Assembly: GCA_050273025.1 (NCBI GenBank)
Contig: CP158635.1
Span: forward strand, 11,098,001 to 11,162,000
Source of the DNA: Cenococcum geophilum
Lineage: Eukaryota
Reading direction: 5' to 3'
DNA: 64,000 nucleotides
Below the pieces are notes generated by a model. It was given only the letters and a program-made list of their open reading frames with translations, did no database searches and had not been told where the DNA came from. Every line of letters begins with the position of its first letter. Position 1 is the stretch's first letter. A program made the translations under genes and the position numbers. Shown here one piece after another: positions 1 through 64,000 of the stretch.

Positions 1-850
1 TACCTACTAACTAGGCTCTAATTTTGTCTAAAATAGCTTAATAAAAAGCGGTAACTTTAGCGGCTTTATTCTAATCTAGCTTGCTAATAAGGCCTAAAAA
101 TTCCAAACAGAAGCTAGTAAAGTCTTAGTTCCGTTATTATAGGTTTTTAAGTTTAGTAATCGCTATATATTCGTGGCTAGCGTTATTATATATTTATTCT
201 AGCAGAGAGATAAGGGTTTTAAAATTAATAAAAGTGCCGTTATAAAAGAATAGGTCTATAGTTTATATAGCGTCTTTACTTAAATAAGATATTCTATAGT
301 TAATCTTGCTAGCTTTAGTAAGGTATTAGTTATAGTTTATTAAAAGTTTAAGATAAAGCTTAGTTATAAAGGGATATAGGTTATTTTAATTTCTATTAAA
401 CATTAGAGGGTTAGGGAGCTTTTTAGATTTTATAGTAGGTATTAAGTTCGTTATAAGTATAAGTTAAGCTACTATTACTAGTTTAGGGTTCGTATTTAAT
501 AGGCCGGGTTATATATAGTTATTTTAATTTCGTTTATAGGTGTTACTATTAGGGTTTTTAATATAAGTGCTTTAAGGTTATAGAGTTCTTTATAGATTAC
601 TCCTATTAATTACTAGTACTAAGCTTCTAATATCGCTTACTATTAGGCTAAAGCATCCGTAAAGAATTATTATATTATAGTTAACTATTCCCTAACCAGG
701 GCTATAATGCTTATAGTTAATATAGTAGGTTTAAGTTTATTTACTATTTTAATAGTAGTTATTTTAACGCAACGTAATATAAGGGCGCGAAGCGACTTCG
801 TAGAAGATTTAAAGGAATAATATAAATTCTATCTAAATTTAAGGGTATAT
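1..850 (-). mobile_element. RIP-degraded retrotransposon gag fragment
   Basis: Minus-strand reading KSKKLPNPLMFNRN*NNLYPFITKLYLKLLINYN*Y reverts by transitions to a gag-type KLPDPPMFDG...PFVTKLRLKL motif; many TAA/TAG stops; boundaries approximate. Confidence 0.65.
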
Positions 851-1099
851 AGCTCTTGCTAAGAACAAGACGTTGTATAAAGAAGAGAAAAGAATAATAA
901 GAGAATTATATAATTAAATAGTTAGGGGCTTAGTGATTAATGCATGCGTATATATACACGCGGTCTTTAACAGACTTTAATAAAATTCGATTAATCTAGC
1001 AGAATTTAGCAGAAGTTAATTAAGCTAGTAAAATTCGGCAGAATTTGGTTAAAGCGTCGGAATTTATCTATTAAGTGTTTCACTAAGACATTCCTACTG

Positions 1100-2035
1100 T
1101 AACTAGGCTAGTCCCGTTATAATATATTAGGCCTATAGTAGGGGTAGCTACGCAGCTAGCTATTAGGTTAACTATAGGTTATATAGCTAGTATTATAGGA
1201 GCTACAGATTATATTAAAGCACTATAGGCCGTTTTTCTAGTACTTATAGTCTAGTTAAAGAGGTTTTTGGTTTTTAACTAATTAGCGCGTATTTTAATTT
1301 AATAAAGGCCTTAGTTAATAGCTAGACATTAGTTTATAAGTTTCTGTAATATCTATATAGTAGCAAAAACTAGTAATATAGCCTACTATAGGTTTAGTGT
1401 AAGCTTATTAAAGAGTTCTAGTAATAGGTCTTTCTAAGGGAATTAGGTCTAGCCTACTAGGTATAAAAAGCGGGTCTAAAAGGTTAAAAAGGTCTCTATT
1501 ATTTTTATATTTAGGCTCTTATAGTTAAGGTATGCGTTTTATACCTTAAAGGGGTCCTTATAAATAGAAGATTAGTAATTAATTATTTCTTCTTTAAAGA
1601 TAAAGGGTTTACTAAGCCCTTAGTATATTATAGGCGTATATATATCTAAGTATCTCCGCTAGTATAGTTAAAGATGTAGGTTATTTTAGCTCAAGGCGTA
1701 GAGAAGTAATTAGTATTAACTTTAAGCTTATCCTATAATTAGAGCTTCTAGTTATTAAATATAGGGTTTATTTTATCTATAAGTTATAAAGGGTCCGCAA
1801 CCTCTATAGATTATAATAGTGCTATATAGGCCTTAACGGGTTTTCTAAGGCGCTAGAATAGAGCCTAAAGAACTATAATAAGCCTATTTAATAGGTTATT
1901 GCTAAATATAGGAGTGCTTTTAGTTTTAAGTAATTCTTATAGCTGTTTAATTTTAGTATTAGTATAATAAAGCCTTATAGGAAATACTATGGTAAACTTA
2001 TTAATGGGCTAGGTATATAGGCTAAGAAATAGTCA
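1100..2035 (-). mobile_element. RIP-degraded Gypsy gag fragment, paralogous to the gag at ~19,800-20,682
   Basis: Colinear similarity with 20,000-20,580, e.g. CTTAAAGGGGTCCTTATAAATAGA near 1545 and 20185, and ATTAACTTTAAGCTTATCCTATA in both. Confidence 0.8.
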
Positions 2036-2044
2036 AATATAAAT

Positions 2045-3052
2045 ATAACTAGTGGAGTAGGTTACCTAATAGATTAACTCTAATTATATTTTAAGATTTA
2101 CTATAAAAAAGAGAACTATTTAGGTAGGGACTGTAATTTTTTAAATATATAATACTACGCCTAAGAAAGATATAAAGTATATTAGTCTGTTAGTATATTA
2201 ATATATTACATTCCTATATTTTTATATTTCTATATTTTAAACTTATAATATAACTAGTTATATAACTTAGCTACTTTTTATCCTATAGCTTAATTAGTTC
2301 TAGCCCCTCCTATACTATTTTAACTAACCTATTTATATCTTTTTTTAATAGTTCTACTACTTCTAATATAAGGTCCGTAATACTATTCCCCTTATCTTTA
2401 TTTTATTCTTAAAGATATCTTTTATCTTTAAGTTATTTACTAAAGGTATAGCATTCCTATTTTTAATTTAATAACCTTTATTATTTCTAATACCTCCTAT
2501 TAAATCTTTTATATCTAACTGTTATAATTAGCTAGTAATATTTATTCTTTTACTTAATAAAGTTATATTATCCTATTCTTATTATATAAAAAAAGTTAGT
2601 ATATATTATAATCGCGGCTTTATTTAGTTACTAACCTTCTTTTTATGCTAAGTATATATAAGCAAATATGCAGTCGTCCTATAATATTTAATCTATCTTT
2701 AACGCTAAGTTTATATATCTTATAATTTTATATAACTATCTAGTTTCTTATCTAATCTACTATAGGGTTTTATATATTAGTAGCGGCTAAAAAACTAAAG
2801 AGTAAGCTAGCTAAGGCTCTTATTAAAGTTTAACATTATTCTAATAAAGCGTCTTAGGCCCTAAAGGCTTAACTTAATACTTATATTTAACTAAGCCGTC
2901 TTATAAAGGTTTATAAAAAGGTATACTTAAAAGAGTTGCGTTTTATAAAGTAAGGTCTCTTTAAGCTTAAGGCTAAAGAGGCTAAAAGAGATTCTAATTA
3001 AGAAGAGGTAAAAATAATTTATACGCTAGTGGTAGATCCCTTAGATAACCTA
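2045..3052 (-). mobile_element. Truncated 3' end (partial LTR, PPT and antisense ORF) of a relative of the 9063-17224 Gypsy family
   Basis: 2045-2382 resembles LTR 9063-9489 (ACTAGTGGAGTAGGTTACCTAATAGATTAACTCTAATT) and ends GTCCGTAATA; a pyrimidine tract (minus-strand PPT) and a homologue of the Cys-rich antisense ORF follow. Confidence 0.75.
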
Positions 3053-4930
3053 TATTAGAATTAGCGAGGGAGATGCTGACTAAGCTCTGGATATATTGCG
3101 AGGTCGAAGTCCGCATATAATCTATATAGACATTAACCGCATTATAAGTCAATTAATATTCATCCCCTGCGTCATCTCTATCATTAATTAGACCCTTAAG
3201 ATAGCTTTATTATAACCTTATAACCTTGTAATTCTAACAGGTTATAAGCCCGGGTACTAACACTACTCCTAACTTAAAATTAACCCCCTAAAATAACCTT
3301 AATAACACCTATATACGATTATAAGGCCAGTAAAATTATTATCTTTAATGGAGACAACTTTGCAGATTGGGAACACACCTATAAAGTAGCCCTAATTATA
3401 GTAAAAGGATGGGATTTTATTACTAGTGCAGAGGATCTAGCTTGAGTTAATTTAGGTAATAGGAAAAGAAGAAGAGGGGAAGCGAATAAGATTATCTTTA
3501 ACTCTATAGGAGACAACCGTTAGGAAGAGATGCGTACAATAATAAAGGAGTATAATATTTAGGGAATATAGGAAGGAATAAAGAGGTTTAATAAGGCTAA
3601 TAACGAGGTCTATATCTCTAGACTTTGTAGGGAGTTCTATAGTACTACATTTAACCTTATAAAGATGCGAATTATTAGGTTTACCTATATACTAAATTGA
3701 TTTAAGATTAATCTAGCCTTTATACCTTAAGCACTTACTAATACTAATATTAAAGAGTAACTTTTCTTGGCCCTCCTAAGCGATGTTATATAGTAAAATG
3801 TAAAGACCTAGTGTCTATAAGACAAATAAGACCTTAAGAGTTGCATTACTTCTTTAGAAGCAAGAAACTGCTCTCCCTATATAAATATAGACTACTGCAC
3901 TTATATATAAGAGGAAAGATAAACCTAGGAGGAGAAGGGGAAACCGAGGTCGAATAAGGGGTAGAGGTTATACTAGTAGATTCAATTATTCCTTACGTTA
4001 TAGCTTATCGTCTTAAGTTAGCAAAGAGCTAAGATAACTAGAAAGAGACGAGTATTAAGTATACTATTAAAAAGGTTATTACTAGAAAGACTACCCCTAG
4101 CTTAAATAATTCCGATTTAATAACGCTAAGAAGAAAGATTAAGGTGTCTCTAAGGCTGAGGAAGTATGGAATGTAGTAATAGCTAAGGAAGAATTTAACA
4201 GCGATTTAATTTACCTTAACCCTAACCCTAAACGTGCTATGCTTTTATAACAATGTCTCTAGCTTAGGCTCTTAACTTAGGTGCAACTAAATACTTTACT
4301 AGTAATTAATTAGACCTAATATACTTAAAGAGATAGAATATACCTCAATAAGTGCGAACCGCGAATAGGATTATTATATCTGCTATAGGTTATAGCTAAG
4401 TTTAAATTAGCAGCCTAAGGCTAAAAGACGTCTAGCTTATACCTTCGTTTAAGATAATTAAGCTAATCTTAGTAAGGACTCTTACTTAGAAAGGCTACTT
4501 AATCACCTTTAATATAGATAATTAAGCTATTGGCAAGCATAAATTATAAGCGACGTTTAAGGCTATTATAAGGAATAACCTCTACGTACTATAAGAGCCT
4601 TAGGAAGCACTTAATGCAATAGCGAAAGCACACGATTTATAACTAAACGTTAGTAAAATAGATACTAAGCTATAGTACTGCTAAACTGGATATATAAATT
4701 ACAGCAACCTATTTAAGCTATAGCACTCCTTACTAGGCATAAAGCTTAGTAAAAGAGTAGTACTAGTTAGTAAGAGTACGTGCAAAGCTTATCTAGCTAG
4801 GAAAATACGAGAAATACTAAGTAAAAAGACAATTAAGTGCGAGAAGATACCTAGTTAAGGGCTATATTTTAATACTACGAGACGAATTAGTATATTAATT
4901 AGAGGCTATAATATAAGTAATAGGGTTATA
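3053..4930 (+). mobile_element. Ty1/Copia retrotransposon 5' portion (LTR 3053-3239, PBS, RIP-degraded gag-protease-start of integrase)
   Basis: LTR bounded by inverted termini TATTAGAATT...AATTCTAACA, immediately followed by GGTTATAAGCCC (RIP form of the fungal Copia PBS GGTTATGAGCCC); gag NGDNFADWE; protease-like ALNLGATKY (from LDSGATKH). Right boundary approximate. Confidence 0.8.
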
Positions 4931-5087
4931 AAGGTGTCCCTAGTTATAACTAATACGAACTACTACCTTCCTATTTAGGCTAGCTTATTTCCTAAATAAA
5001 TATACTGCCGCTTTAAACATCTATACATTAACATTTCCCCTTACTTTCTTACCCACAACTCCCTATAATACACTTAAATTTAAAGCC

Positions 5088-5600
5088 ATGCCTTACTGGC
5101 CGCGTGCTCTAGATATAGAAGATTATTTATAAGCAGCTTTAAAAGCTTAGTGAATAATAGGACTTTATAAAAGCGCTAAAGCTTATATAAAAGCCTATAA
5201 GATTAATCTAGTTACTTTCCACTAGCGGCTTTAAGGTAGATCGCAATCTTACTAAATCGCCTATGTTAACTAATATTGTATTACCCTAGCTAGCGAGGCA
5301 GCAATTACTTAATATTATATTTATCTTACTAAAGCCGGGTTTCTATATCAATACTATATAATTTAGATAATTATAACACTTATTCTTTGGCGCGAAAACT
5401 CTAACTTTCCTTACTATACTAAAATCGCGCTACTTAGTATAAAATGGATATATAGCTTCTTAAAACGGTAGGAAGAGCTTTATACTTACTATATATAATT
5501 AATTAGCTTAGAACGCGCTATTGCTAGTAATAGTCCTACTCTAGTTAAGAGGTTTTTTACTAACTACTCTAATGCAAAGACTTAGTATAATATTAATAAC
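5088..5600 (+). mobile_element. Fot1/pogo-like (Tc1-mariner superfamily) transposase N-terminal fragment, RIP-degraded
   Basis: From ATG 5088: SAKAYIKAYKINLVTFH*RL*GR...LASEAAI...KWIYSFLKR resembles the HTH_psq plus CENP-B HTH of pogo/Fot1; cut off by the LTR at 5601. Confidence 0.7.
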
Positions 5601-8102
5601 TGTTACGGCACTGACCTAACGCATACTGTTTTATACTATCTTGTACTATCTTATACTACTTCCTACTATTAGCTAGCCCACCACTAGCGCCTTAGCGGCT
5701 GGCCCTATTATTTATATACAATACCCCCTTTTACCTTTTTCTCCTCTTTATACCACAACAAAGTTATTTAGTCTACTTTATTGCAGCACCGTAATAGTTT
5801 ATAGTATCCCTAATCGCGCCCTGTCACAACCTTTATTTTTTTCTAATTTATTTTTTTCGTTTTCCTAGTATAATTGCGACCTAGCGCGACCAATAACACT
5901 ATACTATAAGTCCTAGATAACCCTAGCATAGTTATAACAATCTTAGTACCATAGCCAGCCTTATAGACTTTAATTTCCTTATATAGATCCCTTAAAATGG
6001 GCGACTATAATATAGATAATACCCCATTGGCGAATACACGCGAAGTACTCGCCTGCCTTTTTAATACCTTTTATACCTATATTACCTAGGTAATTAGGAG
6101 CAGCCCGGAGTACTCTAAGGACCTTAATATAGCAGGAACCTTCTAGCACCTCTCTATATGTATAACTTTCCTAACTAGCGTTAAAAACGGTCTCTAAGCC
6201 GTCTATAATAAAGGCCGAACTATAAAGTCCTAACTTAAAGAAGCTTAATACAGAATTAACTCCCTTAAGATACTTAAACTATATATATAACAATATAAAT
6301 AGCAAGCCTTTACAAACACTTAGACCATATAAAGTTTAAGCCTTTAGATTATTATACTTACCCAGACTATTATTAATAAGAATACCGCTACTAGCTCTCC
6401 TTTTCTAACTAAGCCCTATAGAAAAAAACGTAAAGTAAAAGATTTAACCCTATTTAATGGCAAGGGATCACTAACTAAAAAATAAAAAAAAATAAAAATA
6501 TGGGAAATAAAGATCTAAGGCGCCTCCTAGAGAGATATAAAGTGCTTTAAGGCCCTAATGGACGAAGTCCTCTATATGTTAGACATGCTAATAGATAAAT
6601 CTTATAACTATATTAAGCATAGCCTTAATATGCTACGCATATACCTAAACAACTTAAGTAAATAGACCTTCTCTAACTAAGAGTCTATGTTTATATATAT
6701 AAGGAAGCACTATAAGACTATAGATATAACCTAAGTAGCTAAAAATAAGCTAGATACCTTAAGCTAAGGTGAGCGTAACTACTGGTTCTAGAAAGCAGAG
6801 CTTAATAAGTTAATAATTAAAGTAAACAAGACTAAGGAATAAAAAGTGGATTTACTTAAGAAGAATATTTCCTTTAAGATAAAGGACCTGGCCCTTACCC
6901 TTAGCTATAAAATTGGCGATGCTAACTATAAAGGCTAGAGCGAGTAGATGGATGTATTTGCTTATAACCTATAGAACTATACCTACTATACTAAGCTAAA
7001 TACCGCTAAGCTAAGTACCGCTAGCGGCTATTAACCTACATTACTATAGAATAACCTAATAAACCTTAACGCCGTTAAGTTTGGTAGTAGTAGTAATAGT
7101 CTCCCTAATAACGTTTAAAGATATTATATAGATAACAGACTTTATATAGCGTGTGGTTAACCTAGTTACTAAAAAGATGCTTATAACCCCTAGAAGAACC
7201 TAAATCCCCTTTTAATACTATTACACTAACCCCCTCTTAGCCACGGCGGATTCTTTAATAGAGGGGATAGTAGTTAAGGTAGTAACCGTAGATAAGGACA
7301 TAGGTTTAGATATAGAGACCCGCCCCTATAATTTCCTTTCCCAATATAGCCTTAGCCGATAGTCCCGTACGCGAACTATAAATAAGTGCTCTATGCTACT
7401 ACTAATTATAAGACCAGCCGTATTATTGGTGAAGTACCCTCTAGTATATATACACCGTTAGAGACTAACACGTTAGGATATACTAGCTAAGACCACAGCT
7501 ACTAGCTAAGCCCTATAATTTAGCTATTAAAAGGCTAACCCTTGGACTAAGTTGCCTTTAAGGGTTAGAACTATACGGGGAGGAGGATAAAAGAATTAGA
7601 TCTATACTACTAGATTAGTTAGACCTTATTTTAAGCTAGCTATTACTTAACCTTAGAATAGTAAATAGCGATAGGAATGCTATCCTTATTTAGACCTACC
7701 TCTTTTTACCGCGTAACCTACTCCTATAAGTTCTTATTAAAATAGTAAGCCTTATTAATACTGGTAGTATAGCACTGGTGTTTATAGATAAAGACTCGCT
7801 TATAAAAAAGTATAATATTATAAAAAAAGACTCCTAGTTTTAAAACCACTTCGCCTTATTAACGGACTCCTATCTGGGTTTATTACCCACTACTTTATAG
7901 TAATAATAATAATTAGCTATTATATAGAATCTATACTCTTCTATATTATAAAGTTATTACCCTCTATACTAGTAATTCTTGGAATGCCCTAGCTTAAAAA
8001 GTATAACCTAAGGGTAGACTTCCCTGCCCTAAAGCTTAAGTTTAACTCCAATTACTATACCTATAACTATCTTTTATAGTATATTCCTAACTGTGACTAA
8101 GT
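5601..8102 (+). mobile_element. Gypsy retrotransposon 5' portion (LTR 5601-5796, gag, protease), truncated
   Basis: TGTTACGG...CCGTAATA LTR; gag KVKDLTLFNGKG and degenerate zinc knuckle LYIACG*PSY*KDAY near 7140; protease ALINTGSIALVFID near 7750. Confidence 0.8.
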
Positions 8103-9062
8103 AGCGGTAGTAGTTTGCCTTAGTTATCTTAGAAGTAGTTAATAAAGGGCTAGAGTCTCTAGTTTAAGTATTAATTTATAATCTTTGTCTAACCATCTAT
8201 TTAGGGGTGGTATATTATAGAAAACTTTAGCCTAATACTAAGGATTTAGGTAAACTTATTCCAGAAAGCTAATATAAATTATGGCCTATAATTGGATATA
8301 ATAGTATCTAGTAGTCTATAGATTTGGTAGATATAATAGATATATAGTTAGGCTACCTCCTTAGTATTAATGTTCTTATAACAGGGGATTAAGAATAGGC
8401 GCTTGCTAAAATGGTTAACTAGGATTATAACCGCATTATATCCGTTACGGTCTGTAGATAGCTTATAGAAGTCCATAGAGATATGCTGCTAGGGGCGTTC
8501 TAGTATTAGGAGTGGCTTTAATAGTTCTAAGGTCTTATCTTATAGAATTGTAGATCTATAGCAGTTATTATAGTTCCGTATATAGCGGTTAATATCTATA
8601 ACTATTCCAGGCTAGTAGTAGCGGTCGCTAATAATTCTACGGGTCTTATTTTTTCTAGGGTAGGCTGTAGAGACCTAGGTATGCGCTTTAGCAATAAGCT
8701 AAGTCTATAAGTTCTATTCCTTTACTACTACTAGCCTTTCCTGGTGTTTAAGTAATCCATTTTTAAGGGACTATAGGCTGGTATCGCCCTTTGCCTTTTT
8801 ATGGTACTCTTGTAAAGAAGGGGCCGTTCGGTTTATCTATAATAGTTTATTAATAAAGTTAAGTCCTAAGGGGTTAATAGGGCACATCTCGGCGCATAAA
8901 GAGTCCGTATGTAATTCTGCCCATATCTGGGGGTTAAGGTATTCTAGTTATAGTAGTATTTAGGTTTATAAAGAGATCTTTATAGCTACCTAGTTATCTA
9001 AGTCCTGTTTACTCCTTATAAGAGCGTCTATATAGTTAGTAGTGCCTAGCCTATACCTAATT

Positions 9063-9489
9063 TATAACGGAACCTTGTAGCAAGAATTACGGTGGGTCCT
9101 GTTATTAGGCTAGGTATATAGGTGATATAAGTATAGAAGTCAACAACGTAATAATAACTGGTGGAGTGGTTGCCTAATAGATTAACTCTAATTGTATTCT
9201 AAGAATTACTACAAGGAAGGAACTATCTAGGTAGGGATTAAGGGTCCTTAAATACACAACCGTACTCCTATAAAATCCTTCTTATATATAATATACGTGT
9301 GCTCTATCTACTCTGTTATAGATTATATAGATTATATAGATTATATAGATTATATTATATGACCTTAGCTACTATTTCTTGTTATATAGTTCTACCGGTT
9401 TTATTCTAAACTATGCTTAAATTAACTAACTAGCTTCTTCCGTCTCTTCTCTAAGTAGTTATAATATTGTACTTAAAGCGTCCATAACA
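9063..9489 (-). repeat. 3' LTR of element B
   Basis: Direct repeat of 16798-17224; the differences noted are transitions; T(G>A)TAACGG...CCATAACA ends. Confidence 0.93.
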
Positions 9490-9558
9490 CTATCTCCCTC
9501 CTCTTTATCTTTATTCTTAAAGATTTAAAATATCTCTAAGTTGTTTACTAGAGGTATA

Positions 9559-10085
9559 ATGTCCGTCTAATTAATTTAGTTAATATTATTACTTATTATA
9601 CCTAAAGCAATTTCTTCTTCTACTGCTCGTCGCATTCGCACTATTGCTGCGATATTATCTCTTAGTGAGATTATGCCGTCTCCGTGTTCTCGCTGTTTAA
9701 AAGAGGGGTTAGTTTATATTATATTGGCAAACCTATCTTCGCGATAACCGTCCTCTTATTTAGAGTGCATTAAAGCGAATATTTATTCGTCCTATGACGT
9801 TTGCTTTATCTCTAATATTAAATATACGTAACCTATTACTTTTAATAGTTATCTAGTTCCCTAATTAATTTATCTTAGGGTTTTATATTTAATCTACTGC
9901 TACGCGGCTGGATAATAAACTGTCTGTTGCCCTAGTAGAGTTATATTATTCTTATAATACGGAATATAAGGCTACTAAAGCTTAGTAAAGAGCCCTTAAT
10001 TCCCGTCTTGCTATATCTACTTAGTTAATCCATCTTAAAAAGGTTTATAAGAAGGTACGTTTTAAGGAGTAGAAACTTATAGTGT
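9559..10085 (+). pseudogene. RIP-degraded antisense Zn2Cys6-like gene inside element B
   Basis: MPSPCSRCLKEGLVYIILANLSSR*PSSYLECIKANIYSSY; reverting three TAT codons to TGT gives C-x2-C-x6-C-x13-C-x2-C-x8-C; probable intron 9824-9878; homologue at ~2480-3000. Confidence 0.6.
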
Positions 10086-13000
10086 GGTGGGGTAAAATGG
10101 GCCACTGCTTAGTGCCTTGGCATTTTCCTGTATATATCGAGCCTTCGGCTTCTCTCTTTTTCTCTATCACGACCGACCGGGAATATATTCTTTCCTTTCT
10201 TCTTACTGACTGCTTTCCTACTGATTGATTACGACTGACTGACCGACCGACAGACAGATAGCACTGTGACTTTCCTATCTGAGAGTGGTCGTACCCTCCC
10301 ACAATAGAATAAGGTTTATAGGAACTTAGTAATAAAAGAACGGGTTCTCCTCTAATAGAGAAGGAAATAGATCTAAGTAGTTTAGCAACTACTTCTCCTA
10401 GGTCCCCCTTAGGTGACTTATTCTTTAGCAATCCTTCTTTTTTAATACTGCCTAACCTAATCTCTTCTAATACTCCTGTACCTTTCCTATAGCATTCTTT
10501 AAGTTTTCTAGTAGTTCCTAAGTAGTCTTAGTATAGCCTATCCACTTAACCTTATACTATATTTTATCGTTAATGTCCTTATAACTAACGATCCTTAAAA
10601 CTTGCTATTTGTCTTCTTCCTATCCTCTATATATATCTGCTTTGTAAACTAGTGGCTTAATATTCCTATATACTGGCTCTAGCATTATAATATACTGTAT
10701 AGGGTAGATCTTTATTCTAGTTAGTAGGTTTAACTTAAACGTAATTAGTGAAATCCTCTATGTAATTTTAAAAGGTCCTAGTCTAACATAGTCTAACTTC
10801 TTACTTAGTTATCAACTCTTAAAAATTTTGTATAGTAGCTATACTTTATCTCCCTCCTTAAGATCTGGTCCCTTAGATCTCTTAGCGTTATAGTACTTTT
10901 TTATTCTCTTTTATACCTTTTTTACTAATTCTATAAGGTCTATATAAAGATTTATTAACGTCTTTATTCTTTCTTTAGCTATACTACTCGTTTTCTTTAC
11001 TTGCCGTAGTAACAGTAATGTCCTTAGCTTATATCCATAATTTGCCTTAAATAGTAATATGCCTATTCCTTCTTAAGGTGTTATATTATATGTAAACTAT
11101 ATAACTAGTAATAGCGATACCTAATTATTTTATACGTGATTAATATAATGTCTTAGATACTGTTCTAGCGTCTAATTTAATCTTTCCGTTTAACCGTCTG
11201 TCTATAGATAATATGCGGTAAAAGTTACTACTCTAACTCCTTACTTCGCTAAGAATACCTTTTAGAATACTGCTATAAATCTTAGATCTCTATCTAATAT
11301 AATCTTGCTTAGTACTCCATGCCTTATAAACACTTCTTTAATATAGATTTTAGCGACATCTTCTACTAATATTTCCTTTGTGTATGCTATAAAATATCCC
11401 TACTTTATAAGCTTGTCTACTATTACTAAGATTATATTATAATCTTGTCCGGTAATAGGATCTCTTAATTTTAGTAACTTAATAATAAAGTTCTATAATA
11501 TAACCTCCTATAGTCTCTCTAGTGTTTTAATAGGTTATAGCCCTCTATATAGTCTATATCTTATTAATTTATTTCTTTAGCAATCTAAACATTCCTTTAT
11601 AATTTTTCTTGCTAAGCCCTAGATTCCGTTAATAATATACTCTTTCTAGAGTCTTAATACTAAGCCTCTGGCTCTATTATATTCCTAAGTTAATCCCTTA
11701 TAGAAGTTCTTTATAAACTGCTCTGCTATACTTCTTAGAATATATTTTACTTCTTAATTTTTGTATATATCCGTCTATAGATCTTCTAGCTATACCTCTA
11801 GAATTCTTTATACCTAAAAGCTTTCTAGTGACTTGTAAACTTTATCTAGTTTTTCTTAAGTTGCTATAATTTTTAGATAATTATACCTAATCAATCCGTC
11901 TGTGTCTTTTCGCAGTAAAGCCCCTAATGGCTTCTTATTGTTTTATAGTTTAGCCTTATAACTTAGAGTATCTGCTTGCGTATTGTCTGTACCCTTAGTA
12001 TACTAAATTTCGAAATGGTATTCCGTAAGCATTTCTACCTATCTAACCTATCTTTAGTTGAGTTCCTTTATTATTAGGAATCCTATTAGGTTCTTATAAT
12101 CTGTCTTAACTATAAATAGTTTTTCCGTGCCTTATAAGAATGCTCTCTATTTCTTTAGTGCTGTAACTATACCTAATAACTCCTTATTATAGATATTGTA
12201 GTTTAGTTCCGGTGGTGTTATCTTCTAACTATAGTATGCCACTAAGTGCTATCTATCTTAGTATTTTTATATAAAGTATGCCCCTAATATATAGTCTAAT
12301 ACATTTATTTCTACAACCGTTTCTAGTCCTAGTTAATAGATCTTAAGAACTGGCTCCTAGGTAAACAACTCCTTAACTTTCTTAAAGAGCTTTTTCTATT
12401 CCTCTCCCTATGCCTATAGTTCCTCTTTCTTTATTAATTGCGTAAATGGCTTAATATCCTTTAACTACTGCGCTATAAACCTTCTGCAGTAATTATAAAA
12501 CCCTAGAAATAATCTTAATTACGTAACATTCTCTAGTTCTTACCAATTTACTATAGCCTTAATCTTCTTTAGATCTATACTAAGTTGGCCTAATTTAATA
12601 ATAAATCTAATAAAATCGGTCTTCCTAGTAAAGAACTCGCATTTCTTAATTACTACTAGCATCTGTTCTTCTTATAGTCTCTTTAAAACCCATTTAATAT
12701 ATTCTCCGTATTCTTCCTTAGTTATTAAGTAGATAATAATATTGTCGAGGTATACTATAACAAACTTATTTAAGTATTCCCCTAATATATTATTAATACG
12801 CTTCTAGAATATTACTAGTGCGTTTATAAGCCTAAATTATATAACTAATAGCTTATATAGTCCTTCCTTTAACCTAAAGGCTGCCTTTTATTTATTACCT
12901 TCCTTAATTCTAATCTAATAGTACGCCTATCTTAGGTCTATCTTTATAAAGATTTACGCGTTACCTATTCTATTTTAGATTTGGCTAATTAAGGGTAAAG

Positions 13001-16000
13001 GATATCTATCCTTTTTAGTAATGCTATTTAACTATCTATAGTTGATACACAGCCTTAGTTTACTATTCTTTTTTAGTATAAATAGTACTGGATATCCTAC
13101 TAATAACTACAATGGTCTAATATATCCCTTTTATAGGTTTTCCTAGATAAACTCTTTTAGTACTCTACCTTCTTCTTTAGTAAGCTTATAGATTAAAAAG
13201 AACCTTAGACTTATTCCTAGTTCTAATTCTATCTTATAGTCCTATGCTATATATTCTAATAGCTTTTCACTCTCTAGTAACTATAGTTTCTTGCCATACT
13301 TATAGTATCTCTTTAGTATATAGCTTAATCCTTTTTCTATTTCTTTATAGGTTGCTCCTACTTAGTACTATACCAACTTAGCTTATTATCGCCTCTTACG
13401 GCGTTAAGTATCCCTAATATTAACCTAACCTATAATCTAATTGATCCTTAGATTATATTTCGATAACTAAGGCATTCCTAATACTGCCTTATCCCGTTCC
13501 AATAGTAGGATATTAAAAGACATCTTAATTTGTCTCCCTTTAATAGTTATCTAAATAGGTCCTATTTTAAGATTAATAATCCCTCCTCCGTAGGTTATTA
13601 GATCTCCTAAAATCGTAACTAATAGGTAAGATTGTTCCTTCTATCTATAAGGTAGTCCCATTTTCTTAACTACTACTAATAAGATATAGTTTCGCGTTAC
13701 TCCACTATCGATTAGCGCTTTAAACTACTAATCTTACTATTTAACTCGTAGATTTAGGTGTCGTCCTTAAATTCCTTTAAGGGTCTAAGGCTCTACTATT
13801 GGCTCCCTCTGGTCCTATGGGCCTCTATTTTTCCTAACTATTAGCTACTTAATCCTTATATACTTGGCTCGCTCTTTGGCTAATACCTAATTCGCTTTTT
13901 TTCTTTAATATACTATAGACACGTATTCTCTAGGTATTTCCACCACTATTATCCGTCTAAGCATTCTTCCGTAAGGAATCTTTCTAGTTAAAATACTAAA
14001 CTTCCTTCCTCTTGGACTTCTACTAGATGCCATCTATATATATATTTAGCATTCCTATATTATTATTTATCTATTATCTAATATATCCTTATAGGGTATT
14101 TCCAATTCTTTTCTTTTGGATTCTTATGCATTTCGTATATATTGTCCACGTACGCAATCCATAATAACGTATAGTGTACTAGGTGCTTTAGGTTAACTCT
14201 TAACTTATCTTTATCCTTAAGTTTAAACCATTATTATGTTAATCTAAACGTTATAACTTTATTCGCGGGTACTAAGATACACCTTTTACTTCTCCAGTCC
14301 TCTAAACGCTCCTTTAAATCCTTTAACGTTATTATTAAGGCTCCTTTAATATACGTTATAGCCTTTTCTATAATCGGGTGGTCCTAGATAACTCGTTTAT
14401 CTAACTATATATAGAAATCTTCCCACTTATTATTATGCCTTTACCTATACCACTTTTAGTATAGCTACTAGAGTATATACGGCTCGTCCGTAAGGAAGTA
14501 TCTTTTTATTACTATATTGTAACAGCCCTTTATATATCGTTCTTTAAACCTAGTAGAGATCCCTAGATCCTCTTCATTTTCTAGTTTAGTAAGCTACTTA
14601 GCTCTTAGTATACCTGCCCTAAGCCTATTAGTAATTCTTTGTACTAGTACTCTGTCCTTTATACGTCCCAATATACTAGATCTCTTATCTAGTTTCTATT
14701 CTTGCTATACGACGATTCTCTGTCTAAATTCTTCTATAGTTTCTTTTAGTTTGCGTCTCGCGCTTAAATCCTTAAAGTCTTTATACTTCTTAATCTTGGT
14801 ATTAATATTTCAATCTTTAGTCTAAACACTATATTCTACTAGTAAGTCTTCTAAGTCTATATATTTATCTCCTAGTCTAATTGCTGTTTATACCACAGAT
14901 TCTCTAATCTATAAAGAAGCCTTTTGCCTCTTATTTATAGGTGTCCTTATTTATACTCCGGATTCTTAACCCTTATAGATTTTCGGTCCTAAGCTTGCTT
15001 CTATCTTAAGCCTTACCCCAGCCTTAGTTTAACTAGGCTTACTTAGTGTTCTTATCTTATCTTAAGAGTCTTAAATCTCACTTATTTTATCTTAAGAGTC
15101 TTATACCTTAAGGAAACTTCGTCCTAAGCTCATTCGTATATTACTAAACTAAGCCGTTACTCTGCTCCATCGGTTATCGTCTATTATAGGTCCTTAAGCT
15201 TACCTTATCTCATCTTAAGAATCTTAAGCCTTTGGCCTTTTGCCTTTATTAAGTGCTAAAGTGGCTCGCTATCCTACTTCTCTTACGTCTTATAAAGCGA
15301 TAGATATCGTGTCTAGTGGGGTCTTAATCCCTACTAATGTTCCCTATTCCGTAGTGGAATTATCCTCTACCTCTAGTATAATATCTCCAAGGTCTACATA
15401 CCTTTAGTAAGCCGCCTTTATTGCCTTATCGTTATAAAATGTTTCGCCTATGTTGAAATCGTCGTCCTTAATGTCCAATCTGTAAACTAGTTTATTAGTT
15501 CCTTTGCATTCCGCTAAATATAGCTCTTATAGCCAATAGCTTGCGCCGTACTTAGCGTCCTTATAAATTCGGTATACGTTATTATAACAAAACGCAAAGC
15601 TTCTAATTAAACATTCTTTTGTTCCTCGCAGCATATTATCGTCCCTTTGTATATATATATCGTCTACTAGTCTCGTTCCTTTTACTATATAGTAACTCTA
15701 ACCACTCCTACAGTCTCTAACGTAATAACCCTATTTTCCGCAATTTATATAAGCTCCTTGTTTAAACCATTTTTCTTGCTATAGAGTCCGCCTAAATATC
15801 TTCTGCTACTAAGATCCTTAGTTTGGCCTCTACTCCTTAGACCTTTAATCACTTAATTCTTATCCTCTAGATTTCCATAATTTCTTATTCCATTTCTTAG
15901 ATTCTTTAGTACTACTTAGGTCCATTAGCTCTACGCCATACTATAGTTTTTAACTTAGCTTTTGTTATTGCGTGCTCTGCGCCTTATATAACTATAGAAC

Positions 16001-16797
16001 TCTATCCTAACCCTTCTTAGCCTACTTCCTTTAGTAGATCTAATTGTTAATCTTAATTACCTAATCTATTAGTTCCCGTAGGGTGTCCGTATCTTCTATT
16101 AGGATAATTACGTCCTAGACTTTAGCCTTAAGTCCCTATTTATACTATGCTATAAGCGCCCTATTATTCTACTTTACTTATATTGCTAACGTCTAGAACT
16201 GCGTTATATACTTAATTGCTAAGGTTTATTACGTAATATTTTAGAGTTTCCTTTCTGCTATAGTCGTTGCCTCTAGGTCTCTAAACATTTATATAAGTTG
16301 TTCTACAAATCCATTCCAGCTTAAGAACATAAATTATATCTCTTAGTTAGTGGTTATTATGCCGTTCGCTTATATCTCTGTAAGGTAAGACTTAAACTAC
16401 TTAAGTGCCCTTCCTATTAAGAATAGTCCTATATAGGCTATTTGATCTATAAATATTGCCAGCTTTACTCCTTCCTACACTACCTTAAAGTGCATTTATA
16501 TGAGGAATCCTTTAAGCTTTAATCTCTCTCCTAAGTACCTTTTAATTAATAGTAACTTAACCTTTACTGCGCCTATCCCGTTAATCCTGTTTTCTAATAT
16601 TGCATTATTTTCTATTAACTGGTTAACTATCTCTTGTAGTTATCCGACCGTTATAGGTTGCTATAAGTTAGTGTCTACTATACTAGTGTCGTTACCTAAC
16701 CTTAAAGTAGTTGCCGCCGTTAATAGCGTCGTGGTTGGTGCTTTTGGTGGCATATTATTCAACTTTCTATACTAATACTGTAACTAGGTAGTAATTG

Positions 16798-17224
16798 TGT
16801 AACGGAACCTTATAGTAAGAACTACGGTGGGTCCTATTATTAGGCTAGGTATATAGGTAATATAAGTATAAAAGTCAATAACGTAATAATAACTAGTGGA
16901 GTGGTTGCCTAATAGATTAACTCTAATTATATTTTAAGAATTACTATAAGGAAGAAACTATCTAGGTAGGGACTAAGGGTCCTTAAATACACAACCGTAC
17001 TCCTATAAAATCCTTCTTATACGTAATGTACGTGTGCTCTATCTGCTCTGTTATAGATCCCGTAGATTGTACAGATTATATAGATCACATTATGTGACCT
17101 CGGCTACTATTCCTCGTCATATGGTTCTACCGGTTCTATCCTGGACCGTGCTTAAATCAACTAACTAGCTTCTTTCGTCTCTTCTCCAAGTAGTCGTAAT
17201 ATCGTACTTAAAGCGTCCGTAACA
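16798..17224 (-). repeat. 5' LTR of element B
   Basis: TGTAACGG...CCGTAACA; direct repeat of 9063-9489. Confidence 0.93.
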
Positions 17225-20200
17225 TAATTAGGAAGTAAAATTAAGATAGGGCCTTTGTCTAGCGCGCTTACTAGGCCGTAAGGGCCTTTATTATTATAAA
17301 ATATTCTAGGGCCTTATAATCTAAAACTACCTAAATAGGCTTAGGGGCTCCTTTTAGCTGTATTTACTAGTACTAAAAGCTAGAAATAATAGCTAACATC
17401 TCTTTGTTATAAATTGGATAGTTTAGCTTAGCATCTATTATAGTCTTTAAATAGTAGGTAATAGGATGCTATTCTCTATCTAGCTGCTTCTGAGAGTAAA
17501 CACTAGCTATTGCACTATTTAAGGTATTAGTTTCCAGTATTAAGGGCCGTTTTGGGTAAAAATAGGCAAGTAAAGGAGTAGAGACCAGCCGCTTTCTAAG
17601 CTTATTAAAGGCCTGCTTATATACGGCGTTAAAATAAAAGGGCCGGTCCTTTCTAGTAAGGTAGTTAAAAGGTTAAGCAATTCTCCTATAGTTCTTTATA
17701 AAGCGTTAGTAGAAGTTACAGAAACCTAAGAATAACTATACCCCCTTTACGGTCTGGGGGGGTTCCTATTAGCTAATTACGACCGTCTTTTTTAGGTCTA
17801 CCTTAATTCCGTCCATACTAATAATAAACCCTAAGTACTTTATATACTTAACACTAAATTCTAACTTCTTAATATTGGCCTAGAGGCTAGCTTTCTAAAG
17901 CCGTTATAGGACTTTATAGATATACTCCTTATATTCTAATTTATTTTCGGAGTAGATTATAATATTATTTAGGGAGGCTGTGCGGAAGTTATTAAGGTAG
18001 TTAAATAGTATATTATTTATATATCGTTAATATATAGCCGGTCCGTTAGTTAGTCTAAAAGGCAGTACTTTATATTTATATATTCCGTAACAGGTATAAA
18101 ACGTAATAAGGTCTTTTAATTTAGGGTCTATTCTAATTCGGTAAAAAACCTAATAGATATTAAGCTTTGTAAAGATCTTAGCTCTACTTATTTAGGCTAA
18201 AGTCTTATTAAGTAAAGGCAGTGGGTAATGGTCTTTAAGGGTTAGGTTATTAAGCTTATAGTAGTTAATATAGAAATAAAGTCCTCTATTTAGCTTTTTA
18301 GTAAAATAAATAGGTAAGTTAAATAGAGCTTAACTAGGCTTAATAAAGCCCTTATCTAGGTTATTAATAAGATACTACTTAGTGGCCTATAATTTGGCGG
18401 TAGATTGCTAGCAGAGGGGGCTATAGCTAAGGGTGTCTTCTTTACCTAGCTTAATCTTAATCTTATAGTTATAAGGTCGATGAGGTAGAAGTATATTAGA
18501 TACTACTTTGGAGAATGTGTCTTTAAATTTCTAGTATTAGTAGGGCAGTTTCTGTTCTACTAGCTCCTTATCTATAAGCTTACTTCCCTCCCTACTAGAC
18601 TGGCTATAGTCTAGAGCTTCCCTATCCTTAATAATTTAGTTAATTTCGTATAAGCTAATTATAAAGTAATGGTGTTAGGTTAAATTAAGTTCCTATAGAA
18701 TCCTACGGCGCTAATACAGTAAATATTAACTAGTGGGAGGTCTGTAGATTTCTTTATAAATATTTATTAGGCCATGTTTTGCGGTATAGGGTTTATAATC
18801 TTCCTTAGCTTATATTCTATTTTCTATAAGTTATCCTTCCAGTTTATTAGTTTAGTGTATCGCCTAATATTCTTAGCTTTTCTTTATAGCTATATAGGGC
18901 CTAAGTTCTTTATAGGGGGCTTAGCTGGGTTAATACTAACTTCCTAAGTCTCTAATACGGGAGCCGTGGCGTAGGTAGTCTAGTAGTGGCGGAGTATACA
19001 GATCCGTTGCGGATTAAGCTGTATATCCTTCTTAAAAGCCTAGTCCCTACGCATTATATTAGCTTAGTAAACAGTGTTTATCTACGGCCGTATAAAGTTT
19101 TTTATTATAATACTAATTTCTTTTATAAAGGGAGGTGTTAGGGGTATAGTGTTAGGCTAGATAAGCCGTTTATTCTATATATTAAACTATAAGCCTAAAT
19201 AGGCTAGGTATTTTCTCCCTAAGATTATATTATAGTTTCTAGGGTCCGTAATAAGGAAGGGGACGTTAAACTGCCTTCGCCTATTAACGCGGAGGTATAT
19301 CCGTAAAATACTTATAATAGGTTGCCCTACTTATCCATTATACCCGCAAATAGGAATTAGTTTAGGTAGATCTTCTATAGGTATATTTAAAAAGTTAGTT
19401 AGTTTTATAGCGCACTTTATATTAATTAAGGTAAAGGTATTTACTTCTAAGTTAGCTAAAGCAGATGTTAAAACTTAATATCTATTACGGAATAAAGTAT
19501 AAGGGATAATATAGCTTCTTCTACTAACTAGCTAACCCAGATTAATATATAATATATTAATCCTTTTTAACCTTAAAGAGGAGTTTTCCTCTAGGGTTCC
19601 TCTTTTTCTAACTCTATACTATCCTCCTAAATTAATAAACCCTTATTTATCTTTACTGCTATTAGGCAGTCCCTTATAAAGTAGTCTTTTTAGCTATATA
19701 AAAAGCAAGTTTCTTAATTACTAAGGGCTTATCTATAGGGGTTGCTATATATAGGCCGAGTATATACTAGGCCTGTAGTAGGACTTGCTGCCTAACTAGC
19801 TGCTAGATTAACGGCGGGTTAAACAGTTAGGGCCGCAAGAGTAGCGGCCCGTACTAGGGCACTATTAGCTATTCTCATATTGCTTATAGCCTAGTTTAAA
19901 TGGTTCTTAGCTTTATATTACTTAGCGCGTGCCTTAATTTAACGGAGGCCTTAATTAATAGCTAGGTGGTAGTCCGTAAGTACCTTTAACGTTTATATAG
20001 TAGTAAAAACTAGCAGTATAGCGCGCTGTAGGTCCAAAGTAAGCTTATTAAAGAGGTCTGGCATTAGGTCTTTATAGGGAATTTAGACTTAACCAGCTAG
20101 GTATAAAAAGTAGGTCTAAAAGGCTAAGAAGGTCTCCGTTGTTTTTATATTTCGGCTTTTATAATTAAGGCGGGTATTCTATATCTTAAAGGGGTCCTTA

Positions 20201-20899
20201 TAAATAGAAAATAGGTAGTTAATTATTTCTTCTTCTAAGACGAAAGGGTTTACTAAGTCTGCAGCATATCGCGGACGTAGGTACGTCTAGGCGTCTCCAC
20301 TAATACGGCCGAAGACATAGGCTATCTTAGCTTAGTTATTAGGGAAGTAATCCTTATTAACTTTAAGCTTATCCTATAGTTAAAGCTTCTAATTCTTAAA
20401 TATAGGGTTAGTCCTATCTGTAAGTAATAGGGGGTCTATAACCTTCGCGGATCTTAATAACGTAGTATATTGGGCTAGGGCCTTAAGGACCGTAGCAAGT
20501 CTATCTAATAGGTTATTGCTAAGTGTAGGGGTATCCCTAGTTTTAAGCAGTTCTCGTAGCCGTTTAATTTTAGTATTAGCTGCCGCAAGCTCCGCCTAGG
20601 GGGTTAAGATGGTAATTATTTCTTTATCTAAGGTGTTTACAGGTCCTGCAGCTGCTTTGCCTACTACTATATTTCGTAGCATGGTGGTAAGGGTATTAGG
20701 TAATTCTAGGTAATTCCTTTAGGGGTTCTGGTCTGTGCGTGCCTTATGGGTTATTTCTTTAGGGTTTTATTCTTTTCCTTATAGTCCTAGTAATGTCCTT
20801 AGGGTCCTGTTCCGTATCCTTGTCCTATTTATAGTCTTATAGATATTTTTAAGTTCCTTTTTAGGAAGAAAGAGTAGGATAAGCTTTAGATAATGTTAG

Positions 20900-23800
20900 T
20901 GTTACGGCTCGTATAAACGCCTCTGAACCGAAGCTTGTAGAATGCTATATTATAAAGATACTAAGCTAAGGAGTAGAGAAGGTTAAGGAAAGGACACGTC
21001 TATATATAGGCGCCAAGTCTCTAAGCGAGCCCCTGACTAGGGTCTGTAACGGTACCGTGATATCACCCCCTCCTTTAAGAAAGCCTGCCCTTAGGCTTTG
21101 TATAAGCCCCTTATTAGAAAAGAAAGAGAAAAAAAAGAAATTTGGCATCTAGGCGCTTAATTGCGATGCCGGTTAACCTAGGACTTGCAGCAGTCCTGTA
21201 GCTCCTACTGCTGTAGAGGTATATTACTATACCTAGTTAACGTGGGGCAGGCAGCCGTCCTGTAGCTCCTGCTGCTGCAAGAGGTATATCGCTAGGAGCT
21301 CTCCATTAGTTGTTGTTCCTCCTCTAGAACTCCGGTACCTCCTAGCTCTACTATCCCCCCTTTTATTATAGCGCGCCCTAAGCCATAAAAAAAGGCCCCC
21401 CTAATCCCCCTTTTATAAAAAGGTAGGTAAAAAAGTTTTAATAAGGGTGGGAGGGTTAGGGAGTTATAGCTCGTATATATATCGGCATAAGCTCTTATCC
21501 GTTTAGTAGTAGTACAGTACTAGTAATAGGTCGTTTAGGTAGTAGTATAATGCTAGCAATAGGGTCGTATTCTAGGGAGCAAAGCTCTACCTAGTTATAT
21601 TTGGGTTATAGGCGTATTAGCGCGACGGGTTATTAGGGTATAGTTCCGTAAGCATATTAGTACGGTATCTTATCAGTAGTAGTTCGCAGGCGTATCGGCG
21701 CGGTAACTTATTAGGATTATAGCAGTACGGTACTAGCAACGGGCCGTATTTTAGGGAGCAAAGCTCTACCTTATATATAGGTATTACCGTAGGCGGAGCA
21801 GCAAAAGTCGGTCGGCTGTAGGTAGAGCAGTAAGGGTTAGCTAGCTATTAATAAAGCAGCAAGGGTTAGTTAGCTATAGGTAGAGTAGTAAGGGTCTATT
21901 GTAATAGCAGGCATATCGGCGCTATTATTTGGTTAGGTTTGTATTTAAATTACGTTTAGGTAGCATTTAAATTATATTTAGGTTATAGGCGGATCGCAGG
22001 CGTAACGGCACGATTGGTCTATCGGTTAGACTATAGGCGTAGCAGCACAGTTGTTATTAGGTCGTGATAGCAGGCGTATTAGCGCTATCGTTGTCTAGTT
22101 GGTTAGCTATAGGTAGAGCAGTAAGGTATTATTTGGTTAGGTAGTAGTACGGTACCAGCGTTAGGTAGTAATAGTAGGTTAAACATTCGGAGCTCGATCT
22201 ATTAGTTAGCTAGTAAATCGCAGGTATATCGGCACAATTAGTCGGTCGGGTATATATACGAATTACGTTTAGGTCGCATTTAAATTATATTCGGATTACA
22301 GGCGTATCAGCGCAATTATTTAATTAGTTGGCTGTAGGTAAAGCAGCAAGGTGTCGGTTCTTATAGCAGTGCAGTGCCAGCGTTAGGTGGTGATAGTAGG
22401 TTAAGCATAGAGTTTGTCTATTAATAGGTCGTAGTTCCATAGGCGTATTAGCGCAAAGCTTATTAATTCGGGTAGTAGTACGGTGCTAACGGCGGGGTCA
22501 TATTCTAAGGGGCAAAGCTCTCCCTTATATACAGTTATTACTATAGGCAGGGCAGTAGAAGTTGGTTATAGACTGCAGGCAGAGTAGTAATGGTCTATTA
22601 TAGTGCTACAAGCAAGGTAGTAGAAGATAGTTTGCCGTAGGCAGAGCAGCGGAGGTTAAATTAGTATTAGCTATAGGTAGAGCAGCTAGAGTTAATTATA
22701 GTGCTGCGAGCAAGGCAGTAAGGTATTGGTTAGCTACAGGCGAAGTAATAGAGGTTAAGTGGCAGTACGGTGCTAGCATTAAATAGTAATAGTAGGTTAA
22801 ACATAGAGCTCGTCTATTAGTTAGTTAAGTAGACTATAGGCGTATCGGCACAATCATTTAGTTAGGTTTATATTTAAATTATATTTAGGTAGCATTCGAA
22901 TTGTATTTAGATCGCAGGCGTAACAGCACAATTATTATCTATTTAGGTAGTAGTATAATACCAGCAACGGGGTTCGGCTTATAGGCGTATTGGCACGAGA
23001 GCTTATTAATTAGGTAGTAGTACGGTGCAAGCGTTAGATCGTAATAGTAGGTCAAGTATTCAGAGCTCGTCTATTGGTTAGTTGGTGGATCGTAGGCACA
23101 TCGGCACAATTATTTAGTCAGTAGATCGTAGGCGTAATGGCATAATTGGTCTGTCGGTGGATTGTAAGTATATTAGCATAATTAGTTAGTTAATGAATCG
23201 TAGGGATATTAGCACGATTATCGTCTGGTTGTAATAGCAGGCGTATTAGCGCTATTATTTAGTCATACTATAGGCGTAGCAGCACAGTCGTTATTAGGTT
23301 AAGATAGTAGGCATATTAGCGCTATTATTGGTTAATAAATCGCTAGCATAACAGCACAATCGTTCGGTCGACTATAGGCGTAGCGGTATAGTTATTGTCT
23401 ATTTAGGTTATAGGCGGTTATATTAGCGCAAGAGCTTATCTAAGCTTTATTACCCCCTCCTTTAATATAGCGCGCCCCGAGCTATAGAAAAAAGAAATAT
23501 AGCTTATATATATATCAGCACGAGCTCTTATCTATTCGGTAGTAGTACGGTGCTAGCGTCTAATAGTAGATAGTAGGCGTATCGGCGCTATTATTAGTCA
23601 ATTAATTGTAGGCATAACGGCACGATTAGTTAATTGGTTTGCATTTAAATTGCGTTTAAATTGCATTTAGATCGCAGGCGTAACGGCGCGATTATTATCT
23701 AGTTTGTCCAAATCGATTTTGTTATTAAAGCTTATATAGCTTAGTATTAACCTTATTGTTGGAGTATATAAATGCTTAAGGTAAAGCTTGTATAACTTAG

Positions 23801-25200
23801 TATTAACCATAGTTGTTCCTTAGTATGCGTAGCTTAGTATTAATTAAAAAGGATCACCGTAGGTAGAGAAGAAGACGATTAAATCGGTTAGGGAGGCAGT
23901 TGATTATTAACGAACTCATACGGTCGTTGTCAAAGTCGTAGTTCGAGACGTTGTTAATATTCGAAGGTATCGAAGAAAGGGTACGCTTTAATATTTGAGA
24001 GTAGTTAACAAATAGCAGGACATGCTTTTATAATGGCGAGCTGTTTTATTTATAAAGGTCGTATAAATGGCTATCGAGAGGAAAGCATTAATAGTTCGTA
24101 TAAGGTCGTAGAGATAAATAGGCTTATCTGCAGAGCTATTAGAGAGTGCCATAAATCGGAATAATTCTCCTAATCTGTTCTCCTAATTAAGAGTGCCATA
24201 AATTACTTAAATTCTCCCCTAGGTTCCTAGTACCCCTATATATAGGATGCAGATGTATTCGGCCGTAAGATCAAGGGACTACCTAGGTCGATAGTAAGGT
24301 TCGGGTTAATTGCGTACGGTGGTTATTAATGAGAACTCAACGGGTGTCTATAAGGGCGTTTATAGACAAGTCGGAGAGTCGTGTCATAGGCATATCGGCG
24401 CGATAGGTTATCGGGTTTGCTTTCAAATCGCATTCGGGCCGCATTTAAATTGCATTCGGATTGCCTTCGGATCGCAGGCGTATTGGCGCAATTATTAGTT
24501 AATTAGACTATAGGCATATTAGCACAGTCAGTAATTGGGTTTAGGGGTTTAGGGTGGCAGTATAGTGCCAGTAAGTCCTTCCTAGTCGATTTTGTCTCTC
24601 CTTGTATAGCTTAGTATCAATTAGGGTGGTTATCGCAGCGTAGTCTATATATCTATTAATGTCGTTCATTGTAACGTTACGGCTAAGTCTTAATTAATTT
24701 CGTTCTCGCAGCCCTAGGGTAAGTCTTAACCAAGGTCGTCTCTGAAGCTCGTATAACTCCGTATCAGTCGAAAAGGTCAGGGGGGAAGGTAAGATATTCT
24801 TGCCTTCCTAGGCAGTCGTCCTTATCCACAGGAGACCTTCTAGCTGCTTAAATACCGGCTCCCAGTATTAATAATAGCGACTCAACACATCGACGACGCG
24901 CAGCTAGGGGTATTTAACGCGTGTCCTCTCAGAACACGCGGAATAGGGGTGGGAGATTATCCAGGCCTTCCTAGGTGAGGTAAAGAGGGAGCTTCAAAAC
25001 GAATGAAGTCCCCCCTAGGTGGGTGAGCTTAGTATAATATTACGGCTCGTACAAACGCCTCTAAACCGAAGCTTGTAGAATGCTGTATTACGAAGATACT
25101 AAGCTAAGGAGCAGAGAAGGTCGAGGAAAGGACACGTCTATATACAGGCGCCAAGTCTCCAAGCGAGCCCCTGACTAGGGTCTGTAACGGTACCGTGACA
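20900..25200 (-). mobile_element. Non-autonomous LTR element C (LARD-like) with repetitive non-coding interior
   Basis: 163-bp LTRs 20900-21062 and 25038-25200; TSD GTTAG (20895-20899, 25201-25205); PPT at 21063-21078; no RT, RNase H or integrase motifs seen inside. Confidence 0.88.
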
Positions 25201-25414
25201 GTTAGTGACTTAGTTAATCAAGGCATGAGCACGGCAGGAGGGACGCGTGCGAGCCTGTACGATTGGATTGTCTATAAACGAGGATCTAAAGCTAAGGAAA
25301 AGGAAAGGGGAGGATGAGCAGCGCCGTGCGAAGCTTTATACAATCTGCGCGTCACGTGACCGCAATCTGCGGCAATCTGTGGCAATTTGCCAGTACCGTA
25401 CCAGTGCCGTGACA

Positions 25415-26045
25415 AGGAGAAGGTTATGGGCTTCCTTTAACTATAAATTGGACTATAGGGTAAGGAGATTCTTAAAAGACTCTATATCCGCAAGATGTAA
25501 GGGGGAAATGTAAGGGATCTTTTGGCGGCTGCCAAGGCTAGCATTCGGCTAGCCCTTGGCACCTCCTTATAAGCTCCCTTGGGCTTGCAGCCCTTTCCCT
25601 CCTCATCGGTTCGTCTCTCTCTGTACTAGGCTATTGCCTACCCTCATTACCATATCGTCCTCTTCCATCGACTCTCCTTGTGACTCATGCTCGGCTTGCC
25701 TGCTCCCTACCGTACACCCTGGCAATGTGCCTTACAGAAAACGCGTAAGCGCGGCACGGGTAAATAAAGCTACTAAACACGTAAATATTAAAAGAGAAGA
25801 AGAAGGGGGCTCTATATTATAGAATTAGAATTACAGCAGGCCTTTCTATATAAAATTAGAAGCCCCGCGCGAGCCAGGAGCTGGCGCGGGCACGAGAATA
25901 GGAAGAGGGTTAAAAATGGATTGTCGAGGCGACGATGAGGTCAAAGGCGCGCGACGAGGACCTCTATACTAACCCAGTACTAACCTAGACCTCAAAAACG
26001 CGTCCGAAAAGTAGGGGCCACCCCCCCGTTTGGGGGGGGGAGGGT
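25415..26045 (-). mobile_element. DNA-transposon-like terminal fragment (possibly piggyBac-like), target of Gypsy A
   Basis: Minus-strand end ATAA-CCCTCCCC with a C/G-run hairpin at 26021-26040, then a degenerate acidic reading and TFPPYILR...PITFS cut by the LTR; family call weak. Confidence 0.35.
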
Positions 26046-26224
26046 TATATGTGGACGATATGTCGCGGACCTTGGGGGCTCGTGCGTAACCCGAGGTTAT
26101 GTCAAGCTTAACCCGGACCTCCGATACCTACAAGATAGAGTAACGAGCTGCTTTGCCGTTACTTCCTTCTGGTTGCCAGCCGAAATCTCCTGTCTTATGT
26201 TAAAAGTCACAGCCCCTATTCCTC

Positions 26225-27832
26225 ATGTTATCACTCTCTGTTAAGGTCGCCATAGCAGGGGTCCTCATCTTCGTTGTCCTTAAATGGATCAGGTCTGGGA
26301 CAAAGTCACTCCCAGAAGGAGCAAGGGAGCCTCCAGGCCCCTCGGGCAAACCTCTTGTCGGGAACCTGCTTGACATACCGCCATTCCATTCTTGGCTGAG
26401 ATTCAAGGAGTGGTCTGACCAATATGGCACTTTGTTCAAGCTGTCAATCGGAGGGGCACCCCATGTCGTGGTCTCCACAGAGAAGGTCGCGAACGATCTC
26501 ATGCGAGAGCGAGGCACCTTGTACTCGGACCGCGAGCAGCTACCCATGGCCGCTCAGCTCTTGAGCGACAACTTACGTCCTCTCTTTCTTCCCTACGATA
26601 CCCTCTGGCGCAAAGGACGCAAGCTGATACACCACCTCACCACGGCCTCAGCGGCCACTTCCTACCAGCCAATACAACTAGAGGAGTCCACTCGTTTCCT
26701 ACGAGACCTGATTCAGGATCCCGCTTCTTACGAGCGCTACCTCGAACGCTACGCAGCTGGACTGATCATGCGCCTCGCTTTCGGTCAAACCATTTACACC
26801 GGCAATGAGCCCAGCGTGCGTCGTATCCTGGCAGTTGTGCACACTGTAGAACGCGTGGCGTCCCCTGGAGCATATCTTGTTGATTTATTTCCGTCTTTGA
26901 TGTATCTGCCTACCTTCTTGGCGCCCTTCAAGCAAGAAGGCCATGCACTCCACGCTGAAGAATTGTCGCTTTTCCGCCAGCTGCAAGCTGATGTCCAGTC
27001 TCGACTGGAAAAGAATGATCCTATTGCAGTGGACACGTTCACCGCCAAGTCTCTTGTCAATTCTGGCGAATATGATATGACACCAGACCAACTTGCCTAC
27101 GTCGTTGGCACACTTTTCGAAGCTGGCGCTGGCACGACCGCGGCTGCGATGATGAGCTTCTTGCTTGCCATGACGCTGCACCCAGACAAGTTTGAGATGC
27201 TACAGGCGGAGCTTGACAATGTTGTTGGAGCTGATCGCATGCCTACCTTTGAAGATATACCCTCTCTGCCTTATGTACGAGCTTGTGTCAAAGAGACGCT
27301 TCGCTGGCGACCAGTCACTGCAGGTGGAGTTCCTCACAAATCGACAAGAGACGACGTCTACGATGGCTTCTTCATAGCTAAAGGTACAAATGTTCATGGT
27401 AACCAGTGGGCTATTCATCGCGAGGCAGCACTATATCCCAATCCTGAACACTTCACTCCCGAGCGATGGTTGGAGCCGGCATATCCCACGTATAAGGAGC
27501 CATTGACCACTTATCCTAACCTACAGAACTACTCGGCATTCGGCTTTGGGAGACGTATATGCCCGGGGCAGAATATTGCGGAGAGGAGCTTGAACATCTT
27601 AACGGCCAGAATTGCTTGGGGTTGCGAGATCGGCAAGAAGAATGGTGTTAATCCGCCACTGTATGACTACACGAGCGGATTCAATGTGCAACCGAAGCCG
27701 TTCGACTTTGTATTGAATGCGAGGAAGGGAAGGGGAGAAATGGTAGAGAGGGAGTATCAGCAGATCTGGGGGAACAAGGCGGGTGTCGGCGAGAAAGGGC
27801 AATTCGAGCACCATGAATTCGCAACCCAATGA
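26225..27832 (+). CDS. Cytochrome P450 monooxygenase (CYP64-like), intronless, 535 aa
   Basis: N-terminal TM anchor, PPGP hinge, I-helix AGAGTT, ETLR (ExxR), PERW, heme motif FGFGRRICPG. Confidence 0.95.
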   Translation: MLSLSVKVAIAGVLIFVVLKWIRSGTKSLPEGAREPPGPSGKPLVGNLLDIPPFHSWLRFKEWSDQYGTLFKLSIGGAPHVVVSTEKVANDLMRERGTLYSDREQLPMAAQLLSDNLRPLFLPYDTLWRKGRKLIHHLTTASAATSYQPIQLEESTRFLRDLIQDPASYERYLERYAAGLIMRLAFGQTIYTGNEPSVRRILAVVHTVERVASPGAYLVDLFPSLMYLPTFLAPFKQEGHALHAEELSLFRQLQADVQSRLEKNDPIAVDTFTAKSLVNSGEYDMTPDQLAYVVGTLFEAGAGTTAAAMMSFLLAMTLHPDKFEMLQAELDNVVGADRMPTFEDIPSLPYVRACVKETLRWRPVTAGGVPHKSTRDDVYDGFFIAKGTNVHGNQWAIHREAALYPNPEHFTPERWLEPAYPTYKEPLTTYPNLQNYSAFGFGRRICPGQNIAERSLNILTARIAWGCEIGKKNGVNPPLYDYTSGFNVQPKPFDFVLNARKGRGEMVEREYQQIWGNKAGVGEKGQFEHHEFATQ

Positions 27833-29879
27833 GTGTCTCATTCTACAACTTCTTGTTTAACTTGAAGGTTCACCGTAAGTAGGGTACTACAATGTGGATC
27901 TGCTGGGTTCTGACTGCAAGTAGCAGTCTTACGCGCTGGGGAGTTGCCGCATGTTATGAGAAAGTTTGTGGGGACATGAATAGATGAGCATAATGCATTG
28001 AAGTTTGGCTTAATTTCACCGAGCTTAACTTCACCGAGCCTCTCTAGGTGATTTTGAAGGCTTCTATGCCATTCTTCACAATTCTATGCTTAGATAATCC
28101 GGGCGGTAATATTGCAACCAATTACGTCGCGGTTACTTTCGTATCATCGACCTCAAGAAAGTACCTTACAGCCCATTGAATGCGAGGTTAATGGCTACAA
28201 GACCCAGAGACCGCTCCAATTCTTAGCTGGAGAGCGTTAACGGGGCCTACATAATCCTCCACCTGAAGCTTCAAGCTTATCTCAGCCCGATCGCACGTAT
28301 TAGAACACTTAAAGCGCCGCCCCCATGAACTAATGCACCCCTTATCCAGATAGGTAAAGGCACGCCCCCTCTTTCACACCACGATAATTTTCCGCCCGAG
28401 GGGGCTCCGAGAGAAGAGAAATAATGAAGAGCTATCTGGCAAGTTCTGTTGTATCAAAGAACGCGGTCAATGACGAGTGTGACCTGTTGGCGCTCGAAGT
28501 ACCTCGACCCTCTTTTGTTCAAGGGTGCATTTCGGCGTGCGGGGATGCACTTTACAGCACTTTAACGAGATGAACTTGAAATTATAACGATGAAACCCTA
28601 GACTAGCCTAGTTCGAGGGCGTAATCTGCCGAAGAATGTGGAGATCTTTCTAGAGGCATTCCTTTTCTTAACTCCTCTAATAAATATAAGATTGTATTGA
28701 GCCGTAGATTACCGTTATGAGCCCGGAGATCTTAAGCGCGATCCCGTAATGGAATGTAAATGTTGTGCCCTAGGAGAAGATCTGGCCAACCCAGCCAACC
28801 AGATCTTTCCCTGATTTACGCATTTTGCCAAACATATGTCAAACACAACTGGTATTACCAGGTTACTAGTGCTTCTAGGCTATGGTAACTGCTCCTTTAA
28901 GGAGTATCCTAACGAAGAATCATCTCCCAGGCTTAGCACTCACCACACCTGCTTTTTGGGGGCCATTTCAAAGTCTGATTGCCTGTCGACGGGCCTGTAA
29001 AACGCCTACAGGGGAAGACAGCCGTTTTCATGTGGATATAAAAAATCATGTGATGCACTGCGCCACCATGCAAGGTATTCGTACGATCGAACTCCAACGT
29101 GGACGGAGTCCTCGTCCCGGATGAATGCCGAGTCGTTTACCGATCAAGAGGATGCTCCTTCCAATCCGGGATGACGATGAATACGTCGGCCTCTTATTTG
29201 GCCGTACAGGAGACCGATAAGCGGTCCTTTCAATGCACCGTGGTTCGGTATCCCTTTTCTTTGTGCCTCGGCTTGACTGAAAGATTCTAAGAAAATGACG
29301 CTGTTAGTTTGAGATAATACCAACATAATTCCCAAATGATATACGAGGACCCTGCTCCTACGAACATGATTAAGTTACGCATCAACGGCCCACGAAGGTT
29401 GCATACGTACTGCAAGACTTCGTCCAATTTTAGTTTCCTCCATCCTTGCTCTTCAACGGCGTGAATTTGTAAAGCACTGAAGAAGCAGCCTGCAAAATTT
29501 TAAGCACATAACGTGAGCGAATCACCGCTCCCGAACGTGTAGAATGTCAGTGTAGCATCTCGCCTAATTTGCATTGTTGGTGTACGGTTGCACCGATCTA
29601 CACGAGCGCAGCGAGTCACCCAATGCCTCAGGTACCGACATTAGTGCTGCATGACGCCTGGCGAGCATGTCTCGGAGATTGGGAACTTTGGAACATTCAG
29701 AAGGACGGCGATCGACACATGTGAACGACCAACGCGACTTGTTTCGGCTTGTGTTCTGTGAGGCAGAATTTCAACCGCAGTCTGGCCGGCCCAGGAAAAG
29801 CTAGAGTCGTATCACGGTCTGGATGTGGTAATCCAACGTGGCGGCCAAGCTTTCCCAGGAATCATTTACTTGATTCTTT

Positions 29880-30230
29880 CGTGTGTTTCTTTGGATGCGC
29901 TGCGGAACTAAACCTTTGCGTTTTTACCGTCGCGGCACACCGCTTCAGCAACCCGGCGCAGCAGACGTTCCAGTTTCGCAATCTGCGGGAAAAGTATCGC
30001 CGCGAAATGCAATGGAGTATCATCACACCATCGGCTAGTGCTCTAGATGAGTGACAGCGCCGGAGCATAGGTGACTTTTCCAAGAATAAGAGACACAGCT
30101 AAATGAGGAGCCGTGTTGTCTGTAGACGCAGAATGTCGAGCAGCGTCCGGCTGCCTGCCAGTTATTCTTTCCTAGAGAGGTTTGCACTTTGTGGTACTCG
30201 CCTTTAGTGAGGCAGCCAATTGGAATAACT
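29880..30230 (-). pseudogene. Ankyrin-repeat gene relic
   Basis: In-frame TDNTAPHLAVSL (from 30123) and DDTPLHFAAIL (~30021), 32 codons apart, with an internal TAG stop and a downstream stop; absent from the ORF track. Confidence 0.55.
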
Positions 30231-31261
30231 ATGGACTGACAAGCAGGATGCTTGTCTCTTTGATTTGGCCTCGTCTGCCCGCCAATCATTAATTGTTCTG
30301 CCTCAAACTCCATTCCTGGTTTGGGGTGGCCTGCTTCCTCGGTGCTGGCTGCCAGGGTGGCCCACATACTTTGCCGAGACCAACCACCACGCATAGCACG
30401 TGGCTACAGGGGCACAGCAAAGTCCGGCAAACTCTGTTAGGTGGGGCTGGAGGGACATTCTACGGAGGGTGTAACCGTAAGGCTGATGGCGCAGCTGGAA
30501 CTCGGTTGAGCGAAGTTGAAGGTCGTCAGCCACTCACAAAACCTAAGTCACTTCAAACCTCCCGCACAAGCTAATTACCCTAGGATGTAGTTATGTACCT
30601 CCCTCGCCCACGTTAACCACAGCCCATGTTACCGAGTTAATTCGCCTGGGTGAGACATTTGATGCCCAGTCTTGAGGTTTGAGTATTTCGGCAGAGACAG
30701 ACGTCTCGGCACAACTGAGTCGTTACGTTAAGCAGTACATTCTTCCAACATGAGTGCCACTCCATTCCCAACGGGCGATTCCCAACGGGCGGTATCAATT
30801 CGAGAACCCCGCAGCTGAGTACCGAACCAATCGATACTCTCAGTTCTCCGCTCCAGCAGGGAATTCCCGCAACTCTTTTGTGTCGCACGGCGTCGCGTCA
30901 GCTGTTCTGTGCCTCGTCGGCCGACTAGCGCTCACCGTTACGTCGCAGAGGCCGGCACAAAGCAAAGGAAAGCTTAATACCGAGTAGTTCTATATTTAGT
31001 ACACTTGTTTTGTCGCTCGCTGTCATTTCTTTGAAACACAAGGTCACTTTAGCGGACCTCTCGCATTGCCGCAACACCAGTGGCTGATTCAGATTTTTTT
31101 TTATAGATTTTTCATCTAGAAGACGCCAGGTCTTTCAAATTACAACAGCATAGGGTCTAATGGTCTTGCTTCCAACAAAGTTTGATACCAAGCACCGCGA
31201 AACCAGCCTCGGCCTTCCCGCTCTGTACGCCAAAAAAATAAAATAAACAAAGTTTGGAGAA

Positions 31262-31840
31262 CTACCCTTGCGGTACAATAGTCTTGCTGAAAGGATCCTC
31301 TGGGCTTTCGGCCCATCTCACTACTGGTAACTTCCCTAACTCTCCCAACCCGACAGTGGCATCAATGCATTCAGCGAGTCGGAGACACTTCGCCGCAGCA
31401 AGGACGTCTTTAATGCTTTCGTCGAACTTTCCCACCGGGTCATGGTGCATAAGACGTTCATGAGTGGCAAGATTCTCTACCGTCAAGCGACTGTTGGACG
31501 TAGACTGTGATGGAGAATTTCGGGTCGCACAGTTGCAGCGATCCTCTCCAGGCGCGATGATGCCGGATGGACGGCAGAAAGTATTTTCGATGGTATTGCA
31601 TCCGTCTTGTAGTGAATGGAGGAACTGTGCGCCGATATGGTCATAAGTCTGATTAGGATTATTGTGACTTGTGCTTTGTTGATAATGTGTGGCGGCAGTA
31701 TTTAGCTCCATGGTGTAACCAAGGCGCTCTGTGTGGATGGAGGTGGGATGGTTGACTGCGGTGCTGTACATCAAGCCAGTAAGCTCATAGCCGGGCAAAG
31801 AGAAGAGATTGTTGAAAAACATCACTACTTGAGGACTCAC
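31262..31840 (-). CDS. Hypothetical protein (192 aa)
   Basis: Longest ATG-initiated ORF in its neighbourhood with plausible composition; no recognised domain. Confidence 0.4.
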   Translation of the reverse strand: MSPQVVMFFNNLFSLPGYELTGLMYSTAVNHPTSIHTERLGYTMELNTAATHYQQSTSHNNPNQTYDHIGAQFLHSLQDGCNTIENTFCRPSGIIAPGEDRCNCATRNSPSQSTSNSRLTVENLATHERLMHHDPVGKFDESIKDVLAAAKCLRLAECIDATVGLGELGKLPVVRWAESPEDPFSKTIVPQG

Positions 31841-33342
31841 GAGCTGAAATCATTGCTCTCCGACGTGCAAGATTGGCGTTGAGAGGTCCGAGTCATAGGG
31901 AGAAACGAACAAAAAAGTTTCAGATAAGGGAGGGTTAGGCTTGATAGCGAAGTAAATATGAGATAGAATATCTCGTATCGTATGGACGTTTTTCTAGATA
32001 GAAGAAGACAAATTATCCTTAGGGGGAGGAAGGGGAGGAGGTGGTGGACAGGTGGTCTGGATGGGAACCTGACATGACGAGGAACGAGCAATTGTATGTA
32101 TGCACAGAAGCTCTGCAGCAGCTTGAAAAGAAGGCAAACGACACTCTGCGAGATCTGTGTTCTGCGTTCCTTTTCCTGCTAAGTTGACTCCATATTGTGC
32201 TGCTTCTCGAGGCGCCCCCAACGCCGCAAGATTCTCTTCATGCCCGAGACTAGAACATGCAAGGATGGGCAAAGAAAAGCGGCGGGGTGCTAGGTGCGTG
32301 AAGTGGCCGTCATCTTCTTGAGTGGCCATCAATTGGAGCTAAATCGGTTCATGAATTCGGTTGCACTTCTACACGTTACGGAGGCGGCGAGCAGCGCCCT
32401 GGCGGGGTCCGGTGCGAATGGCCCGCCTTACCGTATAGGGTTAGTCCATCGAGACAGGTATCGGTGGCTGCTAGTCGCTGCTGCTGCGATCCACTCAGCA
32501 CGTCGACGACCGCCCTTAAGGCGGACACAGAGTTCTGGGGAGGGTGAAGTTGCAGAACCTCAGCAGTACAGGCACCTTGCAACATACCCCACTATGCCGA
32601 CGCCGCAGCCTCCCGAACTACTTGTCATTAGAGATGATGATTGCTCGCCACGACTGTCCCAAGGTAGCGTGTTAGGATCATGCCTGTAAGTCAAGGGCGG
32701 CAAGGCGCTTTCAACCCTCAACGCCAGCTGCCCGTAATGCCTGCCGGGCGCCCAGCAGCCACATCCAATTTCCCTACCGAAAATCAGAGCCGCAGAAACC
32801 ACATCACGAGAATGTAAAATTTCGGAAAAAATTAAAGCGTTTTCTTTCTATACGCGAATTTCGCTTCCTATGTTTTCACCATAATAATACAGTATTTTAT
32901 CTGAGATACGACCAATCGCCTTGCAGGGAATCGTGATGAACCGGCTTTATGAGACTACATCTTTGTGAAGATTATCCCCCTCTGTATTTACTATCCGGCG
33001 AGTTACCTGATGAGTGCAGAATATCCAGCACCCTCTGCGGCATAGCCAGCGAGAGTTTAATGTTCTACGGTCATATCGTGCTGATTGATTGGTGGTTGTC
33101 CGAGAACTGGGAGAACCAAGCAACAGCTCTCGGCTATGACAGTCCCTTGTTACCCACATACCAATGATCCGAGTGCTTTTTGATGCCTAAGAATATCTAC
33201 AGAGGTGTTAGGTTACTGACAATAGCACCCCGTATTTCTAAGCGAGAGAAAGTTATATAACTGGAATATACGTACCAAAACCCTAGGAGAATTATTTTAC
33301 CAGGTTGCATGACGGTTGCAAGGCCCTACCAGTGTCCAGCGA

Positions 33343-33515
33343 ACTTGCCTCCGGTAAGTGTCGGCCAGCTTAATGGGACTAGATTTACCAAGACTTACTA
33401 ATATAATTAAAATAAAATTAAAATTAAAATTATTTATTTATTTAGGTTCTAAAAAAAACCTAACATTAAGATGGGTACTGGCCGTTGAGCTGGCCGGCAC
33501 TTACCAGAGGTAAGT
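33343..33515. mobile_element. Small MITE relic with ~34-bp TIRs and AT-rich core
   Basis: Left ACTTGCCTCCGGTAAGTGTCGGCCAGCTTAATGG matches the reverse complement of the right end ACTTACCTCTGGTAAGTGCCGGCCAGCTCAACGG with transition mismatches only; no clear TSD. Confidence 0.75.
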
Positions 33516-36311
33516 GCATTTGCGACAGCGGCACGGGTAGGAGGTGAAGCTAGGATGGCGACATTGTAGGGCTGACGGTCGTGCGCTTCCGAACATGCGA
33601 CACTCGTCCGCAGCTGCTACGAGTGCTTTGTGTCTTGGCCCTGCAGGACAACAAGAGCAAGGAAGCAAGGAAACAAGAGATAACCAGGGTTAAGTCGCAG
33701 TGGTAACGATCCTGTCCAACTGCGCTGCAGATCTCAACTAGGATAGCCCTGACACACTTCTGGACGCCCTGTGTCAACATGGATGGCATCAAAGTAGTGT
33801 GCAGCAGGCGGCCGTGCTGGACACTAATTCAGCACAGCAGTGCGCGCGTGCGCGTGCGCGCAGACTCCAGCGTTGATCACACCAGCATGAGGCCCGGGTT
33901 CGTTGCAACTGTCTTCTTGAGATCTGTGTCCTAAGCTTTCTTGTGGAGTGCTGCATCCTGTTCCCCAGCTGTCTGCGCTGAATAATTTGCTCTACACAGT
34001 CCATCCGTGACCTGCGGCGAGAACGAGCTGCAAATATGAATGCCGAAGCCTACCTATTGTACCCTCGTGATAAAATATGGGAATTACTCGAACAAACAAT
34101 CCCAGCTGCTATTATATATTTACATGAGTCGGAGATTCTCGTTTCTAGGACTATTTCGAAACAGCTGGCCTGGTACTCGGCCGCTCATAACCCCCATGTC
34201 CCTCGGCATGGAGTTTCAAGGGAGCAAGCCTGCAGACGGCAAGAAGCACCATGTGTCTGCCTGCAGCCAGGGGCAGGCTGAAAGCCGCCCACTTCTTGCC
34301 GCCCGCAAGAGCTGTGACCCTGAATCTTCACGCTCCCCGGTCCTCTGCCCACCACCATCAGCACAAGCCCACCGCTTTGAGCGCCGCTGGTGCCGCTGCG
34401 GCCGCTCGGCCGCTTCTGCTGCTTCGCCGCTTCTGCTCAAACAGCACCAGTTCTGGACACACCCTGGCCCGGACTGAGCAGAACTAGAGACAATAATAAT
34501 CCCGCATGCGTCACGGCCGCACAAGGTCATTCAATGCGGTGCTAGCTACTGCGGGAGAGCGCCGCCTACTCCCTTTGCCCATCCGTGCACGCAGGAGGTG
34601 GGAGCTGACGAAATACGACTTGGCGGGAGGTGTATAATAGCGACGCAGTGCACACAATATTCGAGATCGACAGTCAGCTGCTGCGGTTCAAGTGGCTTCT
34701 ACCAAACAAAGCACACAAGTGCTCCCTTGTGTTATTCACCTTGATTCTTGCAACGCTCGCCCCGATCCTTAAAAGCTGGGCATACAAGATACTGCAGGGT
34801 CGTTCAATCATATCCCTCCGACCACAAGGCTGCATCCAATTACGCAAGGAATATTTGCACCCACGCGTCCCAGCGATGCCCGCCTGATAGTCAGACATTG
34901 CTTAACGTTTAGGGGACGTCAACAGCCTCTCTCCTTTACATTCCTGCAAGGAACCTAGGCCAGCGGGTAGCCCGGAAATATCGACGCACTTATGCTTGCT
35001 ATTTGAGATATTTGGGATTTATTTTCCTTGGCTATCAAGCATGATCGAAGGATAACGCATCTCCGAACCACTTACAAATATTTGAAATGGGTTATATCGC
35101 ATGACTTGGAACATGAATCAATTGACTTCACGCATCCATTGAAATTTCGCCATGCAAAGTGAGACCAACAGAGACACCGTTATCATCTCATTAAAAAAAA
35201 CTGTTCAACGAGTCAATGGATCGTGTTTCATTCTAAAGGGTATCTTAAAGCATACCACCGACAAAAAGTCTCAGCGCACAGCAAATTACAAGGGAATTTT
35301 GGGTGAATTGGTCTATAGTTAGCTAGTAGCGATCTTCCTTAGTTTGCGTGATTGACATGTTGGAAAGTCTCCTACATGCCTTATTGCGTGGATCCTGATT
35401 GCGAAGTCAAAGAAACATGCTGACATGGGTAGCATACGGCCGAATCCTTCGTCATGGCTCGCGGTGGATAATCATGGGAAGCTGGGAACCGGAACTTTAC
35501 TTTTTAATGCTTTGACAAGGATCTATTATGCCACCGGCATATTTCGAAAATGAACCCAATTGCTAATGCAACCCGCCCGTGGTAGCCCGCCTTCGTTGAC
35601 CGGAACGAGGCGCCAAACGTGTTCGCAGCTGCGATGCGTGATGATGCACTCGCCCTGGTGGTGGTCCCCTAGTTGCCCCGCGTGCGGGTTCCAGGGTTCC
35701 CGGCCAGCCGGCCGCCCCATCACGCCTGTGATGCCCCAGTGCCCCTATGACATTCAACGAGTGCCTTGCGAACACATCATCATAATCGAAGTCAAAAATA
35801 GTTAAAGTGATTCCAGCTGGCCAGGGTCGTGGTGACTGCTGCACGCCAAGCCAGCTTAAAACCACATTGTCGGGTACAGCGAGTGGTCCTACGTTCCGGG
35901 CCTTTTTCGCCCTGGGGTAATCAAACAACCAAGGCCGTGTGGACCTTAATGGAGTCGCTCGTGCTATCCGTCAGGTTTCAATTATTTATCGAAGGAGCCA
36001 ATGACATCGTGTTGGGGCGTATGTCATGTGCGAAAGAGAGATGCGAGTTATGATGAGCCATGGGCAAGGATTCTTAATTAGTGTGGCAGGTAACGTGTGT
36101 TGGTGGCTTGTATTGGTGGCTTGTATAATAATGTACCCTTGCGGAATGGCTAGTTCTGTTAGAAGAGAATTTCAATGAATTGCAATCGTTAAAATGGGTT
36201 AAAAGCAAAAAAAAACCGTTAAGCTCAAGGAAATAAAGCCGAAGATAAAATACGCCGAGATAAAGGCGGAAGTTTCTTTAATAGACATAGCAGGCTCACC
36301 GGAAATACTTT

Positions 36312-38300
36312 TCACATCATAATATACAGTCTATCCATAATAACCAAACTCCATTTCAGCACTACCGGCCGGCTAGTTATATTGACCGCAATCTTCTCCG
36401 CAATCATGTAACAGGTAGACTGCGGATGGCCAGGTGGCAGTATAGGGAATATACTGACATCAACGACTCGTAAGTTTTGGACGCCAAATACTCTCGCTGT
36501 TGAATCCACCACAGCCATGGAATCGCTGGACTTGCCCATGGCGCAGGTAGCAGAGGCATGTCACACTTGCACGGCACTATTCCGAATAAAGTTAAGGATA
36601 TCTGCATCGTTGGTGACGTTGGGGCCAGGCAGGCATTCGTCTCCAATAGTGATGTTTAGGGGTGCCCAAACCTGCCGCGTACGCTTGAACGTCGCAAGTG
36701 CGACTTTGACATCGACCGGATGCGTAAGCCAATTCGGATTGATGACCAGAGCAACGTTGGTGTCTGTGCTGGTGATCGTGACGTTGCCGCGTAAGAGGGA
36801 TGCTACTTGGGCGGCAGCGACAGAGCCATAATTGTAGCTGTCAATTATTTGACCAATGCATTGTGCCAGCACCCTAGCACACCGTCAAGAGCAAGGTATT
36901 CCACCTCAGACCAATCAGACGGGAAGGCCTCTAGGGCGGTTTGAGTCGCGCTGGCTAAGTTTGCCCGAACGGCGTCGGGTAGTTTCTCCCATCCGATGAC
37001 CCCGAAACCACCAGCGGTTAAGGGTCCTGTACCAGAGGCATAGTTAACCAGAGACTCTACCGCCCAGGCCACGTCGTTTGTCAAACGGGAACTGGTGGCA
37101 ACGTCGACGCCGTAGACGGAGCCGAGCATAACATGATCCCACATATTCTGGCCAACGCTTGCGAGGTCTGATATGACCTTGATTCCAAGGCTCTTCAATG
37201 TTGCGCTAGGCCCAATTCCAGACACCATGAGAAATTGAGGGGATTGCGGAGAGAATGACTTCTTTTCTAGCAGTCAGAGTCCACGTGATGCCCACTTGCC
37301 GCACCTGTAGACCGCTAGCAACATTTGTATAGTAGCATAAACTGTAATCCCGGTCTTTTACATAGCTAGAGAGAGAAAGCTAGTTCCTGAAGAGTCTCTG
37401 GACTCCCCAGATAGTCTAATAGTTGCGGGAACCCAAGACGAACCGGACAGACTACCGCTGTTGAAGTCGGCGCCGGGTTTGATTCCAATAGCAGCTAGAC
37501 CTTGTTCCACCCAAATGGAGAGCGAGGAAGCCAAGTTAGGCCAGGAGAAATGTCGAAGACGCCTGGGTTATAAGTTACTGAAGAATTTGCGGTTCGCTTT
37601 GACGTATTTGGGGCGGTAAGCGTGCAGATTTTCTCGTAGTATGGCAGCAGGTTTCTAAAGGCGTAACTACCGTCTCCAACCAAATCCACCCATTTCTGGA
37701 GCGAGTTATTTGCAGGTCTGTCGTAAATTAGCTCTGCACGAATACAGATATATTTCACTCCATAATGATGTAGCGAAGAAGAGTGCCGGATTAAAGTTTA
37801 CAAACACACAAATCGGAACCTAGAATGGCAAAGAGAGTCAAATTAATAATAACGGGGTAGGATTACTTATGATATGCCATGAAGCTACGACCTGAAGTCC
37901 CGCCAAGACATTTATCACGAGCATAGTGTATCTTTCTATTCGCCGCTCCCTACACAAATCATGAGCACGATGCCCATTTTCTTATTGAATTTAATAAACG
38001 TACTACTTGAGGTATTGTCACAAAACCCCAATCAACTAAATCGGTGTCAGTAAGATCCGTTCTAGTGGCTTGTATTGCCGCAAAACCTGGTATAATGCTG
38101 AGTTTAAAATTTCATAATACCCACCAGCCTCCACGAGTGCCACTGAAACAGAAGAGGTTGCAGCTAGTCTCGCAGCTATTGCCAAGCCAGAAGTGCCACT
38201 ACCGATGACAACATAGTCGTAAGTGGCATCGATGAATGGAAGACAGTAGGAACTAGAAAAAACACAGGACACTAGAGAGAGCGAAATGATGCATTTCTGG
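36312..38300 (-). pseudogene. GMC oxidoreductase pseudogene (glucose oxidase/choline dehydrogenase/versicolorin B synthase-like family)
   Basis: YDYVVIGSGTSG FAD motif, LMVSGIGP, VGQNMWDH, VFGVQNLRVVD, PPGHPQST; in-frame TGA at 36561-36563 directly before the catalytic HASATC; frameshifts near 36870 and 37245. Confidence 0.88.
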
Positions 38301-39628
38301 AGAGTGAGGAGCGAAAAGCTCGTGGCGATCTTTGATAGGCTTTCAGCTCTACCTCAGCTTGATTTAACATGGTGGAAAGGCTGGTACAGTTCAACTTAGA
38401 AACATGTGCACAGTAACGATATAAAAGGACTGTAAAATGCCAGGGTGAAGATTTAGTCTGCATATATGGATATGCAGAGACTTTTAATGAAACAGTAGCT
38501 GATGAAAATCATACGCTTAGTACTGTAAAATGTCATGAGATTTCCTACTTTTGCCCCTGACAATGGCTCGTTCCGCCTCGGGCCGTCTACGGATCCGCTG
38601 GATATTTTACCTCCGCCCTCGGCGGACAGTTCTGCTATTAAACAAAATTTCCATTTATATCTCAACCAACCCGAATACAATATTAAATAGCGGTCAAATA
38701 GCTCTCGGGACTTACCACATAGCGGTATAGGTAAAGCTCGTCGCTTGCAATAAATGCTAGCGGTTTCTAATTGTTTAGGTATCTTCCATTCCCATATTTC
38801 AAGTGAGTTCCCTCGCTCTATGGTTTATTCCAGTGTCTTTACCTAGAAGCAATCTACACAGGAAAGAGTCAAATTACGAAAACCGCGGCTGTAGAGGTGA
38901 GGCATTTGACGCATCGCATAATGCCTTAGCTTATACAAACTTCTCTTTTGCCTACTCTTAGGTAACCGCCTCCTAATGTATTTGAACCGAGCCCTGGAGC
39001 ATGAGTTCTCCTTTATCGTCGGTCTTGGCATGGTGTTGCGTTATCTTAGAACTTGGGTTCGCATGCAGTAGAGTAGCGGAGCTGTTAGAGGTGCGCTAAT
39101 CTGCATGGATATAGCCTTGGAAGATTGCAGTTGGTGTCACGTAGTGCCCCTACGCCAATTCTAGACAGATGAAGGGGTACAGTCAGCAAAAATTGCACTC
39201 TCATGCATGTAAAACCGGCGCGAATCCTTCGAGGCCCGGACCTGCGAATACCCCTGCTAGTCCGACCGTAAATTAGTAGGATCCTGTCACCTGCCTGTAA
39301 ATAGAGATCCAAACTGAGGGCCCGTTTGATCTGTGCTGTGCACTAGGCAGGGTTTACCCCGCCCGGTGGCGCAGCGCAACCCCCGGCTTTTTGCACTTTC
39401 AGGCGCCTGAAATTGCACACTTACTCACCTTGTATCCTTCATACGGGCCAAGTGAATTAGAATCTCCTTTACATATATGTTGAGCTCATGGCCACCTTTC
39501 TCCTTCCCTTACCGGCTCACTACCACCCGACCTAGCCTTCGAGCACGGGACTCAGCACATCGTGTTCCCTCAAGCCATATCATCGATTGCAAACCCCACT
39601 TTAAGGATTGTTGATACTCTGGTTCAAG

Positions 39629-42287
39629 ATGGCAAAAGACTGGGATGCTGTTCAGCACTACATACGGGAGCTGTCGGTGAATCAGAAGAAGTCACTCGAA
39701 GAAGTTAAGTCGATCATGGAATCGAAGCACTCATTCAGAGCCTCGTAAGCCCGCCGAAGCCCATCAAATCCCGCAGCCCAATATTATATTCTACTAGCTA
39801 ATTTCTGAGCTTAGAACTAGAGCTTATCGACTGAAGTTCAAAGAATGGGGCTATATGAGACACAAATACACGCGAAGAGCACCAATCACCACTACAAGTA
39901 ATCGCGAAAGTTCGCAATCAAGTGACGAGACTTTATCTGACTGCCGGTATGTGATATTTATGTATTTCTCATATTTCTTTATCTTTGCGCTACTTTTAAA
40001 CTTGGGCAGCAAAGCACAAAAGCGAGAGTACTTTTGGAGCGCTTCGAAGATAAAATGCGGGGCCGAAAGTGATTTAGGTAAATGGCAAAGATTATCCATG
40101 CGGCAAACCAAAGCGAGCTCTTCAAAGCTACTCACAAGCTGTGCGCATATATATTATTAAATAATGCCCTAGATCGTCCAACCTCTCTTAAGCAACGTAA
40201 CTGACAACTGTACATTTTCATTATAAAATAATAGCGATATTGTCTCCAATCTCCGTGACTAACAAATATTTCAGATTTACAAACGAACTAAATTCAAACC
40301 CGGCCATACCAGCAGAAGACCACTTAACGGCAATACTAAAAGCAGTATGCTCCGCCAATATTTTAGAGCTTGAGGCATTGCTCAGCTCGGGATCAATTCG
40401 AGAGAGTATTAATCACCCTCTAGGTCTCCCATTCAAGTTAAACAGTCAGCTCCGCCATCATGCTGTGCTCCAGCACTGCATTCTCTTAGAGCATCAAGGC
40501 CAAACTCTCTTAGATATAGCATCAGGCTTACCATCAGTCGCTACCCTGCGGCTTCTGCTAAACCATGGCGCCACATCATCTGTCCACCCACTCGGAACCG
40601 ATCTCTCTCTTCACAATGCTATCAAAAATGGTAGGGTGCCAAACGTAGAAGCTCTTCTCAAAGCTGGCTCCAACCCGAATGGCCTCCCTGGCTGCACTTG
40701 GAGGCCGCTACGTCAAGCGGCATTTTGGGACTATCCTGCTATTGTTCGAATACTCCTCGACCACGGCGCGGAAGTGAACCCACCTTTGGACAACGTGCCA
40801 TTCAAAAGCCCATTACAACTTGTTCTAGATCGAAGGGCCGCTGAATATCAGAACCCAAAGGTGCGAGAAACAACCGAGGAAATTCTCAGGATGCTGCTTT
40901 ATGCTGGTGCTAAGGTAGTGGCTGATGCATCTGATGATTTGGATGGCCGGACACCATTTGAAACGTTTTTGGAGCCGTGGCAGACAGACCCGCAATGGAG
41001 CACTAACCTAAGCTCGGCTGATTGTGACTGCCTCCAATATTTCGTAACCAAGGGAGCCAATCTTCACGTACAATTCACTCCGTCGCTTTGCGCAGCAGAT
41101 TGTGGATACACCTTCGAGCATCAGACCTTATGGCACGTCGAACCAGCTGCAGCAAGACTTCTCATAGATCATGCGAATGTGCGCCCGGGAGGCAACGGTG
41201 CCAACGTTCTCCATGAAATTGTAGGCGCTTGCCCTCAGGCAAAGAGACACCCGGCTGACACGGTTCGAGACATGGAGGTTTTGTTAAGAAGAGGGTGCGA
41301 CCCTGATGCCATCGATGATGAAGGATATACTCCTTTGACGAGATGCTTGGAGTTTTCGCCAGCCGATGATGTGCTAGAACGAATCAACTTACTCCTACGG
41401 TACGGCAAGGCAGCTCCTTTGCTGAGAGATGGGGGTGGCCGCATCCCGGTTTTCATGGCCATTCGTCTATTCACTAATCCTTTGCAGTTGCAGCTTGCGG
41501 AGGCGTTGGTCTCACACTACGGAATAAGTCTCGGAGCTGATACTCATTGGCTCATGAACTACTTTCCTATCGCTGATGGAATTACTTGTGAAGAAGTGCA
41601 AAAGTATACATACCATGGACCTCTAGGAACTGAGGCACTCCAGAGACTCCCGCGTGATGTGAGATATACCTTCCAACAGGCTGCGCTGAGTGCTGCTACC
41701 AGGAAGTTCTTGGACGGAGCGGTTCGTTGCTGGCCTAAATCTCCCTTGTATCAGAGCCTCCAAATTCTGGATACCTTGAGAATCCGACAGTCGGCGAGGC
41801 TTCCTGAATACGGATTCCCTCAAGCATTTGTGCCCGAGCTACTCGAGTTTATCGCCGGCCAGCCAATTGAGAATCGGTTCTCTAACGATGTGCTTCTGAA
41901 CCCTGGTAAGCCTGTTCCAGTTACGAAAATGCGATTACCTCTCTCAACATCTTCGGATCAAGAAAAGGCTCTATCAGAACATGCGGTGCCGGGCCCGGTC
42001 GACTCTTCTCTATCGACCATGCACCAAGAGCCAGAAGACGAGACGCGGCTTTACAAAACTATCACCCGAGTCTATTATCAGTGCTTGAGTTGTGGAGATG
42101 AGGAGCTATACTCAATGGAAGACTATTCGTATGTAAAAGTGATATTCTATACGTCAACTAAAGATTCATGCTAATCCTTCTTGTACGAAGTGAGCACGAA
42201 GCAGAACACAACCACGCCTTAATGTGTTGTGTCGCACATTGTGATCGGAGATTCTGCATAGCAAAGCGATTCTCATCTGTGTCTTGA
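39629..42287 (+). CDS. Clr5-domain plus ankyrin-repeat protein with C-terminal C2H2-like finger (exons ~39629-39744, 39815-39946, 40275-42128, 42191-42287)
   Basis: MAKDWDAVQHYIRELSVNQKKSLEEVKSIMESKHSFRASTRAYRLKFKEWGY is Clr5-like; ankyrin motifs SLHNAIKNG, PLRQAAFWD, GYTPL; GT-AG introns keep the frame; spliced end CLSC-x13-H-x3-H. Confidence 0.82.
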
Positions 42288-43635
42288 GCTAGATGCTTTT
42301 CGAGTGAGGAACCGTTCTAAACAGATTTTTGGTTCACTCTTTAATAGTCCAGTACCACGCTTGTCTTTAGTGGACTCATAAGTGGCCAAGTTAGTTTTGT
42401 TACAGCGACCGAGGTAACCCGAGAGTGATTAAAATTCACGAAGGAACACCTATTCCGCGAACGTAACTACATCTCGTTATATGCATTATAAAATGAGCCA
42501 TGGTGCCTAAAGAATACACTCTTTGATAGACTTCAAGACATTGTGAAGTTCGGAATTGCATCAAGAGCGGAGTCATTGTTCCGCCTGGGCATACGATCGC
42601 GTCAACTTTGATAAGCGAATCTACTCTTCAGTGGACGCATATCGCATTCCGCTCAGGAACGCAAGAAATCACAATCAAGAGATTTCCAGGATAAAAATTA
42701 AGCAGGTCGATGTGTGAGGGTGGCCGATTAGCCATAACCAAATGTTGAGGGAAGGGTGGCATATAGGTATTCATTGCAGGGAAATACACTTGGGGGCCGA
42801 AATAAGCCGGGACATTTCCTGGCATGAAAGACGCCACAGCAGATGGGACTGTTTCAAGAGTAAAGAACAAAACACAGTCTGCCAAGCCCGCTGCCAAGCC
42901 CCGGAAAGGCTGCGCTTCCGCCACGAACCCACCTCAAAATCAGAGCCTCAATCACACGCGTTCTTCCTCCTCTTCGCCGTCAGGAGCGTTTCGGCACGCC
43001 ATATTTGTCTCGTAGCCGCAGGGAAACAATCAAAATGTCTGCAGAAAGTGAACAGTTGTTATGATTGAAGTTTTGTTAGTTGGAGCGAGTGTGCTTCTCT
43101 TCTGTCGGTGTCTTAATTGAACACAATGTGTCAGATCACTGAACTGGCATGGCGTAGAATATATATGAGGATTCCATGGAGCTCGATTGCTCGAAAAGAT
43201 ATCTACAAAGGTGGTCCGTGCGTGGGTCCGTGCACGTCGCCAAGCTCAAGAGACTGCCTCCTACCAACACAATGCCATGTTAGGAGATATTCGGAATTTT
43301 CGTTCGATACCGCCTTGCTAGTGCGTAGCTAATGTGCCTGTGCATACCCCAGAAACGTGGTTGCCACTTTGTTTTGTCTTGGCTGCTTCCATTCTGTCTT
43401 CTCCCGGCCGTTAACTTTGTACTAGTATGTCCCCGCGGACATGTTTCGACATTTGGACATTTGAACATTTACACCGCGGAATTGCCCATTTGTGGTGCCT
43501 ATGGAATATTCTACACAGTGCTCGCCATGCTCGACCTGTGTCCCCCACAAGCAGATCTTCTTCATATTGGATCTACTCTTCAGAGAAACCTCTACACTAT
43601 TTCTCTTTGGCAGACAATCTGTTACCAACATTACT

Positions 43636-44993
43636 ATGCCGTTTGACATCAGCTTGTTGCGGAAAGCTCTCGGGCTGAATCCTTATAACAAGAAGGCCAG
43701 GTTGATACCCATCTTAAATCCATTCGATAGACATGGAAGGGTATTCTATTGACCGCTAATTGGCACCAAAAAGACCAGTCCTATTGGCAGCACCAATCAG
43801 GACAGAATATAACCTCAAAATCCGGTCGACGCATTCTTCTTCTCCTGGGTTTGTTTCTTTATTGCATTCTAGTCCTAGTAAGTATGCTAGTAATTTTTTC
43901 GCCATCGATCCTCTCACTAACCTACGCGTAGGTATGCTTTTCCCCCTCTGATATGTTGGCCATTGACATATTCTACCGAGTCCTCTTTAACAATATCATC
44001 AGCTATCAAAAAAGGCCTGCACCTCTCGCAAAAGGAGGTTGCAAATTCCAACATTGTTGCTCTAGCCGCAACCCTATTGATGCGTCTCGTCTATGGCCCT
44101 CTATGGGATAGATTTGGGCCACGCTTGGTTTTCGTCAGCTGCCTTTTTGCTGGTGCCATACCCACTGCTCTTGCAGGCACCATTCACGACTCTAAGGGCC
44201 TTATAGTCCTTCGATTCTTCATTGGCATCCTGGGGACTAGCTTCGTCCCTTGCCAGGTCTGGAGTACTGGTTTCTTTGATAAGAACGTCGTTGGTACTGC
44301 TAACGCCTTGACTGGTGGCTGGGGTAACGCTGGCGGTGGTGTTACTTAGTAAGAAAACCGACATGTTTCTTCTTCTGCTGTGTACTAAATACGCTATCTT
44401 AGTTTCGTCATGTCTGCAACCTTTGACTCCTTAGTCTCGAGCAGTGGGCTAAAGCCTTGCGTTGCCTGGCGTGTAGCGTTCGTTGTCCTATTCATCCTGA
44501 TCACTTCCATCGGCGTTGGAATGCTCCTATTCTCCAAAGACACTCCAACTGGCAAATGGGCCGACCGCGCTGTTGCCGTTGAGCAAAACCTCAAGCCCCA
44601 AAAGAGCCGTATCGTTAGCGCACAGGGTGGTGTTCTCGACAAGCCCTCTTCGACCTCGTCGCTGTTGGACAATGAGAAGGAAAAGCGCGAGGTCAATGAA
44701 ATCGAAGTGGGGCCATAAGTCGGCGAAGTTGTGGCCATCGCAGAGTACCAGTATGAGACAGTCCAAAACCCTACTTTCAAAGAAGCCATGCTAACGTATT
44801 CCGAATAAGCATCATTTCCAGCGTCACCGGCGCATCAGGCAATCTCGGCGGTATTATCTTTGCCATTATCTTCCGTTACAGCGGAACGCATTACGGCAAG
44901 GTTTTCTGGATCATCGGCATCATGACGATTGCGATCAATTTATCTGTTTCTTGGATTAGGCCGATTCCTAAGGGCCAGATTGGTGGTCGTTAA
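43636..44993 (+). pseudogene. nrtA: High-affinity nitrate transporter (NNP/NRT2 family) pseudogene
   Basis: [56 protein letters not shown], terminal WIRPIPKGQIGGR*; insertion in exon 1, stop at 44716-44718, and a large deletion near 44790. Confidence 0.88.
43748..43830. mobile_element. 83-bp mini-insertion with 8-bp imperfect TIRs and 7-bp imperfect TSD
   Basis: GTATTCT [ATTGACCG...CGGTCGAC] GCATTCT; removing the insert and one repeat restores GRVFFFSW. Confidence 0.7.
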
Positions 44994-45460
44994 GTTTGGG
45001 ATGGTTATTTTTTCGTCGTAAGCATAAAATTTAGGCATGAGCATTTTTATAGACCCTGTTATGCTTCACGATGCATTGGAATTAGTATTAGTAGGACTAT
45101 AGTGTTTTGGATATAAATGAGTTTGGTTAGTTACACCGCACTTAGCGTTTCGAAGCATATTTTGCTTTTGCTTTTCGTGTCCGCCTCTCATGAGAAAGTG
45201 GTCGTCACCTAAGACTCACCTTCAGTGTACTTTCGGGCTTTGAGAAGTTTTCTTCTAAGAGATATAGGCTACTATTACCGTTAAGGTTATATTGGTTGTG
45301 ATCCAGTGACTCAGTAAAGTGGACATAGATGCAGTACCAGCAACGCAGATTAAAATAAAACTTCCTGTAGTTATAATGCATTTCCTAAGTCTTCAACACA
45401 ATAAAATTCTGGGAGATATCATTGATTCTATACTCTAAACACTGACAATGCTAACTTCGA

Positions 45461-48424
45461 CTATCCAAGCCCTTCTCTTCCTCCCTCGCTTTCTTCGCCA
45501 TCTAAACTAGGCCCTAACAGACCCGTCTCTTCCGCACCTCCCGGTTCCCGTAGGATACCCACGCCATTTTCGCCTCTCTCGTCCGCGCCGTTTAGAATAA
45601 ACCAAACATCCTTCTTCGTTAATAAACCCTTGAGCGTCCCTCGATCCACAAAGAGGACGTATCGAAGTCCTAGTCTCTGGAACATGCTGACTGTAAGTTG
45701 GAAGCTCGCTCTAGAATTGAGAGTGATGGGTGTTTGGTCCATCCAAGGTCGGAGATCAAGGCTTGTAGTTGGGTCGGAAAGCGGTTGGTGGGAAAAGTAA
45801 GCTTCAGTGTCAAGAGTGAGATTTCGAGGATTGGATAAGGCGGAAGAGAGAGCAAACGCGAGCTCTGTCCTAGATATATAGCCAAGTAGTAATGCGTCGC
45901 GCGGATTGTCAATCACAGGGAAGCCTCTGAAAGGATGAGCGCTAAGTAGAGTCCTCAAACTTCGGATGGTATGCCCAATTGCAGTGATGACCATGAGATC
46001 TTCGATGCGCGTCATGACCTGCGATGCTGGGACATCAGGGATGGTTGAGCTATTATCATCTCGGTTGTCGAGAAATGGGTAGCCATTAAAGTCGATCCAC
46101 GATTCGTAAATGCCCCTTTTAGATAAAGCATCTCCCACCCATTTGCTAATCATGACTGCAATCATGATTGGAAGGACATATGTCAGTGCACCGGTAAGTT
46201 CGAACATAATGACAACGATAGAAACAGTCATGCGGGTCGCGCCACCAAGAGCAGACGCAGCGCCAATAATTGCATAGGTTCCTGGGGTAACACACGGTAT
46301 ATCGGGTTCGCAAGAGGCGAAGAGGATGAAGTTGGGATGGGCAATCTGCCAAACCTCAACAATGAGGCCGACAGCGCGACCATACAGAGCTCCGATCGCC
46401 ATGGAAGGAAGAATTATTCCAGCTGGTATTGGGAGACCAAACGTGACGCTAGCTAGAAAAAATCCTAGGAGTGCGGAAATAAGGAGCAGAGCTACAACGC
46501 CTGTATTTGCTTTTCCAGATTTGCAGAGACCAAGGGTGTCGTCAGTGAGGTCTGCACATTCGGCAAAGAGGATGTAAACGAGCTCTGAAGCTTGGGCTCG
46601 CATGAATTTGATTGGAAAGTTGATAAGGGCAGTGACTAGTGTTATGAGGATGACTTCGAGGATAGGGCCGTTGAAGAGAGGGTAAGATCTGCGCCATTCT
46701 GCAATTTTCATGTTCACTTTGATAAATAATCCGCCGTAAAGGCCTCCTAAAATCCCTAAAAGGGCGAAGGGAACCATTTCGAAATCATGCCATCCGGAGT
46801 GGTACGTGACTTGGTACAAGACTAGTTTGCCTGTACGGAATGGATTGAAAGCTTGGAGAGTGACGGCAGCGACCATGGCGCATACGAAGCTCTGCCACAT
46901 GGTCTTGTCGGGAAAGTAGTAAGACAATTGCTGGTTTAAATGTCAGCGAATAGACGCAATACAAAGCGCAACTTTGAATACCTCAAGACTAAACAAAACC
47001 CCACCAATAGGTGACCCAAAAGCTACTGAGATACCAGCAGCGGCGGCAGCAGAGAGAACCTCTCGCTTTCGTGCTGCATGCTTGTCAGCGCTAGTTGCAA
47101 GTTTACTTCCAAGTTCCTTACCTTCATTACTATTGACATTGCTAAAGAGTTTCATAAATAAATTTGCACAGCAGCAAGCAACGTGTACAAGAGGGCCTTC
47201 CTTCCCGAGCCACAGCCCAGATGCAACGGCAAGACACTTTTACCCAGTCAGTCAGGCCCATAAATCAGGCAAGTGGATTACTTTGACTTACCAAACCAAG
47301 AGACTTGATGACTAGGGTCCAAGTTCCCATGAAACGCCGAATAACAAATCCGCCCAAAACCGTCTTGATTTCAGGTATTCCGCTATGTTTGGCATAAATT
47401 GCAAAGCTCTTAACCATAATGCTTGCACAAGCAGCAAAAATAATCTGGTGAAATATTAGCAATTGGCTGTGAGCTTTTTGTTAGACAACCTACTGATAAT
47501 ATGATGAAGAAAATATACTCGATAATCCAGCTGCCTCCTGTGGAATGCACCCCCAGAGCACTGCTCCAGCTGTGCCAATCATGACAATGCGAAAGTTCTG
47601 GAAATTGATAAGCTTTCACCTATCACAAGCTGGGTATGCTAACCTGAATATCCCCAACAACAGAAATTTTTATTCAGATAAAAGCGACCATCTCCGTCAA
47701 CGTTGCTACAATAACCTGTTTTCAAGTCCCCAAGCCAGTCACTTGCTATGTCAATAAATGCAGCAATAGCTCCACTTGCAATACCCGCGGCTACGAGGAT
47801 CAGCCATATCTGGCTGGCGTCTGCAAGTTGTCGAATATATCCAAGTATCCCAGTTGAGTTGGAGTATAGAAAACGAAGTCTCTGTCGTTCCTTTGCATAT
47901 TCGAATATCCAGTCGATTGCCGTAAGATCGTCATATCCAACGCGACGGCCTGGTCCCTCGACATACCAATCTAAACCATTCGCATCCTTTGTGTCGTGGA
48001 GTTGCCCACCAGCGTCTCCAGGACCATCGAGGTAAGATAATATGAGTTCTGTGGAATCATTCGCAGCGTCATGATTGTGTAGCTGGCGTGCTCGAGATTG
48101 AGGATGTCGCAGTAAAGGTGATTGCTGGCGACTGTTGTTTGAAAGTGGAGAGGAAAGGAATCTGGGTATGGAGAAAGCAGAAGCGACAGGCGCTTTTAGC
48201 TTGCGCTTGAAGGATATTCTAAGTAGTACTATTAGCTGAGAAAATCGAATTCTAGACCGGATTCCTGCCCACCTTTCGGGCAGACTATTCTCTAAAGGGT
48301 CTGCAGAAAGTAATGCCTCTTCGTTGTCGCTGTTATCGCCCTCGACAGTTGGCTGCCTGGGCGGACGACTAGAGGACGCTTCGGCTTGTCCACATTGAGA
48401 TTGAGTTGATGGCGAGCTTGACAT
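45461..48424 (-). CDS. ClC voltage-gated chloride channel/antiporter with CBS domains (multi-exon)
   Basis: Signatures [37 protein letters not shown]-terminal CBS pair; several GT-AG introns. Confidence 0.95.
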
Positions 48425-48752
48425 CCCCTCGATATGCGCCTGTTACGTCCTTTAATAGCATCGTCTTAAGCAGGCATTGCGGTATAAAGGTGGATGGCTG
48501 ATTCCGAGGTCCTGTGAGGCGCAATGAAAATATGATTATGTAAGATGTTTCATACTCCGCCGATCATCTCGTTCCCCTGTTCCCAGGGAGGCGAGCATAG
48601 AAACATTATAGTGGTAGCTCGAAACATTTCGAAGTAAACCAAAGATACTAGCACGAATTCGTAAAGAGCACTGAAGTGCTTCCGAGCTTTAATCTTAGTA
48701 TATGATGCTGCCAAAGCAGTTCCGTCAATATCGTCGTCTGGATTCCCGTCCA

Positions 48753-49257
48753 GTTATCAAGTCCCCCACTTTATCAATTTTCGCCTACTTTTAACTCAAG
48801 TGATTGAATATATATATATAGGCACTACTTTCTAAAGTAAAGAGGTTTGACTTAGTAGAATTTAAAGAGTTTTACAAAAATAGATCTAAAATTTATTCAG
48901 TTTACAGAATTACGCGTTACCTTCGTGAATTTTAGGCCTCTATGCGAGGCTCTGGACAAAGCTCTACCCGGAGCTCTACACGAAGCTCTACACGAAGTTC
49001 TACGTAGTAAGACCCTACGCAGTAAGACTATACAGTAGAGAAGCTCTGCGGTAGGGAGGCTCTACATAGTGGTGGATCTTTACGAAAATTAAGGTTTCAT
49101 CTACGCGTGATGTACGCGATAGTGTAACATTCGGGCGGACTTTGAGGGGCCGATATACATGGCGTAATCTTAATTTTATCAAGTACACCTCTAGAAAGTA
49201 GTGCTTATATATATATACAATCATGGCGAAAATTGATAAAGTGGGGGACTTGACAAC
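48753..49257. mobile_element. MITE with bipartite TIRs in the ClC/ADH divergent intergenic region
   Basis: GTTATCAAGTCCCCCACTTTATCAATTTTCGCC ... GGCGAAAATTGATAAAGTGGGGGACTTGACAAC, plus a second inverted block (TGATTGAATATATATATATAGGCACTACTTTCTA); no clear TSD. Confidence 0.82.
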
Positions 49258-49634
49258 CCCCCGCGTTTCTTTTCAGCCCCACCATCACCAGCTGGAGGCA
49301 TTTCTACCGGACTATCGGACACTAATACCTCTATCCCTCTTCCAGTAGATCTACTATACGGACAATGTGCCAGTCCACGGAATTGGCCCCGCTCCAAGAC
49401 GCGTACCCCGCATCGGGCAACTCATGTTGAACCGGGGGGCTCACTGGCTCGAAAGAGTCAAACCGAGGTTGTACGACAGAAAGATGCCCTGGTTTAAAGG
49501 GGGCGGGTGATTTAAATAGTCCTGACGCCGTCAGTTTCATCATTCGCGTTCAATTTCATTCTTCTCATCTGCTTAAAGCACTGCGTTTACCTCGCTCTTG
49601 CCACGCATCACCAGTACTAAAATAAGACCTTACA

Positions 49635-51099
49635 ATGGGAACGAACGGCGAAGCACCCGCCCCTACCTTTGACATACCCAAAGAATGTAAAGCGGGTGTT
49701 GTAGTGAATGAAGGACCTGACTTTCACGTCCAGGTGCAAAATGTCCCCGTCCCAGAAATCAGTAAGTATTCTTTTATTTTGATGCGCGTGGACCCTCCTC
49801 AAATTCTTCTTGAATGATGCTCTAGCAGCCGTCGTATTGCGCTTCGATCGATACCTCTAACAGATGGGGTTATTTTATAGAGCCAAATGAAGTTCTCATC
49901 AAATTAAATGCCACCGGCATATGTCACTCTGATCTTCATTTCATGCTGAATGACTGGGCTCTACCGAAAATGTCCACCTTTGGGACCAAATGTGCCGGGC
50001 ATGAGGGTGCGGGGGTTATTGTTAAGGTTGGAGATGCAGTTAAGAACCTTAAGGTTGGCATGAGAGCAGGATTCAAGGTTAGCAGCATTGAGAAAACGCT
50101 GGGTTTTGAGATTCATATTGATATTTTTTTTTAGCCCATTGTAGACACATGGTGAGCCACATACCCACCTGCACCGTTGCGCCGCTCTTCCGCAACTCTC
50201 AACGAGGCAAGTCGTAAAGATATGGACTGCTAACTGGGAATGAAAGCGGAACATGCGAGCTATGTTGGGGTGACAAAGAGTGCTATTGTCCTAAAGCGAT
50301 ACTCGCAGGCTTAATGTGCGATGGTATATCTCATCTTTCATATTTACTTGGCTCACGGCAATCCACACATGCTATTTCTATGTTCTGATTATGCTTCCTC
50401 TCTATAGGCTCATATAAGCAATACGTCACATCCCCTGAGCGTTACACGACGATCATCCCTGACGGAGTTTCCGATTTCATCGCCGGCCCGATAATGTGCT
50501 CGGCTAGCACTATCTATACCTCAATAAAAGACTCTGGTCTCGAACCTGGTGATTGGGCTGTCTTCCCCGGCGCTGGTGGCGGTGTTGGCATGCAGGGTGT
50601 TCAGCTCGCGAAGGCCATGGGCTTACGTCCCGTCGCCATCGACACTGGGGCCGATAAGAAAAGGCTATGTATGGAAGTAGCCGGGGCTGAACACTTCATC
50701 GACTTTAAAGAGACGAAAGATGTAGCCGCAGAGGTTGTGAAAATCTGCGATGGCATAGGAGCGCATGCTGTTTTCGTCACCGCAGTTCAGTCTTATCCGA
50801 CCTCTTTGACACTCCTAGGAGCCAGAGTTGGTGGCAAGGTCATGTGTATTGGACTACCACCTGCTGGGGCTTACCATATGGACGTTGATCCGGGCGCGAT
50901 GTGCTTTAGGAAGTGGAGTGTACAGGGCACGCTAGTGAGTAGTATAAAGGATGTGGATAAGACTTTGGATTTTGCGAAAAGGGGCTTGCTAAAACCGATA
51001 TACACGGTATATCCCTTGAGTCAGTTCAATGACGCTGTTCAGAAGTTGAGAAGAGGAGAGATCGCCGGAAGGGCAGTCATTGATTTCAATAAGGACTGA
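49635..51099 (+). CDS. Zinc-dependent alcohol dehydrogenase (MDR family), about 5 exons
   Basis: GICHSDLH, GHEGAG, structural Zn cysteines CGTCELC...C split by a 17-nt micro-exon (50135-50151), GAGGGVG Rossmann motif. Confidence 0.93.
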
Positions 51100-51658
51100 T
51101 TGATAGTACCGGTTGAAGACAGTGGTATGATTTATGCGAGGCTGATTCACTTGGCCTTTGCTGTGTAGTGGCGATTTGCAATAGGTTCCTGAGGCATAAG
51201 CTCGTGGAAAATTCGTTGGATAAGGGGCAGTACGAACGTCCGTGCGCACCAACGATCCATGAGATAACGTCTGAGAGCTTATGGTTCTAGCTTTGGTGGT
51301 AGCCGAAAACAAGATATACCTAAAACTTACTATTATATCTTATCCCTTAGCTCGTAGAAATGGACAGAATTCGATTTTCAAAACATTCAGTTACCGCCAA
51401 AACGACGCCCATAAGCTCTCAGACGTTCGAGGGAGAATTTGAGGGGAATAGGGAGCCGTATGCACGTGCTTTCCCTGCCCCGTAACCAAATTCTACTACG
51501 GAGCGTCTGATTTATGAGATAAAGCCTCTGCAGTTTTCACTGTATACATCATATTGACCAAAGATATGGCATAGGCATCTAGAAGGACTCCTTAATAGTT
51601 ACTCACCAACAAATAATAATAGTAGCATGTATAACATCGAGGGCTGCAGTCCATAAAA

Positions 51659-53908
51659 ATGGCTTCCCTCCCAGGAAACTCCGCAGATACACCAACTTCA
51701 TCGACAGGAGACCCCCAAGCAGCACTCGCGCAAACCCTCACGCTCCTGAAATCCAAAAACGACACGTCTCGCTTCGTCGGTCTTTCTCTTCTCCGTACTC
51801 TCTTGGACACACACGTCTTGCTACGCAATGACCCCGTCACCATCACGCGCTGCTGGAGCGCGATTTCGCCCAAGTTCCTCAAAAAGCTCCTGCAGGCACG
51901 GCGAGCCGACAAGCGGAGCGAGGATGAGGCGCACAACATGGTCACTCTGGCCGTTTCAGTGATCCATGCATTTACGGTGCTTCTGGAGCAGGAGGCCCTT
52001 GAGGAGCAGCAGGTGACTGAGCTGTGCGGGGCGCTAATTGAAAGTTTGGCTTTCAGTGATGCGGCGACGAGGGTGTTGGCGCTGCAAGCGCTTTCGACGA
52101 TTGCGAGTCGGCCGAAAGGAGCTTCTGCTATATGCCAAGTTGAAGATATGAAGCCGTTGGTTGAAGCAGCTGTTGAAGACGAGCTCGCGATGAGTGTTAT
52201 TAGATTCGTTTTGACATCGACCATGAAGTATTCAACAGGTGATGATGAAGAGTCTACGAACCAGACTCAGGCCAAAGGAGATGGCATCATTCAAACTCTC
52301 ATTGATGCATTTGAAGGGAAAGACCAGATCTGGCTTTTAGAGACTATTGCGGATGTTCTGGAAGAATCACAGGTAAGTTCACGCAAACAAGAAGTGACAG
52401 AATCGATGCTGGTGCATGACCGAGCCCCTTTTAGAGACCGGACCATAACTATTGAACGGTATATTGAACCGTTCTTGGTCAGTTATTAAGGGTTGCATCA
52501 AGATCGCCTATTAGCTAGTATCTTGCTCAGGATTTGACTTCTACAGCTTCCTTCTCCTTCCGCGAGCATCGATTCTGTCCTTCTCTAATCTCATCCCTCA
52601 AGATCGCTCACTCCTAATATACAGACTCTCCGAAATCCCCCTTGGCTCTCCCAAGTCATCTGTCTAATCCGTCGCGCCTTCCTCGCATCACCAAACACCA
52701 AGCTCTGCCGTGGCAGCACTCGAGTAATCCACCACTTCACGCGCACAATTCCCGCATTCGACCCCTTCTTCCCCCCAGCATCTCTTACACAGCCCCCAAC
52801 CCCCAACCCGTTCTCCTACCTCTTCATAAACTTTCTCCTCATTGATATCCGCGCCACCATCCCCTCCCTCATGGAAACTCTCGCATCACCCCAATACCCA
52901 CCCACGGCACTCCGCCTCGCCGCCGCCTACGACGTCGTCGGCTCCTTCATCAGCTCACTCGTGCGCCTCCCGGACCCCTACGACGACAACAAAGCCACCC
53001 CAGCCCAGCACGTCCTCGACATCTCGCCCGACCTGTTGCTGCGGCTGCGAAAGAACCTCGCCGAGACGATGTCGCTGACAATCGAGTTCCTGCGCGACAG
53101 ATGGGACGCCGCAGTCTCCGGCGCCGCGGGCCTGCACCCATCCGCGCTGCCGACACCGCAGCACAACCCAGGCGGGCCGAGCGCGCCGCGCGCGCTGACG
53201 TGGGAGAGCCCGACGGTGGCAGTAGATGCGGACCCGATTGTGGTCGCGGGGTCCCGCGCGCTGGCGCTGTGGCTGCACGAAGACGAGAACGCGCAGCTGA
53301 GGACCGAGGCTGCGGGGGTTACGGATGTGCTGCTGGCGTTGTATTCGCTCGATGTCGACGCGCCGGGGATTCAAGGGACGGACTACCGCACGCATGTGCT
53401 GCTGGCGTTGGAAGGTCTCACGGCGACGCCTGCAGGCGTTGAGAGTTTCATTGCACAGGATGGTTGGGCGAAGTTGGCGGACGACCTTGAGTCCTGCATG
53501 CAAAACGTCAGCGGGAGCCAGAAAGGTGCGTATCCATATCGTGTCCTTAGCATCATCCGCGTCCTGTTAGCGGTCGTGGAGTCGGAGGAAACAGCTCAGA
53601 CGAAAGACGAGTGGCTGAAGTTCATCTCGTTCCTGGCGCGGATGAAAGCACCTCCGGTGGCACCTTCAAGCATAGGGTTAAGCCATGAAGAGCTGGATCC
53701 AGTGGAAGTCTTTGCCGCGGCGGGGCAGCTAGCTGTTGCGTCGATATTAAAGGCGCCGAAGAAACTGCAAAGGTTATTTAAAGCGGACTGTGATCGTATA
53801 TGCATGACCGTGAAGCTGTTGCTGAGGACAGGAAGGGATCTGCTGGATGGAGACACCGTAGAAGGGTTAAAAGAAGTGATTGATGGTTTTGCGGAGTTAA
53901 GTGTGTAG
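51659..53908 (+). CDS. Neurochondrin/DUF1941-like ARM-repeat protein (intron-containing)
   Basis: N-terminal LLKSKNDTSRFVGLSLL motif typical of the neurochondrin family; DIRATIPSLME, IEFLRDRWDA, ALALWLHEDEN; intron(s) around 52372-52545. Confidence 0.8.
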
Positions 53909-54745
53909 CGCTTGCATGGCATTGATAGGAAGTGCCTTCATTTTTAGCAAACGGTAACAGCTACTGTCACTGTTAGCTGCACCGTTAGCTAAAAGGGGAG
54001 GAGAGCGATGCCGTAGCCATCATCCGTAGCGCAATGAAATGCACATCTGCCGGTCTTGTGGCAAATAGCACAGCGTTTTTGTTGGCAAGGTCATAACGGT
54101 AAGATTCCGACTAGCGAAAACGCATTCATGATGAGATGTCGTGATATCTTAAGTATAACGAAAGATATTTAGTCCGTCATTTAGAGTGATTGCGATTGAT
54201 AACACCCCTCAAAAAAGACAGCAAACGCGGTACAGTAGAACTCGGCAAGAAATACACTTAAGCAAAAATACACGCAACGCTCAACGCTGACCTCAAGAGT
54301 ATGCTTCGAAGTGAAGATGAGATGAGATGAGATTATAAAGGAGTAGGGAGAGTGAGGAGAGGGTATAGAAACGATAGAGAGGGAAAGAGAGGAGAGGTCA
54401 AACGTTGTGCAACAAGCAGCAAATAGCAAGCCTAGCCTCGCCAGCCACCAATAAAAGAAAACCCAGGAGAGTCAGAAAGGCATTATTACTCAGAGTTACC
54501 AATAAAGAAATCCTCATTGCTGGTCCCATCCCATCGCATCCATCTGTCCCATTCCCTAGTTCGTGTGTCATCCATTAATACCCTAGCCCATCGTTAGTTC
54601 CCCGTTCCCTTTTAAAGTCCCATGTCCGTACACGCACACCGGCGCGTGTACTGTGTGTTGACAGCGATCATCTACAGTAGCTACTGCATGGGTAAGACAC
54701 CAACCGACGGGTTCTTGTAGCGGCTCAAGACGCTACTCTTTCCGA

Positions 54746-56889
54746 TCACGACGCCCCAACAAGATAATAAGCTGCAAAAGCAATTACAGCTACCGTAACA
54801 ACACCGCTACAGATGAAGCCTAACCTCAGCAAAGCTCCAAATTCCAAGTATTGACAAAATACGAATCAAGGGGAAGCAAGATCATCCTGAAAGGAATCTC
54901 AAGCTGCATTGTGCAAGGAGTAGGAAAGGGCGAACCTTACGTAGCATTTTTCTTACCGCCGCAAAGTGAAGCAAAGAAGCGGCCTAGTGGCGTCAACCAG
55001 CTGCCAAAGACCACCTGAAAGAAGGTTCGGAAAAAACCTTCTTGTTTACTTTGTGAAGGTGTAATTACGGAGTTCGGGGTCGCGGCGCGGTTATCAGCTA
55101 ATGAAGACGAAGGTCTCGAAGATTTGGCGGATCGCGGAACCTCAGTTGATTCTAAGGATGGCTCAGCGCCCTTTGCTGTGGGAGTAGATACCTCTTCGGC
55201 ACTTAAATATTCGTCGGCCTCGTCAGTCGGCTTTGGAGTCGCCTCTTCGGGTATAGACAACGTGCGCTTCTTAGCTGGCGTAGACGCTTCAGCTACTGGA
55301 GTATCAAGTGGATCCTCTCGGTATCTGTCCTTGTTTTCTTTGGGTGTCAGCGGAGGAGTAAGTGGGCCTCGCGAAACTGGGCCCGCAGGATCGGAAGCTT
55401 CGGCTTTCGCGAAATCTTTGCTATCGCCCGAGCTGTCGGAGTTGTGTACGTCGTCTTCTACGTCGTCTATTTTCTCTTCGGGGGTTTCGGCGGGAGCCGC
55501 GGCAGATTTAGCATAACCAACAGCTGGTGATGGCAGATCCATTTCTTCCTCATCCCCGGAGTTCTCCTCAATAGGATTCAGAGGCGACCCTGGCTCGATG
55601 GAAGAGCACGCTCTCGAAGCCACTGGTGACAAGTTAAGCGGAGAGCCCGTATCGATTGTTTCGTCCTGAGGAAGACGATGCCCAATAGCAGCCACGTGAT
55701 CGAAAATATCTTCTCGCCTCGTAGGAAACGGTTCGATAGATGGATCATTGAAGTCATGTTCCTCATGAATATCTTGTAGTGAATGTAGCGAAGTGGTAGA
55801 CCTCTTAGTCGACTCTCTGCGCAGGATAGGAGACCTCCTATCACTATCTATAAGTTCATGCACGAAGAGCGGGATTCCTCCTTCAACTGCCCGTGGTTCA
55901 TCTGGAAAAGGTTCCTCGTCCTCCGTTGCTTCTGGGAGCTCGTGCGAGCGCTCATGGGGGAGAAGCGGAACTTCTTCTTCCTCATCATCCTCATCCTCCT
56001 CGAAAGCCTCGTGAGCGAAGAGAGGGGAACGATCGGACTCAAATGCATCAGTCTCTTTTTCCACATCCACCGGAGCTTCAGCAAAGTCATCTCCGTGGCT
56101 AGGCTCATCAATTTTCTCAACGACAAGCGTTAGTATAGAAGGGAATCTAGGTGAAGTAGTTTCCTGTGCCTTCGGAGGAGCCTCAGGAGGTGAAACGTAT
56201 TCAGCATCTGGCTGCGCGTCCTGAGCACGCTTTGAGACGTCCTCATGAAGACTGTCTGCCTCAACATCACCATACTGAGGTTGTTCCACATCAGGCACCC
56301 TTTCAACGACTGTAAAAGGAATTGGAATTGCCTCCGAAGCTTTGGCTTTAGATTCATCCTTCGGAACCTCTTCTTCATCCATGTGTTGTGATTTCAGGTC
56401 GCCCACCGCAACCCCTCGGATTTGTGGTGCCCCCGTTGCCTCGAGTACGGCATCGGTATGGTAAGACATAGACGCAGCTGTCGACTCAGCAGTCTCTTTT
56501 GGCGGTTCCGCAGAAGCGGGCTCGTGTGTGGTATGTTCCAAGATGGGCTTGACCCTGACTGTAATGATATTATTCTTGTTCCCTGCATCATCCATTGCTT
56601 TTTTGTAGGTCAGTAATACTGCCCAACAGACCTAGAGTGGTATCTTACCGGCCTCAGCAGTCTCATCCAGCACCCACCAATCACCTAGGCCCAATCTGAA
56701 TTTGTATTGATATTCACCCTCCTCAACGCCATCGAACTCTTTGTAGAATAAAAACTCCCCAGCCTCTGTCTTCTCCTCGCCGAGCTGCATTTCGATGGTT
56801 TCCCATGGTGGTGATGACAACGAGGTGATAATATAGACTGGGGGTTGTGTGCCTGGGTGTGTATAAGATATTTTAACCGAAGTCTTCAT
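54746..56889 (-). CDS. AMPK1_CBM (CBM48-like) domain plus long acidic region protein, probable C-terminal membrane anchor
   Basis: MKTSVKISYTHPGTQPPVYI...GEYQYKFRLGLGDWWVLDE; intron 56598-56648 joins in frame to the 552-aa ORF; putative intron 54807-54940 adds GVVTVAVIAFAAYYLVGAS*. Confidence 0.8.
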
Positions 56890-59800
56890 GTTATCTTCAG
56901 GTGAGACACTCAACGACGGAGCAGGAGCGAGAAGAGCTGTGTGCTTCCGCGTTGCTTAGCTAAGAGTGGGGTCGGAGGCCTGTCGCGCGAGGGACTGAGG
57001 TCGATGAGAGAGCTCGGGATCAACTTCAACCGAAGATAAAGTGTCAGTGGATACGGATGCTTGTGGCTTTTGGACTGGCTATAGGTTTCTGATGTGCTTG
57101 CGGTGGGGGCGGTGTTTTAGAAAGGACATGCTTAGGGAGATACTAATGGTAGAAGGTGGAGGTGGTCTCGTGTGAGCGGATGGGCGCAAAGTTTGGAAAC
57201 TTACAGTACCAGCAAACTCGACACGGTCAGAGGAACTCTTTCTCGTGCCGTTGGAGCTCCGTCGCGGTTGAGCTGCCTTTTGTGGCTGAGGTGCCTACTC
57301 CAACGAAAAGTCCGGTGAAAGTTGGGTAAGAAATGCGGAGATGCCAGAGAAGCGACGGAGGGCGGATAGCGGCTCCCACGGTGGTGGCAGTGGTGGTGTT
57401 GAGAAGGTACAGGGCAAGGATGAGGTCAGGTATCTTGCACGCCTTGAACCTGTCATCCACGGAGGCTGCAGCAGGTATAGAAGATCAATTGATGGCCGAC
57501 TTGGACGCTCTAAGAGGCCGCTGTGGCCCTGAATGGAGACAGCCAGCGCGTCTCCCCTGCCTTCACCTCAGCTCCGTCCAACCTCACAATTGCCAACATG
57601 CCCTCCTGTTATATGGATGACGTGAGTTTGCGAGAGCTGTGGTAGGCCGATCACCCAAGCCGCTACTTCGCTCCAGCCAGTCCTACCCGCTCTCAGACCA
57701 AGGCAACACCAAACCACGCATTCTAGACCCCCAACCCTAATTAGGACTTGTCAATTAAGAGCGTCGACTCACAATAGTACAAAGGTTATCTCACGTTCAA
57801 GATATATGAACTAAACACTACGGTTGTCACATTATAAAAGGGTGCAGCAGAAGTCGTGCTTCAGCCCATAGGTGCAAATGAGTGCGTAGAAGGCTATTCT
57901 CGGGAGTGTTTCAGACTTCTTTCCGCAGTAAGCCAGCAACCATCAGCAACCGCTGAGGCCTTCTACAAGCTAGTCTGCCCAAAATCCCTATAATGCAGGG
58001 GTTCAACGCTGCACATTGGATCTACTATTTTTTAGCAGTTACGCTAGCCTACTAAAGGACCCCACGGCATTTGACTGAAGGTTCTTGAAATCAAAACAGT
58101 TATTGAGATTACTTATTCTTAATTTTTATATTAACAGCATTTATGTCTCGTAAGAAGATATGAAAGTGCTTATTGAAGCAATCAATTGATAAACTATCAG
58201 ACCACCTGTGCGGGGAATCATGCAACCATTATCAGAACCGAACCATCTGGCCTACTCTGTCGCTATGTAGGCCTACCAAAACATCATGAGAGCGAATACA
58301 GGAAAACGGCTCAATCGGCCAAGTCGCGAGCTAGCTCCATCACCGTAATGGACTTAGGTCCGCAGTCTTTACCACGCCGTTGAATTTATCTGGGGCACCA
58401 CTTATTCTCTCCTCGCTCTCGTTCAGCTCTCTTAGCTCTCGCGCATTCTCAGCGCCAGACAAGCAACGAGCACTGTACGTCATATTGCTCTCTCTTCGGC
58501 CCGAATGGCTCCCGATGGCTTGTAGACCGTAGCTCTGTCGACCCTCGGGCTGGCGGACCCGTAGCTGAAGCCGATCCAGACTTTCTTCAAGACAGGACTG
58601 AGACTGGGCAAGGATGCAGCGGTAATTGCGACACCGACTTCTATCTCCGACCGTAAGCCAGTTCCTGTGCAGAGTCAGCATGCTGATGGAATAGCTGACC
58701 ACAGTTGGAATACCAGTTCACATCGGCGATCAGCCAAGACTGGCCCTTCTTGGCACTCGAATGAATTTCTTTCGAGAAGAAGCCCTATCCCTAGACCAGG
58801 CTAGCCTCCTACTCGCACTTCTACAGCCGCTGCCATCCGTAAGATGCCTTGTAGGTTTCAAAGTTTATTTGAGAATGCTCTTGGTCCAAGCTCCCGAGGC
58901 TGCACCTTGGTTTAGACCAATCGAATCTTCACACGGAGAATAGCTTAATCCTAGAATATTTAAGCTTTGAGGAAATTCAACGGATCCAGAGCAGACCACG
59001 CGAATAGTGGCTCGGAGTAACTTCCAAAGCCAGTCACGAGGGCGAGATCTGCAGGGGTCCGCAACGTACTTTTCCATGGGGACCTGCGAGGATCAGCCTC
59101 CCATCGATTGTTACGGCCACGAGCCGGATAGAAAAACCAGATAACCATGCCTTTTGCTGAAACACTCAACATCATTTACGCGTTTAATCTGGAAGGTTTG
59201 CCGCGCAGTAACTCCAGACGGGACGACAAACCTCACCACAACTTCTCCGAGGTTGTATTCCATATTGCGATAGAAGGCGAGGAGGATCTGTGGTGGAAAC
59301 CCATGACTCTCACATCCACCTCAGTGGTCATCTGCACGATAAGCTCTCCTCTCCCTCATCATCCCGCGAGGGATGCATATCGAGCTCAATCTTCTCCCTC
59401 ATCAGCTCCACTCGTGCGCGTTCGCTTTCCAGCCGAGCCACGAAAATCCCATCTCGCTGTCACGAACAGAATTTGGCAAAAACCGGTTTGCTCCTCCACA
59501 GCTCGCTAGCCCTTGTATCTAACTAGCCCGCGCTGCCACCTTCTCCAGCCTTGCGCGGAGGCTCGAATCACTTGCGGGTAAGGCAGGAGAGCATGCAAAA
59601 GCTATGATAATTGCAGCAACATCGGAGGGTTTGGCTATGTAGTATCTCAGACGCCCGATAATCTGATAGCTATGGCATCAGTAACCCCACGATATGGCAA
59701 TACTGGTGAGCATTCGAGGATTTCCTTCTGCACGTCGTGATAATTTCGTATCCAGACGAGAGAAAGTCAGATTGTGGCGAGGTGTAAATTATTTCGGGAC

Positions 59801-60165
59801 GGGGATCAGGAGCTCGTGGAGTATCTGAGAGTCTGCCCAGTCCTGGGTGCGTGCGTTCGTATGAACCTGGGCTTCGATGAGAGTGTTCTGGAGAGAAAAG
59901 TTGTCTTCTAGCGGGTCGGGTTAAGTACCGCTGGCTCGGTAGCCTAGAATGGTGTGCAAAACCGGTGCAGAGGTGTTATCCATATTCAATATCAATATGA
60001 GGCCATATTGATATTGACATTGAACCGCAAACCTATATTAACATTTTGAACCAAGCGCCCATACAAAATCGAAGCCCGTGATAAAGTAGGATCCGTGTAC
60101 AGGCGTGTGCACAGGTATTTAAACACCATACTCCCTCCCTCCCCCTACCTCATTTCCTTCCCCTA

Positions 60166-60728
60166 TCCCTTGCACCGATATCGTCCTTAGAGATATGGCC
60201 CGTGCACGTAATTAAGAACATTAACTTCCTCGCGTTAAGTCGTAAATAGATAACTTTATTAATTAAATACACCACTAAAATAGTGCGTAATTATATACCC
60301 AAGGATATAGATTTTATGCAGCCTACTTAATATACTGTTTCAAAAAATTAGGTTGTAAAAAGCCACTGCTTCGGGCCCTGGCACTTCCTCCTTTTAACAA
60401 CTCTGGTGATGCGGCAGAATAACTTACCGCCCGTGCGCACCAATTAATGAGATGCATACACGGGCGGTAAGTTATTCTGCCGCATCACCAGAGTTGTTAA
60501 AAGGAGGAAGTGCTAGGGCCCGAAGCAGTGGCTTTTTACGACCCAATTTTTTAAAACAGTATATTAAGTAGGCTACATAAGATCTATATCCTTGGGTATA
60601 TAATTACACACCATTTTAGTGGTATATTTAATTAATAAAGTTATCTATTTACGACTTAACGCGAGGAAGTTAATGTTCTTAATTACGTGCACGGGCCATA
60701 TCTCTAAGGACGATATCGGTGCAAGGGA
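60166..60728. mobile_element. Fold-back MITE (270-bp inverted arms, 23-bp spacer, TA TSD; Tc1/mariner-type ends)
   Basis: TA-TCCCTTGCACCGATATCG...CGATATCGGTGCAAGGGA-TA; arms 60166-60435 and 60459-60728. Confidence 0.92.
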
Positions 60729-60744
60729 TATGCCTTTTACCTAG

Positions 60745-61362
60745 GGCCAGCGGTAAAGGGACACCCCCTAATTGATACTCGGACACCCCCCAATTAATAT
60801 TCGGACACCCCCTCCTGATTGAGTTTAATTCCTTCCTGATTAAGTTAGAATATCACGTGAATTTAAGTTGTTTGTATCTGTATCGCGAAAATTAAATAAC
60901 TCTTATGACTGTCACACCTCGATTGCGCAGCACCCTGTGAACTTATTTAGGTGCTGCTACCTCTGCTTGATGTCTACGAACTGCCTGTTTACAAACTGCC
61001 TGTGCGAGTACGCTCGCGCCTGCGACCGTGCCCCCGCCAGCGCCACGCCCACGCGTAGTATACCCGGTATTCTGTTCAAATGCGGATGGCTCGCGACAAG
61101 TTGATGTATCAACGCGAACAGAGCCAGCCGGGCGGGCGCTCAACAGTTAGAGGCTGGGGTGGGGATAGGTAATGCAAATGCGAGGTGATGTTTTGGATAT
61201 GGGCGCGCGACGGTCGCGTACTGATGCGGATGCAAACAACTCAAATTCACGTGATATTCTAACTTAATCAGGAAGGAATTAAACTCAATCAGGAGGGGGT
61301 GTCCGAATATCAATTGGGGGGTGTCCGAGTATCAATTAGGGGGTGTCCCTTTACCGCTGGCC
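60745..61362. mobile_element. Mutator-like MITE with ~140-bp TIRs and 9-bp TSD
   Basis: TSD TTTACCTAG (60736-60744, 61363-61371); TIR GGCCAGCGGTAAAGGGACACCCCC with three GGACACCCCC subrepeats per arm. Confidence 0.92.
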
Positions 61363-62219
61363 TTTACCTAGTCCTACCTATTATATATGCTGCGGCCTAT
61401 AGAATACCCCAGCTTTATATATAAGTGTTGATGGTTTTTATATTAATATTGAATATTGCCGTTTAATCAGGGATGCATATAATCAACGTAATCGTAATTG
61501 ACCTATAGATTTTGATTATTATAAAATCGCCCCATCTGATCCTGATTGATTATATTGATCATATTAGTTATGTACTGATTTCCTAATTAGGATTAGATCG
61601 ATTAAGGCTTAAGAGAGGCTCTACGAATCGCTTTTGGGTAGAGGCTTGCGCGCATGGGCGTTGTAAGGAAGACATGGTTGGTATATAGGTATAAAAATAC
61701 AGGTAGATGGTGATTAAAAAGGAGCTCTAGATGGGATACGCGTCGGCGCGTGTACAGTAACTTTTTCTAAAAGCCTGCACGGACGTTTTTGTATGTAAAA
61801 ACACGGGCTCGGCGCTTTTTAGTAAGCGCCGATTATTATAGAGGAAAATTAAGAGGCAACTTTCTCAATACCAAAGCTTTATTACCATATTCTATTCCTA
61901 CGCGTTCTTACCGCGGGTGATTATTGACCCGAGGTACGAGTGGTCTATATATTCGGGTTGGGGGTCCTGAAATTCAAACTTCCGCCAAGCCAGCTTCTGA
62001 TTGGTTGCCAAGCCAGCTTCTCATTGGTTAAAAACAAAACTGCGCGCGGTAAGTTATGGCAGAATCCACGTAACGAACATTAAAATATTATAAACGTTAA
62101 AATATCTTAGTATTGCATATTATAAATATTAATATATAGAATTATAGAGGACTTTACATGCGTCTAATATATCTACTTTGCAGCCTCTTACGGGCTGTAT
62201 GGGCAGAGGAGTAGCGATT

Positions 62220-63750
62220 ATAAGCTCTGTAGCTGTATAGAGGCCTGAAGCTTTGCGAGAGCTCCCTTAGGGGGAAGTACACGGAGCTCTCACGGAGCTC
62301 TACTAAAGCTCTGCAAAAGCTCTGTACGAAGCTCCGTAAAAGCTCTACCAAAAGCTCTACTAAAGGCTTTGCAGCACCTCTGCCCACCTAGTGTACTGGC
62401 TACGCAGTAAATGGAGTACGTAGTGCGTAGGGGGTCTAAGGGATCTCCCCCTTGAAGCTCTGCTTGAAGCCCTATACAAAGCTCTAAAGCTCTTCTAATA
62501 CGCAGCACTAATATACTAGGAAGGTTCTGTAATCGGCCGTATAACTACCTATATAATTAATTGCCGTATAATTGTCTCTACGAACAGCTCTATAAACGTC
62601 TACACGATCGCCCGTACAAACGCCCATATAATCGATTAATTAAACGTCCATATAATGGCCCATACAATCGTCTCCACAAACGTCTCTTTAATTAATTACC
62701 CTTACAAGCGTTTGCACCCTATACGCCTACACATGGCTCTATAAAAGCCCTACACGAAGCTCTACGCAAGGCTCTATATAAAGCTTTATACAAAGGTCTA
62801 CAAAAGCTCTACTAAAAGCTCTACTAAAAGCTCTACTAAAAGCTCTACTAAAAGCTCTACTAAAGTCTCTACTAAAGCCTCTGTAAAAGCTCTGCCTACG
62901 CAGTGAATAGAGCACGCAGTGCGTAGGGGGGGGGGTCCAAGGGGGTCTCCCCCTTGAGCTGCTCAAAGCTCTACTAACGCAGCACTGATATACTAGGAAG
63001 TCTTACAGTTGTCTCTACAAATGTCTCTATAAACGCCTTTACAATGGCTCTATAATTGCCTATATAATCGTCTGTGTAAATATCTCTACAAACGTTTATA
63101 TAATTAATTAATCGTCTATATAAACGCCCGTATAAACGCCTATACAATCGATTAATTAAACGTATATAATTAATCAATCAAACGTCCATATAATTGCCTA
63201 TACGATTATCTCTATAAACGTCTCTGTAGTTAATCGCCCAAGCGAATGCCTGATGTGGCTCTGTATAAGGCTCTGCATGAAGCTCTACCGAAGCTCTGCA
63301 CGAAGCTCTACCGAAGCTCTGTATAAAGCTCTACTGAAGCTCTACCGAAGCTCTGCAAAAGCTCTATAAAGGCTCTATACGAACCTCCATGCGAAGCTCT
63401 ACCAAACGCTCTACCAAAACCTCTATAAGAGCTTTACCCACGTAGTGAATAGAGCACGCAGTGCGCAGGGGGAGTCTAAGGGGGTCTCCCCCTTGAGCTC
63501 AAAGCTCTACTTAAAGCTCTACTTCGGGCTTAATACGGAGCTCCAGTACTGATATACTAAGAAGGCTCTATAATTGTCTGCACGTCTATATATCTGCACG
63601 TCTACACGTCTACATGTCTGCACGTCTGCACGTCTGCAAGTCTGCACGTCTGCACGTGGCTTTGCACAAGGCTCTGCATAAAGCTCTACACAAGGCTTTA
63701 CCAAAGCTCTGCACAAGGCTCTACTAAAACTTTGCATGAGGCTTTACTAA
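62220..63750. repeat. Higher-order tandem array (about three ~500-540-bp units built from 11-12-bp and 8-bp minisatellites plus a conserved hairpin cassette)
   Basis: AAAAGCTCTACT runs, TATAAACGTCT/AATCGCC runs, (GTCTGCAC)n near 63575-63657; cassette repeated at ~62401, ~62897 and ~63438. Confidence 0.88.
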
Positions 63751-64000
63751 ATGATAGGGTCTATAGGGAGTCACGTGTCCCACAGCGCACGGCTTAAAGT
63801 CTCTACATGAAGAACTTTAAGCAGCAACAACATTATCTAATTGAATTCGAATATGCTAGTTCTCGTCAATTGAAGCTGCTATTGATTTATTCATTTAGAT
63901 CTTATTTAACCGTTAAATCTCCTCCCTTAAAGCCTTGAATTCAGGCCGTTACCGTTGCTCCTCTCCGCCATCCTATATTTATCCCGTCTACTCCTTATAA

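What the first reader, a model, noticed from the sequence alone, without database searches (positions are those of the whole stretch)
9559..10085. Spliced antisense Zn2Cys6-like gene carried inside a chromovirus LTR retrotransposon
Seen: between the chromodomain end of pol and the 3' PPT, the opposite strand reads ...SEIMPSPCSRCLKEGLVYIILANLSSR*PSSYLECIKANIYSSY. Three Cys codons are intact and three TAT codons sit where TGT is needed for C-x2-C-x6-C-x13-C-x2-C-x8-C. A 55-nt intron-like segment follows (ATACGT from GTACGT, CTAAT branch, TAG; 9824-9878), then a K/E-rich helical exon. Established: this spacing fits the fungal GAL4-type binuclear cluster, RIP converts TGT to TAT, and an antisense intron survives retrotransposition. 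Inference: the element encodes its own DNA-binding regulator or anti-silencing factor, possibly driven from the 3' LTR.
Basis: partly seen in the sequence, partly recalled or inferred. Interest (0 to 1): 0.8.

Follow-up and report, generated by a model that had tools for sequence, protein, structure and literature searches.

The report
Dead antisense zinc-cluster-like gene in retrotransposon
A mutation-wrecked fungal jumping gene carries, on the strand opposite its own genes, the remains of a small intron-containing gene for a six-cysteine, coiled-coil protein that relatives keep intact and that evolved under selection, so elements of this kind probably make a regulator of their own.

Summary
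The peptide, the three Cys and three TAT codons and the 55-nt intron lie where stated, on the + strand. They sit inside a RIP-degraded Ty3/gypsy element on the minus strand (LTRs 9058-9489 and 16792-17224).

Comparison with 314 related predicted proteins and 67 related DNA copies shows a real gene. It has a conserved start at 9598, the motif C-x2-C-x6-C-x13-C-x2-C-x8-C, an intron of fixed length, and a second exon that runs to a conserved stop at 10490-10492.

Intron-less, unmutated relatives (P0183, P0231) show about 205 residues: a six-Cys module, a long helix and an acidic tail. Shared transversions fall 17:6:50 on codon positions 1:2:3, which shows purifying selection.

The window's copy is dead. 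Its start is ATA and its splice donor AT. It has three Cys-to-Tyr changes and 8 premature stops, and a 221-bp insertion splits exon 2.

Membership of the GAL4 family is not shown: Pfam Zn_clus stays below threshold and the fold models have low confidence. A regulatory role on the element's own LTR is inference.

An antisense gene at this position, brtn of Boty elements, has been known since 2011. I therefore call this a new member of a known kind.

The parts
9058..9489 (-). 3' LTR of element A (432 bp), the LTR next to the antisense gene
   Evidence: 89% identical to 16792-17224. It ends in TG...CA in the element's orientation.
9317..9355 (.). 9-bp tandem array (4.3 copies) inside the LTR. After deRIP it reads as direct CGG-N6 repeats. 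It is a candidate regulatory site, by inference only.
   Evidence: TRF score 78, 100% matches. The array is present in about 40 of 62 aligned LTRs; the rest carry a different sequence there.
9490..9520 (-). Polypurine tract (a pyrimidine run on the + strand) just inside the 3' LTR
   Evidence: Read directly from the sequence. Only 5 of 158 columns in 9440-9597 carry shared transversions.
9598..9823 (+). Exon 1 of the antisense gene: start codon (ATA here), 29-residue leader and six-Cys module. One internal TAA.
   Evidence: The start is ATG in 11 and ATA in 57 of 68 copies. The exon aligns with P0183 and P0231.
9685..9795 (+). Six-Cys motif C-x2-C-x6-C-x13-C-x2-C-x8-C, read here as C C Y Y C Y
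   Evidence: 254 of 314 relatives show only C or Y at the six places, and 8 have all six Cys.
9824..9878 (+). Intron, 55 nt, phase 1 (codon T|GG = Trp). The donor GT is mutated to AT.
   Evidence: It is 55 nt in 68 of 68 copies. The first base is A in 68 of 68. Of the final AG, A is kept in 68 and G in 57 of 68. P0183 and P0231 lack it exactly and read E-W-S-R-V across the junction.
9879..10082 (+). Exon 2, first part: long helix or coiled-coil region
   Evidence: It aligns with P0183, P0231, P0091 and P0197. AlphaFold2 models the matching residues 77-151 of P0183 as a helix at pLDDT 94-99.
10083..10303 (.). 221-bp insertion with TG...CA ends and a 4-bp target duplication (ATAG 10079-10082 and 10304-10307). 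It splits exon 2 and is not part of the gene.
   Evidence: In most of the 80 related loci 10082 joins straight on to 10304. Flanks read. Contigs that skip it were seen.
10308..10492 (+). Exon 2, second part: acidic, Ser/Pro-rich tail and the stop codon at 10490-10492
   Evidence: The stop reads T 68, A 68, G 67 of 68. The C-terminal end is shared with P0231.
10062..13733 (-). pol of element A: protease 13461-13733, RT 12612-13079, RNase H 12018-12404, Tf2-type SH3 10674-10853, chromodomain-like 10461-10604, and a tail whose frame stays open after deRIP to about 10062
   Evidence: Pfam hits. Chromo is weak: E 0.01, 16.2 bits against 25.1. Tail and stop-codon counts.
16792..17224 (-). 5' LTR of element A
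2490..3154 (+). Relic of the same antisense gene in a second, older element (B), 67% identical, with frameshifts

Best explanation
SHOWN. Element A (9058-17224, minus strand) is a Ty3/gypsy retrotransposon inactivated by repeat-induced point mutation (RIP). Between its polypurine tract and the end of pol, on the + strand, lies the wreck of an accessory gene. The gene has two exons (9598-9823; 9879-10082 plus 10308-10492) and one 55-nt intron. Before RIP it encoded about 205 residues: a short leader, a six-Cys module, a long helix and an acidic tail. The gene is shared by hundreds of related elements and evolved under purifying selection as a protein. In this copy it is dead.

INFERRED. The antisense transcript starts in or next to the 3' LTR. 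Its intron survives retrotransposition because the genomic RNA is the other strand. The protein binds two zinc ions through the six Cys and dimerises through the helix. It then acts as a sequence-specific DNA-binding regulator of the element's own LTR. One possible target is the 9-bp tandem array that reads CGG-N6-CGG after deRIP, and the acidic tail would serve as the effector part.

By position, strand and host element it is most likely the same kind of gene as brtn of Boty elements.
For: Gene structure:
- 34 same-frame ORFs from other copies, 251 clusters at 50% identity with E<=0.001 and 626 proteins in a profile search.
- 254 of 314 retrieved proteins carry the full pattern with only C or Y at the six places. 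The C3-C4 spacer is 13 in 253 of 254, and 8 have all six Cys.
- The Arg codon between C1 and C2 shows CGY, TGY and TAY, as expected for RIP of Arg, whereas the Cys codons show TGY and TAY and never CGY (one TCC at C5).
- Intron-less, unmutated ORFs P0183 (152 aa), P0091 (110 aa) and P0231 (239 aa) join the exons at the predicted junction. P0231 reaches the same C-terminal end.

Selection:
- Among 68 aligned copies, columns with a transversion shared by 3 or more copies fall 19:10:60 on codon positions 1:2:3.
- In the part that does not overlap pol the split is 17:6:50 (chi-square p 4e-10). Rarer transversions fall 31:21:35.
- No minus-strand frame is open there; the three minus frames hold 4, 11 and 4 stops.

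Intron:
- It is 55 nt in 68 of 68 copies.
- In other families read-through gives Cys (TGT) at the donor, which fits GT.

RIP:
- TpA/ApT is 1.59 and (CpA+TpG)/(ApC+GpT) is 0.46 in the element, against 0.88 and 1.20 in 26000-64000.

Protein:
- Residues 77-151 of P0183 are modelled as a helix at pLDDT 94-99 in two runs.
- Zn_clus is the only recurring weak Pfam match, in 9 of 62 members.
- The nearest ESM Atlas cluster is auto-named 'Zn(2)-C6 fungal-type domain-containing protein' (204 aa, Ascomycota, score 0.90). This is a lead only.

LTR array.
Against: Against zinc-cluster membership:
- No member reaches the Pfam Zn_clus threshold; the best is E 0.04. The partial match is to the second half of that profile only.
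- A profile of the family finds nothing among PDB sequences. P0183 alone finds PPR1 only at E 0.56.
- The Cys region is modelled at pLDDT 47-67, and Foldseek finds no match.
- The 13-residue loop is just outside the 5-12 range that I recall for the family.
- The first Cys triad lacks the run of basic residues that contacts DNA in Gal4 (recalled).

Against expression:
- Laid RNA data show no read or contig that skips 9824-9878. Unspliced contigs from RNA libraries bridge the intron. Those runs hold RIP-mutated copies, which are not expected to be expressed.

Against the proposed LTR target:
- The array is in only about 40 of 62 LTRs, and CGG triplets are common in GC-rich DNA.

Against a required function:
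- All 68 copies of this family have A at the splice donor, and the start is ATA in 57 of 68. The family may therefore have spread from a master whose accessory gene was already damaged.

Homology to brtn could not be tested, because no brtn sequence was within reach.
Confidence: 0.6

Rival explanations
1. The gene is real and selected, but the protein is not a DNA-binding transcription factor. The six-Cys module would be a zinc-stabilised interaction or RNA-binding module. It could serve particle assembly, nuclear entry or integration targeting, or it could oppose host silencing.
For: Every family test for Zn2Cys6 stayed below threshold. The Cys region has no confident fold. One member gives a weak full-length match to DUF3716 (E 0.018), and an Atlas cluster with DUF3716 on 28% of members scores 0.76. 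The function of brtn and of plant antisense ORFs at this position is stated as unknown (PMC7264820, passage seen).
Against: Zn_clus is the only Pfam family that recurs among members, in 9 of 62. The layout of Cys cluster, long helix and acidic tail is the layout of small Gal4-type activators (recalled). DUF3716 matched 1 of 62 members.
Confidence: 0.28
2. The antisense RNA is the working product, for example in copy-number control or small-RNA production. The reading frame would be secondary.
For: Antisense transcripts that regulate retrotransposons are known in yeast Ty1 (recalled). RNA-library contigs covering this region are unspliced.
Against: The 17:6:50 codon-position bias of shared transversions, six invariant Cys places, a conserved start and stop, and indels that keep the frame between families all point to selection on a protein.
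Confidence: 0.07
3. There is no gene. The Cys/Tyr pattern would be chance in AT-rich mutated DNA, and the conservation would reflect a cis-acting DNA region near the polypurine tract.
For: Tyr codons are frequent in RIP-mutated DNA, and the motif was picked after the fact.
Against: The motif was seen once against 0.01 expected. Intact six-Cys relatives and intron-less forms exist. Substitutions show codon periodicity. The intron length is constant.
Confidence: 0.02
4. It is a fragment of a host zinc-cluster gene captured once by this element or lying beside it by accident. It would not be a stable part of the element.
For: Retrotransposons do capture host sequence, and Zn2Cys6 genes are very many in Ascomycota (recalled).
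Against: The gene sits at the same place in at least 600 copies in one metagenome scan, of which 80 were kept. It is also present in the older, 67%-identical element B of this window and in 251 clusters at 50% identity. No member reaches the host family's Pfam threshold.
Confidence: 0.03

Closest known systems
[quoted passage not shown] 2011, Virology 417:248). I saw it only as cited in PMC8365987, PMC4227169 and PMC7264820.
   Same: It is a fungal Ty3/gypsy element with a chromodomain, and the extra gene lies between pol and the 3' LTR on the opposite strand. The function is unknown.
   Different: Sequence homology could not be tested. The paper is not held, and the supplement text of PMC8365987 holds no mention of brtn. 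I do not know whether brtn was described as having a six-Cys cluster, an intron or a coiled coil.
Antisense additional ORFs between pol and the 3' LTR of plant Ty3/gypsy elements such as Grande, RIRE2, Retand and PvRetro13 (PMC7264820, passages seen)
   Same: They share the position and orientation. They are conserved within families, and their function is unknown.
   Different: The hosts are plants and the elements are mostly not chromoviruses. No sequence relation was tested, and no zinc-cluster-like motif is reported in the passages I saw.
Fungal Zn2Cys6 binuclear-cluster transcription factors (Gal4, Ppr1, Hap1; Pfam PF00172)
   Same: There are six Cys in two C-x2-C-x6/8-C triads, and a long helix follows that could dimerise. 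The tail is acidic and the family is restricted to fungi. The first triad with its preceding Pro resembles the second half of the Pfam profile.
   Different: The family stays below the Pfam threshold in all 62 members tested. The loop has 13 residues. The first triad has no basic cluster. The protein is about 205 residues and lacks the middle homology region of most family members (recalled). It is carried by a mobile element.
HBZ of HTLV-1, an antisense, spliced transcription-factor gene driven from the 3' LTR of a retrovirus (recalled, not looked up)
   Same: It is an antisense gene at the 3' end of a reverse-transcribing element. It is spliced, encodes a dimerising factor of transcription-factor type, and is thought to start in the 3' LTR.
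   Different: HBZ is a bZIP protein of a vertebrate retrovirus. It shares no ancestry with this gene, so the likeness is one of logic only.

Membership tests
Zn2Cys6 binuclear cluster (Pfam PF00172, GAL4 type) | Six Cys spaced C-x2-C-x6-C-x5-12-C-x2-C-x6-8-C (consensus recalled) | tested here: inconclusive
   The spacing is 2-6-13-2-8 in 253 of 254 relatives with the full pattern. The 13-residue loop is one residue beyond the recalled range.
Zn2Cys6 binuclear cluster (Pfam PF00172, GAL4 type) | Score at or above the Pfam gathering threshold (21 bits) | tested here: not met
   P0183 scores 13.6 bits (E 0.075) and P0204 13.1 bits. 9 of 62 members match at E<=1, the best at E 0.04, and none reaches 21 bits. 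The window's own translation gives no match.
Zn2Cys6 binuclear cluster (Pfam PF00172, GAL4 type) | Fold: two short helices, each starting at a C-x2-C, around two zinc ions | tested here: inconclusive
   AlphaFold2 places short helices at 35-39 and 56-69 of P0183, each starting at a Cys pair. The pLDDT there is only 47-67. Foldseek against the PDB gives 0 matches.
Zn2Cys6 binuclear cluster (Pfam PF00172, GAL4 type) | Zinc binding and binding to CGG-type DNA sites | not testable with these tools
   This needs purified protein. The CGG-N6 array in the deRIP LTR is only a candidate site.
Antisense additional ORF between pol and the 3' LTR (aORF-3R; brtn of Boty) | Lies between the end of pol and the 3' LTR, on the opposite strand, in a Ty3/gypsy element | tested here: met
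   The LTRs, the pol domains on the minus strand and the gene on the + strand at 9598-10492 show this.
Antisense additional ORF between pol and the 3' LTR (aORF-3R; brtn of Boty) | Present in most copies of the family and conserved like the element's other proteins | tested here: met
   At least 600 confirmed copies were found, of which 80 were fetched. 67 of those 80 cover the whole region. Codon-position bias was shown.
Antisense additional ORF between pol and the 3' LTR (aORF-3R; brtn of Boty) | Sequence homology to the brtn protein | not testable with these tools
   No brtn sequence and no fungal genome collection were within reach. No listed hit carried a name other than 'hypothetical protein'.
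Antisense additional ORF between pol and the 3' LTR (aORF-3R; brtn of Boty) | Transcribed, and here spliced | tested here: inconclusive
   Intron-less ORFs P0183, P0091 and P0231 lie on short contigs of unknown library type. No spliced read or contig was seen in 4 laid RNA runs.
Ty3/gypsy chromovirus | LTR pair, the order PR-RT-RNase H-integrase, and a chromodomain at the end of integrase | tested here: inconclusive
   The LTRs and the PR, RT, RNase H and Tf2-type SH3 domains are found. Chromo gives only a weak full-length match: E 0.01, 16.2 bits against a 25.1 cut-off, in 2 of 4 copies tested, as expected for RIP-damaged sequence.

The most novel reading that the evidence does not exclude
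Many fungal Ty3/gypsy chromoviruses encode their own small Gal4-like transactivator. It would be a zinc-cluster dimer made from a spliced antisense mRNA that starts at the 3' LTR. It would bind short tandem CGG repeats in the element's LTR and switch the element on, or set its copy number. That would make it a retrotransposon counterpart of retroviral regulators such as HBZ or Tas. It would also be a distinct, unrecognised branch of the zinc-cluster superfamily that lives on mobile elements.
Probability: 0.25. Interest if true: 0.8.

Novelty: new member of a known kind. Interest (0 to 1): 0.55.

Why it matters
LTR retrotransposons are usually said to need only gag and pol. An accessory gene that is kept under protein-level selection across hundreds of diverged fungal elements points to a further, unstudied step in their life cycle.

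If the product is a DNA-binding regulator of the LTR, it would explain how these elements control their own bursts. It would also give a handle for switching them on or off in fungi. And it would add a mobile branch to the largest fungal family of transcription factors.

The function of brtn-type genes appears to have been left open since 2011. This family offers intact sequences and a candidate target site for direct tests.

For genome annotation, these relics explain much of the 'non-coding' spacer between pol and the 3' LTR in RIP-mutated repeats.

Tried and rejected
- **Whole genome of the window:** not held. All copies therefore came from one metagenome scan. Its search pattern required Tyr at the third Cys, so those loci cannot speak to that place.
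- **Pfam on the window's own translation and on element B's:** nothing found.
- **Profile of mutated copies against PDB sequences:** 0 hits.
- **Structure:** two AlphaFold2 runs gave no confident fold for the Cys region. Foldseek against the PDB gave 0 matches.
- **Complex prediction:** two copies of P0183 residues 28-152 with four zinc ions gave no verdict. The score was 0.50 and one control scored 0.38. This is not evidence either way.
- **RNA evidence:** one raw RNA-seq run and three metatranscriptome contig sets were laid at 80% likeness. No joint was seen at 9823/9879. Depth over the gene was low, and the reads come from other mutated copies. The X21 reads over 10384-10588 lie mostly with the first mate on the minus strand. 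The library's strandedness is unknown and only 37 reads were laid, so I draw nothing from it.
- **DUF3716:** one weak match and one Atlas row at 0.76. It did not recur: 1 of 62 members.
- **Literature:** three full-text searches for a zinc-cluster antisense gene in fungal retrotransposons found no such description. Only papers citing brtn turned up. Zhao et al. 2011 is not held.
- **CGG pairs in the deRIP LTR:** I considered reading them as Gal4-type sites. I keep only the 9-bp tandem array, as a lead.

Full report
**1. What is in the window**

Positions 1-24000 are AT-rich, with 23-38% G+C per kb. They carry the dinucleotide signature of repeat-induced point mutation (RIP). TpA/ApT is 1.71 and (CpA+TpG)/(ApC+GpT) is 0.43, against 0.88 and 1.20 in 26000-64000. 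The usual thresholds for these indices are recalled, not looked up.

A 432-bp direct repeat (9058-9489 and 16792-17224, 89% identical) bounds element A. With stops read as X, one minus-strand frame gives four Pfam domains:

| Domain | E-value |
|---|---|
| RVT_1 | 5e-17 |
| RNase H | 4e-18 |
| Tf2-type SH3 | 0.0035 |
| aspartyl protease | 0.0046 |

There is also a weak but full-length Chromo match at 10461-10604 (E 0.01, 16.2 bits against a cut-off of 25.1). Element A is therefore a Ty3/gypsy element of chromovirus type on the minus strand. Its 3' LTR is 9058-9489, and its polypurine tract lies just inside that LTR.

Element A sits inside an older element B. B's RT and RNase H lie at about 17237-18263 and its integrase zinc domain at about 8554-8707.

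**2. The observation**

The quoted peptide is on the + strand from 9664, which is antisense to the element. The six motif codons are TGT, TGT, TAT, TAT, TGC and TAT. The 55-nt segment 9824-9878 begins ATACGT and ends TAG.

A C/Y pattern with this spacing, at least three Cys and at most one stop occurs once in the six frames of 1-24000. The mean in 100 dinucleotide-preserving shuffles was 0.01. The motif was chosen after the fact, so this test alone would not settle the matter. The comparative data below do.

**3. Relatives**

- Searching with the window's translation (stops as X) found 34 short ORFs in the same frame at 47-77% identity.
- A profile of these, scored against 1.84 billion cluster representatives, found 251 clusters at E<=0.001 and 150 at E<=1e-10.
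- A later profile search found 626 proteins.
- All listed hits come from metagenome-type sources, with no name beyond 'hypothetical protein'.

Of the 314 proteins retrieved, 254 carry the whole six-place pattern with only C or Y at each place. The spacer between the third and fourth place is 13 in 253 of 254. Eight proteins have all six Cys. Cys is kept at the six places in 127, 131, 64, 85, 146 and 147 of the 254.

TGT to TAT is the change RIP makes (TpG to TpA). The Arg codon between the first two Cys shows CGY, TGY and TAY, as RIP of Arg predicts. The Cys codons show TGY and TAY and never CGY, apart from one TCC at the fifth place. The six Cys are therefore ancestral.

**4. Gene model**

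Three ORFs from other families are essentially unmutated and lack the intron: P0183 (152 aa), P0091 (110 aa) and P0231 (239 aa). P0197 and P0200 cover exon 2 only.

P0183 and P0231 read E-W-S-R-V across the junction. This is what joining 9823 to 9879 gives in the window (K-W, then RIP-changed residues), with the Trp codon split T|GG. P0091 is one residue longer at the junction.

Aligning the window's spliced translation to P0231 carries the match through the helix region and past 10082. It resumes at 10308 and runs to a shared C-terminal end and a stop at 10490-10492.

Between 10082 and 10308 lies a 221-bp insertion with TG...CA ends and a 4-bp duplication, ATAG. In most of the 80 related loci 10082 joins straight on to 10304.

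The window's gene thus has 204 codons. Its defects are:
- 8 premature TAA or TAG stops;
- an ATA start;
- an AT splice donor;
- three Cys-to-Tyr changes;
- the 221-bp insertion.

**5. The family's DNA**

One metagenome scan confirmed at least 600 copies, and 80 were kept. The scan pattern required Tyr at the third Cys, so these loci cannot be used for that place.

67 of the 80 cover the whole region. They were aligned with the window, giving 68 rows; 13 loci were dropped as partial.

A deRIP reading of the columns gives an open exon 1 with an ATG. It gives an exon 2 with two stops whose first base is still C in 2 of 68 copies, that is, former Gln codons as in P0183 and P0091. It also gives a stop at 10490-10492 that is T 68, A 68 and G 67 of 68.

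- Every sampled copy has 5-11 premature stops, with a median of 8.
- The intron is 55 nt in 68 of 68 copies. Of its final AG, A is kept in 68 and G in 57 of 68.
- Its first base is A in all 68.
- In other families the read-through codon at that place is Cys (TGT), which fits a GT donor.
- The start is ATG in 11 and ATA in 57 of 68.

**6. Selection**

RIP makes only transitions, so I counted transversions. Columns where 3 or more of the 68 copies share a transversion reflect differences between lineages.

| Transversion columns | Codon positions 1:2:3 | Test |
|---|---|---|
| Shared, all exons (89 of 615 columns) | 19:10:60 | not tested |
| Shared, 9598-10061 (no overlap with pol) | 17:6:50 | chi-square p 4e-10 |
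| Shared, part overlapping pol | 2:4:10 | p 0.04 |
| In only 1-2 copies (decay after insertion) | 31:21:35 | not tested |

The three minus-strand frames of that stretch hold 4, 11 and 4 stops even after deRIP, so a minus-strand gene cannot explain the periodicity. Between families, indels keep the frame. This is the signature of a protein-coding gene under purifying selection while the lineages diverged.

**7. Overlap with pol**

After deRIP the pol frame stays open beyond the chromodomain-like part to about 10062-10064 (TAA 59, TAG 8, TGG 1 of 68). The majority stops before that are former CAA, CAG, CGG or TGG codons, still intact in 4-25 copies.

The two genes therefore appear to overlap tail to tail by roughly 210 nt. 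The last codons of the antisense gene lie opposite the end of the chromodomain. The exact end of pol is uncertain, because a fully mutated Trp cannot be told from a true stop.

**8. What the protein is**

AlphaFold2 on P0183, with 25 and then 62 aligned relatives, gives one long helix for residues 77-151 at pLDDT 94-99 and a helix at 13-26. The Cys region reaches only pLDDT 47-67, with short helices starting at the two Cys pairs. Foldseek finds nothing in the PDB.

Pfam Zn_clus is the only family that recurs among members, in 9 of 62 at E<=1 with a best E of 0.04. None reaches the 21-bit cut-off. In P0183 and P0204 the first triad with its preceding Pro matches the second half of the profile. 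The best PDB sequence match, PPR1 at E 0.56, is in the same register.

The nearest ESM Atlas cluster is auto-named 'Zn(2)-C6 fungal-type domain-containing protein' (204 aa, 77 members, Ascomycota, score 0.90). The Cys part searched alone gives only unnamed Ascomycota clusters. Both are leads only.

So the protein works like a small zinc-cluster factor on paper, with a Cys6 module, a possible dimerising helix and an acidic tail. It is not a demonstrated member of PF00172.

**9. A possible target**

The LTR holds a 9-bp tandem array at 9317-9355 (4.3 copies). In about 40 of 62 aligned LTRs this array reads, after deRIP, as direct CGG repeats six bases apart. The other LTRs carry a different sequence there.

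In the element's own direction the array lies in the upstream part of the LTR. Direct CGG-N6-CGG is the kind of site I recall for Hap1. This is inference with low weight.

**10. Expression**

Four RNA runs were laid on 9400-10600 at 80% likeness. None shows a joint at 9823/9879. Unspliced contigs bridge the intron: 9478-9899 in X15 and 9576-9902 in X17. They come from other mutated copies, and DNA in these libraries cannot be excluded.

The intron-less ORFs of section 4 are the only hint of splicing. The library type of their contigs is unknown.

**11. What is known**

[quoted passage not shown] 2011). I saw this only through passages in PMC8365987, PMC4227169 and PMC7264820. The last of these says that the function of such ORFs is unknown.

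The original paper is not held, and the supplement text of PMC8365987 does not mention brtn. I therefore could not test homology, nor see whether a Cys cluster was described.

Three full-text searches found no description of a zinc-cluster-like antisense gene in fungal retrotransposons. That covers the held library only.

Earlier notes of this scan report eight similar cases in other genomes, and all of them point to brtn. These are unchecked AI notes and do not count as independent support.

**12. Verdict**

The gene is real, conserved and selected, but dead in this copy. The zinc-cluster reading holds as a likeness, not as family membership. The regulatory role is a reasoned guess.

I file it as a new member of a known kind, the antisense accessory gene of fungal Ty3/gypsy elements. 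Beyond the cited passages, this work adds a full gene model, evidence of selection, the architecture of the intact protein and a candidate LTR site.

Noticed in passing
window 10083-10303: A 221-bp insertion with TG...CA ends and a 4-bp target duplication (ATAG) splits exon 2. A 70%-identical copy lies in L028:952-1206. The element is covered to depths of hundreds to thousands in three metatranscriptome contig sets and is read in the raw RNA-seq run, with sequence running on beyond both ends. It may be a solo LTR or small element of an expressed family.
   Followed up: partly
window 1954-9057 and 17225 to about 20600: Element A is nested inside an older Ty3/gypsy element B. B's RT and RNase H lie at about 17237-18263 and its integrase zinc domain at about 8554-8707. 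A related LTR lies at about 1954-2385, and B's own relic of the antisense gene is at 2490-3154.
   Followed up: partly
window 1212-1962 and 19852-20579: Three collinear blocks repeat at 72-79% identity, 18.6 kb apart. They end where element B's LTR begins. They may be flanks of B within a still older repeat.
   Followed up: no
window 20897-21060 and 25035-25198, with 21900-24500 between: A 164-bp direct repeat (93% identical, 4138 bp apart) brackets a stretch full of 60-100-nt repeat families spaced 200-1500 bp apart (D3, D5, D6, D8-D10). It lies at the border between the AT-rich block and the gene-rich half. Its nature is unknown.
   Followed up: no
window 9310-9360 and loci: The LTRs of this family fall into two groups at one spot. 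About 40 of 62 carry the 9-bp array. About 20 carry a different pyrimidine-rich stretch that also looks periodic.
   Followed up: partly
P0231 (residues 1-30): The longest intact relative reads through the LTR end and polypurine region in another frame. It joins the gene's frame just after the usual Met-Pro start, which it lacks. This could be a frameshift or a further upstream intron.
   Followed up: no
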